DNA of 64,000 nt, taken from the NCBI GenBank assembly GCA_030693325.1, contig JAUYAV010000019.1, positions 134,618 to 198,617 on the forward strand. Reading direction: 5' to 3'. Shown here in pieces: positions 1 to 64,000 of the stretch. Under the pieces are notes generated by a model that was not told the origin of the DNA, did not search any database, and was given only the letters and a program-made list of their open reading frames with translations. Position numbers and translations under genes: made by a program. How positions within the stretch are numbered: the first letter of the stretch is position 1; each line of letters opens with the position of its first letter. The stretch is from a bacterium. Lineage in GTDB: Bacteria > Patescibacteriota > Minisyncoccia > UBA6257 > MFKM01.

Positions 1-1
1 A

Positions 2-1711
2 AATACTCCAAAATTAAAAAAACTTATAATCGGCGAGGGCTTGATTAGCGCCGAGGAATTTGATGTTTTAGCCGTTGAAGCCGATAGAAAGAAACAGAAT
101 CTGGTTGACCTTTTGATTTCCCGGGGCTTTATAACCTTGGATTATTTTTATACGCTTTTATCAAAATCTTTAACAATAAACCGGATTGATTTAAAAGCCC
201 AAAAAATTGATGAAACAATTTTGAATCTTTTACCGCAGGATTTAGCCCAGTCGCGCCGGGTTATTATTTTTAACCGCGAAGCCGACGGCACTTTGGACGC
301 GGCTATGGAAGACCCCACTAATTTAAATATTTTGGATTTTTTACAGCGCCGTCTTGAAGCTAAGATAAAACCGTTTTTGGTTACCGACGCCGAACTTGAT
401 TGGGGATTTTCTTTATATGAAGCGCGTTTAGCCCAGGATTTCAGAAAAATAATTGAAGAAAACGTTGAGGCCTCTCTGCGCTCCCATCTTCGCAAGGAAG
501 AAGAACTGGCCGTAGCCGCCGGCGAACTGCCCATTATCGCTATTGTGAATAATCTTTTGGCTTATGCGGCTTCTGTCCAGGCTTCCGATATCCATCTGGA
601 AATTTCTGAAGATAATGTCGTGGTTCGTTTCCGCATTGACGGTATTCTTCATGAAATCATCAGAATTCCCAAGGCGGCTCAGCCGGCGATTGTCGCCCGG
701 ATTAAGCTTTTGTCCGGCTTAAGAGTTGACGAACATTCCCGGCCTCAGGACGGCCGTTTTCGTTTTGAGAGCAGTAAGCAATTCATTGATATCCGGGTTT
801 CGGTGATGCCTACTTTTTACGGCGAAAAACTGGAAATGCGGCTGTTGTCCGCCGCCCAAAAACCTCTTTCTTTTGCCGAGTTGGGGATGCTTAAAGACGA
901 TATTAAAATTTTGGAAGAAAATATCAAAAAAACTTTCGGAATGCTTTTAGTTTGCGGGCCGACCGGTTCCGGGAAAACCACCACGCTGTATTCGGTTTTA
1001 AATACCCTAAATCGTCCCGAAGTCAATATCGTCACTATTGAAGACCCGATAGAATACAACATCCGTTATGTCAACCAGACCCAGGTTAATCCCGCGGCGG
1101 ATATCACTTTCGCCAACGGCTTGAGGGCGATTTTGCGGCAAGACCCGAATATTATTATGGTCGGTGAAATTCGGGATGTCGAAACAGCGGAAATAGCCGT
1201 TCAATCTGCTCTTACCGGCCACTTGGTTCTATCAAGCTTGCACACTAATGACGCGCCGACCGCTGTTCCACGATTGATGGATATGAAAATTCCTCCTTTT
1301 TTGGTAGCCGCCGTTTTAAATGTGATTGTGTCTCAGCGTTTGGTTCGGCAGATCCACCGCGACTGCATTGAATCTTATATTCCGGAGAAAGAAATTTTAG
1401 AGGCTATCCGCAAACAATTGATTGATTTGGGTTTTAGCTCGGAAAATATTAAACTTCCAAAAGCTTTTTATCGCGGTCGGGGATGCCCGGCTTGCAATTC
1501 TACCGGTTATTCGGGCAGAATGGCTATTTTTGAAATACTTAATGTCACCGATGAAATAAGGAAGTTGATTGTCAGTCCGGATTTCTCGCTTGACGCCATC
1601 AGCGGAATGGCTCATAAAGAGGGAATGGTTTCTATGTTTGAAGATGGACTTAAGAAAATTGAATTAGGAATTACGACAGTTGAAGAATTAATGAGGGTAA
1701 TCCGCGAGTAA
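2..1711 (+). CDS. pilB: Type IV pilus assembly ATPase PilB / GspE family. It is 5'-partial: the reading frame is open to the window edge and the ORF track starts at a TTG at 41.
   Basis: Walker A GPTGSGKTT; GspE N-terminal domain; C-terminal CxxC…CxxC typical of PilB/GspE; followed by pilC. Confidence 0.85.
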   Translation, partial: NTPKLKKLIIGEGLISAEEFDVLAVEADRKKQNLVDLLISRGFITLDYFYTLLSKSLTINRIDLKAQKIDETILNLLPQDLAQSRRVIIFNREADGTLDAAMEDPTNLNILDFLQRRLEAKIKPFLVTDAELDWGFSLYEARLAQDFRKIIEENVEASLRSHLRKEEELAVAAGELPIIAIVNNLLAYAASVQASDIHLEISEDNVVVRFRIDGILHEIIRIPKAAQPAIVARIKLLSGLRVDEHSRPQDGRFRFESSKQFIDIRVSVMPTFYGEKLEMRLLSAAQKPLSFAELGMLKDDIKILEENIKKTFGMLLVCGPTGSGKTTTLYSVLNTLNRPEVNIVTIEDPIEYNIRYVNQTQVNPAADITFANGLRAILRQDPNIIMVGEIRDVETAEIAVQSALTGHLVLSSLHTNDAPTAVPRLMDMKIPPFLVAAVLNVIVSQRLVRQIHRDCIESYIPEKEILEAIRKQLIDLGFSSENIKLPKAFYRGRGCPACNSTGYSGRMAIFEILNVTDEIRKLIVSPDFSLDAISGMAHKEGMVSMFEDGLKKIELGITTVEELMRVIRE

Positions 1712-1825
1712 TATTTTTCTCTATATTTATCTTTTTTATCAACATTTATCTTATGGTCAAACAGATAAAAATAGAGATAATAATAGATAAACATAGATAA
1801 AATTAAGAAATAAAAATAATTAACC

Positions 1826-3034
1826 ATGAGATTTTCCTACATAGCCAGCGAGCCTTCCGGAAAAATTGTTGAAGGCGAAATGGAAGCCCAGGGAGTGGCG
1901 GAGGTTTTGGAATTTTTAGCCGGCAAAGGATTGAAACCGGTCAGTGTCAAAATTGTCAAGGGAGTCAAGACGGGCGGCGGAGGTTTTTTGAGCGCCACGA
2001 TTACCGAAACCGATAAAATTTTCATTACCAAATATTTGGGGTTGATGTTGAAGGTAGGCACTGATCTTTTGCAGGCCATTGAGGTTCTGATAACGGATTT
2101 TGACAAGCCGGTTGTCAAGATGTTTTTGAGCGAGGTGCGAGCAAACTTGAAAAAAGGCCAGCCCTTTTATCTTTCTTTCGCTAAATATCCGAGATTTTTT
2201 AATAAGGTTTTTGTCAATTTGATAAAAGCGGGGGAGGCCTCTGGAAATCTGGATAAAGTTTTGGAAGATATGAGCGTCACTTTGGAAAAACAGCAGGATA
2301 TTAAAAATCGCATCAAGGGGGTTTTGATTTATCCGATTTTTCTTCTGGCGACTTCGTTTTTCATCCTATTTTTTTTGGTTACCTTCGCTCTTCCGAAAAT
2401 TGCCAATGTTTTTGTGGGAGGCGGGTTTAAGCCGCCGCTATTTTCAAGGATTGTTTTCGCCGTAGGAGGATTTTTCGGAAAATATGCTTTATTTTTATTG
2501 TTCTTTTTGATTATCGGAGGAATCGCCGCTTTTTATTTTTATAAAACCTCCGTTGCCTTTCGGCGCTACGTTTTTAATCTTTTAAATTATTTTCCCGGAG
2601 TTCGCGATGTTATTAACAAGATAGCTCTCCAGCGATTTGCCGCGACCCTGGCTTCTTTAATTGAAGCCGGCTTGCCCCTGACTCAAGGGATAGAACTTAC
2701 GGCCCAGGCGGTTGGCAACGAAGAAATGGCAGAAGCGCTTTTAAGAATTTCCAGGGAAGGCATAACTAAAGGTTTGAGCGTGAGTGATTCTTTCCGGAGA
2801 GAAGCGATTTTCCCGCGGGTGGTTGTTAATCTAATCGCGATTTCAGAAAAAGCCGGTCATATTGAAAATGTTTTAAAAACCCTAAGTCATTTTTATGAAA
2901 ACGAAACTGACACATCCATCAAGTTTATGGTTTCCATGCTTGAACCGGCTCTTTTGATGGGTATGGGTGTCGTTGTCGGAACGATTGCCCTTTCTATAAT
3001 TGTTCCTATATATCAGTTGACAACCAAATTTTAA
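1826..3034 (+). CDS. pilC: Type IV pilus inner-membrane platform protein PilC/GspF
   Basis: 402 aa; two GspF-like repeats with TM segments; immediately downstream of pilB. Confidence 0.85.
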   Translation: MRFSYIASEPSGKIVEGEMEAQGVAEVLEFLAGKGLKPVSVKIVKGVKTGGGGFLSATITETDKIFITKYLGLMLKVGTDLLQAIEVLITDFDKPVVKMFLSEVRANLKKGQPFYLSFAKYPRFFNKVFVNLIKAGEASGNLDKVLEDMSVTLEKQQDIKNRIKGVLIYPIFLLATSFFILFFLVTFALPKIANVFVGGGFKPPLFSRIVFAVGGFFGKYALFLLFFLIIGGIAAFYFYKTSVAFRRYVFNLLNYFPGVRDVINKIALQRFAATLASLIEAGLPLTQGIELTAQAVGNEEMAEALLRISREGITKGLSVSDSFRREAIFPRVVVNLIAISEKAGHIENVLKTLSHFYENETDTSIKFMVSMLEPALLMGMGVVVGTIALSIIVPIYQLTTKF

Positions 3035-3036
3035 TC

Positions 3037-3528
3037 ATGGAACATAAAACATTCCAAGATTCAAAAAAAAGCGGCTTTACTTTAATTGAGCTTTTAATAA
3101 CAATAGCCATTTTGACGACCCTCGCGGTTATTGGCGGCGTTAATCTTTTTAGTTATTCCAGCCGTCAAAGTTTAACCTCGGCCGCCGATGAAATTGTCGC
3201 CATTCTCAGGCAGGCCCAAACTAGTTCCATAAGTCAGGAAAGCGGAGACCAATGGGGTGTTCATTTTTTAAATGCGACAACGACCCAGGGTTTGATTCAG
3301 CTTTTTCACGGGTCCAGCTTTGCCGCCGGCACCTTGGTTAACAGCCAGGTTTTGCCTTCCGGCGTTCAATTTATTAATCCCGTTTCTGGTACTTCCACGG
3401 ATGTTATTTTTTCAAAAGTGACTGGTTATCCGAATGCCTCCGCGTCTATCAAGTTGGCTCTTATAATTGATTCTAATACGTCTTCCACTATTACTATCAG
3501 CGCCATAGGTAAGGTGTCTAGATTTTAG
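3037..3528 (+). CDS. Prepilin-type N-terminal cleavage/methylation domain protein (pilin/pseudopilin)
   Basis: N-terminus KKSGFTLIELLITIAIL: class III signal G|FTLIE followed by a hydrophobic helix. Confidence 0.8.
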   Translation: MEHKTFQDSKKSGFTLIELLITIAILTTLAVIGGVNLFSYSSRQSLTSAADEIVAILRQAQTSSISQESGDQWGVHFLNATTTQGLIQLFHGSSFAAGTLVNSQVLPSGVQFINPVSGTSTDVIFSKVTGYPNASASIKLALIIDSNTSSTITISAIGKVSRF

Positions 3529-3583
3529 CGGCGATTAGAATTTTGTTTAATGATTTTTTATTGTTAAAATAATTTTATGAAGA

Positions 3584-4210
3584 ATGCGCATTAAAAATAA
3601 CAAAGGCCAGGCCCTGATAGAAATTCTTGTCGGTTTGGCTGTGGGCGCTATTTTAATAGGCGGGGCGACTGCGGCGATAGTGGCAATTTTGCGTTCCAAT
3701 TTGGAAAGTAAAAATTTTCAAGCCGCTTCTTCTCTGAGTCAGGAATTATTAGACGATGCCAAAACGATGGCCGAAGCCGACTGGCATAATATTTATAATT
3801 TAAGCAAGGGTTCCGGCACCCAATATTACGTGGCGGCTTCCGGTACAGTCTTGGCTGTTTTTTCCGGTACCACCACAACTCTGGTTGGAAATATCACTTA
3901 TACCAAATTTTTTTCCATAGAGGATGTCGGCCGTGATTCCTCCAATACTATCGTGGCCAGTGGCGGCACTGATGACCCCTCTACTCAAAAAATCACCAGC
4001 CATGCCCAGTGGCCAAGCGCCGGTAAAACATCGGATGTGCCTCTTATTGTTTATTTGACGCGCTGGCGAAATATAATTTCTCAACAGACCAATTGGTCGG
4101 GAGGGGTTGGTCAGACGGAGCCAGTTCTTGAATTCAGCAATCAATTCGCCAGCTCCACGGGTATTGATTATTCCTCCAGTACCGGCTCAATCATTATTCA
4201 GGGATTTTAA
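3584..4210 (+). CDS. Prepilin-type protein (second pilin/pseudopilin)
   Basis: N-terminus NKGQALIEILVGLAVGAIL: G|QALIE prepilin motif. Confidence 0.75.
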   Translation: MRIKNNKGQALIEILVGLAVGAILIGGATAAIVAILRSNLESKNFQAASSLSQELLDDAKTMAEADWHNIYNLSKGSGTQYYVAASGTVLAVFSGTTTTLVGNITYTKFFSIEDVGRDSSNTIVASGGTDDPSTQKITSHAQWPSAGKTSDVPLIVYLTRWRNIISQQTNWSGGVGQTEPVLEFSNQFASSTGIDYSSSTGSIIIQGF

Positions 4211-4212
4211 GA

Positions 4213-4394
4213 GCAAACCAAACTTGCCCTCGAAAATCCCGACTTCGTCGAGGATCCTCGATTTATCGGGACCAGAATAATTTTGCTCCAGCGACAAAAT
4301 TTTCTTTTCCCTCGTTCCGCTGGCTCTCCGCTTCGCTCCGAGGCCAAGCCCAGCGGAACTGCGGGATATTTTCTCAGACAAGTTTGGTTTGCTC
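4213..4394. repeat. GC-rich ~180-bp segment bounded by a 16-bp inverted repeat (gagcaaaccaaacttg / caagtttggtttgctc)
   Basis: Perfect terminal inverted repeats seen directly; internal palindromes (tcgaggatcctcga); no convincing ORF. Confidence 0.5.
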
Positions 4395-4423
4395 TAAGAA
4401 AGAGTTTTTTCCTAAAGGAAGTT

Positions 4424-4461
4424 TACTATTGTAATTCCACGATCGTGGAATTACAATAGTA
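4424..4461. repeat. 38-bp perfect palindrome TACTATTGTAATTCCACGATCGTGGAATTACAATAGTA (copy 1 of 3)
   Basis: Identical copies at ~55180 and ~62817; here it sits just upstream of the grpE promoter. Confidence 0.9.
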
Positions 4462-4475
4462 GGTGAATTTTATAG

Positions 4476-4503
4476 TTGACTTTGATTTTTTTGAAATTAT
4501 AAT
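4476..4503 (+). promoter_or_regulatory. Sigma70-like promoter for grpE-dnaK (TTGACT-N16-TATAAT)
   Basis: Near-consensus -35 and -10 hexamers 18 nt upstream of the grpE start. Confidence 0.55.
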
Positions 4504-4520
4504 TTATAGTTCATTTTGAT

Positions 4521-5078
4521 ATGGAAGAACAAACAACTCAACCAGAAGAAATTAAACCCGCCTCCGCTGACTCGGCCTCCATAGCCGAAGCTACTTCGGC
4601 GAAGGAGGCAGCTTCGGCGGGCAAGGAAGAAAAAACAGAGGACGAATTATCAAAATGCCAAAAAGAAAAGGATGAATATCTTGACGGCTGGAAACGCGCC
4701 AAAGCCGAACTTATCAATTATAAAAAAGATGAGGCTAAGCGGTTTGAAATAGTGATAAAGCTGGCTAATGAAGGACTGATTAAAGAATTATTATTGGTTT
4801 TGGACAGTTTTGATTTGGGATTGGCATCTTCGGAAAAAGAAGGTTCGGCGCAAAAAGGGATGTACTTGATTCGTTCGCAACTCAAGGATATTCTTAAATC
4901 TTACGGCTTGGAGGAAATAGAAACTTCGCCCGGCGAAAAATTTGATATAAATATTCATGAAGCAGTGGCAGAAATAGAATCAGATCAGCCGTCTGGAACT
5001 GTGATTGAAGAAGTTGAAAAGGGTTATTTATTAAACGGCCGGGTCATCAGGCCGGTTAGAGTAAGAATTTCTAAATAA
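4521..5078 (+). CDS. grpE: Nucleotide exchange factor GrpE
   Basis: 185 aa; acidic N-terminus, coiled coil and a GrpE-like C-terminal region; directly upstream of dnaK. Confidence 0.8.
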   Translation: MEEQTTQPEEIKPASADSASIAEATSAKEAASAGKEEKTEDELSKCQKEKDEYLDGWKRAKAELINYKKDEAKRFEIVIKLANEGLIKELLLVLDSFDLGLASSEKEGSAQKGMYLIRSQLKDILKSYGLEEIETSPGEKFDINIHEAVAEIESDQPSGTVIEEVEKGYLLNGRVIRPVRVRISK

Positions 5079-5086
5079 AATAAAAT

Positions 5087-6889
5087 ATGGCAAAAATTTT
5101 AGGCATTGATTTAGGGACAACATATTCGGCGATGGCGGTTATTGAAGCGGGGGAGCCGAAAATAATTGAAAACGCCGAGGGCAACCGGACGACGCCTTCC
5201 GTTGTATCTTTGAGCAAAAACGAGGAACGGCTGGTGGGTTTGCTGGCGAAACGGCAATCAGTCACCAACCCCAAAAACACTATTTTTTCAGTGAAACGTT
5301 TAATTGGCCGGAGGTTCACCGACAAAACCGTCCAATATGATAAGACCTGGTTTTCGTATGAAATTAAGGAGGGAGCTAACGGCGGCGTGGAAATAAAAAT
5401 GGGCGACCGTTGGTATAAGCCCGAGGAAATTTCGGCGATGATTTTGCAAAAATTCAAAGCGGATGCCGAAGCCAAACTGGGAGAAAAAATTGATGAAGCG
5501 GTTATCACCGTGCCGGCTTATTTTGACGACAGTCAGCGCCAAGCGACCAAAAACGCCGGAGAAATCGCCGGATTTAAAGTGCGGCTTATTCTTAACGAGC
5601 CGACAGCCGCGGCTTTGGCTTATGGTTTGAATAAAAATAAAAACGAACAGATTATTGTCTATGATTTCGGCGGCGGCACTTTTGATATTTCCATTCTGGA
5701 AGTCAGCGAAGATGTCATTGAAGTAAAAGGAACCGGCGGCGACACCCATTTGGGCGGCGATGATTTTGATAAAAGAATAATTGATTATTTGGTTTCCGAA
5801 TATAAAAAACAGGAAGGGGCTGACATTTCCAAAGACCCGTTGGCTTTACAGCGCTTAAAAGAAGCGGCTGAACGTGCCAAGCACGAACTTTCTACCGCTT
5901 TAGAAACCGAAATTAATCTTCCTTATATTACGACCGATGCTTCCGGTCCCAAACATTTCCTGATGAAATTAACCCGGGCTAAACTGGAAGAATTAGTCGG
6001 CGATTTGATTGAGCGCTCCATAAAATTAGTTGATGAAACTTTAAAAGAAGCGAACTTCAAACCCGCGGACATTGAGCAAATAGTTTTGGTCGGCGGCCAG
6101 ACGAGAATGCCGGCGATTCAGGAAGCGGTCAAAAAATTTTTCGGCAAAGAACCGCATAAAGATGTCAATCCGGATGAAGTGGTAGCGGCCGGAGCGGCTA
6201 TTCAGGCCGGAATTCTTCAGGGCGAAGTAAAAGATATTCTGCTTTTGGATGTTTCGCCTTTAGGCCTAAGTATTGAAACTATGGGCGGAATCGCGACCCC
6301 GATGATTCCGAAAAACACCACCATCCCAACGGCTAAAACCCAGGTTTTTTCCACGGCGGCTGACAGCCAGACGGCGGTGGAAGTTCATGTGCTTCAGGGA
6401 GAGCGGGAAATGGCGGCTGACAATAAAACTTTGGGCAAATTTTTTCTTGACGGAATTCCGCCGGCGTCTCGGGGCGTGCCCCAAATTGAAGTCACTTTTG
6501 ACATTGATGCTAACGGCATTTTGAATGTTTCCGCTAAAGATAAAGCCAGCGGCAAAACCCAGTCAATCAGAATTGAGGCGACCACTTCATTAAATAAAGA
6601 AGAAGTGGAGAGGTTGAAACAGGAAGCGGCGCTTCACGCCGAAGAAGATAAGAAAAAGAAAGAGTTAGTGGAAGCGAAAAATCAGGCGGAGTCATTGATT
6701 TATCTGGCGGAAAAAACGCTGAAAGAAAACGGCGAAAAAATCGGCCAGGAAGCCAAAGATTCCTTAACGGCAAAAATAGAAAAAATAAAATCAACCAAAG
6801 AAAGCGATAATACAGAAGAAATCCAAGCGGCGGTCAACGAACTTTCTCAAGCTCTTCAAGACATCGGCAAAGGATTGTATAATAAATAA
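5087..6889 (+). CDS. dnaK: Molecular chaperone DnaK (Hsp70)
   Basis: [18 protein letters not shown]; DLGGGTFD; full Hsp70 ATPase and substrate-binding domains. Confidence 0.97.
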
Positions 6890-6892
6890 ATA

Positions 6893-7879
6893 ATGGCTGA
6901 TTTAATTTCTAAAGAAAGCGGCGGTTTTAATCAATCGTCTGTTAAAATTATCCCTCTTTTATTTTTGGAGATTGTTTCGGCTTTTTTGATGAGTTTTTAC
7001 TTTCGGCAGCTGATGACCGGTTTTAGCGTCCTGAATTTAATTTGGTTTTCAGCTGGGCTCGCTTTGTTTGTTATTATTTCTTTCCTAGCCGCTTTGTTTG
7101 TGAATGAATTACTATGGTCAAGTTTGGCGGCCGGTTTGTCGGTGATAGTCAGCCTGGCGGTTTTTTACGATTATTTTTCAGTGGTTTTGTTGGGATTCGG
7201 GTTTTTGATTTTTTTGATTTTGGTTTGGGGCATATCCAGATTAAAGACAGATTCAGATAATACCTTAAAGATTAATTTTTCTCACTTATCAAAAATATTT
7301 CTGTCTAAAATAACTTTAGCAACGGCGATTTTGCTTTGTCTTTTTGCTTATTTTTTGTTTTCTGCCAAGGGCGGTTTCCCGATTTCTTTTGAAAGTTTCC
7401 GGGTTTTCATACTGAAACCCAATGAAGGAATAATTAGTATTTTCGTTCCTAATTTTAAATTTCAGGAACCATTACAAAAGGTTTTGGCCGGCGTTCTGGA
7501 AAATCAATTATCCCAAAGTATCCCAAATTTTAAAAATTTACCGGCTTCAGTCAAAGAAACGGTTATCGCCTCGGCCGTTGATCAGGAATTCGGCGTTAGT
7601 TTGACCAAAGCTCTCGGTTATCAGGTCAATCTTAAGGACTCGGTTGACAAGGTTGTTTATGATTCTTTGGTGATAAAATTTGACCAGCTTGACCCAACGG
7701 CTAAAAATTGGATATATATCGGAGTTTTTGTTGCTTTGTTTTTTACCATCAGGTTTTTATTCATCCCGATAAATTGGGTGCTTTCTATTTTAATGTTTTT
7801 AATCTATCAATTACTGTTGGCGGTCAAGTTTGTCAGCATTAAATCGGAATCAAGAAGCAAGGAAGTTTTCAGTATATAA
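6893..7879 (+). CDS. Hypothetical polytopic membrane protein inserted between dnaK and dnaJ
   Basis: 328 aa, multiple hydrophobic helices, no recognisable motif. Confidence 0.5.
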   Translation: MADLISKESGGFNQSSVKIIPLLFLEIVSAFLMSFYFRQLMTGFSVLNLIWFSAGLALFVIISFLAALFVNELLWSSLAAGLSVIVSLAVFYDYFSVVLLGFGFLIFLILVWGISRLKTDSDNTLKINFSHLSKIFLSKITLATAILLCLFAYFLFSAKGGFPISFESFRVFILKPNEGIISIFVPNFKFQEPLQKVLAGVLENQLSQSIPNFKNLPASVKETVIASAVDQEFGVSLTKALGYQVNLKDSVDKVVYDSLVIKFDQLDPTAKNWIYIGVFVALFFTIRFLFIPINWVLSILMFLIYQLLLAVKFVSIKSESRSKEVFSI

Positions 7880-7900
7880 AAAATTTTCTCTAAATTTGGC

Positions 7901-9034
7901 ATGAGCAAGGATTACTATAAAATTTTAGGAGTGGAACGCAGCTCCTCGGCCGAGGAAATCAAAAAAGCTTTTTATAAGCTGGCTCATTTGTATCATCCTC
8001 ATAAAGCCGGCAAGGACGAAAAAAAATTCAAAGAATTAAACGAAAAATTCAAGGAAATCAACGAGGCCTATCAGGTGCTTTCCGACAAAAGCAAACGGGA
8101 ACAATATGACCGTTTTGGAAAAGTTTTTGAAGGAGCGTCGGCGGGCGGCGGGGAATGGCCTTCCGGGTTTGAACAGGGGTTTGGTTCATCAGGTGGCGGC
8201 CCTGGTTTTGATTTTGAAGGAGATTTGGGCGACCTCGGCGATTTGGGGGAATTTTTTGAGACTTTTTTCGGAGGAATGAGCGGGCGCCAGCCCAGACGCA
8301 CTTATCGCCGCGGGTCGGATATGGAAATAGTTCAGGAAATAAGTTTGGAAGAATCTTTTTCCGGGGTTCGGCGGCATTTGGAATATAAAACTTTTATCAC
8401 TTGCGATAAATGTAAAGGTTTGGGCTACGATAAAAAAGAAGGGAAAAGCGTTTGCTCAACTTGCGCCGGTCGCGGGGAAATCAAGGAAAACCGCCAGACC
8501 TTTTTCGGAAATTTTTCCCAGAATCGGGTTTGCTCCCAGTGCCATGGTATGGGCGAAGTGCCCAATAAAATTTGCCTGGAATGCAAAGGTTCCGGCCAGA
8601 AGTCCAGCATCAGGGAAGTGGATATTGATATTATCCCGGGCGTGGCTGACGGCCAGATTATAAAAATAAAAGGCATGGGCGAGGCGGGCGAGCGGGGCAG
8701 TGAAACCGGGGATTTATATGTCCGGATTAAAGAAAAACCCCATCCGCTTTTCCGCCGGGAAGGAGATGATTTGTATATGTCCCAGGATTTGAAATTCACC
8801 GAGGCCTTGCTGGGCAAAAAAATAAAAATAAATGATTTAAGCGGCGAATACCTGAATATTGAATTACCGGCCGGGTTTAATTTCAAAGAAAAATTGAAAG
8901 TTGGCGGCAAAGGGATGCCGCACTTGCATGGCATGGGCCGGGGTAATCTTTATATGGAATTTGACCTTAAACTGCCGAAACATCTTTCCGAAAAAGCCAA
9001 AAAAATAATTGAGGATTTAGACAAGGAGATATAA
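7901..9034 (+). CDS. dnaJ: Chaperone DnaJ. The J-domain, G/F region and four CxxCxGxG zinc-finger repeats are present, but the J-domain carries HPH instead of the HPD tripeptide.
   Basis: DYYKILGV…LYHPHK; [24 protein letters not shown] and CLECKGSG repeats. Confidence 0.9.
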
Positions 9035-9165
9035 AGGGTTTTCTGCAGCCCAGTACATAACGCTTTATGTATGGGCTAGTTAGCAAACTTTTACCCCGCC
9101 GATGGCGGGGTGCTCAAATTTATGATAAAATTTATTTCACTAAGGGGTCATAAATTTTAATAAAT

Positions 9166-10218
9166 TTGGCAATGGAAATCATTTTTTTAATCGTTATTTT
9201 ATTGGTTTTATTGGGCGGCTTGGCGCTGATTTTTTGGTTTTTGAAAAATCGTTTAGCAGTGCCGAAAAATGACGAGCAATCTTTGCTGATGATTCAAAAC
9301 CAGATTGGTGAAATTACCAAAACTCTTGATAATAAACTTGGTGAGTCAACTAAAAGTATGCAAAGCCAGTTTGACAGCAGTAGCCGGTTAATCAAAGAAA
9401 TCACCCAGGAACTTACTAAAGTCGGTGAAGGGCAAAAGCAGGTGGTGGATGTCGCAAGGCAGTTGGAGGACCTTCAGGATATTTTAAAGAATCCGAAACA
9501 ACGGGGAAATTTGGGCGAATACTCCCTGGAACTGTTATTGCAGAATTTTTTTCCTCATAATTACGAATCCCAGTATGAATTTAAAGACGGCACGAAAGTT
9601 GATTTTATAATCCGCATTAAGGATAAAATTATCCCGATTGATTCTAAATTCAGTTTGGAAAATTATCAGAGAATTTCAGAAGCTAATGACGAAAACCAAA
9701 AGCAGAAACTGGAAGAAGCTTTTAAAAGCGATATCAAAAAACGCATTGATGAAACGGCTAAATATATCAAGCCGGAAGAAAATACGATGGATTTCGCTTT
9801 TATGTTTATTCCAAGCGAAGCGATTTATTATGACCTTTTAGTTAATAAAATCGGCGCTTTGAAAGTTAATACCCGCGATTTGATAGAGTATGCCACGAGA
9901 GAAAAGAAAGTGATTATCGTTTCGCCAACGTCATTTATAGCTTATCTTCAAACCGTTCTTCAGGGCCTGAAAGCCATGCATATAGAAGAAGAAACGAAGA
10001 CAATTATTAAAAACGTAGAAGAATTAAGACGGCATTTGATCGGTTATGCCGATTTTTCTAAAAAAATAGGAGTGCATCTGGGCACGACCGTTAATATGTA
10101 TAATCAATCACAAAAGGAATTCAAGAAAATAGATAAAGACGTTTTGAGAATTACGGGCAAGGTAGTGGGAGTAGAGCCCTTGAATTTAGAAAGTCCGGAA
10201 AATGAAGACGGAGAATAA
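9166..10218 (+). CDS. rmuC: DNA recombination protein RmuC-like
   Basis: N-terminal TM segment, long coiled coil and an RmuC-type C-terminal domain. Confidence 0.6.
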   Translation: MAMEIIFLIVILLVLLGGLALIFWFLKNRLAVPKNDEQSLLMIQNQIGEITKTLDNKLGESTKSMQSQFDSSSRLIKEITQELTKVGEGQKQVVDVARQLEDLQDILKNPKQRGNLGEYSLELLLQNFFPHNYESQYEFKDGTKVDFIIRIKDKIIPIDSKFSLENYQRISEANDENQKQKLEEAFKSDIKKRIDETAKYIKPEENTMDFAFMFIPSEAIYYDLLVNKIGALKVNTRDLIEYATREKKVIIVSPTSFIAYLQTVLQGLKAMHIEEETKTIIKNVEELRRHLIGYADFSKKIGVHLGTTVNMYNQSQKEFKKIDKDVLRITGKVVGVEPLNLESPENEDGE

Positions 10219-11098
10219 AGTTGAGAAATTTTACGAGCGGCTTGGCAGGCCGTCTGGTGATTTTTCTTTGAAAAGACGCCAGCAGGACGTTCTTTTTGAC
10301 AAAAAGTGGCTGCGGTTTCTGAAACTATCGCATTTTTTCAGGCATTTGCCTTTTATAGATTTTATTTTAGGAGCCGGGTCAATGGCGCTGGGGAATGTCC
10401 ACCAAGATTCGGATTTTGATGTTATTGTTGGAGCAAAATCCGGCAGAATTTTTACGGCCAGATTTTTTTGTATTTTAATGTTCGGTTTATTGGGCCGGCG
10501 CCGCCACGCTAAGCGTGGCTATCTGCCCCGCTCAGCGGGGCGCCAAAAACTTTCACATCGGGAAGCCGCCAGTAATAAAATTTGTTTTAATCATTTTGTC
10601 ACTCCGCGGAGTTATTGCCTGAAACCGCCCCACAATATTTATTGGCGGGAACTTTATCAGAATTTGGTTCCGATTTACGGCCGAAAAGAAAAAATCAGGG
10701 AATTTTTTGAAGCCAATAATTGGATGGGGGAGCGGATTTACCCCGTTAGAAGTTCAGCTAAGTTTTCGGGTTTTTCAACGAACGAAAGCGAATTCGCCTG
10801 CGGCTCCAATTTTTCAAAGAAAAAAGCTTTGTTGAAAACTTCTAACGGGGTTTATTCCGATGACTTGCGCCATGGATTTTATGAGCCGAGTTTTATTGCT
10901 TCTATTTTGGAAAAAATGTTAAGCGGCCGGTTTGGTGATTTTATAGAACGAATATTGAAACAAATTCAAATTAAAAGAATTAAAAAAAGCCCGAAAGACA
11001 GTTTGGGATTTGAGCCGCGAATGGTTTTCAATAATGATGAACTGGAGTTTCATCCCGACACCTTGAGAATCCATAAATTGCTGTCCGATGAAAAGTAA
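10202..11098 (+). CDS. Hypothetical protein with a Pol-beta-like nucleotidyltransferase motif (GS…DSDFDV). It hosts a copy of the GC-rich in-frame element.
   Basis: GAGSMALGNVHQDSDFDVIV; GC-rich palindromic insert at 10498-10545. Confidence 0.4.
   Translation: MKTENKVEKFYERLGRPSGDFSLKRRQQDVLFDKKWLRFLKLSHFFRHLPFIDFILGAGSMALGNVHQDSDFDVIVGAKSGRIFTARFFCILMFGLLGRRRHAKRGYLPRSAGRQKLSHREAASNKICFNHFVTPRSYCLKPPHNIYWRELYQNLVPIYGRKEKIREFFEANNWMGERIYPVRSSAKFSGFSTNESEFACGSNFSKKKALLKTSNGVYSDDLRHGFYEPSFIASILEKMLSGRFGDFIERILKQIQIKRIKKSPKDSLGFEPRMVFNNDELEFHPDTLRIHKLLSDEK
10498..10545. repeat. GC-rich ~48-bp double-hairpin element (GGCGCC-GCCACGCTAAGCGTGGC-TATCT-GCCCCGCTCAGCGGGGC-GCC), in-frame inside the CDS
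   Basis: Near-identical to the reverse complement of 18810-18855 inside fusA. Confidence 0.85.
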
Positions 11099-11942
11099 AT
11101 CCATTATTCTTGTTGTTGTTCTGCTTTTGGCTCTTGATCTTCTGGTTTGGCGGACAATTATTCTCATCAATCCTTCGGATGATCTGACGATCTATTTTTT
11201 ATCCGTCGGTCAGGGCGACAGCGAATTGGTTATTTTGCCCGGTGGTGTCAAGGTTCTAATAGACGGCGGACCAAACAATGAAGTGCTTACTGATTTGGCC
11301 GCGATTTTGCCTCAGACCGACAGATATATTGATTTGGTGATTAATTCTCATCCGGAAATTGACCATTTTCTCGGCTTGATTGACGTTTTGAAAAATTATC
11401 GGGTCGGGACTTTCATTTCCAACGGTCGCGAGGGGACAGCCGATTCTTGGCAGGCCTTGGTTGAAGTTTTGAAGAATAGCAAAATTCCCGCCGTGAGCTT
11501 GGCGGCCGGCGACCGAATTCGCTATCGGGAAAATTACTTTGACATTCTTTCCCCGGATAAAAATTTTATCAATAATAAAGATTTAAATGATACAAGCTTG
11601 GTGGTGCTTCTTAAAAGCCAAAATCTCAAAGCTCTATTTGTCGGAGACATCGGAGTCAAGCCGGAAAAATATTTAGCCGCTAAATTTGACATCAGCGCCG
11701 ATATTTTGAAAGTCGGCCATCATGGTTCAAAATATTCATCCATCGCAGATTTTTTAAAAGCCGTGTCACCGAAGATTGCGGTTACTGAAGTCGGGAAAAA
11801 TACTTACGGCCATCCGACCAAAGAAGTTTTGGACAGATTGGCTTCAATCGGCGCTCAAATTTACCGGACGGACAATAATGGGACCGTAAAAATTGTGGTG
11901 GCGAAAGATTCTTCTCAAATTCAAGTTTTTAAAGAAAAATGA
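11088..11942 (+). CDS. MBL-fold metallo-hydrolase (resembles the ComEC C-terminal domain) with an N-terminal TM anchor
   Basis: HPEIDH (HxHxDH) motif and a later GHHGS motif. Confidence 0.65.
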   Translation: MKSKSIILVVVLLLALDLLVWRTIILINPSDDLTIYFLSVGQGDSELVILPGGVKVLIDGGPNNEVLTDLAAILPQTDRYIDLVINSHPEIDHFLGLIDVLKNYRVGTFISNGREGTADSWQALVEVLKNSKIPAVSLAAGDRIRYRENYFDILSPDKNFINNKDLNDTSLVVLLKSQNLKALFVGDIGVKPEKYLAAKFDISADILKVGHHGSKYSSIADFLKAVSPKIAVTEVGKNTYGHPTKEVLDRLASIGAQIYRTDNNGTVKIVVAKDSSQIQVFKEK

Positions 11943-11976
11943 TAGAATTTTACTAGTGGCTAGCGACTAAAACAAT

Positions 11977-13386
11977 ATGGAAAGAATATATATAAAAGAT
12001 CTCAAAAATTATATTGGCCAGGAAATAACCATAAAAGGCTGGGTTGATGTTCGTCGGGACCAGGGCAAGCTTATCTTTTTTGATTTTCGGGATATGTCCG
12101 GTAAGGTGCAGGGTGTTGTTTTGCCAAACGCTTCCAAAGCTCACGAAGTAGGATCAAAATTAAGAACAGAATGGGTTGTTGAGGTGCGAGGGAAAGTAAA
12201 CCAACGGCCAGAAAGAGCTGTGCAAAAAGACAAGCAGAATGGCGATATTGAGTTGGAAATTCTTGAAATATCTGTGCTCAATAAAGCCGAGACGCCGCCT
12301 TTTGATATTTCCGGAGATGGGAAAGAAATTAACGAAGAAGCGCGTCTTCGTTATCGCTATATTGACCTGCGACGAAGCAGAATGCAAAAAAATATACGAA
12401 ATAGAGATAAATTAATTTCCTTTTTTAGAGATTATATGCACAAAGAAGGTTTTGTTGAGATAGAAACTCCCATTATGATGAAAGGGACCCCGGAAGGATC
12501 TCGTGAATATGTTGTGCCCTCAAGACTTGAGAACGGAAAATTTTATGTATTACCGCAATCACCGCAACAATTTAAACAGTTGAGTATGGTTGCTGGTTTT
12601 GAGAAATATTTTCAAATTGCAAGATGTTTTAGAGACGAAGACACGAGAGGCGACAGACAACCGGAATTTACTCAACTTGATTATGAAATGTCATTTGTTG
12701 ACCAAGAAGATATCCTTCAATTAACAGAAAAAATGTTTATTGAAATGGTCACGAAATTGTATCCCCAAAAACATATTACTCAGATTCCATTTCCAAGAAT
12801 TACATATAAGGAATCAACGGAAAAATTTGGATCAGATAAGCCGGATATGAGAAAAAACAAGGAGGATAAAGACGAGCTATCATTTACTTGGGTTATTGAT
12901 TTCCCTATGTTTGAGAAAGGAGAAGATGGTAAGTTGTCGGCAACACATCATCCATTCTGTTCTGTAAATGACGAAGATTTGAAAAACTTTATGGAAGGTA
13001 AAGAGTTGCTCTCAGTTAGAGCAAAAGCATATGATCTTGTTTTAAATCAATACGAATTAAGCTCAGGAAGTGTAAGAATTCATAAATCCGATGTGCAGAA
13101 GAAAATGTTTGACTATCTTGGTATCGGCGAGGAAGATCAACAAAAAAGATTTGGTCATATGCTTGAGGCATTTAAATACGGTACTCCTCCACACGCCGGA
13201 TTTGCTCCCGGTATAGATAGAATCGTTATGATAATGGAAAATGAGCCGAATATTCGCGAAGTTATTGCATTTCCTAAAACCGGCGACGGCCGAGATTTGA
13301 TGATGAATGCGCCGTCTGAGATAACAAATGAACAGTTACGAGAGTTGGGAATTAAAATTGAAAAAAATAATATACCTAAAAAATAG
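11977..13386 (+). CDS. aspS: Aspartyl-tRNA synthetase. It is compact (469 aa) and lacks the bacterial GAD insertion domain.
   Basis: N-terminal OB fold; class II motifs FQIARCFRDED and GTPPHAGFAPGIDR. Confidence 0.8.
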   Translation: MERIYIKDLKNYIGQEITIKGWVDVRRDQGKLIFFDFRDMSGKVQGVVLPNASKAHEVGSKLRTEWVVEVRGKVNQRPERAVQKDKQNGDIELEILEISVLNKAETPPFDISGDGKEINEEARLRYRYIDLRRSRMQKNIRNRDKLISFFRDYMHKEGFVEIETPIMMKGTPEGSREYVVPSRLENGKFYVLPQSPQQFKQLSMVAGFEKYFQIARCFRDEDTRGDRQPEFTQLDYEMSFVDQEDILQLTEKMFIEMVTKLYPQKHITQIPFPRITYKESTEKFGSDKPDMRKNKEDKDELSFTWVIDFPMFEKGEDGKLSATHHPFCSVNDEDLKNFMEGKELLSVRAKAYDLVLNQYELSSGSVRIHKSDVQKKMFDYLGIGEEDQQKRFGHMLEAFKYGTPPHAGFAPGIDRIVMIMENEPNIREVIAFPKTGDGRDLMMNAPSEITNEQLRELGIKIEKNNIPKK

Positions 13387-13463
13387 GCTTTATTGTGGTA
13401 TATTTATTATTGAAGTAAGACATCATAAGAATCGCACCTTAAAATAATTTTATAAAAAAGGAG

Positions 13464-13865
13464 GTGGATATGTATTATGATTGGCTGAACGGTTTTATCA
13501 CGCCTTTAATAAAGATATTTGAGAAAGAGTTAAGAAAGGGTTTTGTTTACGATTTAAGGATGGCTGAAATGGCGGCTAAGCACAGCGATGCGATGAGAAA
13601 ATATAATGTGGATTATTCTTATCATGCTCCGAAAGAATTTTGGGATACAGCGTTTGCCGAATTAGTGGGTGATCCTTATTATGTTTTTTATGATGATTGG
13701 GCGATCAGGCAAGCAATGGAAGAAATTGCTTACAAGTTTTTGAATTCGCCCGCTGGCCATCGAAGCGCTTTAGAAAAATATCCAGTTATAGGCGGCGGGA
13801 TAGCTCTCAACCAGATTGGAAACGGCTGGGTAAAGGTTTATACAACCTTGAGATTAAGATACTAA
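13464..13865 (+). CDS. Small hypothetical protein, paralog 1 of a tandem pair
   Basis: Strong SD AAGGAGGTG; shares YYDW, IGgGIAL and TLRLR motifs with 14013..14426; has its own terminator. Confidence 0.55.
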   Translation: MDMYYDWLNGFITPLIKIFEKELRKGFVYDLRMAEMAAKHSDAMRKYNVDYSYHAPKEFWDTAFAELVGDPYYVFYDDWAIRQAMEEIAYKFLNSPAGHRSALEKYPVIGGGIALNQIGNGWVKVYTTLRLRY

Positions 13866-13868
13866 TTT

Positions 13869-13900
13869 TAAAAGAGCTCTGATAAGCCAGAGCTCTTTTC
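13869..13900 (+). terminator. Rho-independent terminator hairpin (aaaagagctctg…cagagctctttt)
   Basis: 12-bp GC-containing stem followed by a T-run. Confidence 0.7.
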
Positions 13901-14012
13901 ATTTAGAAAATAATCTCTTTACAAGAGGGGTTTGTTAGAGTTTAATATTAGAGTCTTAAACTAAATAATTTAAGAAAACCGCATTTTAAAAATTTAAAAA
14001 GGGAGGTGGATT

Positions 14013-14426
14013 ATGGATGCCGTTGCCGCTTATTACGACTGGATACGCAGGTTGGTTAATTTTTTTATCATAGAACTGGAAGAAATATACGGGACAAAAT
14101 TTGACAGAGATGAGGAGATGACTTTAGGCGCGACTGACCACAGCAAGCAGATGATGCTCAAAGGTTATCCTTATAAGATTATTGGCGAATTTACGGGACC
14201 GATACTTTTTGAAAAAATTGAATTTGTGCAGGACGGAATAGCTTTTTATAATCAGTCGTCAATTGAACAAACCTTGAAGAGAATGCTTTATGATATTCTG
14301 AATTCAATTAGTCCGAACTTTCGTCCCTGTATAAAGAATTACCGTTTTATCGGCGTGGGGATAGCTTTAAGAGAACTGCATGGTGAAATATTCCTTTACG
14401 CCACCCTAAGGTTAAGATTAGAATAA
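14013..14426 (+). CDS. Small hypothetical protein, paralog 2 of the tandem pair
   Basis: Strong SD GGGAGGTG; shares motifs with 13464..13865. Confidence 0.55.
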   Translation: MDAVAAYYDWIRRLVNFFIIELEEIYGTKFDRDEEMTLGATDHSKQMMLKGYPYKIIGEFTGPILFEKIEFVQDGIAFYNQSSIEQTLKRMLYDILNSISPNFRPCIKNYRFIGVGIALRELHGEIFLYATLRLRLE

Positions 14427-14435
14427 ATAATAAAT

Positions 14436-14474
14436 CAAAAAAGAGTTCCGATTAATCGGAACTCTTTTTCTTTT
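14436..14474 (+). terminator. Rho-independent terminator (aaaaaagagttccgattaatcggaactctttttt)
   Basis: Perfect hairpin followed by a T-run. Confidence 0.7.
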
Positions 14475-14659
14475 GAATCAAACAAAAACCTCGCCTTGTA
14501 TAAAATCCTGATAAAAAATCAGGTGGGTGGACTCAGTTTTAGCCCAAGGGCTAAAACGATTCGTCCTCCCGTTTAAAAATTTATTGTGCAGGATTTTAAC
14601 TTAGCGAGGATAATATCATTATAGCATAAAGTGAATGTCGGAAACAGGTATTTCAAGAC

Positions 14660-15490
14660 CTAAAGTCCGAATAATCTAATAGCGTTTTGATAAGTTTGCT
14701 CCGCCACTTTTTCCAAGGAAAGACCGCAAATTTCGGCTATTTTTTGAGCCGTGTACTTGACATAAAGCGGTTCGTTTCTTTGGCCACGGTAGGGGACAGG
14801 CGCCAAATAAGGGCAGTCGGTTTCAATCAATATTTTTTCCAGCGGCATATCTCTGATAATGTCGTCATAGTCGGAAGAATAGGTGATTATTCCTGTAAAC
14901 CCGAGATACAAACCTAAATCCAAATATTGTTTCGCCTGTTGACTATTGCCCGAAAAACAATGGACTACGCCTTTAAATTGATATTCGGTATTTTTCAATT
15001 CTTTGATGAGTTCATCATAAGCTTCACGGCAATGGATGATAAGCGGTTTATCTAATTCTTGAGCTAATTTTAAATGGTTTAAAAATAATTCTTTTTGTTT
15101 GATTCTTAGTTGCGGATCGGTTGTCCGATAATAATCCAGGCCGGTTTCGCCGACAGCCACAACCTTATCAGAACTTTTTGCTAAAGCTAAATATTTTTGG
15201 TAATCAAAATTTTCATCTCCGACATGGGTAGGGTGGAGCCCGATAGCCGCCCAAACTCCTTTTTCGTAATTTCCGGCGATAGCCACCGCTTTTTCGCTGG
15301 TATCATATCTAGAGCCGACATTAATCAGCCAAAGATTTTCATCAAGGCATTTTTTGATGATTTTCGGATAGTCGTCATTAAAGGCCTTGAAATTAAGATG
15401 GCTGTGGGAATCAAAAAATTTCATAATAAATTTATAACGCATTTTATCTATAAGAGCAACTGGATTTCGCATTTGCGAGTTATAAAACAA
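14660..15490 (-). CDS. tatD: TatD-family metal-dependent hydrolase/DNase (TTG start)
   Basis: FDSHSHLN motif; conserved TatD His/Asp/Glu residues. Confidence 0.85.
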   Translation of the reverse strand: MFYNSQMRNPVALIDKMRYKFIMKFFDSHSHLNFKAFNDDYPKIIKKCLDENLWLINVGSRYDTSEKAVAIAGNYEKGVWAAIGLHPTHVGDENFDYQKYLALAKSSDKVVAVGETGLDYYRTTDPQLRIKQKELFLNHLKLAQELDKPLIIHCREAYDELIKELKNTEYQFKGVVHCFSGNSQQAKQYLDLGLYLGFTGIITYSSDYDDIIRDMPLEKILIETDCPYLAPVPYRGQRNEPLYVKYTAQKIAEICGLSLEKVAEQTYQNAIRLFGL

Positions 15491-15655
15491 AAACCTTCGT
15501 GAAAACGAAGGTTATATAAAAAGTTTAACTTGGTCGCAATTACTGAACGAAGCTCGAACCTTTTTCGAGCGGAAATCGCTCGAATGATTTCGCTCCGCGT
15601 TTCCGCCCGCCGAACTTCGGCGAGCAAAGCAAAACAATTTTCAAAATGTCTGAAA

Positions 15656-15729
15656 TGGTCGGGCTGCCGGGAATCGAACCCGGGCTAAATCTACCCCATA
15701 GACTCGTGCTACCATTACACCACAACCCG
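15656..15729 (-). tRNA. tRNA-Pro (anticodon GGG), CCA encoded
   Basis: Manual fold: acceptor CGGGUUG/CAGCCCG; anticodon loop AUGGGGU; T-loop GGTTCGATTCC. Confidence 0.75.
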
Positions 15730-15753
15730 TTTCTTGTATAATATAATTTAAGA

Positions 15754-16515
15754 ATGAGAAAAGCAAAACATCGGAATGGTGTGCGATATTCTCTATGGGT
15801 AAAAGAAAAGACAGTCGCGTTACGGCAGGAGGGAAAAACTCATCGTGAGATTGTGAAAGAATTGGGCATTAGTCTCGGCTCTGCTGATTTATGGACGAAG
15901 GGGATAGCGTTGTCGCGCGAACAGAAAATTGCGATACAAAGAAGGCGTAATAAGCATATCTTTACGCCCAAAGAAAGAAAATTAATATCAGAGAGATTGA
16001 GGCCATTTCAATATCAATTGCAATATCGCAATGAAGATCTGATTGATAAAATAAGAAAATTTTATGCGGAAAACGGGAGAATTCCTCTCAAGCGCGAGTT
16101 TAATTCCCTCAGAATTTTTAGAGAACGTTTTGGTAGCTGGAATAATGCAATTAAATTAGCCGGATTTGAACCAAATCAAGTTATATTCTCAAAGAAATTC
16201 ATCGCTAAAGACGGACATATTTGTGATTCATTTGCGGAAAAAATCGTAGATGATTGGTTATCCTACTACCGCATTAAACATGAGAGAAACTTTCCTTATG
16301 AAAACACAAAAATGACCGCTGATTTTAAGACGGGCAATTTTTTGATAGAATATTTTGGCCTTGCCGGAGAAATAAAAGTTTATGATCAATTAATCAAAAA
16401 GAAAAGAATTTTAGCCAGAGATAGAAAAATGAGCCTTATTGAAATTTATCCCAAAAATTTATTTTCAAAAGATTATAAAACTTTTTTAAGAAAAATATTC
16501 AAACCGCTATCTTAG
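15754..16515 (+). CDS. Hypothetical protein with an N-terminal HTH, an HNH-endonuclease-associated repeat (GSWNNAIKLAGF) and a possible C-terminal nuclease-like domain
   Basis: REIVKELGIS HTH; FRERFGSWNNAIKLAGFEP matches the HNH-associated repeat; adjacent to tRNA-Pro. Confidence 0.4.
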   Translation: MRKAKHRNGVRYSLWVKEKTVALRQEGKTHREIVKELGISLGSADLWTKGIALSREQKIAIQRRRNKHIFTPKERKLISERLRPFQYQLQYRNEDLIDKIRKFYAENGRIPLKREFNSLRIFRERFGSWNNAIKLAGFEPNQVIFSKKFIAKDGHICDSFAEKIVDDWLSYYRIKHERNFPYENTKMTADFKTGNFLIEYFGLAGEIKVYDQLIKKKRILARDRKMSLIEIYPKNLFSKDYKTFLRKIFKPLS

Positions 16516-16525
16516 AAAAAGTATT

Positions 16526-16708
16526 CTATTTTTCCCTTGCCTGAGTTCTAACGCATTTCGTGCAGGCTTTCACTCTTTTGCCTGAAGCCGATTTAGTCCA
16601 CTGGAGGTTGGGATGTTTTCTGGTTTTTTCGGTGGGATTATATTTGCCGCGAAGTTTTTTACGGCTTCTCCCCATGATGGATATTTTTTCGCAAAAATAA
16701 CATTTCAT
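16526..16708 (-). CDS. rpmB: 50S ribosomal protein L28
   Basis: 60 aa; NPNLQ-like (HPNLQW) motif and CTKC zinc ribbon. Confidence 0.7.
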   Translation of the reverse strand: MKCYFCEKISIMGRSRKKLRGKYNPTEKTRKHPNLQWTKSASGKRVKACTKCVRTQAREK

Positions 16709-16777
16709 AATACCCTTTATATTAAAAGGTTGTTATAATAAAATCAATCCCTTGATAGATTCGGGATTAAATTATTT

Positions 16778-17404
16778 ATGTCTGACATTTCCATCACAAT
16801 TTTTCAGCTGATTGTTTTATATGCCTCAATGGTCATTCATGAAGTTTCTCATGGACTGACCGCTTATAAATTGGGCGACCCGACGCCGAAGTTGGCCGGC
16901 CGGCTGACTTTCAACCCCTTAAAACACATTGACCCGTTCGGCACGGTGCTTCTGCCTATGTTTCTTATCTTATTTCATAGTCCTTTTGTGATTTGTTATG
17001 CCAAACCGGTTCCTTTCAATCCCGATAATTTCCGGAACGTTAAAAAAGGAATTATACTTACGGGATTGGCCGGGCCGCTTTCTAATATTTCTCTGGCGGT
17101 TATTTTTTCTATATTGATAAGATTACTGGGTTTTTTCGGAATTTTATCTTCTTCGCTTTTGACTTTTTTGTTTATCGTCGTTTTTTTGAATCTTTTATTC
17201 GCTTTTTTCAATCTGGCTCCTTTTCCGCCTTTTGACGGGCATCATATCTTTTTCTCGCTTTTGCCGGATAAATTTTATGGGATTAAAAATTTTTTGACGG
17301 GAAATTATTTTTTCCTGATGCTGATTTGGGTTTTTCTTGCTTTTCCGTATTTAATTGTTCCGTTGGCTTATCGGCTTTCCCTGATTTTTATCGGAAGTGC
17401 TTAA
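16778..17404 (+). CDS. Membrane zinc metalloprotease, peptidase M50 (site-2 protease) family
   Basis: HEVSHG (HExxH) within a TM helix; polytopic. Confidence 0.7.
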   Translation: MSDISITIFQLIVLYASMVIHEVSHGLTAYKLGDPTPKLAGRLTFNPLKHIDPFGTVLLPMFLILFHSPFVICYAKPVPFNPDNFRNVKKGIILTGLAGPLSNISLAVIFSILIRLLGFFGILSSSLLTFLFIVVFLNLLFAFFNLAPFPPFDGHHIFFSLLPDKFYGIKNFLTGNYFFLMLIWVFLAFPYLIVPLAYRLSLIFIGSA

Positions 17405-17412
17405 CAAAAGGG

Positions 17413-17551
17413 TTGACCCCGTTAGAAGCCTGACGAATCCTAAATTAAGCAACAATCAACAAAGTCCTGTTTAAAATAAAAATTTAATTCAATCTAGAAA
17501 CAGAAAAATTTAATAAATTTTTCTGTTTTAGGGCTTCTAACGGGGTTGACA
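17413..17551. repeat. Family-A palindromic MITE-like element, copy 1 (TIR ACCCCGTTAGAAGCC…GGCTTCTAACGGGGT). Its right end carries a TTGACA -35 box for rpsL.
   Basis: 15-bp terminal inverted repeats and internal hairpin acagaaaaattt…aaatttttctgt; homologous copies at ~22583 and ~58841. Confidence 0.85.
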
Positions 17552-17573
17552 ATCCTTTTGATTCCAGTATTAT
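17546..17573 (+). promoter_or_regulatory. Putative promoter of the rpsL-rpsG-fusA operon (TTGACA-N16-TATTAT)
   Basis: The -35 lies inside the right terminus of the family-A element. Confidence 0.5.
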
Positions 17574-17633
17574 TTAGAAATTATCTGCCAGAGACGGATT
17601 TGTCTTCGGCGGAAAGATTAAAATTTTAGCGAT

Positions 17634-18053
17634 ATGCCTACGATCAGACAATTAATTAAAAAAGGAAGAAAGAAAACGAGCGCTAAAAAGAAAACCCCGG
17701 CTTTAGGGCGTTATTTCAATTATCTTAAAAATCGCCCAACTAATTCCGTTTCGCCTTTCAAGCGGGGAGTTTGCCTGAAAGTTTTCACCACCACTCCTAA
17801 AAAACCGAATTCCGCTTTGAGAAAAGTGGCCCGGGTGCGTTTGAGCAACGGGATGGAAGTGACGGCTTATATTCCCGGTGAAGGACATCTTCTTCAGGAG
17901 CATTCGGTGGTTTTAATTCGCGGCGGCCGGGTGAAAGATTTGCCGGGCGTGAGATATCACATTGTCCGTGGGATTTTGGATACCACCGGCGTGGAAAACC
18001 GGAAACAACAGCGCTCGAAATACGGAGCTAAAAGACCTAAAGTAAATGCGTAA
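17634..18053 (+). CDS. rpsL: 30S ribosomal protein S12
   Basis: [13 protein letters not shown]…[16 protein letters not shown]. Confidence 0.97.
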
Positions 18054-18519
18054 AAAACAAATTTATAAAAACAGAAAATTGCGCCAGCCCGATATTAAAT
18101 TCAACAGTTTAGTTGTTGGCCGATTTATCAATTATTTGATGTTTGAAGGGAAAAAATCTTTAGCGGAGAAAATAGTTTATCAGGCCTTTGAACAAATAGA
18201 GAAAACAACCAAAGAAGACCCGATGAAAGTTTTTGAAAAGGCCTTGGAAAATGTCAGTCCGCTGGTGGCTGTGGCCTCCCGGAGAGTCGGAGGCGCTAAT
18301 TATCAGGTGCCGATGGAAGTGAGGCCGGAAAGAAAATTCTTCCTGGCTGGTCATTGGATTATCGCGGCCGCCCGAGCGCGGAAAGGAAGAACCATGGTTG
18401 AAAACTTGGCGGAAGAAATTATCGCCGCTTCCAAAAACGAAGGAACGGCCGTTAAAAAGAAACAGGACATGCATCGAGTAGCGGAAGCTAACCGAGCGTT
18501 CGCCCATTTTGCGAGATAA
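18046..18519 (+). CDS. rpsG: 30S ribosomal protein S7
   Basis: S7 family, 157 aa. Confidence 0.95.
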
Positions 18520-18521
18520 AA

Positions 18522-18575
18522 GTAATTACTGTAATTACAGTAATTACAGCAATTACAGCAATTACCGTAATTACT
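18522..18575. repeat. Six tandem 9-bp repeats GTAATTACN in the rpsG–fusA spacer
   Basis: gtaattact gtaattaca gtaattaca gcaattaca gcaattacc gtaattact. Confidence 0.9.
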
Positions 18576-18584
18576 ATTTTTTTT

Positions 18585-20711
18585 ATGCGTCAATATCCTT
18601 TAGAAAAATATCGTGATATCGGCATCATTGCCCACATTGATGCTGGGAAAACAACCGTTTCCGAACGGATTCTTTTTTACACCGGAATTTCCCATAAAAT
18701 CGGCGAGGTTCATACCGGCGATACCGTTATGGACTGGATGGAGCAGGAAAGAGAAAGAGGAATTACGATTACGGCGGCGGCCACGACTTGCTACTGGACC
18801 CCGACTTACGGCGCCCCGCTGAGCGGGGTAGATAGCCACGCTGAGCGTGGCGGCGACGAATACAGAATCAATATTATTGACACTCCGGGCCATATTGATT
18901 TTACCGTTGAAGTTCAGCGTTCACTGAGGGTGCTTGACGGCGGAGTGGTTGTTTTTGACGGCGTGGCGGGAGTGGAGCCGCAGTCGGAAACGGTCTGGCG
19001 TCAGGCGGACAAATACAAAGTGCCGCGGATTTGTTTTGTGAACAAGCTTGACAGGATGGGAGCTGATTTTGAAAAAACTTTACGGTCCATCAGAGAGCGC
19101 TTGCACCCGAAACCGGCAGTGCTTCAGTGGCCTATCGGCCTTGAAGAAAAATTTGAAGGCGTTATTGATTTGTTAAAACGGCAGGCCTTTTATTTTGAAG
19201 GGGATCATGGTGAAAAAATAATTGCTAAAGAAATCCCGGAAAATTTTAAAAAAACGGCTGAAGAAAAAAGAGAAAAATTAGTGGAGATGATTGCCGAAAC
19301 CGATGACAATTTATTACATCGCTATCTTGAAGGCCAGGAAATCAGCCAAGAGGATTTGAAAAAGACGCTAAGAGTTGCCTCCTTAAAAGGAGAATTAATT
19401 CCTGTGCTTTGCGGCAGCGCTTTGAAAAATAAAGGCGTTCAGCTTCTCTTGGACGCGGTTGTTGATTATTTGCCTTCGCCGCTTGATTTGCCGCCGGTAA
19501 AAGGCATTAACCCGGATAATCAAAAAGAAGAAGAAAGGTCAGCTAAAGACGGGCAGCCGTTTGCCGCTCTGGCTTTTAAAATCGCAACCGATCCGTTTGT
19601 GGGCTCGCTGACTTTTTTCCGGGTTTATTCCGGGGTGCTTCAAAAAGGGACTTATGTTTTAAACGTTTCCAAAAATTCTCAGGAAAGAATCGGCCGGATT
19701 TTGCGAATGCACGCCAATCACCGGGAAGAAGTGGATGAAGTTTGCGCGGGCGACCTTGGGGCTTTTGTGGGTTTAAAAAACACCACGACCGGAGATACTC
19801 TTTGCGACCCCGAGCACCCGATTATTTTGGAAAAAATTGTTTTCCCCGAGCCGGTCATTTCTATTCGGATTGAACCGAAAACCAAAGTTGACCAGGAAAA
19901 AATGTCTATGGCTTTGCATAGGCTTTTAGAGGAAGATCCGACTTTCAAAGTGATTGGCGACCCCGATACCGGCGAAACTATTATTTGGGGGATGGGGGAG
20001 CTTCATTTGGAAATTATTGTTGACCGGATGAAACGGGAATTCAGCGTTGAATGCAGTGTCGGCCGGCCTCAAGTGGCTTACAAGGAAACCATAGTTGGAA
20101 CGGCTGAAGCCGAAGGCAAATACATTCGCCAATCCGGCGGTCGCGGTCAATACGGTCATGTCTTTTTGAGAGTGGAACCCTTGGAACGAGGGAAGGGCTT
20201 TGAATTTGTTAATGCTATTAAAGGAGGCACTATTCCCTCGGAATTTATTCCGGCCGCGGAAAAAGGAGTTAAAGAAGCGATGGACAAAGGCGTTTTGGCC
20301 GGCTATCCTTTTGTTGACACCAAAGTCACGCTTTATGACGGTTCTTACCACGATGTTGATTCTTCGGAAGCGGCTTTCAAAATCGCCGGGTCTATCGCTT
20401 TCCAGGAAGCGGTAAAAAGAGCCAAAATGGTTTTACTGGAGCCGATGATGAAAGTTCAGGTGATTACCCCGCCGAATTTCTTGGGCGATGTCACTGGCGA
20501 CCTTAACGCCCGCCGGGGCAAGATTGAGGCCATGACCGAAAGAATTGGAATTAATGTCATTGACGTGAAAGTTCCTTTGTCGGAAATGTTCGGTTATGCC
20601 ACTAATATAAGGTCAATGACCCAGGGCCGCGGCAGTTTCACGATGGAATTTAACAGCTATGAAGAAGTGCCCAATAATATTACTCAGCGGATTGCCGAGG
20701 GCAAAAAATAA
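18585..20711 (+). CDS. fusA: Elongation factor G. It carries a ~12-aa insertion, encoded by the GC-rich element, just before the [11 protein letters not shown]3 motif.
   Basis: [14 protein letters not shown] and full EF-G domains. Confidence 0.97.
18810..18855. repeat. GC-rich double-hairpin element inside fusA, in reverse orientation relative to the copy at 10498
   Basis: ggcgcc-ccgctgagcgggg-tagata-gccacgctgagcgtggc-ggcg encodes [18 protein letters not shown]. Confidence 0.85.
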
Positions 20712-20719
20712 AAAGGCGC

Positions 20720-20886
20720 GGGGTTGACCCCCACACCAATTAAGTTTTTGTCCATCTAAATTTTCAAAGAAAATTTAGATGGACTAGATTTATCCAAATA
20801 AAATTTTTCATTGTTTTGCTCAGATTTTCTTTCTAAGAAAATTATCCAGTAATATTAAACTTGATTGGTGTGGGGGTTGACATAAA
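20720..20886. repeat. Family-B palindromic element (TIR GGTTGACCCCCACACCAAT…ATTGGTGTGGGGGTTGAC) between fusA and tuf
   Basis: 19-bp inverted termini and an internal perfect hairpin gtccatctaaatttt…aaaatttagatggac. Confidence 0.8.
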
Positions 20887-20903
20887 AAAAAATTCACTAT
20901 AAA
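20877..20903 (+). promoter_or_regulatory. Putative tuf promoter (TTGACA-N15-TATAAA) formed by the right end of the family-B element
   Basis: Hexamers read directly; 50 nt upstream of tuf. Confidence 0.45.
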
Positions 20904-20955
20904 CTAAACAAGTCGTTTTATTATTAAAAAATCAAAATAAAAATTTAAATTAAAT

Positions 20956-22155
20956 ATGGCAGAAAAAGCAAAATTCGTCAGATCAAAACCCCACGTTAAC
21001 GTCGGGACTGTCGGTCACATTGACCACGGCAAGACGACTTTAACGGCGGCGATAATGAATGTTCTTAAATTAAAAGGTCTTATTCAAAAAGCCGAAGGCG
21101 TGGATCAGATTGACAATGCGCCCGAAGAAAAAGCTCGGGGGATTACGATTGCCATTCACCACTCGGAATACGAAACCGAGAAAAGACACTATGCCCACAT
21201 TGATTGTCCGGGGCACGCCGACTATATCAAAAACATGATTACGGGTTCCGCCCAGATGGACGGCGCGATTTTGGTGGTTTCCGCGGCTGACGGCCCGATG
21301 CCTCAAACCCGAGAGCATATTATTTTGGCCCGTCAGGTTGGAGTTCCTTATATTGTTGTCTTTTTGAACAAAGTTGACCAGGTTGACGATAAGGAATTAA
21401 TTGATTTAGTTGAGTCCGAAGTGAGAGAGCTTTTGAAAAAATATGAATTTCCTGGCGATGAGATTCCGGTTATTCGCGGTTCAGCCCTTAAGGCCTTGGA
21501 AGCCAAATCAGTTGACGATGAATGGTGCAAACCGATTCTTGAATTAGCCAAAGCGCTTGATGAATATATTCCTGACCCGATTAGAGAAACCGACAAGCCT
21601 TTTCTTATGCCGGTTGAGGATATTTTTAGCATTGAAGGTCGCGGCACGGTGGTTACCGGAAGAGTTGAGCGGGGAGTAGTCAAAGTCAACGAAGAGGTTG
21701 AACTGGTTGGCTTGAAACCCACGAGCAAAGTGGTAGTCACGGGCATTGAAATGTTTAATAAGGTATTAGATGAAGGTCGCGCTGGAGAAAACGTTGGTAT
21801 TTTGCTTCGGGGTTCTAAAAAAGAGGACGTGGAGCGCGGTCAGGTTATCGCTAAAACCGGCAGTGTTACGCCGCACACTGAATTTGAAGCCAGTGCTTAT
21901 ATTTTGAGTAAAGAAGAAGGTGGCCGTCATACGCCGTTCTTCACCGGTTATAAACCCCAATTTTACATTCGGACCTGTGATATCACCGGCGAAGCGACTC
22001 TTCCTGCCGGAACGGAAATGGTAATGCCCGGCGATACCGTCAATCTTAGTATCAAACTTATTGCTCCGGTGGCTTTGGAAGAAAAACAACGTTTCGCTAT
22101 TCGCGAAGGAGGCAAAACGGTAGGCGCTGGCGCCATAACTAAGATAATAAAGTAA
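20956..22155 (+). CDS. tuf: Elongation factor Tu
   Basis: [14 protein letters not shown] and NKVD motifs; 399 aa. Confidence 0.98.
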
Positions 22156-22161
22156 GAGTTT

Positions 22162-22503
22162 ATGGCGAAAGTTTCTAAAAAAGTTGCCGAAGTGGAAGAA
22201 AAGGAAAGAGTAAGATTGAAAATCAAGGCTTACGACCATAAACTGATTGACAATTCTTGTCGGCAAATAATTGAAGTCATAGAACGTCAGGGCGGAGAAG
22301 TAGTTGGCCCTGTTCCTCTACCGACTGAATTTCACCGTTATACCGTCAATCGTTCAACCTTTATCCATAAAGATTCACGCGAGCAATTTGAAATGAGAGT
22401 GCACAAACGCTTGATAGATATCATCAATCCCAGCCAGAAAATAATTGCTTCGCTGGATAATCTTAATTTGCCGGCAGGGGTTGATATTGAAGTGAAGCTA
22501 TAG
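22162..22503 (+). CDS. rpsJ: 30S ribosomal protein S10
   Basis: [13 protein letters not shown] signature. Confidence 0.95.
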
Positions 22504-22548
22504 TAATATTTGGGGTAAGAAATAAAGGATTTAGCCAAAAAAAATAAT

Positions 22549-22585
22549 CAAAACTGCCGAGGCTAAACCTGGGCAGTTTTGATTT
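22549..22585 (+). terminator. Hairpin plus T-run after rpsJ (aaaactgccgagg…cctgggcagttttgattt)
   Basis: ~13-bp stem with one mismatch followed by TTTTGATTT; a terminator inside the S10 operon is unusual. Confidence 0.5.
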
Positions 22586-22708
22586 ACCCCGTTAGAAGTC
22601 ATGACGAATTCCAAGCTAAATAATTATTAACGGGAATGGAAATTTAATTTATTTTCCAAAAACAGAAAAAATTTTAAAATTTTTTCTGGCCAAGACTTCT
22701 AACGGGGT
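22583..22708. repeat. Family-A palindromic element, copy 2, inserted between rpsJ and rplC
   Basis: CCCCGTTAGAAGTC…GACTTCTAACGGGG with the same internal acagaaaaa/tttttctg hairpin. Confidence 0.85.
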
Positions 22709-22719
22709 TTAAAACAAAT

Positions 22720-23169
22720 ATGAGTTTAATAACAGGAAAAAAATTACAAATGAGCCAGATTTTCAAAGACGGAAAAGTAATTCCGGTTACCCCGATTAAG
22801 GTTGCCGATATTTCGGTTTTTAATGAAGGCGAATTGCTCAAGATAACCGGAATAAGCCGCGGTATAGGATTTCAGGGCGTAGTCAAACGCTGGGGTTTCC
22901 ATGGCGGACCGAAAAGTCATGGGGGTAAACACAGCTTGCGGGCTCCAGGCTCAATCGGCTCAACCGCGCCTCAGCGGGTGTTAAAAGGCAGGAAAATGGC
23001 CGGTCGAACCGGCGGCCGCCAAAAAACCATCGGAAATCTTGAAGTAGTTTCTTTAAATAAAGAAAATGCCGTTTTAATGGTGAAAGGAGCGATACCCGGC
23101 TATAAAAATTCAGAAATTAAAATTCAGAAAGACGCCAGTCATAAAGCATTAAAAAAGAAATTACGGTAA
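22720..23169 (+). CDS. rplC: 50S ribosomal protein L3 (short, 149 aa)
   Basis: L3 N-terminal KKLQMSQIF…GFQGVVKRWGF. Confidence 0.9.
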   Translation: MSLITGKKLQMSQIFKDGKVIPVTPIKVADISVFNEGELLKITGISRGIGFQGVVKRWGFHGGPKSHGGKHSLRAPGSIGSTAPQRVLKGRKMAGRTGGRQKTIGNLEVVSLNKENAVLMVKGAIPGYKNSEIKIQKDASHKALKKKLR

Positions 23170-23199
23170 TTGCCGTAATTACTGTAATTACAGTAATTT
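23170..23199. repeat. Three tandem TTAC[AT]GTAA 9-mers in the rplC–rplD spacer
   Basis: ttgccgtaattactgtaattacagtaattta. Confidence 0.85.
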
Positions 23200-23202
23200 A
23201 AT

Positions 23203-23841
23203 ATGAAAGCGGATTTATTCAATCAAAAAAACGAAAAAATTGGAACAGTGGAATTACCCGAAGCCGTTTTTGGCGTTAAATTTAATTCGGACTTGGTTCA
23301 TCAAGTATTGACGGTCCAGGTCGCTAATCGCCGAAGAACCTTAGCCGACACAAAAGACAGAGGCGAAGTCAGAGGCGGCGGTAAGAAGCCCTGGAAGCAA
23401 AAAGGCACGGGCCGGTCAAGGCAGGGTTCAAGCCGTTCACCTTTATGGAAAGGCGGCGGGGTCACTTTTGGTCCTCAAAAAGAAAGAAATTTTTCCAGAA
23501 GTATAAATCAAAAAATGAAGCAATTGGCGATTTTCGGAATTTTTTCCAAAAAATTAGCCGATCAGGAAATTAAAATTATTGACACTTTGAATTTGGAAGA
23601 CCGCAAGACCAAAAAATTAGCCGAGCTGTTGAAAAAATTTATTACGCCCAAGGAAAGCGTTTTATTGATTCCCGCCAACGAAAACAAAATTATTTATTTG
23701 GCCGGGCGAAATTTGCCCAAAGTCGGCGTTATGAGTCCCGAGTCGCTCAATGTTTACGATTTGCTGAAATATAGAAAAATTCTTTTGGACCAAACCGCCG
23801 TTGAATCAATAGTTAAACATTATAAATTAATCAGTAATTAA
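23203..23841 (+). CDS. rplD: 50S ribosomal protein L4
   Basis: L4 family; position in the operon. Confidence 0.93.
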   Translation: MKADLFNQKNEKIGTVELPEAVFGVKFNSDLVHQVLTVQVANRRRTLADTKDRGEVRGGGKKPWKQKGTGRSRQGSSRSPLWKGGGVTFGPQKERNFSRSINQKMKQLAIFGIFSKKLADQEIKIIDTLNLEDRKTKKLAELLKKFITPKESVLLIPANENKIIYLAGRNLPKVGVMSPESLNVYDLLKYRKILLDQTAVESIVKHYKLISN

Positions 23842-23859
23842 GTAATTACAGTAATTACA
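23842..23859. repeat. Two tandem GTAATTACA 9-mers in the rplD–rplW spacer
   Basis: gtaattacagtaattaca. Confidence 0.8.
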
Positions 23860-23867
23860 AAAAAACT

Positions 23868-24143
23868 ATGAGAATGATAATTAAAAAACCAATAATCAGC
23901 GAGAAGACAATGGACTTGAGTAATATCAACAAGTATGTTTTTTCGGTTGACCGGGAAGCCAGTTCTTGCGAAATCAAGAAAGGGATAGAATCTATTTATA
24001 AAGTGAAAGTGGAGTCGGTGAATATTATCAACAAAAAAGGAAAAGTTAAAAGATTGGGCCGCAGTCTCGGCCGCCGGCCGGCCTCTAAAAAAGCTATTGT
24101 TACCATAAAAAAGGGACAGGTGATTGATGTTTTGCCAAAATAA
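23868..24143 (+). CDS. rplW: 50S ribosomal protein L23
   Basis: L23 family; order in the operon. Confidence 0.9.
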   Translation: MRMIIKKPIISEKTMDLSNINKYVFSVDREASSCEIKKGIESIYKVKVESVNIINKKGKVKRLGRSLGRRPASKKAIVTIKKGQVIDVLPK

Positions 24144-24147
24144 AAAA

Positions 24148-24891
24148 ATGAGCGCCAAATTAATCAAAAAAATAAAAAATTCAGCCGGGAGAAATTCCTC
24201 GGGAAGAATAACGGTTCGCCATCAGGGCGGCGGCCATAAGCAATTATACCGCTTGGTTGATTTTAAGCAGGACAAATTTGGCATTGTTGGCCGGATTGAA
24301 TCACTGGAATACGATCCTTATCGTAGCGGTCTTATCGCTTTAGTGGTTTATACCGACGGCGAAAGGCGGTATATTTTGGCATCTTTGGAAATGAAAGTGG
24401 GCGATAAAATTATCTCTTCAGCCGATGCTCCTTTAAAGCCGGGTAATCGCACTCAATTGAAACGTATGCCGGTGGGAATTTTCGTGTATAATGTTGAAAT
24501 CTTCCCCGGTAAGGGCGGACAATTAGCTCGCTCAGCGGGTTTAGTTGCCCAGGTTCTGGCCAATGAAGACGGATATACTCAACTGAAATTAGCTTCCGGA
24601 GAAGTCAGAAAATTTTTATGGGATTGTTATGCTACTATTGGCCGGGTTTCTTACCCGGAGCATAATTTGGAAGTAATCGGGAAAGCCGGCCGTTCGCGCT
24701 GGCTGGGTATCAGACCGACAGTCAGGGGTACTGCAATGAATCCCCGCGATCATCCGTACGGAGGCGGCGAAGGCCGTCAACCTCGGGGAACTCGCCGGCC
24801 AAAAACCAAATGGGGAAAAATTACCGGCGGTCATAGAACCCGGAATAAAAAGAAATGGTCAAATAAATTAATAATAAAACGGAGAAAATAA
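24148..24891 (+). CDS. rplB: 50S ribosomal protein L2 (the start is more likely MSAKLIKK than the track's 24124)
   Basis: GRNSSGRITVRHQGGGHK; C-terminal GGGEGRQPRG. Confidence 0.95.
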   Translation: MSAKLIKKIKNSAGRNSSGRITVRHQGGGHKQLYRLVDFKQDKFGIVGRIESLEYDPYRSGLIALVVYTDGERRYILASLEMKVGDKIISSADAPLKPGNRTQLKRMPVGIFVYNVEIFPGKGGQLARSAGLVAQVLANEDGYTQLKLASGEVRKFLWDCYATIGRVSYPEHNLEVIGKAGRSRWLGIRPTVRGTAMNPRDHPYGGGEGRQPRGTRRPKTKWGKITGGHRTRNKKKWSNKLIIKRRK

Positions 24892-24898
24892 ATTTTTT

Positions 24899-25222
24899 AT
24901 GTCAAGAAGCAGTAAAAAAGGCCCATACGTTTACCAGAAGTTATTGGAAAAAATAGCTAAATTAAAGCCGGGCGATTTGACGCCGATTAAAACCTGGGCC
25001 AGAGATTCGGAAATTTCTCCGGAAATGGTTGATTATACTTTTGGCGTTCATAACGGCAAAAATTTCATAACCGTGAGGATAAGCGAGGAAATGGTTGGTC
25101 ATCGGTTGGGTGAATTCTCGCTGACCCGAAAATTCGTCAAGCACGGCGGTAAGATTCAAAAAGAATTGGAACAGAAGAAAGAGCAGGATCAAGCCAAAGC
25201 GTCAACGCCGCCTGCCAAATAA
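24899..25222 (+). CDS. rpsS: 30S ribosomal protein S19
   Basis: S19 family. Confidence 0.93.
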   Translation: MSRSSKKGPYVYQKLLEKIAKLKPGDLTPIKTWARDSEISPEMVDYTFGVHNGKNFITVRISEEMVGHRLGEFSLTRKFVKHGGKIQKELEQKKEQDQAKASTPPAK

Positions 25223-25232
25223 TAATTAAAAT

Positions 25233-25778
25233 ATGAAAACCCAAACGGCAAAATTAAAATATTTGAAAATTAGTCCGCGAAAAACTCGGCTGGTTGCTGA
25301 TTTAATAAAAGGACTGCGGGCTAATGAAGCTGAAGCTCAGCTTTTGTTTTTGCCGAACAGGGCGAGTAAGCCGATTTTGAAATTATTGCGTTCGGCGATG
25401 GCTAACGCCAAAAATAACCAGCAGTTAAACGTTGAAAAACTTTTAGTAAAGGAAATCAGGGTGGATATCGGTCCCAGCCAAAAACGTTGGCGAACCAGAG
25501 CCCGGGGCGCAATGAGTCCGATCGCAAAAAAAAGTTGCCATATTTCTTTGGTTTTAGAAGAGTCGGATAAAGAGATCCCTTTGAAATATAAATTTATTCC
25601 CAAACCCAAAAAAGCCAAAAAGGAAAAATCTAAAAAAAGAAATACCGAAAAAGCCTTATCAGCGGAAAAACAGGAAAAGTCAGAAAATGTGAAATCGGAA
25701 AAACAACGGATAGTCCGGGAAGCCAAACCTGAAAAAGTCGGGGCTTTTAGAAAATTTTTCAGAAGAAAAGCGATATAA
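25233..25778 (+). CDS. rplV: 50S ribosomal protein L22 with a Lys-rich C-terminal extension
   Basis: L22 core plus K/E-rich tail. Confidence 0.9.
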   Translation: MKTQTAKLKYLKISPRKTRLVADLIKGLRANEAEAQLLFLPNRASKPILKLLRSAMANAKNNQQLNVEKLLVKEIRVDIGPSQKRWRTRARGAMSPIAKKSCHISLVLEESDKEIPLKYKFIPKPKKAKKEKSKKRNTEKALSAEKQEKSENVKSEKQRIVREAKPEKVGAFRKFFRRKAI

Positions 25779-25787
25779 AATAAATTT

Positions 25788-26474
25788 ATGGCTCAAAAAA
25801 TCAACCCATATTCTTTAAGATTAGGCATTATCAAAAATTGGCAGAATCGCTGGTTTTTGAAGAAGAGCCTGAATTACTTATTGGAAGAAGATTATCTGAT
25901 AAGAAAGGAAGTTTTGAAAATAGTCATCAAGGCTGGGATAGCCGGAATTGAAATTGAGCGGGCGGGAAATCTTTGTAAGATTTTTATCAAAGCGGCCCGG
26001 CCGGGATTGATTATCGGCAAAGGCGGCAAGGGAATAGAAGATCTAAAGAAAGTTGTTGAAAAAATAATCGCGGATTTTCGGCGCCGGAAAAAAATCAAAG
26101 AAATTCCGGAACTTAATCTTAATATTGAAGAATTAAAACGAACCGAGATTTCGGCCCAGGTAGAGGCCCAAGCCATCGCTTTTGATTTAGAAAGAAGGTT
26201 GCGTTTTCGAAGGGTGATGAAACAGCATTTAGACGCCATTATGCAGAATAGAACAGCTAAAGGAGCTAAAATACATTTGGCAGGCCGGCTGGATGGAGCG
26301 GAAATTGCCCGGAAAGAATGGTTGGAGGCCCGCGGCGGAAGAATGCCCTTGACTAATCTCAGGGCTGATATTGATTACGGCGAAGCCACGGCCTTCACTA
26401 CTTTTGGAACCATCGGCGTCAAGACCTGGATTTATAAAGGAGAAATATTCGGCGGTAAGACGCCTAAAAATTAA
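25788..26474 (+). CDS. rpsC: 30S ribosomal protein S3
   Basis: KH domain and S3 C-terminal domain. Confidence 0.95.
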   Translation: MAQKINPYSLRLGIIKNWQNRWFLKKSLNYLLEEDYLIRKEVLKIVIKAGIAGIEIERAGNLCKIFIKAARPGLIIGKGGKGIEDLKKVVEKIIADFRRRKKIKEIPELNLNIEELKRTEISAQVEAQAIAFDLERRLRFRRVMKQHLDAIMQNRTAKGAKIHLAGRLDGAEIARKEWLEARGGRMPLTNLRADIDYGEATAFTTFGTIGVKTWIYKGEIFGGKTPKN

Positions 26475-26483
26475 ACTTTTATC

Positions 26484-26894
26484 ATGCTTGAACCAAAAAA
26501 AATAAAACATCGGAAGTGGCATAAAGGCCGCTCCAAAAAAAGATTAACGGAAAGCCGGGGCACGCGCTTGGCTTTCGGCAGTTTTGGATTGCAAGCCCTG
26601 ACGCCGTATTGGGTGACCGGCCGCCAGATTGAAGCTGTCCGTAAAACCATTAGCCATTCCCTAAAAAGTCGTGGTAGAATTTGGATTAGGATTTTTCCCG
26701 ACAAACCTATCACTAAAATGCCGCCGGAAGTTACTTTGGGCGGCGGGAAAGGCGAGGTTGATCATTATGTTTTTCCGGTTAAGCCCGGACGGATTATGTT
26801 TGAAGTTGATGGTGTGGAAGCGGCGGTGGCTTTGCACGCTCTTAAAATGGGAGGCCGAAAATTACCGTTAAAATCAAGAATTATCAGCAAATAA
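26484..26894 (+). CDS. rplP: 50S ribosomal protein L16
   Basis: L16 family. Confidence 0.95.
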   Translation: MLEPKKIKHRKWHKGRSKKRLTESRGTRLAFGSFGLQALTPYWVTGRQIEAVRKTISHSLKSRGRIWIRIFPDKPITKMPPEVTLGGGKGEVDHYVFPVKPGRIMFEVDGVEAAVALHALKMGGRKLPLKSRIISK

Positions 26895-26897
26895 AAT

Positions 26898-27089
26898 ATG
26901 AAAAAGAAAATTTTTCAAGAAACAAAAAATAAATCAGCGGTTGAACTTCAGAAAGATTTAGTCGGACATCGGGAACGCTTAAGAGTTTTGAAATTTGACT
27001 TAGCGGCGGGAAAAGTGAAGAATATCAAAGAAATCCAGGGGGTTAAAAAGACGATTGCCCAGATTTTAACGATTTTAAAAATTAAATAA
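26898..27089 (+). CDS. rpmC: 50S ribosomal protein L29
   Basis: 63 aa; position in the operon. Confidence 0.85.
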
Positions 27090-27099
27090 TAATTTTATC

Positions 27100-27342
27100 A
27101 TGACCAGAAAATTAAAAGGAAAAATAGTTTCCGATAAAATGCAAAAAACGCGGGTGGTAGCCGTGACGAGATTAACATTGCATCCGAAATATAAAAAATA
27201 TTACAAAATAACCCGGCGGTTCAAAGCCCATGACGAAAATAACGAATATAAGGTCGGCGAAGAAGTCATTATGGAAGAGACAAGGCCGTTGAGCAAAGAT
27301 AAAAGATGGCGGATTATTAGCAGAATAACCGCTAGCGGCTAG
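27100..27342 (+). CDS. rpsQ: 30S ribosomal protein S17
   Basis: S17 family. Confidence 0.9.
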
Positions 27343-27360
27343 TCGTTAGTTACTAAATTT

Positions 27361-27729
27361 ATGATTCAAGAACGAACAATATTAAAAACGGCTGATAATT
27401 CTGGAGCGAAGATAATTCGCTGTTTTCGGATTTTAGGCGGAACGGGGCGGCGTTATGCCCGAATCGGGGATATTATTATCGCGTCCGTGCAAACCGCCGA
27501 ACCCAGAAAAGCTGTTAAAAAGAAGGAAATTGTAAGAGCGGTTGTTGTCAGACAGCGCCAGCCGTTGCGCCGGCCTGACGGTTCTTATGTTCGTTTTGAT
27601 GAAAATGCCGCTGTTTTAATTGATGACAAAAATGAGCCCCGGGGAACGAGAGTTTTCGGCCCGATTCCTCAAGAATTGAAAGAAAAAGGTTTTGAAAAAA
27701 TTATAACCATGGCTGAAGAAATTGTATAA
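27361..27729 (+). CDS. rplN: 50S ribosomal protein L14
   Basis: MIQERTILKTADNSGAK. Confidence 0.97.
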   Translation: MIQERTILKTADNSGAKIIRCFRILGGTGRRYARIGDIIIASVQTAEPRKAVKKKEIVRAVVVRQRQPLRRPDGSYVRFDENAAVLIDDKNEPRGTRVFGPIPQELKEKGFEKIITMAEEIV

Positions 27730-27731
27730 AT

Positions 27732-28037
27732 ATGAAAATCAAAAAAAACGACACAGTTAAAATATTAACGGGCAAAGATCGCGGAAAAACCGGGAAAGTG
27801 ATTAAGGTAAATTTAAAAACCCGGAAATTAATGGTTGAAGGACTTAATCTTTATAAAAAACACATGCGGCCAAAGAAGCAGGGCGAAAAAGGCGAAATCA
27901 TTCAAATTAGCCGGCCGATGAATGTTTCCAATTTAATGATTGTCTGTCCTAATTGTAAATTGGCAGCCCGGGTCGGTTTTCGTTTTGAGAAAGATAATAA
28001 ATTTAGATATTGTAAAAAATGCCAAAGCCGAATTTAA
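27732..28037 (+). CDS. rplX: 50S ribosomal protein L24 with a C-terminal CxxC…CxxC zinc-ribbon extension. It overlaps the rplE start by 19 nt.
   Basis: KOW region KKNDTVKILTGKDRGKTGKV; CPNCK…CKKC. Confidence 0.9.
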   Translation: MKIKKNDTVKILTGKDRGKTGKVIKVNLKTRKLMVEGLNLYKKHMRPKKQGEKGEIIQISRPMNVSNLMIVCPNCKLAARVGFRFEKDNKFRYCKKCQSRI

Positions 28038-28516
28038 TAAAAAATAACATAGAAAAAATTGTGGTGAATATCGGAGTGGGGAAACTGAGACAGCAGGGGC
28101 AATTTGAAGAAAAAATTCTTCCGGAAATTATCAGGGAGATGTCTTTAATTACGGGTCAAAAACCCCTTACCCGGCCCGCTAAAAAAGCTATTGCCGGTTT
28201 TAAAACCAGATTGGGCGATATTGTCGGTTTGAAAGTTACTCTTCGCGGCAAAAGAATGTTTGATTTTTTCACCCGTTTTGTTAATGTAGTGTTGCCTCGG
28301 ATTAAAGATTTTCGGGGATTGGAGCTGGGAATCGTTGACGCTTCAGGCAATCTTTCGGTTGGCGTTGAAGACCAATTGGTCTTTCCGGAAATTGACGCTG
28401 ATAGCACCAAAGTGGATTTTGGTTTGGAGATAACCATCGTCCCCAGAATTAAAATCCGGGAGAAAGCGATGGAATTATACAAAACATTGGGCGTTCCGCT
28501 GAAATATCAAAAATAA
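28019..28516 (+). CDS. rplE: 50S ribosomal protein L5
   Basis: L5 family. Confidence 0.93.
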
Positions 28517-28520
28517 AATT

Positions 28521-28706
28521 ATGGCAAAGAAATCAGTCATAGCGAGGTCGCAAAAACCTCCGAAATACAGCACCAGAGTCGTCAGACGCTGTTTTCGTTG
28601 CGGCCGGAAAAGAGGTTATATGGGAGATTTCAATCTTTGCCGGATATGTTTCAGAGAATTAGCAAGTCGGGGCGAAATTCCCGGAGTTAAAAAATCATCT
28701 TGGTAA
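28521..28706 (+). CDS. rpsN: 30S ribosomal protein S14 type Z (zinc-binding)
   Basis: 61 aa; CFRCGRKRG…CRICFRE. Confidence 0.93.
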
Positions 28707-28709
28707 TAT

Positions 28710-29081
28710 ATGTATATTAATTTACTGATTAACATAAAAAATAATCAAGAAGCCGGAAAGAATTTTTTCAAAATTCCTTTCTCTAAAATGGACTTGGCAA
28801 TTGCCGAGTTGCTTTTAAAGCAGGGTTATTTAAAAAGCGTTGAAGCCGAAGGAAAAGCGGTCAAGAAGGTGATTGAAATAACTCTTAAAGAAGGAAAGGC
28901 CGTCAAGGGAATTAAATTTGTCAGCAAGCCGTCAAGAAGAATGTATGCCGGTTATAAGGAAATCAGGTCGGTGAAAAGCGGCTACGGGATGGAAGTGATT
29001 TCCACTCCCAAAGGAATTATGAGCGATAAAGAAGCCCGGAAACAAAAATTAGGCGGCCAGTTGCTTTTTAAAATTTGGTAA
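28710..29081 (+). CDS. rpsH: 30S ribosomal protein S8
   Basis: S8 family. Confidence 0.9.
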   Translation: MYINLLINIKNNQEAGKNFFKIPFSKMDLAIAELLLKQGYLKSVEAEGKAVKKVIEITLKEGKAVKGIKFVSKPSRRMYAGYKEIRSVKSGYGMEVISTPKGIMSDKEARKQKLGGQLLFKIW

Positions 29082-29671
29082 TTTTACGAAATACGAATAT
29101 GTCTAAAATCGGCAAAAAAATAATCATTATCCCGGACGGCATAAAAACCGAAATTAAGGATAATAAAATCAGTTTTCAAAACGCTAAAAGCGAGATTATT
29201 GAGCTTGAGATTTTGCCCGGAGTTTCGGCTTCTCTCCAAGACAAAATTTTGTCTTTCACTATTGAAAACGAAAATCGGGAGAGCCGGACCAATTGGGGGA
29301 CAGTGAGATCTTTGGCGAATAATGCCGTCATCGGCCTCTCTCAGGGATTTGTCAAAACCCTGGAGATTGAAGGTGTTGGGTATAAAGTTGAAAAAGACGG
29401 GGAAAATTTAGTGTTCAAGCTTGGATTTTCTCATCTCATTCGTTTATCTATACCAGCCGGGATTAAAGCCGAGATTTCCAAAAATATTATTAAAATTTCC
29501 GGAGTTGACAAAACTTTGGTAGGTAAAATTGCGGCTGAGATCAGAGATTTTAAAAAACCGGAGCCTTACAAAGGGAAAGGCATAAAATACCAGGGAGAAA
29601 TTATTAAAAGAAAAACCGGCAAGAAAGTTGAAGCTACGACCGGAGGAGCGGGAGCCGCAAAAGCAAAATAA
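29075..29671 (+). CDS. rplF: 50S ribosomal protein L6
   Basis: L6 two-domain repeat. Confidence 0.93.
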
Positions 29672-29673
29672 AT

Positions 29674-30021
29674 ATGAAAGAACAAATAAATAAAATCAGG
29701 GAAAGAAGAGAAAGGCGGGTGCGAGCCGGCATTCGCGGCACCGCGGAAAGGCCGCGGCTTAGCGTTTTCCGAAGCCATCGCTCTATTTATGCTCAATTAA
29801 TTGATGATTCTGTCAGCCGGACTTTGGCCGCCGCCGCCAGCAAGGAGCTTAAAAAAACCGGAGATAAAAAAAATCAAGCCAAAGCTGTGGGAGAATTACT
29901 CGCCAAGAAAGCTAAAGAGATAGGAATAAAATCGGCGATTTTTGACAGAGGGGCATATCAATATCACGGTCGGGTGAAGGCCTTAGCCGAGGCCTTTAAA
30001 GAAAGCGGGCTGAAATTATAA
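29674..30021 (+). CDS. rplR: 50S ribosomal protein L18
   Basis: L18 family. Confidence 0.93.
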
Positions 30022-30031
30022 TTACAATAAT

Positions 30032-30475
30032 ATGATTCCACAAAAAAAATCAGAATTCACGGAAAAAGTTTTAGACATTGCTCGGGTTACCCGGGTGGTG
30101 GCCGGAGGCAAAAGATTTCGTTTTCGGGCGACTATGGTTATCGGCGATAAAAAAGGGAGAATCGGCGTTGGTTTGGGCAAGGGGCTGGATGTCGCTCAAT
30201 CCGTGGAAAAGGCAAAACGTGACGCCTTAAAAAATTTAATGACCATAAAATTAAAAGATGGCCGTACCATTCCGTATGAAGTGGAAGCGAAATACAGCGC
30301 GGCTCGGGTTCGCTTGAAACCCGCCAAAGCCGGGCACGGCTTGATTGCCGGCGGCGCCTGCCGGGTAGTTTTGGAACTGGCGGGTGTCAAAGATATTTCG
30401 GCTAAGATTTTGGGCCGGACTTCCAATAAATTAACCAATGCCTTAGCGACTATTGAAGCGTTAAAACAAATTTAA
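30032..30475 (+). CDS. rpsE: 30S ribosomal protein S5, followed directly by L15 with no L30 gene
   Basis: S5 family. Confidence 0.95.
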   Translation: MIPQKKSEFTEKVLDIARVTRVVAGGKRFRFRATMVIGDKKGRIGVGLGKGLDVAQSVEKAKRDALKNLMTIKLKDGRTIPYEVEAKYSAARVRLKPAKAGHGLIAGGACRVVLELAGVKDISAKILGRTSNKLTNALATIEALKQI

Positions 30476-30510
30476 AATTAATTTCGCATTTTACGTTATA
30501 AATTTTTACT

Positions 30511-30933
30511 ATGCAATTACATCAAATACAACCGAGACATAAAAATGAAAATAAGAAACGGATTGCCCGCGGCGGAAAACGTGGCACTTATTCCGGCCGG
30601 GGACAAAAAGGACAGTCATCACGCGCCGGCGCCAAATTCCTTCCGGCCGAACGAGTTTTGATAATCAGAATCCCAAAACGGCGGGGATTCAAGAATAAAC
30701 CTTTGGCCCCAAAACCTATTATTTTGAAATTAAATGATTTGGAGAAAAAATTTGATAATAATCAAACAATTAATATAAAAGTTTTATTGGAAAAAGGTTT
30801 TATTAAAAATGAGAACCAGCGGGTGAAAATTCTGGACGGGGGAGAAGTCAAAAAAACTTTTGAAATTGAGGGTTTGGAAGTATCAGTAAAAGCCGCGGAG
30901 AAAATAAAATCCGCCGGCGGTAAAATTAAATAA
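30511..30933 (+). CDS. rplO: 50S ribosomal protein L15
   Basis: Gly/Arg-rich N-terminus typical of L15. Confidence 0.9.
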   Translation: MQLHQIQPRHKNENKKRIARGGKRGTYSGRGQKGQSSRAGAKFLPAERVLIIRIPKRRGFKNKPLAPKPIILKLNDLEKKFDNNQTINIKVLLEKGFIKNENQRVKILDGGEVKKTFEIEGLEVSVKAAEKIKSAGGKIK

Positions 30934-30990
30934 ACTCAACTAGAGTTAGTTCCCTAATGGAATAAAGTGCTGTAAAATACGGAATAAGAC

Positions 30991-32262
30991 ATGAACAAAT
31001 TTCTTCAGCTATTTAAAATCAAAGACCTGCGCAACAAAATCTTAATGGTGGTTTTTTTGCTTCTGGTTTTCAGATTGATGGCGGCGATTCCCATTCCTGG
31101 CGTTGACCCTGGAAAATTGCGGGAATTTTTTGCCTCCAACCAACTATTCGGCCTTATGAACATATTTTCGGGCGGCGCTTTGTCCAGTTTATCTATTATG
31201 ATGTTGGGCGTGGGGCCGTACATCACTGCGACCATTATTCTTCAGTTGTTGATGATAATTTTTCCGCGGCTCAAAGAAGTTTATTACGAAGAAGGAACGG
31301 CCGGCCGGGCCAAATTTAATCGATATTCACGTTATCTGACCGTGCCTTTAGCCGCTGTCAGCGCTTACGGATTTTTAAATTTATTGAAAGCCCAGCAGGT
31401 AATCACTGCCTTGACCCCGTTCAATCTCTTGATGAACGTTATCGTGATAACAGCCGGCTCTATCCTCTTGATGTGGATAGGCGAGCTAATCAGCGAATAC
31501 AAAATCGGCAATGGCGTTTCTTTGATTATTTTTGCCGGAATTGTCAGCGGTTTGCCGGCCGGCCTTCGTTCCATACTTTTCTCTTTTAATGCGGCGGCTC
31601 TACCCTCTTATGTGATTTTTGCGATTTTGGCCGTAGTAGTTATTGCCGGGGTGACTTTTATTAATGAAGGAGAAAGAAAAATTCCGGTTTCTTATGCCAA
31701 ACGCGTGCGGGGAACAAAACTTTACGGCGGAGCGGCGAGTTATCTGCCTTTAAAAGCCAATCAAGCCGGCGTTATCCCGATTATCTTCGCTATTTCGGTT
31801 TTGCTTTTTCCGCAGTTTATCGCCCAGGCCGTTTCCATTTTTTCAGTGGACCTTTCTTTAAAATTAAATTCCTTGGTCACGAATTTTCTCAACAATACCT
31901 GGACTTACAGCATAATATATTTTCTTTTGGTTGTAGTTTTCACCTATTTTTACACCGCCATTACTTTTGATCCCAAAGAAATCGCCAAAAATCTTCAGCA
32001 GAACGGCGGCTTTATTCCGGGTTTACGGCCTGGTTTGCCGACAAGCGATTTCATCGCCAAAATCGTTACCCGGATTACTCTTTTCGGCTCATTATTCTTG
32101 GGGCTGATAGCTGTTCTTCCTAATATCACGAGGATTGCGATGGGTGTTTCGGCTATGACTATCGGAGGAACGGCTTTGCTGATTGTGGTGGCAGTGGCTT
32201 TGGAAACAATGAAACAAATAGATTCTCAATTGGTAACCCGAGAATATGAAGGAATCTTTTAG
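30991..32262 (+). CDS. secY: Preprotein translocase subunit SecY
   Basis: 423 aa, 10 TM helices, SecY signature. Confidence 0.95.
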   Translation: MNKFLQLFKIKDLRNKILMVVFLLLVFRLMAAIPIPGVDPGKLREFFASNQLFGLMNIFSGGALSSLSIMMLGVGPYITATIILQLLMIIFPRLKEVYYEEGTAGRAKFNRYSRYLTVPLAAVSAYGFLNLLKAQQVITALTPFNLLMNVIVITAGSILLMWIGELISEYKIGNGVSLIIFAGIVSGLPAGLRSILFSFNAAALPSYVIFAILAVVVIAGVTFINEGERKIPVSYAKRVRGTKLYGGAASYLPLKANQAGVIPIIFAISVLLFPQFIAQAVSIFSVDLSLKLNSLVTNFLNNTWTYSIIYFLLVVVFTYFYTAITFDPKEIAKNLQQNGGFIPGLRPGLPTSDFIAKIVTRITLFGSLFLGLIAVLPNITRIAMGVSAMTIGGTALLIVVAVALETMKQIDSQLVTREYEGIF

Positions 32263-32947
32263 CGGCAATAAGGCAATTATCCTTTACGGACCCCCTGGTT
32301 CGGGGAAGGGAACGCTGGCAAATCTTTTATCTAAAAATTTCGGTTTTGTTAATTTTGACACCGGTCAGCATTTAAGAGAGATGCTTTACGACCCTAAGTT
32401 TCAAAAAAACAAAACGATTCAAAAAGAAAAATTATTGAATCAATCGGGCAAGCTTAACACTCCGTCTTTCGTTCTGAAATTAGTTTCAGCGGCGACAAAA
32501 AAAATAGCGTCAGTGGATTGTAGTGTTATTTTCACAGGTTCTCCGAGAACTATTTTTGAAGCTTTTGGCGACAAAAAAAATAATGGCTTGATGGGGGTTT
32601 TGGAAAAACTTTATGGCCGGAAGAATATTTTTATTTTTGAATTAAGGGTAAGTCCTGAAATTTCAATAAAAAGAAATTCGCATCGGGTAATTTGCGCCAT
32701 TTGCGGCCAGCCGTCTTTATTTTTATATACGGGTAAAACTCCTTGCTGCGCTGTTTGCGCCGGGCCTTTTGAAAAAAGAATAGATGACAATCCCGAGATT
32801 TTTGAAACCCGCTTGGCGGAATATCAAAATAGAACCCAGCCTATTTTTGGAAGATTAAAAGAAAAGGATTATAAAATATTTTCTTTAGACGGCGCACCCG
32901 CGCCTTATATAGTTTTTGAGAAAATAGTTTCCAAGCTTAAGCTTTAA
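32246..32947 (+). CDS. adk: Adenylate kinase with a zinc-binding LID (divergent)
   Basis: GPPGSGKGT P-loop; CAICG…CCAVCAG. Confidence 0.8.
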   Translation: MKESFSGNKAIILYGPPGSGKGTLANLLSKNFGFVNFDTGQHLREMLYDPKFQKNKTIQKEKLLNQSGKLNTPSFVLKLVSAATKKIASVDCSVIFTGSPRTIFEAFGDKKNNGLMGVLEKLYGRKNIFIFELRVSPEISIKRNSHRVICAICGQPSLFLYTGKTPCCAVCAGPFEKRIDDNPEIFETRLAEYQNRTQPIFGRLKEKDYKIFSLDGAPAPYIVFEKIVSKLKL

Positions 32948-32948
32948 A

Positions 32949-33707
32949 ATGATTAAATTAAAAACCGGGCGCGATATTGAAATGATTGCCGAATCGGGCC
33001 GGATTCTGGCTGAAGTTCTGGAAAAAATTTCCCGGGAAGCCAGGGTCGGCGTTGCTCTTGATTCTTTGGAAAATTCGGCCAGGCGTTTAATCAAAACAGC
33101 CGGCGCTAAGCCGGCTTTCCTGGGCTATCGTCCGTCAAGCAGCGATAAGCCGTTTCCGGCGGCGCTTTGCCTATCCTTAAACGAACAGGTGGTCCACGGC
33201 TTACCGTCGCCTTATAAATTGCGTTCCGGCGATTTGCTGAAAATTGATTTGGGGGTGGATTATAAGGGCTATATCAGCGATGCCGCGGTTAGTTTGGGGA
33301 TCGGGAAGATTTCGCTGGTTGCTCAAAAATTAATTGAAGCCGTCAAAAAATCGCTGGAAGCCGCCGTTAACGAAGCCCGGCCGGGGAAATATCTGGGCGA
33401 CTTGGGATATGTTATTGAAACAATTATTAAAAAATCCGGTTTCAGCGTCATTAAAGGATTGACCGGACACGGCGTTGGTTTTAAACTTCATGAAGATCCG
33501 ACCATTTTTAATTACGGAAATAAAGGCGAAGGATTGGCCTTAAAATCGGGCATGGTTTTGGCGATTGAGCCGATGGCTTGCCTTGGCAAAGAGAGGATAG
33601 TCCAGAGGTCAGATGACAGTTTCGCCACCGCTGACGGCAGTTTAACGGCTCATTTTGAGCATACGGTAGCGATTACGGAAAACGGCCCGCGGATTCTAAC
33701 GCTTTGA
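32949..33707 (+). CDS. map: Methionine aminopeptidase type I
   Basis: M24 pita-bread fold; conserved metal-ligand positions. Confidence 0.9.
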   Translation: MIKLKTGRDIEMIAESGRILAEVLEKISREARVGVALDSLENSARRLIKTAGAKPAFLGYRPSSSDKPFPAALCLSLNEQVVHGLPSPYKLRSGDLLKIDLGVDYKGYISDAAVSLGIGKISLVAQKLIEAVKKSLEAAVNEARPGKYLGDLGYVIETIIKKSGFSVIKGLTGHGVGFKLHEDPTIFNYGNKGEGLALKSGMVLAIEPMACLGKERIVQRSDDSFATADGSLTAHFEHTVAITENGPRILTL

Positions 33708-33790
33708 CCAAATTCCTAAAATATGCTATTATTATAGGTATGAAAGCTCTTTAAAATAACCAGTAAATTTTAGAAAGGAGGTGATATGAG

Positions 33791-34300
33791 ATGTTTTCAG
33801 ACGAAGTGGTATTCGGTACTGACTTGGACGGAGTTGTCAGTTTGCTGCCTTTTAACCTGAAACCGGCTAAGCTGAATTCGGCCAACGAAAGAAGTCTTTA
33901 CCGCTTGCAGGAATCTTGGATTATGCAAAGAGGTTTTAACTTCTTGATTCGCAAGCCGAACCTGGAAATAAAAAATCTGATGGACGAGCTGCGGCTGAAG
34001 GGAATCCGGTTGGTGATTATTTCAGCTTCCAATGTTAGTTACCGGGAAGAACTGAAGATATGGCTGAAGTTTCATAATTTTTCTGTTGACGATCTGATAC
34101 TGAAAGAAAGTTTTTACGAAGAAGGCGTTGATTACAAAGCAAGGGTTGTTCCGGGCATTTGCAATTTCTATATTGACGATAAAGAAGAAATAGTCCGGGC
34201 TATCAATAACGCCAGCAACGGAAAATGCCGAGCCATTCTCTACCAGCCAGGCCAGACAAGCAAAGATTTGCTCAAAGAACTCCTTCCGGTTTTTGTTTGA
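33791..34300 (+). CDS. HAD-superfamily hydrolase (small, 5'-nucleotidase-like)
   Basis: TDLDGVV motif I and a later IDDK motif; strong SD GGAGGTG. Confidence 0.6.
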   Translation: MFSDEVVFGTDLDGVVSLLPFNLKPAKLNSANERSLYRLQESWIMQRGFNFLIRKPNLEIKNLMDELRLKGIRLVIISASNVSYREELKIWLKFHNFSVDDLILKESFYEEGVDYKARVVPGICNFYIDDKEEIVRAINNASNGKCRAILYQPGQTSKDLLKELLPVFV

Positions 34301-34324
34301 AACCGTTCCGATATTCATCGGAAC
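34291..34324. terminator. Bidirectional terminator hairpin between the convergent HAD gene and topA
   Basis: aaaccgttccgatattcatcggaacggttttttc. Confidence 0.65.
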
Positions 34325-34334
34325 GGTTTTTTCT

Positions 34335-36506
34335 TTAAGATTTTATTTTGTGCGGATTGTGATTGGGGCAGATTTTATTACTGCATCGTTCCGGGATTGT
34401 TTTCGTGCCTTCCATCATAAGCGAACCGCAATCTTTGCAGATATTTCCCGTGGGTTTGGTTTTCATAATATATTTGCAGTTCGGATATTCCGAACAGCCG
34501 TAAAATATCCCAAACCGGCCTCGCTTCTCAACCAGAACTCCTTTTTTACAGATAGGGCAGGTTACATTGGTTCTTTTCGCCGCCTCGGCGGCTTCGTCTT
34601 TTTTAATATAACGGCATTTCGGATATCTGTTGCAGGATATGAATTTGCCGAATTTTCCCTCGCGTTCAATGAGTTTGCCTTCTTTACATTTCGGACAGGC
34701 CTCTCCGGTTTCTTTGGGCGGTTCCATCGCTTTGCCGTCAATTGTGCGGGCGCCGGCGCAATCGGGGAATCGCGAACAACTCAAGAATTTTCCCTTGCGG
34801 CCAAGCTTAATGACCATATTGCCGCCGCATTCCGGGCAGACAATGCTTTTATCCGCTTCGCCCAGGGTGGTTATTTTTTCGGCGCTACTTTTTTCTTTAA
34901 CCTGTTCCGAAAAGGGTTTATAAAAATCGCCCAGTGTTTTTGCGTATTCTCTTTTCCCTGCCGCGATTTCGTCAAGCTCATCTTCCATTTTAGCCGTGAA
35001 AGAGTCGGCAATGATGTTGCCGAAATTTTTTTCCAGAAAGTCGCTGACAACTTCGCCGGTGTCGGTAGGGTGAAGTGTTTTTTGAATTTTTTCCACGTAG
35101 CCGCGGTCCTGGATTGTTTTGATGATTGTCGCGTAAGTGCTTGGTCTGCCGATGCCGCGTTTTTCCAGTTCCTTGACCAATCCGGCCTCGGTATATCTTG
35201 ACAACGGCATGGTTTCTTTTTTCTCTGATTCAATTTTTTCCAGAGCCAGAGCATCACCTTCGTTGGTTTTGGGGAGTTCTATTTCTTTGCCGCTTGCTTC
35301 CGGGTCAACCGCGAGCCAGCCGTCAAAGAGCGTCCGCGAACCGGTCACGGTAAAGTCGGGGATATCTTTGCTTTTTATATTGGCGGAAATTTTTGTTTTC
35401 AGTATTTTTGAGTCGCTCATTTGGGAAGCCACGGCCCGTTTCCAGATTAATTTATAAAGTTTTTCTTCTTCCTCGGTATTACCGGCTGATTCCACGGAAA
35501 AATTGCTTGGCCGGACGGCTTCGTGCGCTTCCTGGGCATTTTTGCTTTGGGTTTTATAAACCCTGTTTTCCAGATAATTTTTCCCCAGTTTTTTTAATAT
35601 GGTTTTTGATATTTCTTCAATCGCTTTTGTCGCCATATTCAAACTGTCGGTTCGCATATAAGTGATATGTCCCGCTTCGTAAAGTCTTTGAGCAAAATAC
35701 ATTGTTCGTGACGGCGAGAAGCCCAGCCGGGAGCTCGCGGTTTGCTGTAAAGTGGATGTGATAAACGGCGGCAAAGGCGAGCGTTTGGTTTCTTTTTCTT
35801 CAACGCCGATTACAGACCAGCCTTCTTTTTTTCCTTTTTCAAGAATTTCATTTACATCTTTTTCACTGCGCGGTTCCTTAGAACACACCAGCGAGAGCGT
35901 TTCTTTTTTATCGTTTTTAAAGTCAGCCGTTATAGTCCAATAATTTTCCGGCTTAAACGCGCGGATTTCCCGCTCGCGCTCCATAATAATGCGGAGGGCG
36001 GGGGATTGGACGCGGCCGGCCGAAAGCCCGTATCTGACTTTTTTCCAGATAAGGCCGCTTAAATCGTAGCCGACCAGCCGGTCTAAGACCCGGCGGGCTT
36101 CCTGCGCTTTTCTTAAATTTTCATCAATTTTCCGCGGATGTTGCAGCGCTTCTTCCACTGCTTCTTGCGTGATTTCATGAAAAGATATTCTTTTTATTTT
36201 TTTTCCTTTAAGGCCTAAGGCCTCGGCGATGTGCCAGGCGATGGCTTCGCCTTCGCGGTCAGGGTCGGTTGCGAGGATAACTTCGTCTGATTTGTCGGCA
36301 AGTTTTTTAAGTTCGGAAACAATTCCTTCTTTCCCTTTAATGATTTCATAGCGGGGTTTAAATTCGTGCTCAATATCAATCGCTTTTTTGTTGTTTTTCG
36401 GCAAATCGCGGATGTGCCCGACCGAAGATTTCACGGTGTAATTTTTGCCGAGATATTTTGAGATGGTTTTTGTTTTGGTCGGGGACTCAACGATGACTAA
36501 ATTCAT
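34335..36506 (-). CDS. topA: DNA topoisomerase I with C-terminal zinc ribbons
   Basis: TOPRIM N-terminus, catalytic Tyr region, several CxxC…CxxC ribbons. Confidence 0.95.
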   Translation of the reverse strand: MNLVIVESPTKTKTISKYLGKNYTVKSSVGHIRDLPKNNKKAIDIEHEFKPRYEIIKGKEGIVSELKKLADKSDEVILATDPDREGEAIAWHIAEALGLKGKKIKRISFHEITQEAVEEALQHPRKIDENLRKAQEARRVLDRLVGYDLSGLIWKKVRYGLSAGRVQSPALRIIMEREREIRAFKPENYWTITADFKNDKKETLSLVCSKEPRSEKDVNEILEKGKKEGWSVIGVEEKETKRSPLPPFITSTLQQTASSRLGFSPSRTMYFAQRLYEAGHITYMRTDSLNMATKAIEEISKTILKKLGKNYLENRVYKTQSKNAQEAHEAVRPSNFSVESAGNTEEEEKLYKLIWKRAVASQMSDSKILKTKISANIKSKDIPDFTVTGSRTLFDGWLAVDPEASGKEIELPKTNEGDALALEKIESEKKETMPLSRYTEAGLVKELEKRGIGRPSTYATIIKTIQDRGYVEKIQKTLHPTDTGEVVSDFLEKNFGNIIADSFTAKMEDELDEIAAGKREYAKTLGDFYKPFSEQVKEKSSAEKITTLGEADKSIVCPECGGNMVIKLGRKGKFLSCSRFPDCAGARTIDGKAMEPPKETGEACPKCKEGKLIEREGKFGKFISCNRYPKCRYIKKDEAAEAAKRTNVTCPICKKGVLVEKRGRFGIFYGCSEYPNCKYIMKTKPTGNICKDCGSLMMEGTKTIPERCSNKICPNHNPHKIKS

Positions 36507-36507
36507 A

Positions 36508-37365
36508 TTATTTTAAATTATACCGTCCTAAATTTTCTTTGATTATACCTTTAATAACTAAGAAAGCGATGGTTTTATTAACGACTTGCGAGTCCAGTTT
36601 AGTTAATTCAATAATTTTGTCAATAGAAAGTGATTTTTTATTTTTCGGAAATATTTTTAAAATCAATTCTTCTTCGGGGCTGAAATTTTCTTTTGAGGTT
36701 ATCGGTTTGATATTTAAATCGTCTAAAATATCTTTAGCGGAAATAGCCAAGCGCGCTCCTTCCCGGATTAACCGGTGCGAACCGGCATAATTATAATGAT
36801 TGGCCGGGCCGGGCACTATAAAAACTTCCCGGTTTTGCTCCAGAGCCAGCCGGGCGGTTACTAATGAACCGGAGCGTTCCGGGGCTTCCACTACGATGGT
36901 CGCCAGGCATAAGCCACTGACAATCCGATTGCGAGCTAAAAAGTTGGAAGGAAAAGCGGGTTCATCGGGGGCATATTCGGAAATTATCGCTCCGTCCAAT
37001 TCTAAAATTTTTTCAGCCAGATTTTTGTTCTGGCTGGGATAAATTTTATTCAAGCCATTGCCTAAAACCGCCAGAGTTTTCCCCTTAGCCGCCACCACGC
37101 CTTCATGAGCCGCGGTGTCAATTCCCATCGCCAAGCCGCTGACGATAACGCAGCCGGCCTCGCTTAACTCTCTGGCTAAGGTTCTGGCGATTAAACAGCC
37201 GTTTGGCGTGGCCTTGCGGGTGCCGACAATGGCGAGGTGAGGGAGTTTTTCGTTTGACAGATTTCCTAAGATATATAAGTTCGCCGGCGGGTCCGAAATT
37301 TGTTTTAAAAGAAAAGGATAGCTGGAATCCTTTGAAGTTATTTTTCTAATTTTTTTATTGTTCAA
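36508..37365 (-). CDS. dprA: DNA processing protein DprA (Smf)
   Basis: GLAMGIDTAAHEGV Rossmann-like DprA motif; conserved dprA-topA pair. Confidence 0.9.
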   Translation of the reverse strand: MNNKKIRKITSKDSSYPFLLKQISDPPANLYILGNLSNEKLPHLAIVGTRKATPNGCLIARTLARELSEAGCVIVSGLAMGIDTAAHEGVVAAKGKTLAVLGNGLNKIYPSQNKNLAEKILELDGAIISEYAPDEPAFPSNFLARNRIVSGLCLATIVVEAPERSGSLVTARLALEQNREVFIVPGPANHYNYAGSHRLIREGARLAISAKDILDDLNIKPITSKENFSPEEELILKIFPKNKKSLSIDKIIELTKLDSQVVNKTIAFLVIKGIIKENLGRYNLK

Positions 37366-37900
37366 ATTGGATTATTTTGTTATTATAAGAGCAATGACTA
37401 ATTTTAAGCAAGAATTGATGAAAAAATTGTCATTTGTTTTATTGATATTAATAATACCAGTTACGGGTCTGGTTTTTTTGGGTACAGACATCGGGCACCG
37501 AGCTGAAACGACCAAGACACAGCGGCAAAGCTTAGCGGATCACTCTGAAAGCTTGTCGCTCTATGCGAAGTTGCAAAGCCAATCTGTTGAAGCTGAACCC
37601 TATATCAGTGTTTTACAGAATGTGCTTCCAATCAGAGACCGTCTTCTTGATTTTCAAAAAGAGATGGAACGGTTGGCGACTCAATCGGGAGTGGGTTTCG
37701 GATTTAATTTTATGGCAGAGACGCCATCAACCGCCACTGCGGCGGGCCGGATGGGATTTACTATGGTCAGTCAGGGCTCAATTTCCAAAATTTTTAACTT
37801 TATTAAATTAATGGAAAACAGCCGGTTCTTGGTGAGTTTCAGTAATTTTGATTTCACCGGTTCAACGGCAAATATCAACGGTGAAGTTTTATTCCATTAA
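37358..37900 (+). CDS. Hypothetical protein with an N-terminal TM anchor (the start is probably internal, MTNFKQEL)
   Basis: ORF only. Confidence 0.35.
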   Translation: MFKLDYFVIIRAMTNFKQELMKKLSFVLLILIIPVTGLVFLGTDIGHRAETTKTQRQSLADHSESLSLYAKLQSQSVEAEPYISVLQNVLPIRDRLLDFQKEMERLATQSGVGFGFNFMAETPSTATAAGRMGFTMVSQGSISKIFNFIKLMENSRFLVSFSNFDFTGSTANINGEVLFH

Positions 37901-37911
37901 ACTTATAAATT

Positions 37912-38130
37912 ATGCCGAAAACAAAACAAGTAAAATCCAACCAGGAATTGACTTTTTTGATAGTAGCGGTTTTAATGTTAATTATCCTTATTACTGTCAT
38001 ATCTTGGAATTTGGGTTTTCTGGCTAAAAATTTGAATATGGCCTTGAATCCCAATGTTTTGAAAGAGCCAACGGTTGACCAATTTAACATTGATGGGTTC
38101 AAAGCATTGGGCCTGACAAAATCTTTATAG
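37912..38130 (+). CDS. Small hypothetical membrane protein
   Basis: One TM helix. Confidence 0.3.
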   Translation: MPKTKQVKSNQELTFLIVAVLMLIILITVISWNLGFLAKNLNMALNPNVLKEPTVDQFNIDGFKALGLTKSL

Positions 38131-38147
38131 CAGTAATTTTGGCGTGG

Positions 38148-38219
38148 GGGTGTGTAGTTCAGTGGTAGAACGCTGTCCTGATAAGACAGAGGTCGGAGGT
38201 TCGATCCCTCCCACACCCA
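38148..38219 (+). tRNA. tRNA-Ile (anticodon GAT)
   Basis: Manual fold: acceptor GGGUGUG/CACACCC; anticodon loop CUGAUAA; T-loop GGTTCGATCC; no encoded CCA. Confidence 0.75.
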
Positions 38220-38261
38220 CTGGAAGAGTTCATTAATAATTCAGTTAAAAAGGAGGAAAGG

Positions 38262-38867
38262 ATGAAACGGATTAGAGCTTATTTTTACGCGGGAATAATT
38301 TTAGTTTTGCCTTTGGGGTTATTGCTGTTTATTTTATCCTGTTTGGTAAAGATTTTTAAAAATATTTCTTCGGCAATCGGTTTAAAGACGGTCATTTTCA
38401 GCTTGGTAGCAAAATTGCCGTTGCCTTCGTTTTTATTGGCAACCGGAGAATGGTTAGAATGGTTGTTGATTGCCGTTAGTATCGCGGCAATTCTGATATT
38501 TTTGGGATGGTTCAGTTCAAAAATAGGGAAAAGAATAATTGAGTTTTTAGAAAGGGCGATTAAAAAAATTCCGCTGATTGGCTCTCTCTATTTTACTTTT
38601 AGAGAAACGGCGAAACTCACTCTTAAAGAAAAAAAGGCCTTTAGGGAGGTAGTCAAGGTGCAAGTTATTGAGGGAATCCAGAGTATCGGGTTTGTGGTCC
38701 AGAGAAAGGATACAAAGGTAGTTGTTTTTATTCCTTTTGTTCCAAATCCCTTAACTGGCATCACGATTATTGTTGATAGTAGTCTGGTTATTCCTACAGG
38801 TTTAAGCGTTGAAGAAGGAATGAGATGGATGATCAGTTTTGGCGCCTCTCCTGATTTATTATCCTGA
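38262..38867 (+). CDS. Membrane protein (DUF502-like)
   Basis: Two N-terminal TM helices plus a soluble domain; strong SD AAGGAGGA. Confidence 0.4.
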   Translation: MKRIRAYFYAGIILVLPLGLLLFILSCLVKIFKNISSAIGLKTVIFSLVAKLPLPSFLLATGEWLEWLLIAVSIAAILIFLGWFSSKIGKRIIEFLERAIKKIPLIGSLYFTFRETAKLTLKEKKAFREVVKVQVIEGIQSIGFVVQRKDTKVVVFIPFVPNPLTGITIIVDSSLVIPTGLSVEEGMRWMISFGASPDLLS

Positions 38868-38932
38868 TATATCAAGCGAATCCCGCCAGTTCATGATGGA
38901 CTGGTGGGATTTTTTATTTTAAAATTATATCT

Positions 38933-39415
38933 ATGATTCTTTTCGCCCACGTTGTTTTCGCCGATGCCGTCAGTTCCGCGGGAAATTTTCCTTGGCCGAT
39001 GGCTTTTTTGTTCGGTTTAATATCCCATCATTTGTTGGATTTCATTCCTCATCTTGACGCCGGTTGTGTCTGGCCGGAAAAAGACAGAGATGCCGGCACA
39101 ATGCCCAAAGCAGTTGTAATTTTTATTGCCGCTGACGCTTTATTGACATTGGGGTTTTTAATTTGGTGCGCTTTTTTTCTGAAAATAAATTGGGCTATTT
39201 TGTTCTGGGCGAGTTTTGGCGCGGCTTTGCCGGATTTAATCGTCACCGGCTTTCCTTTTTTCATTCCTAAAATTAAATCTTGGCCATGGGTGAAAAAATA
39301 TGAAAAATTCCACTATAGCCTTTTTGACCACTTAGGCATTTCCACTAATTGGATTTTTGGCATTTTTAGCACTATATTGATAATCGGAGTTTCTTTTTGG
39401 TTGTTGCTGAAATAA
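38933..39415 (+). CDS. Hypothetical polytopic membrane protein
   Basis: Four or five hydrophobic helices. Confidence 0.4.
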   Translation: MILFAHVVFADAVSSAGNFPWPMAFLFGLISHHLLDFIPHLDAGCVWPEKDRDAGTMPKAVVIFIAADALLTLGFLIWCAFFLKINWAILFWASFGAALPDLIVTGFPFFIPKIKSWPWVKKYEKFHYSLFDHLGISTNWIFGIFSTILIIGVSFWLLLK

Positions 39416-39419
39416 ACAG

Positions 39420-39491
39420 GGGCCCGTAGTTCAGTGGTAGAACGCCTCATTTGCAATGAGGAGATCAGCGGTTCGATCCCGCTCGGGTCCA
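39420..39491 (+). tRNA. tRNA-Ala (anticodon TGC) with the G3:U70 identity pair
   Basis: Manual fold: GGGCCCG…CGGGUCC acceptor with G3·U70; anticodon loop UUUGCAA. Confidence 0.8.
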
Positions 39492-39602
39492 CAGGAACAA
39501 AGATTATTTCTTCCCAATTTTATGCTGTGGATAACTTGCTTTGGACTTTCTATTTACTTTCTAGTATACTGAAGCTGATAGTGAAAAGTTAATCCACACA
39601 TT

Positions 39603-41078
39603 ATGCTTACTAAACGCCAAAAACAAATTCTCGATTTTATTACCGACTATCAAAAACGAAAAAGGTATGCCCCCACTCTTGAAGATATATGCAAAAAATT
39701 TAAACTTGCATCGGTTTCAACGGCTCATTTTCATATTTCCAAACTTCGTGATTTGGGATATTTAACGAAGGAAGAAAACAAGCCTCGTTCCATCTCTGTT
39801 TCGAAACACGAGCAAATGGTTAAAATCCCTCTTTTGGGGACCATTGCCGCCGGACAACCAATTGAAGCAATCCAAAACAAAGAAATGATTGCGGTTCCCA
39901 AAAGTATGCTTCCACGTTCGTCGGAAGTATACGCGCTCCGCGTTGTTGGAAATAGTATGATTGACGAGAATATCAACGACGGCGATATCGTTTTAGTAAG
40001 ACAACAAGAAACAGCGGAGAATGGGCAAAAGGTCGTGGCGCTTATTGATAACCACGAAGCAACGCTCAAAAAGTATTATCAAGAGCGAGGACATATTCGC
40101 CTACAACCAGCTAATAAAAATATGGAGCCGATCATATTGCGAAATGGTCGGGATATTTCCATACAAGGAATAGTGCTTGATGTGATCAGAGATGCTGGCA
40201 CAGCTACTCTTAAGAAAGAACAAGTGAAAATGTATTCCGATACAAAACTATTAAAAAATACGCTTATATCTAAACCATATTATGAAAAACCAAAATTCAA
40301 ACTTTACCAAGCAAACTGCTTGGACATTCTTGCCAAACTTTCTGAAAATTCTGTTGATATGATTTTTGCCGATCCCCCCTATAATCTTTCAAACGGAGGC
40401 ATTACCGTTCACGCTGGACGAATGGTTAGCGTCAATAAAGGAGATTGGGACAAGAGCAAGGGATTCAAAGATGATTACGATTTTCATTACAAATGGATAG
40501 ATGCCTGTCGGAGAGTTTTAAAACCCCATGGTACACTTTGGGTTAGTGGCACTTACCATTCAATTTATCAATGCGGTTATGCTTTGCAGTCACTTGGATA
40601 CCAAATTCTAAACGATGTCGCTTGGTTCAAACCAAACGCATCGCCGAATTTAAGTTGCCGATATTTTACGGCAAGCCATGAAACTTTACTTTGGGCGAGA
40701 AAGGATAAAAAGGCAAAACATATTTTCAATTATGCTTTAATGAAAAATGGCAACTGGCCGGAAGATCAGCTAAAAAAACCAGGGCTTCAAATGCGTTCGG
40801 TTTGGGCGATGGGAACACCGAAAACAATTGAAAAAAGATTTGGAAAACATCCTACGCAAAAACCGGAAGATTTACTAAAACGAATCGTGCTTGCCTCAAC
40901 TAACAAGGGCGATTTAGTTGTTGATCCATTCACTGGAAGTTCAACAACTGGAATTGCCGCCTATCTTTTGGGACGGCACTTTATCGGTGTTGATACTGAA
41001 CCAAAGTATTTGGATGTATCAATAAAGCGATTTGAGGAATTGGATCGCAATCTAAAAAATAAATACAAAAAAGTATGA
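39603..41078 (+). CDS. Fusion protein: a full LexA-like repressor (wHTH, Ala-Gly cleavage site, S24 Ser/Lys peptidase) joined to a beta-class N6-adenine (DPPY) DNA methyltransferase
   Basis: LexA part: LGTIAAGQP, VVGNSM and ATLKKY. MTase part: IFADPPYNLS (motif IV) followed by VVDPFTGSSTTG (motif I). Confidence 0.8.
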   Translation: MLTKRQKQILDFITDYQKRKRYAPTLEDICKKFKLASVSTAHFHISKLRDLGYLTKEENKPRSISVSKHEQMVKIPLLGTIAAGQPIEAIQNKEMIAVPKSMLPRSSEVYALRVVGNSMIDENINDGDIVLVRQQETAENGQKVVALIDNHEATLKKYYQERGHIRLQPANKNMEPIILRNGRDISIQGIVLDVIRDAGTATLKKEQVKMYSDTKLLKNTLISKPYYEKPKFKLYQANCLDILAKLSENSVDMIFADPPYNLSNGGITVHAGRMVSVNKGDWDKSKGFKDDYDFHYKWIDACRRVLKPHGTLWVSGTYHSIYQCGYALQSLGYQILNDVAWFKPNASPNLSCRYFTASHETLLWARKDKKAKHIFNYALMKNGNWPEDQLKKPGLQMRSVWAMGTPKTIEKRFGKHPTQKPEDLLKRIVLASTNKGDLVVDPFTGSSTTGIAAYLLGRHFIGVDTEPKYLDVSIKRFEELDRNLKNKYKKV

Positions 41079-41590
41079 AAACAAAAGGAATAGGCGGAGG
41101 CAATACGATAACAGGGCTCAACTTTGAGAAAGAACGCGATATCTTGGCAATTCTTAAGAAAGCGAAAGATTATTCCGTAAAAGGCAATGTCATTTACTAT
41201 CAAGGAAAAGAAGTAGCTAGAAGTTATCGCAAGCAAGGTTTATATAAATTCTTAACAGGGGAGGGCGTTGATTGGCGAAAACTTATTTCAAAGCGTCTTT
41301 TACCGGACGAAGCCTTGTATGTGATTGCGAATAACACTCTTTTTATTATTGAGATGAAATTTCAAAAAGTCGCGGGTTCGGTTGATGAAAAGTTACAAAC
41401 CTGCGATTTTAAGAAGAAGCAGTACCGCAAACTTATGGCACCGCTGAATATTGAGGTTGAATATATCTATATTCTCAATGATTGGTTTAAAAATCCATCA
41501 TACAAGGATACTCTTGATTATGTTATTTCGGTCGGGTGCCAATACTATTTCAACTATCTCCCTCTTAAAAAATTAGGATTGCCGGTATAA
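41075..41590 (+). CDS. Putative type II restriction endonuclease (PD-(D/E)xK), translationally coupled to the methyltransferase through an ATGA overlap
   Basis: LPDEALYVI…IIEMKFQK gives a P-D…E-x-K arrangement. Confidence 0.5.
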   Translation: MKTKGIGGGNTITGLNFEKERDILAILKKAKDYSVKGNVIYYQGKEVARSYRKQGLYKFLTGEGVDWRKLISKRLLPDEALYVIANNTLFIIEMKFQKVAGSVDEKLQTCDFKKKQYRKLMAPLNIEVEYIYILNDWFKNPSYKDTLDYVISVGCQYYFNYLPLKKLGLPV

Positions 41591-41606
41591 AGTTTTCTAA
41601 ACTATT

Positions 41607-41807
41607 ATGAAATTTAATCAAGAATGGGATTTTATAACTACCGAAGTCCACGGCGAAAAACCAAGCAAAACAAACCTGTCCAAAAGAGAAATATTATTTG
41701 CTCTGCAAATTCTGCTAACCAAAATTGGGCGAACAACCGAAATAAGCAAAATGCATTTTTTAAGAGAAAATTATTTCAGCTTAAAAGAGGCATACTTTCT
41801 CGCATAG
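41607..41807 (+). CDS. Small hypothetical protein (uncertain; overlaps an alternative-frame ORF)
   Basis: ORF only. Confidence 0.2.
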   Translation: MKFNQEWDFITTEVHGEKPSKTNLSKREILFALQILLTKIGRTTEISKMHFLRENYFSLKEAYFLA

Positions 41808-41943
41808 AACCAAAGGACTTTGGCGATAAAGAAACATATCCTCAATTTCAATTATGGTATGTTTAGCAAAAAAGATTTTTGAAACTAGAGAACAAGTAGT
41901 GTAAAATTAACCCCAAAGGCATACTTCAATTAAAATAATCCAA

Positions 41944-42129
41944 TTGGAGATAACATTTATGGCAATCTTAATTATCTATATAGCAATTTCTCTGGCGATG
42001 GGTGTGAATATAGAAAAATCGATAAATTCCTCAAATTATAAACGTCCATTAGCGGTGAGAATCGGCTTATATATTACAGCGATAATGCTACTTATACTTT
42101 TAGCCAAAATACTGAAAATAAATTTATGA
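41944..42129 (+). CDS. Small membrane protein
   Basis: Two TM helices. Confidence 0.35.
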   Translation: MEITFMAILIIYIAISLAMGVNIEKSINSSNYKRPLAVRIGLYITAIMLLILLAKILKINL

Positions 42130-42192
42130 ATACAAGGGGAATAATTAAAGATTTTTTAATAAAATATAAATAGGTTAAATATATTTAAAATT

Positions 42193-42384
42193 ATGAACAT
42201 TCAAGTGATATTTACTCTGGCCGTGGTAATTATTTTAATAGTAGCAGCTCTTTACTTTAAGCCACTAAGAAAAGCGATAGGTTTATTGCTTGTCATTTTA
42301 GGTACGCTTGTGAGCTTGACGGTTATTGGTTTAGTCTTAGGTATACCAACGATAATTATTGGTGGTCTTTTATTATTTATTTAA
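42193..42384 (+). CDS. Small membrane protein
   Basis: Two TM helices. Confidence 0.35.
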   Translation: MNIQVIFTLAVVIILIVAALYFKPLRKAIGLLLVILGTLVSLTVIGLVLGIPTIIIGGLLLFI

Positions 42385-42614
42385 TGAATAAAATTAAAGA
42401 ATATAAGTGGATTATTTTAATAACACTTCTAATTTTAGGGTTTAGTTTTTATTGGTTTTCGTGGAGACCAAGTGAAATCCGCAAAGATTGTTTTCAAAAA
42501 GAGTATAGCTATGTTTACTACCCAACATCTGAAAGCAACCGGCTTGTAGGAAATGCATTGGACTTTAATTACGAGTATCTAAAATGTGTTCGTTTTTTCG
42601 GGTTACCAAATTAA
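42384..42614 (+). CDS. Small protein with an N-terminal TM anchor
   Basis: ORF overlaps the previous stop (ATGA). Confidence 0.35.
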   Translation: MNKIKEYKWIILITLLILGFSFYWFSWRPSEIRKDCFQKEYSYVYYPTSESNRLVGNALDFNYEYLKCVRFFGLPN

Positions 42615-42880
42615 TTATGGATTTTTGTCATTTTAATTGTCAATTTAGAGGAGAGGTAAAAAAAATTAATAACCATTTTTATATTTTAAAAAATAGGTAT
42701 GCTTTGCCACCGCTGACTAAAATGCCCAAGTTAAATCCCTTACCAGTTATTTCTATACCAGCTCCTCAATCAAATATTCCTCCAATTACTCTTAGTATTG
42801 AGTCGGTAGATGGTTTTTAGGTATTGACTAATCTTGGCCATGCGGCCTTAAGTTGTAATAAATTTTTTGTAAGGAAGGAT

Positions 42881-42918
42881 AAAAGCGCCCGCCTATCAGT
42901 AGGCGGTTTTTTATTTTT
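42881..42918 (+). terminator. Rho-independent terminator at the end of the island
   Basis: aaaagcgcccgcctatcagtaggcggttttttattttt. Confidence 0.65.
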
Positions 42919-42929
42919 TGCTAAAGAAA

Positions 42930-42992
42930 ATGCCCTTGGATTTGGAAAAACTTAATAAAGAGCAAAAAGGAGTAGCGAAAGCTAGGGTATAG
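42930..42992 (+). pseudogene. 5' fragment of the UvrD-like helicase gene (MPLDLEKLNKEQKGVAKARV*), ~42 nt near-identical to 44216-44257
   Basis: Direct comparison shows 3 mismatches over 42 nt, followed by divergence and an in-frame stop. Confidence 0.6.
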
Positions 42993-43088
42993 CGAAAAAC
43001 AAGTACTTCAATAACTGATTGAGGTATTTTTATTAATTCCACCGAGCAAGCTCCATAATCCAAAAATTCGTGGTAAAATGATAAAAAT

Positions 43089-44216
43089 ATGGAGCCGTTA
43101 GCATCAAAAATAAGACCGAAAATTTTGGAAGAATTTGTCGGTCAGGAGCATTTAGTCGGAGAAGGAAAGCCTTTTAATATAGCTATAAAACAAAAGCATT
43201 TGTTTTCTTTTATTTTATGGGGGCCTCCTGGAACCGGAAAAACTACTTTGGCCAAGATATATGCCAATAGTCTGAACGCAAAAATTTATGAATTGTCCGC
43301 GGTTTCGGCCGGAAAAGCGGATATCAGAAAAATACTAGAAGAAGACTCGGACGGAGTTCCTAAAGTTTTATTTTTAGACGAAATACATCGCTTTAATAAA
43401 TCCCAGCAGGACTTTCTGCTTCCTTATGTTGAAAGAGGGGAGATAATTTTGATTGGCGCCACTACCGAAAATCCGAGTTTTGAAGTGATATCGGCTTTGC
43501 TTTCCCGATGCCGAGTTTTCGTTTTAAATGAACTTTCAGAAAATAACATAAAGGCCATTATTAAAAGAACCGGAATGAAAATGGATGAAGCGGCGGAAGA
43601 TTGGCTGGTAAATGCGGCCAATGGCGATGCCAGACAAGTAATAACTTTGTTGGAAAACACCAGCGAACTTTATAAAAAGATTACGGTGGAAAATTTAAAA
43701 AACGTTCTCCAATCAAAGTTTTTGAGATACGACAAAGTCGGGGAAGAACATTACAACACTATTTCCGCCTTTATCAAAAGCATGAGAGCGAGCCAGCCTG
43801 ATGCGGCTTTGTATTATTTGGCTCGGATGATTGATTCCGGCGAAGACCCAAAATTTATAGCCAGAAGAATGGTTATTTTTGCTTCCGAGGATATTGGTTT
43901 GGCTCAGCCCACAGCCTTAGTAGTGGCTAATGATGTTTTTCGGGCCGTGGAAATAATCGGTCTGCCCGAATGCGGTATTAATTTGGCTCACGGAGTAGCT
44001 CATCTGTGCCAGTGTAAAAAAGACAGAAGAGCCCATGATGCTTATATGGAAGCGATGGAAGACGTAAAAAATTTCGGCAATCTTCCTATCCCTTTAAGTT
44101 TGCGGAATCCTGAGACAAAATTAATGAAAGATTTAAATTACGGCAAAGGATACGAAAAATATTCCAAGGAATCTTTTCTGCCCGAAAAATTAAAAGGAAA
44201 AAAATATTTAAAATAA
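43089..44216 (+). CDS. rarA: Replication-associated recombination protein RarA/MgsA (AAA+)
   Basis: WGPPGTGKTTLA; FLDEIHRFNKSQQD; MgsA C-terminal helical domain. Confidence 0.9.
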   Translation: MEPLASKIRPKILEEFVGQEHLVGEGKPFNIAIKQKHLFSFILWGPPGTGKTTLAKIYANSLNAKIYELSAVSAGKADIRKILEEDSDGVPKVLFLDEIHRFNKSQQDFLLPYVERGEIILIGATTENPSFEVISALLSRCRVFVLNELSENNIKAIIKRTGMKMDEAAEDWLVNAANGDARQVITLLENTSELYKKITVENLKNVLQSKFLRYDKVGEEHYNTISAFIKSMRASQPDAALYYLARMIDSGEDPKFIARRMVIFASEDIGLAQPTALVVANDVFRAVEIIGLPECGINLAHGVAHLCQCKKDRRAHDAYMEAMEDVKNFGNLPIPLSLRNPETKLMKDLNYGKGYEKYSKESFLPEKLKGKKYLK

Positions 44217-47200
44217 TGCCCCTGAATCTGGAAAAACTTAATAAAGAGCAAAAAGAAGCCGTGGTTCATGGCCAGGGGCCGCTTTTGATTGTGGCCGGAG
44301 CCGGAACCGGCAAAACGACGGTTATCACCCAGAGAATAGTTAATTTAATTGAAAAGGAGAAAGTTAAACCTGAAGAAATATTGGCCGTCACTTTTACCGA
44401 AAAGGCGGCCGCGGAAATGGAAGAAAGGGTTGATATTCTTTTGCCTTATGGCTATGTGGATTTGTGGATTTCCACTTTCCATTCTTTCTGCGAAAGGGTC
44501 TTGCGCGATTACGCTTTGGATATCGGCTTGCCGGCGGATTTTAAGATTTTAGACAACACGGCCGGCTGGCTTTTGGTTTATCGCAATCTGGAAAAATTCA
44601 ATCTCGATTATTACAAACCCCTGGGGAATCCGACCAAATTTATCCAGGCCCTGATTTCTCATTTTTCCCATTGCAAAGACCAGGCGATTTATCCCGAAGA
44701 TTATTTAAAATACGCCGAAAAGCTGAAAACCCGGGATGACGCGCCGGAAGAAAATGAAACCGAGAGGATAAAAGAAGTGGCGAACGCTTACCATGTTTAT
44801 CAGCGTTTGCTTTTGGAGAACAGTTCTCTGGATTTTGGCGATTTGATAAATTATTGTTTGAAATTGTTTCAGAAAAGGCCGCTGATTTTGAAAAAATATC
44901 GGGAAAAATTCAAATACATTTTAGTTGACGAATTTCAGGACACCAACTGGGCGCAATACGAGCTTATAAAAATCTTAGCGGCGCCGAAAAATAATCTGAC
45001 CGTCTGTGCCGACGATGACCAATGTTTGCCGGGCAATTCAAAAATAGAGATTTTTGAGAACGATAAAATCAAAATAAAGGAAATTAAAAAAATTGAAATA
45101 GGCGATAAAGCATTAACAGCCGTAGGAAAAGGTCATATAGGGGTTGCTAATGTGAATAATGTTTTCGTCAAAAACAAGAGGGCAAAGATATTAACCGTTA
45201 AAACAGAAGGCGGCTATTCAGTAAGCGTGACAGATAATCATAAAATGTTTTGCTGTGTTCCAAGAACTGCTCGGCAGAATTATCATTATGTTTATTTGAT
45301 GTTTAGAAAAAATTTGGGGTGGAGGATAGGGGTAACTGATGATTTAATTTTGCGGCTTAGGATAGAGCGTTCGGCAGATAAAATTTTGGCAATAAGGGCC
45401 TTTAACACTGATTCTGAAGCGAGATATCACGAAACATTGTGGTCGTTGAAGTACGGCATACCCACTTGTTGTTTTAAAAGCAGGGAAGGCATCGTTATCA
45501 AAGAAAATGAGTTGGCTAAATTATATAAGGAAATTAATACCGAAGATAATATACGGAAATTAGCTCAAGATTTAAATATTGACTTAGATTCGCCCCATTA
45601 TTGTCTAGATGCCGTTAACAGGGGAAGAAGCGTCAGGATAATCATCAATTTGCAAATGTGCTACAGAAATTACCGAAGCAAGGAACACGTCAGAAGCGAG
45701 AAAACTCTGCTTTTGAATGGCTTGACAAGGCACAGGCTTTATTTGGAAACGTCAGACAAGCAAACAATTAAGAAGCTAAAAACAGCAGGATATATTCTTT
45801 ATAAAGCGAGGAAAGGAATGAAATTAAACATAGAAGGAGGCGATGTAAAAGATCTTGAAGGAAAAGCAAGAGCGATAGAAAAAATTACAGGCGGATTCAT
45901 AGAATATAAATTTAATGTTGCGAGCAAATACAGCAAGCCGTCAGGCACGGCACGAAATTATATGTCTTTGATTATGCCCGCAAAAAATTTAGTTTTAGGA
46001 CACTATCTTCCGGTAAAAAAAGGCGCTGAGATAATTTACGATAAAATAATTTCAATTAAAGAAGTTGATAAAAAAATAAAAGTATATGATTTGGAAATCG
46101 ACAAAACCCATAATTTTATAGCCAACGGAATAGTGGTCCACAATTCTGTTTATAGGTGGAGAGGGGCATCTTATAGCAACATAGTCCAATTCAATAAAGA
46201 TTTCCCGAAAGCCGAGCAAATTTCTTTGGTTAAAAATTACCGGTCCGGCCAGAATATTTTGGATTTGGCTTATAAATTCATAAAAGCCAATAATCCCGAC
46301 CGCCTTGAATACGTAAATAAAATAAACAAGGAATTAATCGCCCAGGAAAAAGGTGAAGGCAAAATAGAGCATATTTTGGCGAAGAACCTGGAAGAAGAAG
46401 TTGATAAAACAATAAAGAAGATCTTAGGGATTCTTAAAAAAGACAAAGACGCCGGTTATAACGATTTTGCGATTTTAGTCAGAGCCAATGACGCGGCCAA
46501 TCCTTTTATTAAGGCCCTGGAGCGCGCGGGCTTGCCTTATCAATTTTTGGCTTCAAGAGGGCTTTATTCAAAGCCGGTTATTTTGGACGTAATCTCATAT
46601 TTCAAACTTTTGGATAATTACCACGAGAGCCCGGCGGTTTACCGGATCTTGAATATGCCATTTTTGGAAATCCCGCCCGCGGATATTATGAAGCTTACTC
46701 AATACAGCCACAAAAAAACAAAGTCGCTTTATGAGGCGATGGAAGAGCTTCCTCTAATTCCGGGAATTTCTCCGGAAGTTCAGGAAAAAATCCTTTTCGT
46801 TTTGAGCTTGATTAAAAAACACGCCATTTTTGCCAAAGAAAAATCGGTCTCGGAAATAATGATTGCATTTCTTAAAGAGTCGGGATATATAAAATATTTA
46901 ACGAAAAAAGACGACAAAGAACAGTTTGATTTACTCAATCAATTCCATAAAAAAGTGAAGAATTTTGAGAGTGCGGCAATAGAGCCGACTTTAGGCAATT
47001 TTATGCGGGAAATAAATCTTGAGATAGAATCCGGCGAAGAAGGAAAGCTTGAATTTGACCCCGAGCAAGGCCCGGACATGATAAAAATAATGACTATCCA
47101 CGGAGCTAAGGGCTTGGAATTCAAATATGTTTTTTTGGTTAATATGGTGGATAAAAGATTTCCGACAATGGAAAGAAAGGATTTAATTGAGCTACCCGAA

Positions 47201-48298
47201 GATTTAATCAAAGACATAAAGCCAACTGGGGATGTTCATTTGCAGGAAGAAAGGCGCATTTGCTATGTGGCCATTACCAGAGCCAAGAAAGATATTTATT
47301 TCACTTCGGCTGAAGATTATGGCGGGGTGAGAAAAAAGAAATTGTCTCGCTTTCTGATTGAAATGGGATACCAGGAAAAAACTGAAAAACCGAAAAACTT
47401 AAAAACTCAAAACGAAATGCTCGCGGAGAAACCGATTTCGGTCGGGACAAAAAACAAGCCGATGCCGGATTATCTGCCGAAACATTTTTCGTATTCGCAA
47501 TTGGCGGCTTTTGACAAGTGTCCGTTGCAGTATAAATTCGCTTTTATTCTGAAGGTTCCGACCAGAGGCAAGGCCGTGTTTTCTTTCGGGAAGACGATGC
47601 ATAATACTTTTTATGAATTTTTAAAATACGCCAACGAAGGCAGCGCGAGCAATCAAACAAATTTGTTCGGGTTTGAAGAAAAAACAATTAAGGCCGGTAA
47701 AAAAGCCCTGTCTGCCGGCAGGCATGAAAAATCTTTAGATTTAGACGATTTAACGGAAATTTATGAGAAAAACTGGATTGACGAATGGTATGAGAGTAAA
47801 AAACAAAAAGAGGATTATCGCAAGCTCGGCAGGAAAATAATTAAAGATTTTTATGATGAATTTGTAAAAAATCCGCCGAAAGTTTTAAAAATCAATAATG
47901 CCTTTGCTTTGGAAATGCCGTTTAACCTGAAAATAGGGGGATATGCCTTATACGGCGTGGTGGACAGAATTGATGAAGAGGATGGTGGCGTGACCATCAT
48001 TGATTACAAAACAGGAAATTCTAAAGACAAGCTGTATCCGGGCGATAAAGAACAATTGTTGATTTATCAGATAGCGGCTGAAGAGATATTCAAACTAAAG
48101 CCCCAAAAATTGGCTTATCATTATTTAACCGACGGCAAGAAAGCGTCTTTTCTCGGAACGGAAAAAGAGAAAGAACAGCTGAAAGAAAAAATAATCCAAG
48201 AGATTGAAGAAATAAAAGGCAGTGATTTCAAGGCGAAGCCGAGTCAGCTTTGCGCTTTCTGCGATTTCAAGGATATTTGCGATTCCGCTCAGAGATAG
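44216..48298 (+). CDS. UvrD/PcrA-family helicase fused to a C-terminal RecB/Cas4-like PD-(D/E)xK nuclease (AddA-like). It is interrupted by an intein in helicase motif III.
   Basis: AGAGTGKTT; DEFQDTN; …CADDDQ|C…HN|SVYRWRGAS; C-terminal IIDYKTG and CAFCDFKDICD. Confidence 0.9.
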   Translation: MPLNLEKLNKEQKEAVVHGQGPLLIVAGAGTGKTTVITQRIVNLIEKEKVKPEEILAVTFTEKAAAEMEERVDILLPYGYVDLWISTFHSFCERVLRDYALDIGLPADFKILDNTAGWLLVYRNLEKFNLDYYKPLGNPTKFIQALISHFSHCKDQAIYPEDYLKYAEKLKTRDDAPEENETERIKEVANAYHVYQRLLLENSSLDFGDLINYCLKLFQKRPLILKKYREKFKYILVDEFQDTNWAQYELIKILAAPKNNLTVCADDDQCLPGNSKIEIFENDKIKIKEIKKIEIGDKALTAVGKGHIGVANVNNVFVKNKRAKILTVKTEGGYSVSVTDNHKMFCCVPRTARQNYHYVYLMFRKNLGWRIGVTDDLILRLRIERSADKILAIRAFNTDSEARYHETLWSLKYGIPTCCFKSREGIVIKENELAKLYKEINTEDNIRKLAQDLNIDLDSPHYCLDAVNRGRSVRIIINLQMCYRNYRSKEHVRSEKTLLLNGLTRHRLYLETSDKQTIKKLKTAGYILYKARKGMKLNIEGGDVKDLEGKARAIEKITGGFIEYKFNVASKYSKPSGTARNYMSLIMPAKNLVLGHYLPVKKGAEIIYDKIISIKEVDKKIKVYDLEIDKTHNFIANGIVVHNSVYRWRGASYSNIVQFNKDFPKAEQISLVKNYRSGQNILDLAYKFIKANNPDRLEYVNKINKELIAQEKGEGKIEHILAKNLEEEVDKTIKKILGILKKDKDAGYNDFAILVRANDAANPFIKALERAGLPYQFLASRGLYSKPVILDVISYFKLLDNYHESPAVYRILNMPFLEIPPADIMKLTQYSHKKTKSLYEAMEELPLIPGISPEVQEKILFVLSLIKKHAIFAKEKSVSEIMIAFLKESGYIKYLTKKDDKEQFDLLNQFHKKVKNFESAAIEPTLGNFMREINLEIESGEEGKLEFDPEQGPDMIKIMTIHGAKGLEFKYVFLVNMVDKRFPTMERKDLIELPEDLIKDIKPTGDVHLQEERRICYVAITRAKKDIYFTSAEDYGGVRKKKLSRFLIEMGYQEKTEKPKNLKTQNEMLAEKPISVGTKNKPMPDYLPKHFSYSQLAAFDKCPLQYKFAFILKVPTRGKAVFSFGKTMHNTFYEFLKYANEGSASNQTNLFGFEEKTIKAGKKALSAGRHEKSLDLDDLTEIYEKNWIDEWYESKKQKEDYRKLGRKIIKDFYDEFVKNPPKVLKINNAFALEMPFNLKIGGYALYGVVDRIDEEDGGVTIIDYKTGNSKDKLYPGDKEQLLIYQIAAEEIFKLKPQKLAYHYLTDGKKASFLGTEKEKEQLKEKIIQEIEEIKGSDFKAKPSQLCAFCDFKDICDSAQR
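45023..46144 (+). mobile_element. Intein (~374 aa) with a putative, degenerate homing-endonuclease core
   Basis: Cys1 (CLPGNSKI); block B TDNHKM; C-terminal VVHN followed by Ser+1; the extein motif III DDDQ/SVYRWRGA is restored on excision. Confidence 0.8.
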
Positions 48299-48313
48299 GT
48301 AATAATAAATAAT

Positions 48314-48517
48314 ATGAACGGGCAAAACAGAGAAGACGTAAAAATCGGTTCGAGAGTGGAAGTCGTACTAAAGGCGGATCAAAAAACAGGAACGCTTACC
48401 TCGGGAACAGTGGCGGAAATTTTGACCAATTCCGGTTTTCATCCGCATGGGATTAAAGTGCGTCTGGAAGACGGGCAAGTCGGTCGGGTGCAAAACATCG
48501 TGTCGCCCGCAAATTAA
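48314..48517 (+). CDS. Small YwbE/DUF2196-like protein
   Basis: HPHGIKVRLEDGQVGRV. Confidence 0.45.
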   Translation: MNGQNREDVKIGSRVEVVLKADQKTGTLTSGTVAEILTNSGFHPHGIKVRLEDGQVGRVQNIVSPAN

Positions 48518-48540
48518 CCATTTTTCAGCCAATTTATAAA

Positions 48541-49281
48541 ATGATTTCTTTAATTTATGAAACTAAGGATTTTATCGCGGTTAATAAACCGTCCGGAGTT
48601 TTGGTTCATCCGATTGAAAGCCAAAAAGAGCAAACTGAATTAACATTGGTTGATTGGGTTTTGGAAAGATACCCCGAAGTAAAAAATGTCGGAGATGACC
48701 CGATAATTCGGCCGGGAATCGTTCATCGGCTGGATCGCGACACTTCCGGAGTGATTATAATCTGCCGCAACCAGCAGTTTTTTGAATATCTGAAAAATCT
48801 TTTCAAAACTCACCAGATTAAAAAGACATATCTGGCCTTAGTTTGGGGGAAACTGGAACCGAAATCCGGCGAAATAAACGCCCCAATCGGCATTAAAAGC
48901 GGAACAATAAAAAGAACCGTCTGCCAGAGAAAAGCTAAAGACATAAAGGAGGCGATAACAGAATATAAAGTTTTAAATTATTATCAGTATAAATCAGATT
49001 TAAATCAGCATGAATCAGCGACTTTCAGCTTGCTGAAAGTAACTCCTAAAACCGGTCGGACGCATCAGATTAGAATTCATTTGGCGTCAGTCAATCATTC
49101 GGTGGTGGGAGACAAGCTTTATGGTTTTAAAAAACTGAAAATACCGTTTGATTTAAACCGGCAATTCCTTCATGCTACTTCTTTGGAGTTTAGTTCGGCT
49201 GACGGGCATCGTATTAAACTTGAAGCTGAATTGCCGGAAGAACTCAGAAGGATTATTGACACGCTTGACGAAAAAAGTTAA
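48541..49281 (+). CDS. RluA-family pseudouridine synthase
   Basis: HRLDRDTSGVII catalytic Asp motif. Confidence 0.85.
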   Translation: MISLIYETKDFIAVNKPSGVLVHPIESQKEQTELTLVDWVLERYPEVKNVGDDPIIRPGIVHRLDRDTSGVIIICRNQQFFEYLKNLFKTHQIKKTYLALVWGKLEPKSGEINAPIGIKSGTIKRTVCQRKAKDIKEAITEYKVLNYYQYKSDLNQHESATFSLLKVTPKTGRTHQIRIHLASVNHSVVGDKLYGFKKLKIPFDLNRQFLHATSLEFSSADGHRIKLEAELPEELRRIIDTLDEKS

Positions 49282-49292
49282 GCTAAATAACT

Positions 49293-49691
49293 ATGGAAAA
49301 AGAGATTTTGGAAAAAATAAAACCTGGCGTTACTATCCGGGTTCATGAAAAATTCAAGGAAGGGGAAAAAACCCGGACTAGTCTTTTTGAAGGAACGATT
49401 CTTGCCCGCAAGCACGGCTCGGAAATCGGGGCGACTTTCACTGTCCGAAGAGTGAGCCAGGGAGTAGGCATGGAAAAGATTTTCCCGATTCATTCACCGA
49501 ATATTTATAAAATAGAAATTTTAAGAAGCCCTAAGGTGAGGCGGGCGAAACTTTATTATCTGCGGAGAGAATCCGAAAAAGAAGTCCGGCGAAAACTTAA
49601 AAAAGAAATGGTCAAAACCGTGGCCGCCAAGAAAACAGAATTAACCGAGGAACCGGTGGAAGTTCAAATCAACGAAAATTCGGTAAAATAA
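49293..49691 (+). CDS. rplS: 50S ribosomal protein L19
   Basis: [22 protein letters not shown]…[11 protein letters not shown]. Confidence 0.9.
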
Positions 49692-49701
49692 AAACCCAAA
49701 A

Positions 49702-49783
49702 GCCCAGGTGGCGGAACTGGTATACGCGTGCGTTCGAGGGGCGCATGCCGCAAGGATTGAGGGTTCAAATCCCTCCCTGGGCA
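49702..49783 (+). tRNA. Type II (long variable arm) tRNA with a Leu-like body (A73, GCGG…CGCG D-arm). The anticodon reading is ambiguous: GAG (Leu) or CGA.
   Basis: Manual fold: acceptor GCCCAGG/CCUGGGC; T-arm GAGGGTTCAAATCCCTC; anticodon region GUGCGUUCGAGGGGCGCA. Confidence 0.7.
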
Positions 49784-49855
49784 CATTATCCTTGCTTAAT
49801 AATCGGTTTTTTGTTAATATTAAAATACCCAAGCGGGTATTTTAATTTTGTCTAT

Positions 49856-51841
49856 ATGGCTAAAAAACAGGGAAAAATTAAGGAAAAATCAATAAAAAAA
49901 GGAACCGCTGAAGCTACTCCGGCTAAAGAGAAGGAGGTTTCTTACGAAGCCAAGGATATCTATGTTTTGGAAGGGCTGGAACCGGTCAGAAAACGTCCGG
50001 CGATGTATATCGGCTCAACCGGCGTTGACGGGCTTCATCATTTAATTTGGGAAGTAGTGGACAACTGCATTGACGAGGCGATGGGCGGTTACGCCAAAAA
50101 TATCAAAGTGGAATTGTTTAAAGATAACCGGGTGGCGGTGGCTGATGACGGCCGCGGCATTCCGGTAGATATTCATCCTCACACTAAAAAATCGGCCTTG
50201 GAAACCGTGTTGTGCACTTTGCATGCAGGTGGAAAATTCGGGGGCGAATCATACAAAGTGGCAGGCGGGCTTCATGGTGTCGGCGTTTCGGTGGTCAACG
50301 CTTTATCAAGATGGCTGCGGGTTGAGGTTTGTCGAAACGGCAATCTTTATTCGCAGGAATACAAAGAAGGCAAGCCGCAATACAAAGTCAGAAAAGAAGG
50401 GAAATGCGGGCAGACGGGGACTAAAGTAATTTTTGAACCTGATACGAAGATTTTTCAAGCGGTTGAATTTGATTTGAAAAAAATAATCGGCCATCTCCGA
50501 CAGCAGGCCTATTTGACGCCGAAGTTAAGAATAGAAATTATTGACAATCGTTCGGAACAGACCGAGGCCTATGGTTTTTATTTTGAAGGAGGACTTAAAT
50601 CTTTTGTTAAATATTTAATCGGGAACAAAGAACCGATTCAAAATCAAATTTTTCATCAAAGCCGGAGTTACGAAAAAATTTTGGTGGAATCGGCTTTTAC
50701 TTACACCAACGACATTGAAGTTCAGGAAATAAGTTTCGCTAATAATATTTATACCCCCGATGGCGGGATGCATTCAACCGGTTTTCGGTCGGCTTTGACC
50801 AGAACTATTAATGATTTCGGCCGCCGCGAGGGCTATCTTAAAGAATCCGAGGAAAATTTAATCGGCGAGGATGTCCGCGAAGGTTTGGTGGCGGCGGTGT
50901 CGGTAAAATTAGGGGAACCTCAATTTGAGGGGCAAACCAAAGCCCGGTTGGGCAATCCGGAAGCCCGAACTGCGGTGGAAACCGTAGTCAATGAAGCACT
51001 TAAGGAATTTTTTGAGCGTTATCCATCTGACGGCCGAAGGATTGTTGAAAAATGTCTTTTGACGGCTAAAGCGCGGCAGGCGGCCAAAGCGGCCAAAGAA
51101 ACGGTTTTGAGAAAAGGGGCTTTAGAAGGAATGACTTTACCGGGAAAATTAGCTGATTGCAGTTCTCGCAGTCCCGAAGAATCAGAGCTGTTCATCGTTG
51201 AGGGCGATTCGGCCGGCGGAAGCGCCAAGCAGGGCCGCGATAGGCGGACTCAGGCCATCTTGCCTTTGCGGGGCAAAATTCTTAATGTGGAAAAATCAAG
51301 AATGGACAAGATGCTGATGAACCAGGAAATAAGGAACTTGGTTATCGCCATCGGCACGGCTATTGGTGAAGCCTTTGATCTTTCAAAACTTCGCTATCAT
51401 AAGGTGATTATTATGACTGATGCCGATACTGACGGCGCTCACATCCGGACCTTGTTGTTGACTCTTTTTTACCGCTATCTTGTGCCTATAATTGAAAACG
51501 GGCATCTTTTTATCGCCCAGCCGCCGCTTTTCCGTCTTCAGAAAGGCAAGGAAGTCCATTATGCTTACAAAGAAGCGGAACGGGACCGTATTCTTAAATT
51601 ATTTTCTGACGATGGGAAAACCGGCGTGACTATCCAACGCTATAAAGGTTTGGGAGAAATGAATCCCGAACAACTCTGGGAAACAACGATGAATTCCGAT
51701 TCCCGCCAGTTGAAACAGGTGATGATAGAAGATGCGGTTGAAGCCGACCGGCTTTTTGATATTCTCATGGGGGAGGAAGTGGAGCCCCGGAAGAATTTCA
51801 TCCAGGCGCATGCCACCGCCGTTAAAAATTTGGATATTTGA
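49856..51841 (+). CDS. gyrB: DNA gyrase subunit B (or topoisomerase IV subunit B). The true start is MAKKQG; the track's N-terminal extension overlaps the tRNA.
   Basis: GHKL ATPase, TOPRIM (EGDSAGG) and [11 protein letters not shown] motifs. Confidence 0.85.
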
Positions 51842-51884
51842 TTCTTCATTTACAAATTCCAATTTTAATATATAATCTTAAATT

Positions 51885-52073
51885 ATGCTCACTAAGATCA
51901 AAAATTTTCTGCAGGAAGCCATACAGGAATTCAAAAGAATCAATTGGCCTTCACGCCAAGAAGCTACCCGTTACACTTTATTTGTGATTGTTTTTTCTTT
52001 GGCAACGGCGGCATTCTTAGGATTAATTGATTTCATTTTTCTTTTTCTGTTAAATAAATTTTTTATAAAATAA
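51885..52073 (+). CDS. secE: Preprotein translocase subunit SecE
   Basis: 62 aa, single C-terminal TM helix; upstream of nusG. Confidence 0.8.
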   Translation: MLTKIKNFLQEAIQEFKRINWPSRQEATRYTLFVIVFSLATAAFLGLIDFIFLFLLNKFFIK

Positions 52074-52074
52074 A

Positions 52075-52623
52075 ATGCCCAAACAAGCGCCAAAACAAGA
52101 ACGCCATTGGTATGCCATTCACACTTATTCCGGCTATGAAGATGCCGTAGTTCGCTATTTAAAACAGAGATTAGAATCTTTGGAAATGCAGGAAAAAATT
52201 TTTGAGGTATTAGTTCCAAAGGAGAAAAAAATTAAAATAAAAAACGGTAAGCGTCAGCAAATTGAAGAAAAAATTTATCCCGGATATGTCTTGGTTGATA
52301 TGATTTTGGACGATGATTCCTGGTATGTGGTCAGAAATACGCCAAGGGTAACCGGTTTTGTCGGGGCGGAAAGCACCAAGCCGACCCCGCTTTCTAAAGA
52401 AGAAATTGAAAGTTTGATGGCGAAGATGGGCGAGAAGGAAGCGAAATTCAATATTGACTTTAAGGTGGGAGAAATGGTAAAAATTGTTGATGGCCCCTTC
52501 AGAGACCATGACGGCAAAATAGCGGAAATTATAGAAGAGCACGGCAAGGTTAAAGTGAAGGTTCCTATTTTCAGCCGTGAAACCATAATTGAATTAGATA
52601 TGTTGCAGGTAAAAAAATTATAA
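52075..52623 (+). CDS. nusG: Transcription antitermination factor NusG
   Basis: NGN domain [11 protein letters not shown] plus a C-terminal KOW. Confidence 0.93.
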
Positions 52624-52624
52624 T

Positions 52625-53047
52625 ATGGCAAAACTAATAAAAATAATTACAAAATTGCAGATTCAGGCCGGCAAGGCCAATCCGGCGCCTCCGGTGGGCA
52701 CGGCCTTAGGCCCGCATGGAGTTAATATCGGGCAATTCTGCTCTCAATTCAATGAAGCAACCAAGGAAATGAGTGATGTTATTCCGGTTGTGATTACCAT
52801 TTATCAGGACCGAAGTTTTGAATTTAAGCTGAAAACCCCGCCGGTTTCGGCTTTGCTTAAAAAAGCCGCTGGTTTGGAAAAAGGCTCCGGTGATCCGTTG
52901 AAAACCAAAGTGGGGAAAGTAACCAAGGAAGATGTCCGCAAAATTGTTGAAAGGAAAATGGTGGATTTGAACACCGACAGCATAGAATCGGCCGAGAAAA
53001 TTGTAGCAGGAACGGCGAGAAGCATGGGGATTGAGATAGAAAAGTAG
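52625..53047 (+). CDS. rplK: 50S ribosomal protein L11 (no rplA follows)
   Basis: [21 protein letters not shown]. Confidence 0.95.
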
Positions 53048-53065
53048 AAAGATAAATTGACCCCT

Positions 53066-53109
53066 AAGGCCTTCTGATTTAGAATCAAATCAGAAGGCCT
53101 TTTTATTTT
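53066..53109 (+). terminator. Strong rho-independent terminator after rplK
   Basis: aaggccttctgattt-agaatc-aaatcagaaggcctttttatttt. Confidence 0.8.
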
Positions 53110-53110
53110 A

Positions 53111-53719
53111 ATGCGCAAAAATCCCTATAAAGGAAAATTTATTGTTTTTGAAGGATTGGATGGTTCCGGGAAAAGCGTTCAGATGGAGCTTTTAGATAGA
53201 TTCTTAAAAAAAGGTGGATTTGACGTTGTTTTGACAAAAGAACCAACGATGGATTCGCGCGCCGGCAAAACGATTCGTCTTGTTTTGGAAAGAAAGAAAA
53301 AAATTTCGCCTAAAAAACTTCAGGCGTTGTATAGCCAGGATAGAAAAGCCCATCTAACCGGGCTTATTATGCCTAATCTCAAAAAAGGTAAAGTTGTTAT
53401 TTCTGACAGATATTGTTTTTCGTCTTTTGCCTATGGAAGCATGGGAGTGCCGTTAAGCTATCTTCTAAAAATTAATGATAAATTTTTATTGCCTGATTTG
53501 GTTTATTTTATAAATACCAACCCGGAAACCTGTATTTCACGGATAGAAAAAAGAGGGAAGAAGAAAACTCTGTTTGAGTATAAAGAAAAATTGGAAAATG
53601 TTTATCAAAATTATAAAAAAATTCTCAAGAAATTCAAAAATGTTATCATAATTGACGGAGAGAAAAGCATCAAAGAAACACACCGGCAGATAATTAAAAA
53701 GATTATAAATTATGTATAA
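53111..53719 (+). CDS. tmk: Thymidylate kinase
   Basis: FIVFEGLDGSGKS P-loop. Confidence 0.85.
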   Translation: MRKNPYKGKFIVFEGLDGSGKSVQMELLDRFLKKGGFDVVLTKEPTMDSRAGKTIRLVLERKKKISPKKLQALYSQDRKAHLTGLIMPNLKKGKVVISDRYCFSSFAYGSMGVPLSYLLKINDKFLLPDLVYFINTNPETCISRIEKRGKKKTLFEYKEKLENVYQNYKKILKKFKNVIIIDGEKSIKETHRQIIKKIINYV

Positions 53720-55169
53720 ACCCACTATTGGTTTGGAAATTCACTCTGAATTAAAGACCAGAAGCAAAATGTTTTGTGCTAGTCCGAATAACCCCGATGA
53801 AACCCGGCCTAATTTCAATGTTTGCCCGATTTGCCTGGGGCATCCCGGAACCCTGCCGGTTATTAACGAAGAAGCCGTAAAATCAGTTATCAAGCTGGGC
53901 TTGGCTGTTGCCGGGAAAATTCCTTTAGTTTCCCGTTTTGACCGCAAAAGTTATTTTTATCCCGACTTGCCCAAAGGTTATCAGATTTCCCAATATAAAC
54001 AGCCGTTGGTGGAGGGCGGAACTTTGAACGGCGTTAAAATCACCAGAGTCCATTTAGAAGAAGATACTGGCACGCTTTCTCATGATAAAGAAAATCACAG
54101 TTTGGTGGATTTCAACCGCGCCGGCGTTCCTTTAATGGAATTAGTTACCGAGCCGGATATCAGAAGCGGTGAAGAAGCGGTGGCTTTTGCCAAAGAATTA
54201 CAGCTTATTTTACGGTATCTGGATATTTCCGAGGCCAATATGGAAAAAGGGCAAATGCGGGTGGAGGTAAATATTTCGCTTCGTGAAATCGCGGATATCA
54301 GCATGAATCAGTTTGATAATCAGCATGAATCAGCGTCTACCTTAGGAACTAAGGTAGAAGTAAAAAATTTAAATTCTTTTAAGTCGGTGAAAGAGGCGGT
54401 TGATTATGAAATAAAAAGACAGACTGAAATTTTAGAGGAGGGGAAGCAGGTGATACATGAAACCCGCGGCTGGGATGACGTAAAAAGAATAACAGTCAGT
54501 CAGCGCAGTAAGGAAAAAGCCCATGATTATCGTTATTTTCCGGAACCGGATTTGCCGCCGCTGGATTTAGTCAAATTTAATATTAAAGAATTGAAAGATT
54601 CGCTTCCGGAATTGCCGGCGGCAAAAAGAAATCGTTTTGAAAAAGAATATGGCCTGACGCTGGCCCAGGCGGAAATTCTCATTGAAGATAATTATATCGC
54701 CGGATATTTTGAAAAGGCCGTGAAGGAACTTAAACTTCTGGCTTCAGATTATAAACCCCAAGTTTTGTTTAATTATTTAACTTCAGACTTTTTTGGCTTG
54801 ATAACCGAACAGGGGATTTCTTTAAAAGAATCAAAAATCAATCCGCGGCAGTTAGCCGAACTAACGGGTTTGATTATTGAAAATAAAATTTCCAGCCGAA
54901 TCGCCAAGGATGTTCTGGGAGAAATGTTTTTATCCGGCTTAAACCCGCGGCAGATTATCCAGGAAAAAGGATTAAGTCAGATTTCTGATGAAGCGATAAT
55001 TAAAAAAACTATAGAGGAGGTGATAATGGAAAATTCGGCGGCCTTGTCTGATTATAGAAAAGGCAAAGCCAATGCCTTGCAATTTTTAATCGGTCAGGCG
55101 ATGAAAAAGCTCAAAGGCCAAGCCAACCCTGAAATCCTGAAAAATCTTTTTGAAGAATCTTTACGATAA
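53712..55169 (+). CDS. gatB: Asp/Glu-tRNA(Asn/Gln) amidotransferase subunit B. It contains the in-frame AATCAGC mini-repeat.
   Basis: PTIGLEIHSELKT; full GatB/YqeY domains. Confidence 0.92.
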   Translation: MYKPTIGLEIHSELKTRSKMFCASPNNPDETRPNFNVCPICLGHPGTLPVINEEAVKSVIKLGLAVAGKIPLVSRFDRKSYFYPDLPKGYQISQYKQPLVEGGTLNGVKITRVHLEEDTGTLSHDKENHSLVDFNRAGVPLMELVTEPDIRSGEEAVAFAKELQLILRYLDISEANMEKGQMRVEVNISLREIADISMNQFDNQHESASTLGTKVEVKNLNSFKSVKEAVDYEIKRQTEILEEGKQVIHETRGWDDVKRITVSQRSKEKAHDYRYFPEPDLPPLDLVKFNIKELKDSLPELPAAKRNRFEKEYGLTLAQAEILIEDNYIAGYFEKAVKELKLLASDYKPQVLFNYLTSDFFGLITEQGISLKESKINPRQLAELTGLIIENKISSRIAKDVLGEMFLSGLNPRQIIQEKGLSQISDEAIIKKTIEEVIMENSAALSDYRKGKANALQFLIGQAMKKLKGQANPEILKNLFEESLR

Positions 55170-55179
55170 TCAAAAGATT

Positions 55180-55217
55180 TACTATTGTAATTCCACGATC
55201 GTGGAATTACAATAGTA
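55180..55217. repeat. 38-bp perfect palindrome, copy 2, between the convergent gatB and miaA genes; it overlaps the last miaA codons
   Basis: Identical to 4424-4461. Confidence 0.9.
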
Positions 55218-56142
55218 AAAATTTATTTGCCATTGAACGGGCCTGATTTTCCGTCTTAATCCAAATAATACTTTTATCCCTTTTAAACCAGGTTATCTGG
55301 CGTTTGGCGTAGCGGTAAATTTCTTTTTTCATTTGCTCGGTCATTTCTTCATAAGAAATCAAACCGCGCAGATAATCGGCGGCCAGCCGGTATTCCAAGC
55401 CCAATTCCCCAAACCGTTTCCAGTTTAGTCCTTTTTTGTGGAGTTTTTCTATTTCTTCAATCAGACCTTTTTTCAGCGTTTTTTCCAATCTTTGATTGAT
55501 TAACTGCCGAAGTTCGTTTGGTGTTTTTTTGATGCCTATTTTTAATACCGCAAACGCGGTCGCTGATTTCCGCTGATTCCGCTGATTTACGCTGATAGCA
55601 TTTCGCTCTAACGGCGGTACGGGAGATCCGGTTGTGATAACGATTTCCAGGGCCCTGACTAATCTTCTTCGGTTGCAAGGGTCAATATTAGCCGCTCTTT
55701 TGGGATCAAATTTCTGAAGCATCCGGAAAAGTTCTTCTAATGATTTTTTTTCAAGCCGTTTTCGCAAACCTTTCTGAGGAGCCACGGCCGGCAATTTATA
55801 ATCATAAATCAAAGCGTCAATGTAAAATCCGCTGCCGCCGACTATTATTGGAAATTTATTTTTTTTAAAAATTCCATTCAGGATTTTTTTGGCCGCTTTT
55901 TGATATTGGACCACAGTATAAGTTTTTTGCGGCTTAACAATGTCAATCATATGATGTTTGACGCCTTTCATTTCTTTTTTGGTTATTTTTTCCGTGCCGA
56001 TATTCAGTCCTTTATAAATCTGGCGGGAGTCAGCCGAAATTATTTCGCCGTTAAATTTCTTGGCGATTTTAATGGCCAATTGCGATTTCCCGGAAGCCGT
56101 CGGCCCGAGAATGACGATGATTTTATTATTTATATTTTTCAT
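55207..56142 (-). CDS. miaA: tRNA dimethylallyltransferase
   Basis: GPTASGKS P-loop; IISADSRQIY. Confidence 0.9.
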   Translation of the reverse strand: MKNINNKIIVILGPTASGKSQLAIKIAKKFNGEIISADSRQIYKGLNIGTEKITKKEMKGVKHHMIDIVKPQKTYTVVQYQKAAKKILNGIFKKNKFPIIVGGSGFYIDALIYDYKLPAVAPQKGLRKRLEKKSLEELFRMLQKFDPKRAANIDPCNRRRLVRALEIVITTGSPVPPLERNAISVNQRNQRKSATAFAVLKIGIKKTPNELRQLINQRLEKTLKKGLIEEIEKLHKKGLNWKRFGELGLEYRLAADYLRGLISYEEMTEQMKKEIYRYAKRQITWFKRDKSIIWIKTENQARSMANKFLLL

Positions 56143-56228
56143 TTATTTCATTATAAACCATTTTGGTTGATTTTTTTAAAAAAAAGTGTCCCGATAGTTA
56201 TCGGGACACTGTGCTATAAGGAGGTGAA

Positions 56229-56732
56229 TTAAATATTGGGGATTTTTATCAGGAATCCGACTGGTAGCGCTCTGACTTGATCGGGGCAAGAACCAAGATT
56301 GTTAAGCCAAGCGGTATGTTTCCAATTTTTTCCGGCCAATTTGAACAAGGTATCGCCCGGCATAATTTTGTGTATGTACCCGGGGAATTTAATTATTCTA
56401 CCCGCTTGCAGATTGTCGGCGTCTTTAATATGGTTGAATTTAGCGACTTTTAACGCATTTATTCCCCCAAAGAGACTATATAGAGTGTCTCCGGTTTTTA
56501 CTTTATAGCTCAAGAGCGGGCGGTTTTCCGCGGTTTTGAGTTTTCTGGAAAGCAAAGAAACTTTCTGGGAAAGGTGGCCTATCTGAACTTCTTTTTTCTG
56601 TATTTGCTGTTTCGCGAGCGCAACTGTCTGCTGCGACTGGGAAAGCTGATTATTCTTGGAGTTAAATGCGAATGCCAAGCCGACTATCAAAACCAGGCTA
56701 ATCAGTCCGATTATCACATTAGATATTTTCAT
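56229..56732 (-). CDS. LysM-domain peptidoglycan-binding protein with an N-terminal TM anchor and two LysM repeats
   Basis: YKVKTGDTLYSLFG and HKIMPGDTLFKLAG. Confidence 0.8.
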   Translation of the reverse strand: MKISNVIIGLISLVLIVGLAFAFNSKNNQLSQSQQTVALAKQQIQKKEVQIGHLSQKVSLLSRKLKTAENRPLLSYKVKTGDTLYSLFGGINALKVAKFNHIKDADNLQAGRIIKFPGYIHKIMPGDTLFKLAGKNWKHTAWLNNLGSCPDQVRALPVGFLIKIPNI

Positions 56733-56744
56733 TGCGTTCCCTCC

Positions 56745-56850
56745 TTCTGTAAAACGTCCTGCGCTGCCGGCAATCCGGCCAGGATTGCTTTGGACGGCCC
56801 TTCCTTACGGGCGTTGGTCACCGCGCCAAAATTAGCACGGGGGACTTGTC
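56745..56850 (-). ncRNA. GC-rich (~65%) structured RNA candidate in the LysM leader, closed by CCUGCGC…GCGCAGG with nested GC hairpins. Riboswitch or other cis-regulatory RNA; identity not established.
   Basis: Compositional island and nested complementary segments read on the minus strand; a GUAA tetraloop is followed by GGAAGGGC. Confidence 0.4.
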
Positions 56851-56878
56851 GGTGCGCAGGGTATTGGTTAATAAATTA

Positions 56879-56965
56879 ATGGAAATAAACAGGCAGTTTA
56901 AGGTCGTGCCCGCGACCGCGTACAACAGCCTTCTTTGCAATGAGCGACCGATCTAATCAGCCAGC
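56879..56965 (-). CDS. Candidate 28-aa Cys-containing uORF peptide (MARNNIRWLIRSVAHCKEGCCTRSRARP) with a perfect SD AAAGGAGGTG
   Basis: Read manually on the minus strand; not in the ORF track because it is shorter than 60 aa. Confidence 0.3.
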
Positions 56966-57082
56966 GAATATTGTTTCTTGCCATTTTTACACCTCCTTTT
57001 AGTTAGATTTTTATGTTAAAAAGCTTTTTAAAGCAAAGCAAAGTTTTAACTTTATGTCAAGACGTTTGCGGAAATTCTGTCG

Positions 57083-58834
57083 TTAAATGGTTTTGTCCGC
57101 GATCTCTTTTTTGATTTGCTCAAGAAGTTTTTCCAGTTTGATTTCTCCTTCCTGGCCGCGGCGGTAGTGGCGGATATTAACGGTATCGTTTTGAAGTTCT
57201 TTGTCGCCGACAACCAGAACATAGGGAATTTTTTGGATTTCGGCTTCGCGGATGCGTTTGGAAACCGTCAGGTTTTCGTCGCTAAGAGAAACGCGGATGC
57301 CGTTTGCTGATAGCTGTGAATTAATTTCTTGAGCGTAAGTTATATGGGCGGCTCCGATATTGATTATTTGCGCTTGGACAGGGGATAGCCAAAGCGGCAA
57401 GGCGCCGGCGTAATGCTCCAGCAACATTCCGAAAAATCTTTCCAGCGAGCCCATCAGCGCGCGGTGAATCATATATGGCCGGTGGGTTTTGCCGTCTTTA
57501 TCAACGAATTCCATTTTGAATTTTTCGGGCATATTGAAATCAAACTGGATGGTGGAGCATTGCCATTCGCGGCCAAGGGCGTCTTTTATTTTAATGTCTA
57601 TTTTTGGGCCGTAAAAAGCGCCGCCGCCTTCGTCAACGGAATAATCAAGTTTGGAATCTTTTAAGGTTTTTTCAAGGGCGAGGGTGGCTTCCTCCCACAT
57701 TTTTTTACTGCCGACTGATTTTTTTTTGGGCTTGGTGGAAAGATAAATATGAAAATCATTAAAGCCGAAACTTTTCAAAATATAAAAACAGAAATCCAGA
57801 ACTTTTTTGATTTCAAAAGGCATTTGTTCGGGGGTGCAGATTAAATGGGCATCATCCTGAGTGAAACCGCGGACGCGCAAAAGTCCATGGAGAACTCCGG
57901 CTTTTTCGTAGCGGTAAACTGTTCCAAGTTCCGCCCAACGCATCGGCAAATCCCGATAAGAGCGGATGCGGTTTTTGTAAATTAAAATATGGAACGGGCA
58001 GTTCATCGGTTTGATATAATATTCGTTTTCGTCTATTTCCATCGGGCTGTACATATTTTCTTTGTAAAAATCCAAATGGCCGCTGGTTTCCCAGAGGGTT
58101 GATTTGCCGATGTGCGGTGTGAAAACGATTTCGTAGCCGTTTTGATAATGAGCCTGGCGCCAAAAATCTTCTATTATTACCCGGATGCGGCCGGCCTTGG
58201 GGTGCCAGTAGATTAAGCCGGGCCCGCCCATGCTTTCGTGAATACTGAATAAATCCAAATCCTGGCCTAAGCGGCGGTGGTCGCGTTTCTGGGCTTCGGC
58301 GATTGTACTGATATAGCCGTCTAATTCTTTTTTGGTTTCAAAAGCCAGGCCGTAAATCCGGGTGAGCATCGGATTTTTTTCATCGCCTTTCCAGTAAGCT
58401 CCGGCAATTTTTATCAAATTAAAAGCTTCTGGGTCTATTTCTTTGGTGTTTTTAATATGAGGTCCGGCGCATAAATCAACAAATTCTCCATTTTGATAAA
58501 CGGTGATTTGTTTAGAAGGCAGATCTTTTAATAGTTCTAATTTATATGGCTGGTTTTTGAATATTTTTTTGGCTTCGGCTTTGGAAACTAATTTTCTTTT
58601 GAAAGAAATATTCTGCTTTATCAATTCTTTCATCCGCTTTTCTATTTTCGGCAAATTTTCGGGAGACAACCCGCCTTCGCCAGAGGCTTTGGCGGGCAAG
58701 TCAAAATCATAATAAAAGCCGTTTTCAATGGCCGGCCCGATGCCGAATTTTACGCCAGGAAAAATTTCGCCGACCGCTGCGGCCATAATATGGGATAAAG
58801 AATGGCGGATTTTATTTAATTGGATATCAGGCAT
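57083..58834 (-). CDS. thrS: Threonyl-tRNA synthetase. The start is revised to MPDIQL, because the track's upstream ATG lies inside the palindromic element.
   Basis: Class II core, HxxxH editing motif and anticodon-binding domain. Confidence 0.9.
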   Translation of the reverse strand: MPDIQLNKIRHSLSHIMAAAVGEIFPGVKFGIGPAIENGFYYDFDLPAKASGEGGLSPENLPKIEKRMKELIKQNISFKRKLVSKAEAKKIFKNQPYKLELLKDLPSKQITVYQNGEFVDLCAGPHIKNTKEIDPEAFNLIKIAGAYWKGDEKNPMLTRIYGLAFETKKELDGYISTIAEAQKRDHRRLGQDLDLFSIHESMGGPGLIYWHPKAGRIRVIIEDFWRQAHYQNGYEIVFTPHIGKSTLWETSGHLDFYKENMYSPMEIDENEYYIKPMNCPFHILIYKNRIRSYRDLPMRWAELGTVYRYEKAGVLHGLLRVRGFTQDDAHLICTPEQMPFEIKKVLDFCFYILKSFGFNDFHIYLSTKPKKKSVGSKKMWEEATLALEKTLKDSKLDYSVDEGGGAFYGPKIDIKIKDALGREWQCSTIQFDFNMPEKFKMEFVDKDGKTHRPYMIHRALMGSLERFFGMLLEHYAGALPLWLSPVQAQIINIGAAHITYAQEINSQLSANGIRVSLSDENLTVSKRIREAEIQKIPYVLVVGDKELQNDTVNIRHYRRGQEGEIKLEKLLEQIKKEIADKTI

Positions 58835-58840
58835 GATTTT

Positions 58841-58973
58841 CACCCCGTTAGAAGTCTGGTTCATGTTTAATAATGATTATTATTTTAATTAAAAATTCAT
58901 ATTTGATTAACCTATCTGTTATGACAGAAAAATTTCTATAGAAATTTTTCTGTTCAAGACTTCTAATGGGGTT
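58841..58973. repeat. Family-A palindromic element, copy 3, filling the gap between the dnaE stop and the thrS start
   Basis: CCCCGTTAGAAGTC…GACTTCTAATGGGG with the internal acagaaaaattt…aaatttttctgt hairpin. Confidence 0.85.
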
Positions 58974-61900
58974 CATAATTCTCTTGCTTCGTTGCAGATA
59001 ACTTTAGTTTCTCCGTTTCTTAGGGAAAGCTGGCCGTTTATCATCAAGATATTATTTTCTTTCCAAAGATTGGGATTTTTGGAAAAAGTTTCGGAGAAAA
59101 CAATGACTTCCAAATTATCGCTTAAATCTTCAATTTTGACAAACAGCATCGGTTGGCCCCTCTTGGTTATAATTCTCTGGATACTGGAAACCACACCGGC
59201 CACTTTAAGCCGGGCCCGGTCTTTGAGCCCGCCATTCATTGTCTCTTTTATCGGCTGGACGCGATTTTCTTTGAGTTGATTGGTATATCTTTTAAGGGGA
59301 TGGTCGGAAATATAAAGTCCCAAAAGTTCTTTTTCCCAGGATAATTTCGTTTTGGCATCGGCGGCTTCAACCTGATTCAGTTTAAGTGAAGTTAATTTTG
59401 GCTGGTAATTGAAAAGGCTGTTCTGGTTGCTTAATTTATTTTTTTTACTCAAAGAATTAAATTTCAATAATTCTTCGCTGTTTGATAGGGCGGCCTGTCT
59501 TTCAATGCCCATTGAATCAAGGCAGCCGCTTTTTATCAAACTTTCCAGGGATTTTTTATTAAGGTCGCGGTGGTTAACCCGGTTGAGAAAATCCGGCAAA
59601 CTTTCAAACGGTCCGCCCCGGCCGCGTTCTTCAATCATTATAGAAACGATATTGGCGCCGATGTTTTTAACGGCTAAAAGTCCGAAACGGATATTGTTGG
59701 AATTTTCCGGAGCGAAATCGGTATAACTTTTATTGATGTCAGGCGGTAGGACGATAATATTTGCTTTTCGGGCCTCATTAACCAGAAAGGCGATGCGTTC
59801 AATGTCATCGGTGTTGGCGTTTAATAAGCTGCTAAAAAATTCCACCGGATAATGAGCTTTGAGATAAGCGGTTTGATAACCGATAAGGGCGTAGCAGGTG
59901 GCATGGCTTTTATTAAATCCGTATTGGGCAAATGGTTCAAACCATTGCCAGATTTTTCGGGCGGTTTTTTCTTCAATGCCGTTTTTGATCATGCCTTCAA
60001 TCATTTTTTCGGCCTGGGCCTGAAGCAGGGATTTTATTTTTTTACCTACCGCCTTTCTCAAAATATCGGCTTCGGTCAGAGAAAAACCAGCGAGGTCGCG
60101 GGCGATGGTCATTAGTTGTTCCTGATAAATGGCAACACCATAAGTTTTGGCCAAAATTGGCTCCAACCGCGGATGAAGATAAGTGATTTCTTCCTGGCCG
60201 TGTTTCCGGCGGATATATTGGGGGATCAATTCCATCGGCCCCGGCCGGTATAAAGAAACCATGGCGATAATATCCTCAATTTCACTCGGTTTTAATTGTT
60301 TTAAGTAGCCGCGCATACCAGAACCTTCCAGCTGAAAAATTCCGGTGGTTTCGGCGGCGCGCAGAAGTTCAAAAGTTTTTTTATCATCAAGAGGAATTTT
60401 ATTGATGTCAATTTCTTTTTGATAAATGTCTTTTATTAATTTCAAAGTGTTTTCAATAATGGTCAGGTTGCGGAGGCCCAGAAAGTCCATTTTCAGAAGT
60501 CCTAAATCTTCAATGCTGTGCATTTCAAACTGGGTAATGATGATATCTTTGTTTTGCGGCGCATATTGAAGCGGCAAATAATTAGTAAGAGCTTCTTTTG
60601 AAATCACCAGGCCGCAGGCATGGACCGAGGCGTGACGGGCAACACCTTCCATTTTTTTCGCTGAGTCAATTAATTTTTTGGCGTTGGCATCGTGCTCATA
60701 AAGGTCGCGCAGTTCGGTTACTTCTTCAAGCGCTTTCTCTAAGTTAAATTGAAAAGGAATCATTTTGGCGGTTTGGTCGCAAAAGCCGTAGGCGAAACCT
60801 AAAGCCCGGCCGGAATCGCGAATCGCCGCCCGAGCCGCCATTGTTCCGAAAGTGATAATTTGCGCCACCCGGTCGGTGCCGTATTTTTCCCGGACATAAG
60901 CCACCACTTCATCGCGCCGGACATCGGTAAAATCAATGTCAATATCGGGCATCTGAATACGGTCGGCGTTCAAAAATCTTTCAAAAAGCAGGTCGTATTT
61001 TAAGGGATTAATATTGGTTATGTCTAAAACATAAGAAACCAGACTGCCGGCGGCCGAGCCCCGGCCGGGCCCGACAACGATGCCCCGCTGTTTTGCCCAG
61101 GCAATAATATCCCGAACAATCAGGAAATAATCGGCAAAGCCGGTTTTTTCAATCACAGAAAGCTCGTAATCAAGCCGTTTTTTTATTTCCTCGGTGATTT
61201 CGGAAAAACGACTGGCTAATTTTTCATTAACAAGATTGCGGAGATAAGAATTAGAGGTTTGGCCTTCGGGAACGGGGAAGTCCGGCATGAGAATTTTTCC
61301 CAATTCAATTTCCAAATTACAGCGGTCTGCAATTTTAATAGTGTTAGTAATCGCTTCCGGAGTTTCTTTGAAAAATTCGGCCATTTGTTCCGGAGAGCGC
61401 ATAGAGAAATCGTCAGTGAAAGTGAGCCGGCCGGGATCATCTACCGTATTGCCTGTTTGGATTGCCAGAAGAATTTCATGATAAGGCGCGTCTTCTGATT
61501 TAAGATAATGAATGTCCTGAGTGGCTACTAAAGGCGCTCCGGTTTCTTTTGAGAGTTCAATGATAGCTTGATTAATTTTTTCGGAATCTTTTATTCCGGG
61601 GTGATGGCCGATTTCCAAAAAGAAATTTTCCGGGCCGAAAATGTTTTGATATTCAAGAATTTTTTCTTTGGCCACCGAAATTTTTTCCGCCGCAATCAGC
61701 CGCGAAATTTCTCCGGACAGGCAAGCTGAGGTCGCAATAATTCCCTCATGGTGTTGCGCTAAAAGTTCCTTATCAATTCTTGGCTTATAATAAAATCCTT
61801 CCAAATTTGATTTGGTCACTAATTGGAGAAGATTTAGCCAGCCAGTTTTATTCTGGGCCAGAAGAATTAAATGATAGGGCCGGTCGTCAATTCGGGAACG

Positions 61901-62131
61901 CTTATCAAATCGGCTTTGGGACGCTAAATACGCTTCCACGCCGATAATCGGTTTGATTCCGGCTTTTTTTGCCTTTTGGTAGAACTCAATCGCCCCATAA
62001 AGATTTCCATGGTCGGTTATCGCCAGAGCCTCCATGCCTAATTCTTTGGCGCGGTTAATTAAATCGTCAATTTTCGCCAAGCCGTCAAGCAAGGAATAAT
62101 GGGAATGAGTATGGAGATGGACGAATTTCAT
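58973..62131 (-). CDS. dnaE: DNA polymerase III alpha subunit (the start is probably MKFVHLHTHSHYS)
   Basis: PHP domain HTHSHYSLLDG, polymerase core and OB fold. Confidence 0.93.
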   Translation of the reverse strand: MKFVHLHTHSHYSLLDGLAKIDDLINRAKELGMEALAITDHGNLYGAIEFYQKAKKAGIKPIIGVEAYLASQSRFDKRSRIDDRPYHLILLAQNKTGWLNLLQLVTKSNLEGFYYKPRIDKELLAQHHEGIIATSACLSGEISRLIAAEKISVAKEKILEYQNIFGPENFFLEIGHHPGIKDSEKINQAIIELSKETGAPLVATQDIHYLKSEDAPYHEILLAIQTGNTVDDPGRLTFTDDFSMRSPEQMAEFFKETPEAITNTIKIADRCNLEIELGKILMPDFPVPEGQTSNSYLRNLVNEKLASRFSEITEEIKKRLDYELSVIEKTGFADYFLIVRDIIAWAKQRGIVVGPGRGSAAGSLVSYVLDITNINPLKYDLLFERFLNADRIQMPDIDIDFTDVRRDEVVAYVREKYGTDRVAQIITFGTMAARAAIRDSGRALGFAYGFCDQTAKMIPFQFNLEKALEEVTELRDLYEHDANAKKLIDSAKKMEGVARHASVHACGLVISKEALTNYLPLQYAPQNKDIIITQFEMHSIEDLGLLKMDFLGLRNLTIIENTLKLIKDIYQKEIDINKIPLDDKKTFELLRAAETTGIFQLEGSGMRGYLKQLKPSEIEDIIAMVSLYRPGPMELIPQYIRRKHGQEEITYLHPRLEPILAKTYGVAIYQEQLMTIARDLAGFSLTEADILRKAVGKKIKSLLQAQAEKMIEGMIKNGIEEKTARKIWQWFEPFAQYGFNKSHATCYALIGYQTAYLKAHYPVEFFSSLLNANTDDIERIAFLVNEARKANIIVLPPDINKSYTDFAPENSNNIRFGLLAVKNIGANIVSIMIEERGRGGPFESLPDFLNRVNHRDLNKKSLESLIKSGCLDSMGIERQAALSNSEELLKFNSLSKKNKLSNQNSLFNYQPKLTSLKLNQVEAADAKTKLSWEKELLGLYISDHPLKRYTNQLKENRVQPIKETMNGGLKDRARLKVAGVVSSIQRIITKRGQPMLFVKIEDLSDNLEVIVFSETFSKNPNLWKENNILMINGQLSLRNGETKVICNEAREL

Positions 62132-62299
62132 TTTGATATTAACATCATAATTCTTTTGCCAAAAAAACAAAACCCCCACGCCATGTGAGGGTAAAAGATC
62201 ACTTCGAAATTTCGGAGTGGTTTGACAGGCATGTTTTATTATTATTAAATAATGTGAAGTCAAACAGCAAATTAACAAATTAATATAAGGAGGTGGAAG

Positions 62300-62485
62300 A
62301 TGAATTTAAGACAGCATATTAATATGGCAAGGGGATTGGGGATTGCTCATGCAACCGCAGTTATAGTTAATTTTAAGATGGGATTGAGAAGCGGCGACCC
62401 TAAAGAAACAGATATCAGTCAATTAACTAAGGAGGAAAAACAGATTCTGATTAATGCGGGTTTGCTGAAAAAAATGAGGAGGTGA
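62300..62485 (+). CDS. Small hypothetical protein
   Basis: Strong SD AAGGAGGTG. Confidence 0.4.
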   Translation: MNLRQHINMARGLGIAHATAVIVNFKMGLRSGDPKETDISQLTKEEKQILINAGLLKKMRR

Positions 62486-62721
62486 AAAAAATGGCGAGAG
62501 GATGTCCTGAATGTGGCAGTGAAAAAATTGTAAATGAAAATACCGGCAAAGATTTAAAGATCAAGCTTTTTGGGGAAATTTTTTATATTTGTAAAGATTG
62601 CGATTGCGAATGGACGCATTGTTATGCTGTCGGTTTCAAGGTCACTCGCCATGGAAAATTCTTCAAAAAGAAAAACAAGATTCAAATCCAAGTCCGAAAA
62701 AGAGGATTAATTGTCTCTTAA
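62482..62721 (+). CDS. Small zinc-ribbon protein (CPECG…CKDCDC)
   Basis: Strong SD GAGGAGGTG; overlaps the previous stop. Confidence 0.45.
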   Translation: MKKMARGCPECGSEKIVNENTGKDLKIKLFGEIFYICKDCDCEWTHCYAVGFKVTRHGKFFKKKNKIQIQVRKRGLIVS

Positions 62722-62745
62722 AAAGTAAAGTTAGATATTTATTCC

Positions 62746-62783
62746 AAAAGCCCTGAGTTTTTACTCAGGGCTTTTTATTTATT
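62746..62783 (+). terminator. Rho-independent terminator
   Basis: aaaagccctgagtttttactcagggctttttattt. Confidence 0.75.
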
Positions 62784-62816
62784 TCCACAACACAATTTAA
62801 ATTACTAAATTCAATT

Positions 62817-62854
62817 ACTATTGTAATTCCACGATCGTGGAATTACAATAGTAA
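62817..62854. repeat. 38-bp perfect palindrome, copy 3
   Basis: Identical to 4424-4461. Confidence 0.9.
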
Positions 62855-62967
62855 AATTGGAGTTGAACTTCTTTTGCCGGGTTTGACCTTTTTTTAGAAA
62901 TATCATAAGATTAATTATTATTAATTGTATTTAGTGTGAGTAATTTGTAGTTAGGAATAAATTTTTC

Positions 62968-62996
62968 GTTTCTAATTACTAATTACTCAATTACTA
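62968..62996. repeat. Four tandem TAATTAC 7-mers upstream of rpmF
   Basis: taattactaattactcaattactaattac. Confidence 0.8.
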
Positions 62997-63028
62997 ATTA
63001 CTTAAATTTTGAGCAAAGCGAAAAATTT

Positions 63029-63178
63029 ATGGGTGGCGTACCAACAAAACATCATTCAAAATCAAAAGTCGGCCGGAGACGGTCTCAACTCTTTTTAAAG
63101 AAAGGCAAATTTGCGGTTTGTCCGGTTTGCGGCGGCCCGAAATTGTCTCATTGTTCTTGTCCGCAGTGCAAGAAATAA
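63029..63178 (+). CDS. rpmF: 50S ribosomal protein L32 (49 aa, zinc ribbon)
   Basis: Manual translation MGGVPTKHHSKSKVGRRRSQ…CPVCGGPKLSHCSCPQCKK; shorter than the ORF-track cutoff. Confidence 0.75.
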   Translation: MGGVPTKHHSKSKVGRRRSQLFLKKGKFAVCPVCGGPKLSHCSCPQCKK

Positions 63179-63242
63179 AGAGTTTGCCATAGATTTTTTT
63201 ATCCGCCTTGCCCGGCGGATTTAAAATTTATATAATAATGGT

Positions 63243-63689
63243 ATGGCATCTCGTCAATTAGCTCGCTCAATAGTTTTACAATCGCTTTACGAATGGGATT
63301 TTTACGGCCAAAAGGCCGACCTTATAAAAATTATTGAACGCAACTTAAAAGAGTTTGCGCCGGGTTTGGACGAACCGGAATTTGTCTGGCGCTTAACGCA
63401 AGGCGTGATTGACCACAAAGACGAATTGGACAAAATAATCGTGAGCGCGGCTCCCGAATGGCCGTTAAACCAGATTTCCATTGTTGACCGCAATGCTTTA
63501 AGAATTGGCCTTTATGAATTGCTTTACGCCGATAAAAAAGAAGTGCCGGATAAGGTGGCGATTAACGAAGCCATTGAAATAGCAAAAAATTTCGGCGGTC
63601 CCACTTCGGGAAAATTCATCAACGGCGTTTTGGGAACGGTTTATAAAGAAATAGAAAAATCAAGAAAGCAGACAGCCGCTATCGGCTAG
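63243..63689 (+). CDS. nusB: Transcription antitermination factor NusB
   Basis: [14 protein letters not shown]. Confidence 0.9.
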
Positions 63690-63703
63690 TTATTTTAATT
63701 TAT

Positions 63704-64000
63704 ATGGATTCTTCAAAATTAGAAAAAGAAATAGGAGTTGAGTTTAAAAATAAAAATTTACTCAAAGAGGCATTAACCCATCGCTCCTATCTTAATGAAA
63801 ATCCCAGTTGGGGACAGCACAATGAACGGATGGAATTTTTGGGCGATTCGGTTTTGGAATTAATCACTTCAGATTTTCTTTACAAAAAATATCCCGGCCG
63901 GAACGAAGGGGATCTTACTGTTTTACGGGCCGCTTTGATAAATTATCAGATGCTGGCTCAGGTGGCCCGGGAAATTGATTTGGAAAATTACATTCTTCTT
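63704..64000 (+). CDS. rnc: Ribonuclease III (3'-truncated by the window edge)
   Basis: ERMEFLGDSVLEL signature. Confidence 0.85.
   Translation, partial: MDSSKLEKEIGVEFKNKNLLKEALTHRSYLNENPSWGQHNERMEFLGDSVLELITSDFLYKKYPGRNEGDLTVLRAALINYQMLAQVAREIDLENYILL

Follow-up and report, generated by a model that had tools for sequence, protein, structure and literature searches.

A very small dispersed palindromic repeat of Patescibacteria, probably tolerated in frame within housekeeping genes

Three repeat arrays, located in an rluA-family gene, gatB and miaA, probably belong to a dispersed family of very small, non-coding palindromes that occurs widely in Patescibacteria (CPR), resembles the Rickettsia palindromic elements (RPEs) and is tolerated in frame. 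They were found in a 64,000-nt stretch of DNA, hereafter the window, and each consists of four ATCAG(CG) units set approximately 10 nt apart (Table 1). No further array of such units was detected in the 64 kb, and a scan of 62 window ORFs for decayed extra copies using the peptide signature returned the three known sites only.

The exact 18-mer AATCAGCATGAATCAGCG, which a sequence-only reading of the window had reported in both the rluA-family gene and gatB, was located at 49003-49020(+) and 54318-54335(+), respectively. The assertion that such sharing exceeds chance was confirmed, with five matches to AATCAGCATGAATCAGCG at three or fewer mismatches in the 64-kb window compared with 0.05 expected. 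Likewise, the pattern AATCAGN{3,6}AATCAGN{3,6}AATCAGCG occurred at exactly three places, which are the three arrays, against 0 expected. That reading had implied two units at each 18-mer site and had described four tandem 9-nt units in miaA (55561-55596); all three sites hold four units, and the miaA count was correct but the 9-nt tandem arrangement was not, the spacing being 10-9-10. It had also considered a compositional artefact. With the arrays masked, ATCAGCG was observed 16 times against 14.2 expected (z = 0.7) and AATCAGCG 7 times against 8.0 expected (z = -0.6), both relative to their sub-words in the window. The signal is the arrays, which lie far above chance, and not base composition, as solitary 7- and 8-mers outside them are not enriched.

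The units inside each array cover all three codon phases, and the two copies of ATCAGCATGAATCAG in gatB are translated differently, as ISMNQ and (N)QHES. Because units inside one array differ in phase, the ATCAG array is a DNA motif rather than a codon repeat. The last units of the arrays do have a common frame (AAT CAG C.. /.AA TCA GCG), and the earlier statement that the motif always occurs in the same frame and encodes N-Q-H/R is valid for these units but not within the arrays. Its broader proposal, a short repetitive DNA element residing in frame in unrelated housekeeping genes, was borne out for the RluA family, GatB and MiaA.

Table 1. Features of the three array sites in the window.
Feature	Positions	Strand	Details
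Host gene 1, RluA-family pseudouridine synthase	48541..49281	+	TIGR00005, E=1.4e-54
Array 1	48983..49020	+	ATCAG units at 48983/48993/49004/49014; spacing 10-11-10; read as YQYKSDLNQHESA
Hairpin after array 1	49021..49040	+	Perfect 9-bp, ACTTTCAGC-TT-GCTGAAAGT; encodes TFSLLKV
Host gene 2, gatB	53712..55169	+	NF004012, E=1.9e-179
gatB left-arm remnant	54282..54296	+	CGTGAAATCGCGGAT (REIAD); two degenerate CGCnGAT-type units
Array 2	54297..54335	+	Units at 54297/54307/54319/54329; spacing 10-12-10; 39 nt = 13 codons (ISMNQFDNQHESA)
Hairpin after array 2	54336..54358	+	Perfect 10-bp, TCTACCTTAG-GAA-CTAAGGTAGA; 3' half = host TKVE codons
Host gene 3, miaA	55207..56142	-	TIGR00174, E=2.9e-80
miaA left-arm remnant	55597..55608	-	GAGCGAAATGCT (coding strand)
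Array 3	55561..55596	-	Four ATCAGCG units; spacing 10-9-10; 36 nt = 12 codons (ISVNQRNQRKSA)
Array 3 units	55590-55596, 55580-55586, 55571-55577, 55561-55567	-	Starts 55596/55586/55577/55567
Short hairpin after array 3	55547..55560	-	ACCGC-GTTT-GCGGT (coding strand); encodes TAFAV

Metagenome scans revealed a Patescibacteria-wide module, ATCAGCGTAAATCAGCGTAnnwATCAGCGTrAATCaGCG, with 10-12-10 spacing and a length of 39 nt, equivalent to 13 codons and read as ISVNQRxNQR[KE]SA. The spacing was exactly 10-12-10 in 43 of 80 non-redundant low-GC arrays, and module positions left open by the search pattern were conserved to the point of being near-invariant. Besides the spacer at 19-22 and position 31, variation was greatest at positions 30, 36 and 39, which are codon third positions. 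The hosts comprise at least 20 gene families, with more than 20 Pfam families represented, including DegT, IF-2, TatD, DUF72, PPDK, ThrRS, IleRS, LeuRS, LepA, MurD, MurE/F, ClpB, GatA, FBP aldolase and MiaA, as well as AsnB-like, ValS and MurC, and this diversity rules out tRNA-gene specificity. Positions within host genes are highly diverse and follow no positional logic. Intergenic copies of the module were also found, most sampled low-GC copies lying inside ORFs; the module was in phase 0 in 22 of the 23 distinct low-GC host ORFs. Its consensus has a single stop-free frame of six, which is why surviving copies are sense-oriented and in frame, and the impression of one shared N-Q-H/R frame arises because selection leaves copies in that frame only.

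A full copy is an imperfect palindrome of ~85-95 nt, in which the left arm comprises four ACGC[A/G]GATnn units and the right arm four ATCAGCG units spaced 10-12-10; the module often forms such a right arm. Complete palindromic copies, folding as imperfect hairpins, were identified in gatB of L122 and at L236, L201, L164, L178 and L245. Inside genes, the 39-nt right arm is usually retained along with scraps of the left arm, of which the window copies preserve remnants only. The complete left arm of the L122 gatB copy begins with the same sequence as the window gatB remnant, and the miaA remnant is found in every filled miaA allele and in no empty one. The two halves of the gatB copy both have a CATG spacer that is specific to the window. 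The rluA copy, at a distance of 5.3 kb, has this spacer as well, and the exact 18-mer results from it.

The sequence-only reading had attributed the repeats to a slippage-prone coding micro- or minisatellite arising and expanding locally within each gene. The direct repetition of the units, their homogenisation inside arrays, spacers of 12, 11 or 9 nt between copies and one contraction of 21 nt that the closest relative underwent between ATCAG units are consistent with this model, and slippage was right to the extent of that single event, the loss of two rluA units. An expanding microsatellite, however, is contradicted by an irregular period that is not a multiple of 3. Moreover, four copies are fixed in most arrays, an inverted left arm is associated with them, and a near-identical 39-nt sequence recurs across many genomes, both between genes and within at least 20 genes that are unrelated to one another. 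Independent local origin is unable to give the same sequence everywhere; therefore, the model is largely refuted and must be regarded as extremely unlikely.

Comparison with homologous structures placed the rluA insert at an 11-aa gap versus RluD, the gatB insert at a 10-13 aa gap versus GatB and the miaA insert at an 8-aa gap versus MiaA, and by these alignments each of the three arrays is an insertion within a protein loop. For GatB, the loop formed by the insert is predicted to be disordered, as residues 195-209 of the AlphaFold model have pLDDT values below 50 and are flanked by two strands. The loops of GatB, RluA and MiaA can be considered permissive hotspots because they host several different types of sub-repeat element at the same places. 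A selected short linear motif, ISVNQRxNQRKSA, added to many enzymes might be invoked on the grounds that a similar peptide occurs in many proteins and that, apart from the spacer at 19-22 and position 31, third codon positions vary most. Against this, the same DNA units give different peptides according to phase (ISMNQ/QHES; PRLSALNQRQSA), and the codon choice is fixed on triplets that are in the minority in the host: GTA accounts for 11% of Val codons and CGT for 10% of Arg codons, while the Ser codons AGC and TCA reach 17% each. The insert is furthermore predicted to be disordered, is dispensable in the nearest relatives and has intergenic counterparts, which leaves selection on the peptide as the least probable of the readings weighed here.

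The gatB and miaA sites are empty in the nearest genome, whose nt identity is about 89-90%, and its rluA has two units only; the L285 rluA array has lost two units, corresponding to 21 nt, in frame. L284 and L291, the closest gatB orthologues at 89% nt identity, have no array in that gene. The miaA array is missing in L291 (89% nt identity) and L124, again the closest orthologues, and the canonical 39-nt version occupies the same miaA site in L171, L289 and L290. The rluA array is common to orthologues L286 and L288, with 92-97% nt identity versus 66-79% in the rest of the gene. The suggestion that the repeats are indels held for all three copies, relative to both homologues and close orthologues. 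The converse, that orthologues share the residues, applies to rluA, whose clade has the insert, but not to gatB or miaA.

Comparison of filled and empty gatB alleles at 89% nt identity revealed an exchange of 18 nt for 63 nt, and no clear flank signal was found for a recombination patch around the gatB insert derived from an L122-like donor. On the MiaA tree, filled alleles alternate with empty ones and the junctions are identical; this pattern requires repeated recombination and counts against the RPE-like reading. GatB and RluA follow a similar filled/empty pattern. Such interleaving, together with motif conservation at the DNA level within variable loops and with DprA and type IV pilin-like proteins encoded in the window, might suggest molecular drive by an uptake signal, whereby the array would bias uptake or recombination during natural transformation and spread allele patches among related CPR. 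In conserving a DNA motif within variable protein loops, in forming intergenic inverted pairs and in their putative spread by recombination, the arrays resemble DUS/USS. The latter, however, consist of one 9-12-mer each, in vast excess throughout the genome, whereas the ATCAGCG word is at its expected frequency outside the arrays, of which there are only three in 64 kb. In addition, the miaA patches are 81-89% identical between lineages, compared with 66-80% in their flanks, and are thus not near-identical, and AATCAGCG sub-repeat hairpins are present in unrelated phyla, too. Overall, a drive of this kind is very unlikely.

According to the favoured reading, the dispersed palindromic element would be selfish or neutral and may spread through a hairpin/single-stranded DNA or template-switch route, followed by homologous recombination in the form of allelic patch exchange between related lineages. 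Its stop-free frame encodes a hydrophilic, disordered peptide, such that the survivors in essential genes would be sense-oriented, in-frame insertions confined to permissive surface loops. Homogenisation would act both on the units of an array and on the copies that share a genome, as reflected in the CATG spacer, and copies would turn over quickly, as suggested by the nearest genome, which lacks the gatB and miaA copies and two of the rluA units. Counting against this reading, no direct repeat indicative of a target-site duplication was found in the gatB filled/empty pair and no consensus in the flanks of 57 copies, and no transposase or RAYT was encountered among the 20 window ORFs scanned. 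A 210-nt inverted pair in L193, considered as a candidate autonomous transposon, flanks ordinary housekeeping genes only. A viral origin was rejected, given that the CPR module occurs on just one viral contig; a looser pattern had 38 viral matches, all of them tandem repeats or iterons of an ordinary kind. Rfam searches of the window and of 18 related loci gave no family over the arrays. Full-text literature searches, both for intragenic repeat elements of CPR/Patescibacteria and for the DNA and peptide sequences themselves, found no description, and PARCELs are 25-residue tandem domains (PMC2996958) distinct from the ATCAG array element.

Among known systems, RPEs are palindromic, are found in frame in unrelated housekeeping genes as well as outside genes, encode segments that are translated and compatible with the protein fold, and have an unknown mobility mechanism (PMC10969869). 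The Patescibacteria element is likewise a palindromic non-coding family present in frame in unrelated housekeeping ORFs and outside ORFs, and its insert sits where the fold tolerates it, as indicated by the loop gaps versus PDB homologues. It is set apart by size and host, since RPEs span ~100-150 bp and form families RPE-1..10 in Rickettsia, compared with 36-39 nt (arm) to ~90 nt here. Unlike RPEs, it also has four ~10-nt sub-repeats per arm, a single open frame and a variable perfect hairpin thereafter. REPINs are short imperfect palindromes (inverted doublets) with hairpins predicted in ssDNA/RNA and many dispersed copies, better conserved as doublets (PMC3116915). The Patescibacteria element is also a short, dispersed imperfect palindrome, but REPINs are extragenic and RAYT-linked, whereas all three copies in the window and most of the low-GC copies sampled are intragenic, and its arms are arrays of sub-repeats instead of a single REP. 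MITEs (ERIC, Coxiella QMITE, Correia-like) are small non-autonomous repeats whose inverted arms add peptides inside ORFs (PMC10969869, PMC5896051). Compared with these, the Patescibacteria element is much smaller, and the copies and ORFs examined yielded no target-site duplication, no cognate insertion sequence and no terminal inverted repeats that could be told apart from the body of the element. Cyanobacterial STRR have units of 7-27 nt, are both dispersed and tandem, and sometimes occur in genes with the frame intact, their function being unknown. They differ from the present element in units, period and phylum, and are not known to have a fixed four-unit module or a single-frame design.

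If the RPE-like interpretation is correct, Patescibacteria carry a class of selfish DNA that is undescribed as far as the literature search showed, cut down to ~13 codons, open in one frame only and harboured by already minimal genomes in which genes are separated by hardly any DNA. It would have repeatedly remodelled the surface loops of essential enzymes, including aminoacyl-tRNA synthetases, Mur ligases, GatCAB, MiaA and translation GTPases, which would account for many "lineage-specific insertions" in CPR proteins. The element would further provide a marker of recent recombination between lineages and call for caution in CPR alignment, phylogeny and structure prediction.

The favoured reading must also accommodate the sequences adjoining the arrays. 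A stem of at least 6 bp was found directly 3' of 14 of 66 arrays, compared with 2% of control positions. The sequence of these hairpins varies and their structure is kept through compensatory changes, as exemplified by two compensatory pair changes in the gatB hairpin versus L121 and by equivalents of the miaA hairpin in L171, L289 and L290. The DNA fold of the filled gatB allele has z = -4.65, compared with 0.39 for the empty allele. The hairpins are partly made of neighbouring host codons. In many of them the loop is of the C-GAA-G type, which gives DNA mini-hairpins of unusual stability. Within the rluA array, codons for the same amino acid are identical in 10-12/10-12 cases versus 53-57% elsewhere (p = 0.001-0.003), and synonymous conservation in the gatB array relative to the gene background gave p = 0.003-0.03. 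Such conservation in orthologous arrays is not expected of purely neutral junk, and the hairpin pattern suggests that a structure is required or that a mechanism has left its footprint, which a model of tolerated junk does not account for.

The array and hairpin may together act in cis as a functional nucleic-acid element to which a protein binds on DNA or RNA, with four phased sites arranged as two 17-nt half-sites 22 nt apart beside a stable hairpin, maintained by nucleotide-level selection, and with the peptide insert as a tolerated by-product. We consider this reading unlikely. Synonymous-site conservation, the structurally kept hairpins with their compensatory changes and C-GAA-G type loops, the conserved 10-12-10 spacing with near-invariant unspecified positions, and the persistence of the non-canonical rluA version (10-11-10, CATG spacers) across lineages with only 66-79% nt identity argue for it. 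By contrast, presence/absence in essential genes between ~89-90% identical genomes, the tolerated loss of two rluA units, the diversity of hosts and of positions within genes, the many decayed copies and the lack of an Rfam family argue against it, and stop codons fully account for the exclusivity of the sense strand. Similarly doubtful is the extended version, in which array and hairpin would be a Patescibacteria signal, namely a phased protein-binding array in DNA or mRNA, possibly biasing recombination or uptake, kept by synonymous-site selection and spread by allelic patch exchange. Taken with the interleaved alleles, synonymous conservation and structurally kept hairpins would indicate either a new, hairpin- or template-switch-based mobilisation route or a cis-acting function. 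Finally, across 120 RluA homologues, the "FSLLK" palindromic version of the strand goes with array-type inserts (Fisher p = 3e-6).

The 18-mer AATCAGCATGAATCAGCG, reported by a sequence-only reading from the rluA-family gene and gatB, was located exactly at 49003-49020 and 54318-54335, with related copies on the minus strand at 55561-55597. When up to three mismatches were allowed, five matches were observed in the window against 0.05 expected, which bears out the claim of sharing beyond chance. Each site comprised four units, ATCAG(CG), at intervals of roughly one turn of the helix; TATCAG at the start and AATCAGCG[A/T]C at the end were common to all three arrays. A three-unit pattern matched exactly these three arrays in the 64 kb, against zero expected; looser unit definitions yielded none elsewhere in the 64 kb, and a peptide-signature scan of 62 window ORFs returned no further site. 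After masking of the arrays, neither ATCAGCG (z = 0.7) nor AATCAGCG (z = -0.6) showed enrichment over the expectation from its sub-words, so the signal lies in the arrays and not in base composition, and the compositional artefact considered by that reading was excluded. The lack of enrichment outside arrays also ruled out an uptake or Chi word; a drive through uptake or recombination is a less likely explanation. The three arrays are confined to 6.6 kb (48983-55596) of the 64 kb, around gyrB; the probability of such clustering by chance was roughly estimated at ~0.03, and gene conversion or local copying may account for it.

Window features associated with the arrays
Feature	Coordinates	Strand	Details
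RluA-family pseudouridine synthase (host ORF)	48541-49281		
rluA array	unit starts 48983/48993/49004/49014		spacing 10-11-10
rluA hairpin	49021-49040		ACTTTCAGC-TT-GCTGAAAGT
GatB (host ORF)	53712-55169		
gatB array	unit starts 54297/54307/54319/54329		spacing 10-12-10
gatB hairpin	54336-54358		TCTACCTTAG-GAA-CTAAGGTAGA
MiaA (host ORF)	55207-56142	-	
miaA array			spacing 10-9-10
miaA hairpin	55547-55560	-	ACCGC-GTTT-GCGGT
DprA	36508-37365	-	
N-terminal methylation (type IV pilin) motif protein	3037-3528	+	
N-terminal methylation (type IV pilin) motif protein	3584-4210	+	

The sequence-only reading had proposed a short repetitive element or a slippage-prone microsatellite expanding in the same frame throughout. 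The copies are indeed in frame with their hosts, but the units of one array occupy different codon phases (ATC AGC / AAT CAG /.AA TCA GCG); the repeat is thus defined at the DNA rather than the codon level, and a peptide-level motif is correspondingly less likely. The miaA units do form a related four-unit array, but not one of tandem 9-nt repeats. The irregular period of the arrays and their fixed four-unit design speak against a microsatellite, which is a less likely explanation.

Comparison with solved structures placed the arrays in gaps of 10-13 (GatB), 8 (MiaA) and 11 residues (RluD, for rluA). In the AlphaFold model of window GatB, residues 195-209 had pLDDT < 50 and no secondary structure, and were flanked by strands 182-192 and 215-220. 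The closest GatB orthologues carry the seven-residue loop LSQDNEM in place of LREIADISMNQFDNQHESASTL; at the DNA level, locus L284, whose gatB is 89% identical overall, reads TCGCTT|TCTCAAGATAATGAAATG|GGT where the window carries 63 nt. Likewise, the closest MiaA orthologues, L291 (89% nucleotide identity) and L124, have PVPEIKKESPYQVLKIG instead of PVPPLERNAISVNQRNQRKSATAFAVLKIG. The host bacterium belongs to the Paceibacterota/Wolfebacteria neighbourhood of the Patescibacteria. In the nearest genome found (GCA_036169835.1, which includes L285 and L291), both the gatB and miaA sites are empty, and the rluA array is exactly two units shorter, 21 nt having been deleted in frame between ATCAG repeats. 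The indel nature of the insertions was thereby confirmed, and sharing of the residues among orthologues was restricted to rluA, whose insert is older and is common to relatives at 81-83% amino-acid identity and to one at 65%.

Species-representative genomes were scanned with the three-unit pattern, yielding at least 120 loci. Among the matches listed, those from Patescibacteria (CPR) included in-frame TATCAGCATAAATCAG...AATCAGCATAAATCAGCG inserts in an AsnB-like protein, a Liptonbacteria ValS, which has two, and a Saccharibacteria MurC. Those outside CPR were long near-perfect intergenic hairpins with arms of 9-10-nt AATCAG[C/T]G sub-repeats (L004, L036 and L044 from Chitinophaga sp. RCC_12; L001, L005 and L070 from Desulfobacterota; L035, L045 and L086 from Parabeggiatoa; L034; L096). 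They reach ~200 nt, differ in their termini by lineage (e.g. TGTCTGAAC...GTTCAGACA) and matched no Rfam family; L096 is a tandem array of seven ~115-nt units. Metagenomes were scanned with ATCAGCGTAAATCAGCGN{2,6}ATCAG, and among the matches listed, 43 of 80 non-redundant low-GC arrays had exactly four units at 10-12-10. Positions left free by the search pattern were almost invariant in the low-GC module, although, because this sample was chosen by DNA pattern, conservation statistics are trustworthy only for the rluA, gatB and miaA orthologues obtained by protein search. The 39-nt consensus ATCAGCGTAAATCAGCGTAnnwATCAGCGTrAATCaGCG corresponds to 13 codons, read ISVNQRxNQR[K/E]SA.

Many module copies are preceded by a left arm of four ACGC[A/G]GATnn units, which forms with the module, as right arm, an imperfect palindrome of ~85-95 nt whose centre is systematically mismatched (e.g. 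L122 gatB, L129, L236, L201, L164, L178 and L245; intergenic in L136 and L141). Relative to L122, the left arm of window gatB is reduced to 15 nt (CGTGAAATCGCGGAT, encoding REIAD) and the right arm is complete; window miaA retains GAGCGAAATGCT and a right arm shorter by 3 nt. The consensus module has stops in five of six frames, leaving only +0 open, hence its sense orientation and phase 0 in 22 of 23 distinct low-GC host ORFs among the metagenome matches listed. These hosts are diverse (DegT aminotransferase, IF-2, DUF2229, TatD, DUF72, PEP synthase/PPDK, LigT, FBP aldolase, ThrRS, IleRS, LeuRS, LepA, MurD, MurE/F, ClpB, GatA and MiaA, the last with the same insertion site as in the window), and a tRNA-specific theme was rejected.

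We favour, with moderate confidence, the view that the arrays represent a non-autonomous palindromic element, very small and dispersed, of the Patescibacteria. In essential genes it would persist only where inserted in frame and in sense orientation within disordered loops; it would turn over rapidly and be homogenised by slippage and gene conversion. Its mode of action resembles that of the ~150-bp Rickettsia palindromic elements (PMC10969869), but it does not belong to them, being 39 to ~90 nt long, built of sub-repeats and found in another phylum. In contrast to REPINs (PMC3116915), the window copies and most of the low-GC copies sampled are intragenic, and no RAYT was seen among the ORFs scanned in the 64-kb window. 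As to MITE hallmarks, no target-site duplication was present between filled window and empty L284 gatB, and no cognate insertion sequence was seen among the window ORFs scanned or in L193. The latter locus has a 210-nt inverted repeat pair (6-215 and 10552-10761, 95%) that includes an array and encloses 10.3 kb of ordinary genes (NifU, cysteine desulfurase-like, AMMECR1, radical SAM, RtcB and LAGLIDADG) with no transposase. The arrays matched no Rfam family, and no published description was found in the literature covered, which was incomplete, so one may exist elsewhere.

In the rluA array, all 10-12 same-amino-acid codons were identical between orthologues, versus 53-57% elsewhere (Fisher p = 0.001-0.003), and nucleotide identity was 92-97% versus 66-79% for the rest of the gene. 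For gatB, two comparisons with the window gave 7-9 of 7-9 such codons identical, and L122 versus L121 gave 8 of 10, compared with 42-55% outside the array (p = 0.003-0.03); the effect was weaker in miaA. Furthermore, directly downstream of many arrays is a perfect hairpin, short and varying in sequence, with stems of at least 6 bp after 14 of 66 arrays versus 2% of control positions, and frequently with C-G-closed GAA loops. The gatB hairpin had a DNA fold z of -4.65, versus 0.39 for the empty allele, and two compensatory pair changes relative to L121. The 3' halves of the hairpins are host codons (TKVE, LLKV), and in RluA the presence of array-type inserts is associated with FSLLK, the palindromic version of a conserved strand (p = 3e-6, uncorrected for phylogeny). 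Simple tolerated junk leaves conservation and hairpins without explanation; they suggest either that a structure is required or that a mechanism has left its footprint, for example template switching with inverted copying of flanking DNA. The main rival, an array of binding sites that acts in cis and is selected at the nucleotide level, would fit the synonymous conservation, but we regard it as unlikely.

Units within one array were more alike than those of orthologous arrays, the spacers being CATG in the two halves of the window gatB copy, CGTA in L121 and L289, and CATA throughout L290. In rluA, CATG is old, being common to the window, L286 and L288. Window gatB, a site that is empty in the nearest relatives, carries it as well. 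The exact 18-mer is therefore most readily attributed to gene conversion or copying over the 5.3 kb that separate the two copies. In a neighbour-joining tree of MiaA, computed with the loop left out and without support values, every filled allele was sister to empty ones. Filled alleles have the junctions PPLE[R/Q]N...KSATAFA in common, and empty alleles EIKKxSPYQ. As deletion could not regenerate the empty sequence, recombination must, on this tree, have exchanged short allelic miaA patches on several occasions. The predicted DprA and pilin-like genes of the window would be compatible with natural transformation.

The three loops are permissive insertion hotspots. Among 120 GatB homologues, 65 had a short loop and four a window-type element, and many others carried different sub-repeat elements of TDKHG, SDKRQ, NPKSQ and IREISGQ types (in proteins P0024-P0112, the families TDKHG, SDKRQxTSDK, NPKSQ/ISNFKSQ and TNNTNEIREISGQISENS). 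Array-type inserts occupied the same position in 14/120 MiaA homologues, with varying unit number and phase, and 11/120 RluA homologues had the strict array pattern, besides several degenerate array-type endings. One MiaA (L121 9041-10126, minus strand) contains GEWHIANGKWRIANG in its N-terminal part. Given these other families in the GatB loop and the MiaA N-terminus, in-frame repeat insertion seems general in CPR proteins. A second recurrent CPR GatB insertion, RPSxSEVEAxQNGAPRFFAxxEKGGVA, follows DLPILSL (P0078, P0084, P0087 and P0091; alignment columns ~340-370), occurs in more than one lineage group, being common to several, and resembles a further inserted element.

Window TatD (14660-15490) has no array, as is the case throughout the window outside the three sites, and spans 276 residues versus the ~313-residue open frames of array-bearing orthologues; it adjoins an HNH_repeat (homing-endonuclease-associated repeat) protein gene (15754-16515, plus strand). 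A histidine-phosphatase (His_Phos_1) domain is inserted in the catalytic domain of CPR class I aminoacyl-tRNA synthetases (IleRS of L172 and L213; ValS of L038). A tRNA gene is situated between rplS and gyrB (49702-49783, plus strand), where the gyrB ORF, as called mechanically, overlaps it with its 5' end; gyrB has an intein in the closest relative (L285 4687-7974, 1095 residues) but not in the window. Finally, a 1360-residue UvrD/PcrA-like helicase (44216-48298, plus strand) contains an intein, with N- and C-terminal splicing regions at residues 270-345 and 622-644, and a C-terminal Cas4/PD-(D/E)XK nuclease domain (residues 1187-1356).

Follow-up and report, generated by a model that had tools for sequence, protein, structure and literature searches.

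Structured RNA motifs have been described in the putative 5' UTR of lysM genes of other phyla, including the CPR phylum TM7; c-di-AMP binding was not observed for them and their ligand is unknown (PMC5737381). Leader peptides and attenuators (trpL, hisL, TnaC, SpeFL and the Erm leaders) comprise a short translated ORF with a strong RBS upstream of a gene. The 3' end of such an ORF overlaps an RNA structure, and the position of the ribosome decides the fold. Intercistronic stabilisers, REP elements, the T4 gene 32 pseudoknot and the SP82 stabiliser are small structured elements located past stops or before an RBS; stabilisers and REP elements occur in sense orientation and in several copies per genome. 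PreQ1-I and other minimal H-type aptamers measure about 30 nt and are composed of P1, a loop that provides the 5' P2 strand, an A-rich tail and the 3' P2 strand. The pistol ribozyme (RF02679) has a short P1 hairpin with an 8-nt loop (GUCUGGGC), of which six nucleotides pair with a downstream GCCCAG-like strand, and an A-rich linker of 6-7 nt after P1; it is present in phage and metagenomic DNA. Each of these systems shares the traits named here with one part of the locus described below.

The window, meaning the whole stretch of 64,000 nt that was analysed, carries on its minus strand a small ORF, a pseudoknot and a GC-rich RNA between thrS and a LysM gene. The features are as follows, in the direction of transcription.

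57055-57060, minus: -35-like hexamer TTGACA, just past the thrS stop; the scan made no promoter call in the window
56991-56998, minus: Shine-Dalgarno sequence AAGGAGGT of the small ORF, seven nt 5' of the ATG at 56984
56898-56984, minus: small ORF, 28 codons plus stop, product MARNNIRWLIRSVAHCKEGCCTRSRARP
56925-56984, minus: protein-conserved core of the small ORF, codons 1-20, MARNxIRWLIRPVAHCKEGC
56918-56924, minus: hypervariable spacer from the conserved peptide core to the pseudoknot, codons 21-23, alignment columns 61-68
56890-56917, minus: H-type pseudoknot, 28 nt, based on pattern match and on covariation of both stems in 112 sequences
56861-56889, minus: AU-rich spacer starting UUUAUUU, directly 3' of the pseudoknot; the scan scores no terminator
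56758-56860, minus: GC-rich multi-stem RNA, 103 nt, with P1 CCUGCGC/GCGCAGG around three hairpins
56739-56747, minus: Shine-Dalgarno sequence GAAGGAGGG ahead of the LysM gene; predicted folds leave it unpaired or place it in a hairpin loop
56229-56732, minus: LysM-domain membrane-anchored protein, 167 aa, Pfam LysM at 1.3e-8
56185-56210, minus: intrinsic terminator closing the small-ORF/LysM unit, 11-bp stem followed by eight T

The original prediction had placed a perfect Shine-Dalgarno sequence with a 28-codon ORF on the minus strand, a GC-rich segment closed by CCUGCGC...GCGCAGG and a second Shine-Dalgarno sequence ahead of the LysM protein. These parts were recovered, with AAGGAGGT at 56998-56991, the ATG at 56984 and the exact product MARNNIRWLIRSVAHCKEGCCTRSRARP; the segment at 56860-56758 with a GC content of 0.65 over 56861-56757; and GAAGGAGGG preceding the LysM start at 56732. 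The pseudoknot had been missed, and it, rather than the GC-rich segment, is the most conserved RNA feature of the interval. The -10 element of the window promoter is degenerate. At the equivalent position, relatives show TTGACA-17-TATATT/TATTTT, the promoter being kept in loci L096 (11/12 matches) and L109.

Homologous small ORFs were represented by 17 distinct sequences in two unrelated gene contexts. In the first context, the ORF is located downstream of thrS on Parcubacteria-like contigs. In the second, it belongs to metal-transport clusters and precedes the gene of a secreted YHS-domain protein. The ORF is present in relatives and has a coding signature; its absence there had been named as refuting the original prediction, which stands in this respect. 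Shine-Dalgarno sequence and ATG were present in all 17 homologues as well as in L115 and the L114 fusion, and their spacing was identical across all homologous copies. Codons 1-20 vary mainly at third positions, with an entropy by codon position of 0.40/0.16/0.92 at columns not constrained by the search pattern, and include synonymous two-nucleotide Arg switches (AGA to CGC in L113, AGA to CGG in L085). Codons 21-29 contrast with this, showing 0.67/0.65/0.33. The first 20 residues (MARNxIRWLIRPVAHCKEGC) are, judging by this substitution pattern, under purifying selection. Premature UAG or UGA stops occur in homologues at codons 23, 25 and 27, and the nucleotides beyond them are still conserved. 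Codons 21-28 are not conserved as protein; their nucleotides form the pseudoknot. Cys21 is exchanged for Ser, Arg or Pro and Cys20 for His in several copies, and the stop-adjacent residues vary. The peptide matched no Pfam or NCBIfam family, and a whole-database protein search with concatenated peptide variants returned just an in-frame 87-aa extension and the L114 fusion. The small ORF gave nothing by plasmid BLAST, phage BLAST or viral scan. Since both the motif and the ORF were partly fixed in the search patterns, diversity outside these patterns is undersampled.

In the window copy of the pseudoknot (56917-56890, minus), stem S1 is formed by GGUC (56917-56914) pairing with GACC (56905-56902) and stem S2 by CGGGCA (56912-56907) pairing with UGCCUG (56895-56890). 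Loop L3 is UUAAAC, and the UAA stop of the small ORF (56900-56898) falls within it; altogether, the pseudoknot overlaps the last seven codons and the stop. The motif consensus is C-NNN-C-YGGGCA-Y-N'N'N'-G-YUAAAC-UGCCCR, with an S1 of 4 bp, S2 as YGGGCA/UGCCCR and the A-rich loop YUAAAC. One S1 pair in the window copy is a flipped G-C where the consensus has C-G. In every non-viral copy, the ORF reads 17-23 nt into the pseudoknot, and the spacer from the conserved peptide to the pseudoknot matches the stop-to-pseudoknot gap of 6-8 nt in phage copies. Large hairpin insertions were located inside L3 (L103, L113) or right before S2 (L104). Among the thrS-context copies, those of the window, L085/L109, L101 and L096 have a U-rich tract 3' of the pseudoknot; GAA interrupts this tract in L092/L107/L111/L115. 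Rfam searches of the window at gathering thresholds and of 56650-57150 at E<=10 returned no relevant match for the pseudoknot, the ORF or the GC-rich element, and nothing relevant was returned for L096. Literal sequence matches in the literature were confined to unrelated primers.

Two viral scans detected 118 and 71 distinct motif copies, 156 distinct copies in union, in viral contigs. The 3' arm, left free by the search pattern, was still conserved and complementary in the viral copies. Where the S1 positions were searched as NNN, 66 of the 71 copies carried Watson-Crick-complementary triplets in 12 different combinations, and two more contained one G-U. The covariation count on 112 sequences gave 90.4% paired compared with 83.9% in shuffles, and double-change cells numbered 69 compared with 23.5; none of 500 shuffles reached the observed value. 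Compensatory changes were found at 4/4 S1 pairs and 3/6 S2 pairs of these sequences. G-U pairs are frequent in the stems, which points to the motif strand acting as RNA or another single-stranded form. Conservation of the viral copies ends at 28 nt, with nothing kept beyond position +26.

Relative to the genes on either side, every phage copy lies in sense orientation; a phage genome carries several of them, before unrelated genes and tRNAs. The gap from the upstream stop to the motif peaks at 6-8 nt (51 of 87 phage copies) and that from the motif to the next start at 19-22 nt (39 of 94). Judged from this placement, the pseudoknot class is a mark of cistron boundaries in many phage genomes. 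Near-identical motif sequences were present in phages of cyanobacteria, phages of Firmicutes and the two bacterial contexts, and the strong conservation of S2 and L3 across hosts suggests a specific binding partner. A phage RNA-polymerase or sigma-type promoter does not by itself explain the phage motif, since covariation, with G-U pairs allowed, is seen in both stems. Other candidates were discarded as well: a sigma-54 promoter (GG and GC are spaced by 15 nt instead of 11), a SECIS element (the UGA-plus-hairpin geometry is missing), gene-60-type bypassing (no matched take-off and landing codons), -1 frameshifting (a slippery site is lacking) and a ThrRS operator mimic (the CGU triplet is lost as a conserved feature once S1 varies). 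For the SECIS, bypassing and frameshifting readings it also counts that each downstream ORF starts from its own Shine-Dalgarno sequence and ATG.

The Shine-Dalgarno sequence, the ATG and the codon-position signature identify a translated short ORF upstream of a gene, as in attenuators. In contrast to these, the small ORF has no regulatory codon run, no demonstrable terminator/antiterminator pair and variable stop-adjacent C-terminal residues; it also occurs as a monocistronic unit, and its pseudoknot is common to phages. Neither regulatory codons nor a conserved arrest motif at the stall site were found in the small ORF copies. No canonical terminator was called at the pseudoknot or U-rich tract in the window scan, and covariation backed no alternative pairing. 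The motif differs from the stabilisers and REP elements in being a pseudoknot rather than a simple hairpin and in being common to phages of different host phyla and two bacterial contexts. It differs from preQ1-I in having no Rfam match and in its several copies per phage genome before unrelated genes and tRNAs, which is not a riboswitch-like distribution.

The locus is best read, with confidence somewhat short of even, as three parts: a translated small ORF, a 3' pseudoknot that holds its stop and a lineage-specific GC-rich RNA, with the pseudoknot gated by translation. The pseudoknot would be an RNA-level module acting on transcript fate at cistron ends, its likeliest roles being 3'-end protection or processing. 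In phages it lies just outside what would be the footprints of the terminating and initiating ribosomes, so that it is proposed to stay folded. The bacterial ORF extends 17-23 nt into the pseudoknot, and a finishing ribosome would thus have to melt it, so that its folding would be gated by translation of the ORF. The end of the conserved peptide, about 7 nt before the pseudoknot, would correspond to the distance at which the ribosome entry channel meets downstream structure. The ORF-pseudoknot pair may then sense translation on behalf of its own mRNA and of the part downstream, be it LysM, a YHS-domain protein or just a terminator. The role of the GC-rich element would be structural, as a spacer or stabiliser that leaves the Shine-Dalgarno sequence exposed, and not that of a ligand switch.

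If the pseudoknot is a functional boundary signal, it would be a compact, largely sequence-defined RNA module common to cyanobacterial and Firmicutes phages and at least two kinds of bacteria, and one that the present searches did not find in Rfam 15. Such a signal could account for the processing or stabilisation of some phage transcripts and tRNA arrays. A wider reading is conceivable, though doubtful: the pseudoknot would be an undescribed, widespread class of functional RNA that punctuates polycistronic and tRNA transcripts in phages of several host phyla and that a few bacteria, including a CPR lineage, have coupled to a dedicated and highly conserved 20-residue peptide. As such, peptide and pseudoknot might form a new translation-gated or peptide-binding RNA switch, and the motif could be the ancestral core of pistol ribozymes.

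A rather unlikely alternative is that the small ORF is an autonomous small-protein gene with a generic boundary or 3'-end element. The Cys/His/Arg-containing peptide of 20-28 aa would work in trans, and the overlap would have no regulatory meaning. In L109, ORF and pseudoknot form a monocistronic unit between its own promoter and terminator, with no regulated gene before the terminator. In the second context, the ORF sits immediately behind DUF1622, permease or RND genes, packed as any operon gene would be. Across both contexts, 19 of the first 20 peptide positions are nearly invariant. L114 has lost the pseudoknot and carries the peptide as an in-frame fusion to the YHS protein that follows, so the coupling is dispensable in at least one organism and the peptide itself may be functional. 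In trans, it might for example bind metal, thiols or a conserved machine. However, all non-viral ORFs read into the pseudoknot while phage ORFs stop 6-8 nt before it, non-viral copies of the motif occur only fused to the small ORF (916 kb of fetched loci plus the 64-kb window), and the peptide is of no known protein family or structure. A role of the small ORF as leader of LysM in particular is not supported. In L096 (56% identity) and L115 (49%), LysM orthologues are preceded by this pair of small ORF and pseudoknot, but elsewhere the ORF lies alone between promoter and terminator or before a YHS-domain gene.

It is improbable that the pseudoknot is a self-cleaving ribozyme related to pistol, or a substrate of RNase P or another RNase that would be cut at cistron and tRNA boundaries. 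In layout, the motif is similar to the Rfam pistol consensus over its 5' half, with a pistol-type P1 hairpin, a loop pseudoknot of 5-6 bp and an A-rich linker; the Rfam consensus GUCuggGC / AUAAAuA / GCccaG corresponds to GUCCUGGGCA / GUUAAAC / UGCCC in the motif, whose 8-nt loop is CYGGGCAY. A true pistol is located about 270 nt from two motif copies in L170, a RAGATH-5 about 1 kb from a copy in L131, and copies end 1-3 nt 5' of tRNAs in L158, L167 and Nostoc phage NMeng1. Against this, the pseudoknot partner follows directly after the linker in the motif, and pistol's P2, P3 and G-U cleavage site are missing. The Pistol covariance model, which gave 41 bits to the true pistol in L170, matched neither the window nor the motif copies. 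Sequence conservation is confined to the 28 nt, a size smaller than that of any natural self-cleaving class known to us.

Very unlikely, too, is the reading of the motif as a selfish repeat of the REP/PATE kind that a single-strand DNA transposase or recombination has spread, with the observed positions as tolerated insertion sites. Repeats of this kind occur in many copies within one bacterial genome, in either orientation, with an associated RAYT/TnpA. The motif is a short element in multiple copies, found strictly between genes; structured insertions cluster near it (L103, L104, L113, L109, L099), and G-T pairs are tolerated in single-stranded DNA hairpins too. REP families are typically species-specific, whereas near-identical sequences of the motif are shared by cyanobacterial and Firmicutes phages and two bacterial contexts. 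Its orientation is always sense to the flanking genes with sharp spacing limits, and lineages whose ThrRS proteins share only about 70% identity keep it at the syntenic position. A transposase associated with it was not seen. The window contains just one copy of the motif, and in the 916 kb of non-viral loci all copies were ORF-linked.

The GC-rich segment stands out from the window, which has a GC content of 0.41 and reaches at least 0.60 in only 0.9% of 100-nt windows. The intergenic region 56733-57082 (GC 0.46) has the highest GC content among the intergenic regions of at least 80 nt in the window, and the other GC peaks that were looked up in the ORF map lie inside ORFs. The 126-nt GC-rich core folds at -49.5 kcal/mol (z = -3.63), and none of 200 shuffles folds as well. 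Two nested hairpins had been predicted. GCCC-GUAAGGAA-GGGC is present in the minimum-energy fold, while GCCGG-AUUG-CCGGC is possible but replaced there by the mutually exclusive pairing GCAAUCC/GGAUUGC. The segment is not conserved among relatives. No homologue of the core was detected by nhmmer or blastn in 80 ThrRS loci or in the window itself, and no fetched locus contains one. In relatives whose LysM genes are orthologous (49-56% identity), a different structured RNA occupies this position, and other relatives have only a terminator. Homology to the structured RNA of L096/L107/L111/L115 was rejected, since its covariance model R2 did not match the window element even with filters off. The GC-rich element is a lineage-specific, very stable multi-stem RNA in the LysM 5' UTR, outside curated families.

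A ligand-sensing leader for LysM (c-di-AMP or other riboswitch) or a small SRP-like RNA, as considered in the original prediction, is highly unlikely. The ydaO aptamer is a pseudo-two-fold structure of about 130-150 nt. The cmscan for ydaO-yuaA (RF00379) was empty, both for the whole window at gathering thresholds and for 56650-57150 at E<=10. The resemblance to SRP RNA domain IV, which is marked by a GNRA loop and by conserved symmetric and asymmetric loops including the AGCA/CAGG loop motifs, did not hold either: no covariance match was obtained at E<=10, and GCCC-GUAA-GGAAGGGC lacks the AGCA/CAGG motifs. ARAGORN found no tRNA or tmRNA in 56000-57500, and the Rfam tRNA model had no match there. 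[quoted passage not shown] High stability, the structured RNAs before LysM in relatives and the motifs upstream of lysM in other phyla including TM7 speak for a ligand-sensing leader, but the published motifs did not bind c-di-AMP (PMC5737381), and those motifs differ from the present element, the sequence of which is not common even to its closest relatives. No terminator was found between the GC-rich element and LysM (56758-56732) and the LysM Shine-Dalgarno sequence is not sequestered, so no expression platform, of the ydaO type or otherwise, is visible. In L107, the counterpart element of the relatives is followed by a terminator, not by LysM. The riboswitch or SRP reading is thus largely refuted for known classes, and the GC-rich leader should not be annotated as a c-di-AMP riboswitch or SRP RNA.

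That the whole ORF is non-coding and part of a longer structured RNA, its codon pattern being an artefact of degenerate searching, is scarcely credible: the metagenome pattern did tolerate only synonymous variation at codons 6-10 and 16-18, and RNAalifold proposes two hairpins within the coding part, but the periodicity is clear at pattern-free columns, Shine-Dalgarno sequence and ATG are invariant, no homologous copy has a stop before codon 23, L114, which was found by protein words and not by the DNA pattern, adds further synonymous changes (CGA, GGA) and keeps the frame, and changes in the two internal hairpins are one-sided almost throughout.

Relatives have a miaB-miaA fusion, and the intergenic region was also considered as a remnant of its miaB half, of which tblastn found no trace. 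A weak R1 match inside miaA of L012 was attributed to chance similarity of NKRRLIRAIEVCK to the peptide. Standard gene callers apply a minimum of 90 nt, for which the small ORF, at 87 nt, is too short. It was left uncalled in every fetched locus, though it is among the best-conserved sequence of these loci, and it is a concrete example of a hidden small protein or, possibly, a nascent-peptide sensor.

The minus-strand gene order was dnaE, thrS, a 350-nt intergenic region, a LysM-domain gene and miaA, with gatB convergent. The features of this locus were:

58864-57083, minus strand: thrS
between thrS and the LysM gene, minus strand: intergenic region of 350 nt
56984-56898, minus strand: small ORF of 28 codons, with the Shine-Dalgarno sequence AAGGAGGT 7 nt 5′ of its ATG
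56917-56890, minus strand: window copy of a pseudoknot overlapping the 3′ end of the small ORF
56860-56758, minus strand: GC-rich element with the closing stem CCUGCGC/GCGCAGG
56732-56229, minus strand: LysM-domain gene
56210-56185: strong terminator 3′ of the LysM gene

As the original prediction stated, a Shine-Dalgarno sequence with a 28-codon ORF, the closed GC-rich stretch (GC 0.65 versus 0.41 in the window) and a second Shine-Dalgarno sequence ahead of the LysM gene were present. The ORF, which it proposed to look for in relatives, was kept there with its Shine-Dalgarno sequence, 3′ of thrS in the comparison loci L085/L109, L092, L096, L101, L107, L111 and L115.

Metagenome contigs were scanned with a degenerate DNA pattern for IRWLI...A.CKE, which fixes part of the ORF. 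It matched 17 metagenome loci, two of them by chance, and had no match in viral contigs. Ten matches fell in a second gene neighbourhood, where the ORF lay directly 3′ of a DUF1622, CitMHS/ArsB-type permease, RND or P-type ATPase gene and was always followed by a secreted YHS-domain protein. Entropy by codon position over codons 1-20 was 0.40/0.16/0.92 in columns unconstrained by the pattern. Arg AGA codons were replaced by CGC or CGG, synonymous changes of two nucleotides each, and codons 1-22 were free of stops in every copy. A protein-word search recovered an in-frame fusion of codons 1-24 with a secreted YHS-domain protein (L114 803-1219, protein P0125). Its small-ORF part held further synonymous changes, and the pseudoknot, spacer and downstream Shine-Dalgarno sequence were all deleted. 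The fusion is known from a single 1.4-kb Logan contig and is possibly an assembly artefact. Judged from these alignments, the small ORF is coding. A fully non-coding ORF is a minor alternative, with this codon periodicity against it. The peptide matched no Pfam or NCBIfam family, and the ORF, 87 nt long, was uncalled in every fetched locus. The usual gene-calling minimum is 90 nt. A covariance model of ORF and pseudoknot gave a weak 22-bit match inside miaA of L012 (9208-9326), where the MiaA motif NKRRLIRAIEVCK is similar to RNHIRWLIRPVAHCK of the peptide. The similarity is probably due to chance; an oddity is that the small ORF adjoins miaA in the thrS neighbourhood.

Over codons 21-29 the codon periodicity was gone (entropy 0.67/0.65/0.33). 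Premature UAG or UGA occurred at codons 23, 25 and 27, and the nucleotides 3′ of them were still conserved. By its conservation, the tail of the small ORF is RNA, not protein. A tail-only pattern, GTCCNNGGNAYGACRYTAAAC, fixing part of the motif, was scanned over viral contigs. It returned at least 120 stretches, often two to three per contig, with about a dozen expected by chance (an estimate on an assumed collection size). Among the matches listed, the 3′ arm, left free by the pattern, carried a conserved UGCC (118 distinct copies), and at a variable 5′ position A was paired with U in 27 of 32 cases and G with C or U. When a second viral scan left three positions of stem S1 free, the S1 triplets were Watson-Crick complementary in 66 of 71 distinct copies, with 12 combinations; two more copies had one G-U. 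Pairs were counted on 112 sequences with the structure ..((((.[[[[[[.))))......]]]]]]... and compared with 500 shuffles. Paired cells reached 90.4% (shuffled 83.9%), cells changed on both sides 69 (23.5) and the covariation score 0.292 (0.173), and none of the 500 shuffles reached the observed value in any of the three. S1 had compensatory changes in each of its four pairs, S2 in three of its six. Covariation and pairing of both stems thus identify the structure as an H-type pseudoknot:

S1: 4 bp, variable sequence
L1: C
S2: YGGGCA/UGCCCR
L2: Y
L3: YUAAAC, with the UAA stop of the ORF inside it in the window copy

The outer S1 pair of the window copy was G-C versus C-G in the consensus. On this comparative evidence, the pseudoknot exists and is widespread. 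Structured insertions were present within the ORF tail in three loci (L103, L104 and L113), as GC-rich hairpins of 50-75 nt inside L3 or just 5′ of S2. Such insertions seem to be drawn to the surroundings of the pseudoknot. L109 held a perfect palindrome of ~44 nt at about 3380-3460 (minus strand), and L099 had short direct repeats 3′ of the ORF.

In viral contigs, the pseudoknot was always in sense orientation relative to the flanking genes. Its distance from the upstream stop peaked at 6-8 nt (51 of 87 viral copies) and that to the next start at 19-22 nt (39 of 94). Synechococcus phage S-EIVl held six intergenic copies (≤2 mismatches), all on the gene strand, and Moorella phage MTATph1 and Nostoc phage NMeng1 held one each. 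Several copies ended 1-3 nt 5′ of a tRNA:

L158 521-547: copy inside a 21-tRNA phage array
L167 4755-4781: copy adjoining a tRNA
L309 2503-2529: NMeng1 copy

The NMeng1 copy lay 5′ of an annotated pseudo-tRNA, itself uncalled by ARAGORN. In the window and the 916 kb of fetched non-viral loci, every occurrence of the motif was fused to the small ORF.

In phages, the distances to stop and start have sharp lower limits, 6 nt and 19 nt. This fits a module that would need to remain folded, placed just beyond the terminating ribosome on one side and the initiating one on the other. The copies that adjoin tRNA 5′ ends suggest that the module acts on RNA fate, e.g. by processing or 3′-end protection, and not on translation itself. 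In the bacterial cassette, ~7 nt separated the end of the conserved peptide from the pseudoknot, within which the stop codon lay, so that completing translation of the small ORF would require the pseudoknot to melt. From the overlap of the two, the small ORF is seen to read into the pseudoknot. Tentatively, ORF and pseudoknot may form a translation-gated RNA module. The main rival, in which the small ORF is a stand-alone gene for a small protein and the pseudoknot a generic boundary element behind it, appears less likely; the L114 fusion speaks for it and the stop codon within the pseudoknot against it.

A ribozyme or processing site is a minor alternative. Two known RNAs occurred on viral contigs with the pseudoknot:

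L170 6968-7029: pistol ribozyme (41 bits), about 270 nt from two tandem pseudoknot copies
L131 2617-2669, minus strand: RAGATH-5 RNA (52 bits)

The motif is similar to the 5′ half of the pistol consensus but lacks pistol P2, P3 and cleavage site, and it never matched Rfam. A selfish repeat, to which the multiple copies per contig might point, is also a minor reading beside the constant orientation and spacing.

The original prediction had considered a ydaO (c-di-AMP) riboswitch or SRP RNA for the GC-rich element. Both were excluded, since Rfam 15 gave nothing relevant in 56650-57150 even at E≤10. ARAGORN found no tRNA or tmRNA in 56000-57500. Over the whole window, Rfam 15 at gathering thresholds returned four tRNAs and nothing else. 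Two long stretches of GC 0.31-0.34, 41591-43088 (1498 nt) and 62279-63242 (964 nt), held no ORF ≥110 aa in the greedy ORF map and no Rfam match at gathering thresholds. RNA motifs named lysM exist and did not bind c-di-AMP (PMC5737381). They were excluded by the Rfam null result, insofar as they are curated in Rfam. The GC peak of the element was the only one found outside the ORF map of the window, and its 126-nt core had a folding z of -3.63. An orphan riboswitch is a minor alternative: an expression platform is absent, as the LysM Shine-Dalgarno sequence was in a loop or unpaired in predicted folds and no terminator was found 3′ of the element.

LysM orthologs with 56% (L096) and 49% (L115) identity to the window protein stood behind the same ORF and pseudoknot. 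Their pseudoknot-LysM interval held a different RNA, A2, of ~115-136 nt with a 15-bp closing stem. In L107, where the LysM gene is missing, a terminator stood 3′ of A2, and miaA came next. Its members were:

L096 3152-3284: A2 RNA
L107 989-1124, minus strand: A2 RNA
L111 851-986, minus strand: A2 RNA
L115 5156-5291: A2 RNA

Within A2, which had no match in Rfam, the AAGCC/GGCUU hairpin was conserved and the distal domain variable. With four sequences and one compensatory pair, it looks like a candidate new motif. Its covariance model recovered all four members and, with filters off, did not match the window element, so the conservation of the GC-rich segment in relatives was not upheld. L109 had only a terminator and a long palindrome at this position. 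From the different or missing RNA in relatives, the window element is specific to its lineage, at a position where structured GC-rich sequence has been gained repeatedly.

No close relative of the organism was found in the collections searched. The LysM protein matched only itself and two proteins at 38% identity. The best ThrRS was 60% identical among species-representative genomes (Parcubacteria) and about 70% overall. Three contexts were distinguished for the thrS genes among these matches. In the first, a miaB-miaA fusion gene comes directly after thrS, and in the second miaA does. In the third, that of the window, small ORFs stand between thrS and miaA, in some cases together with a LysM gene. 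The closest ThrRS relatives had a single gene of 617-651 aa 3′ of thrS:

L082 4665-6602: single gene
L083 3858-5795: single gene
L086 4746-6599: single gene
L095 2180-4132: single gene

Pfam, covering those of L082, L083 and L086, identified MiaB-like (UPF0004 and radical SAM) and MiaA (IPPT) domains. The small-ORF/LysM unit of the window stands where the miaB half is, with miaA alone; a tblastn search of the window gave no trace of a miaB relic.

Relatives had a strong promoter immediately 3′ of thrS (L096, TTGACA-17-TATATT, 11/12 matches) and a terminator 3′ of LysM (L096) or immediately 3′ of ORF and pseudoknot (L109). The window kept TTGACA, with a degenerate -10 element. Immediately 3′ of its LysM terminator lay a promoter-like TTAAAA-18-TATAAT (56150-56179, minus strand), which suggests separate transcription of miaA from the small-ORF/LysM unit. 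Between thrS and the 28-codon ORF, relatives carried extra small ORFs that the window lacks, all of them preceded by a strong Shine-Dalgarno sequence:

L096 2835-3019 and 2627-2806: extra small ORFs
L092 about 4853-5029: extra small ORF
L115 4853-5020: extra small ORF

A 61-aa Cys-rich ORF (MGCPHGY...LCSLCSSGTP) was common to L096, L092 and L115, and a 58-aa hydrophobic ORF was seen in L096.
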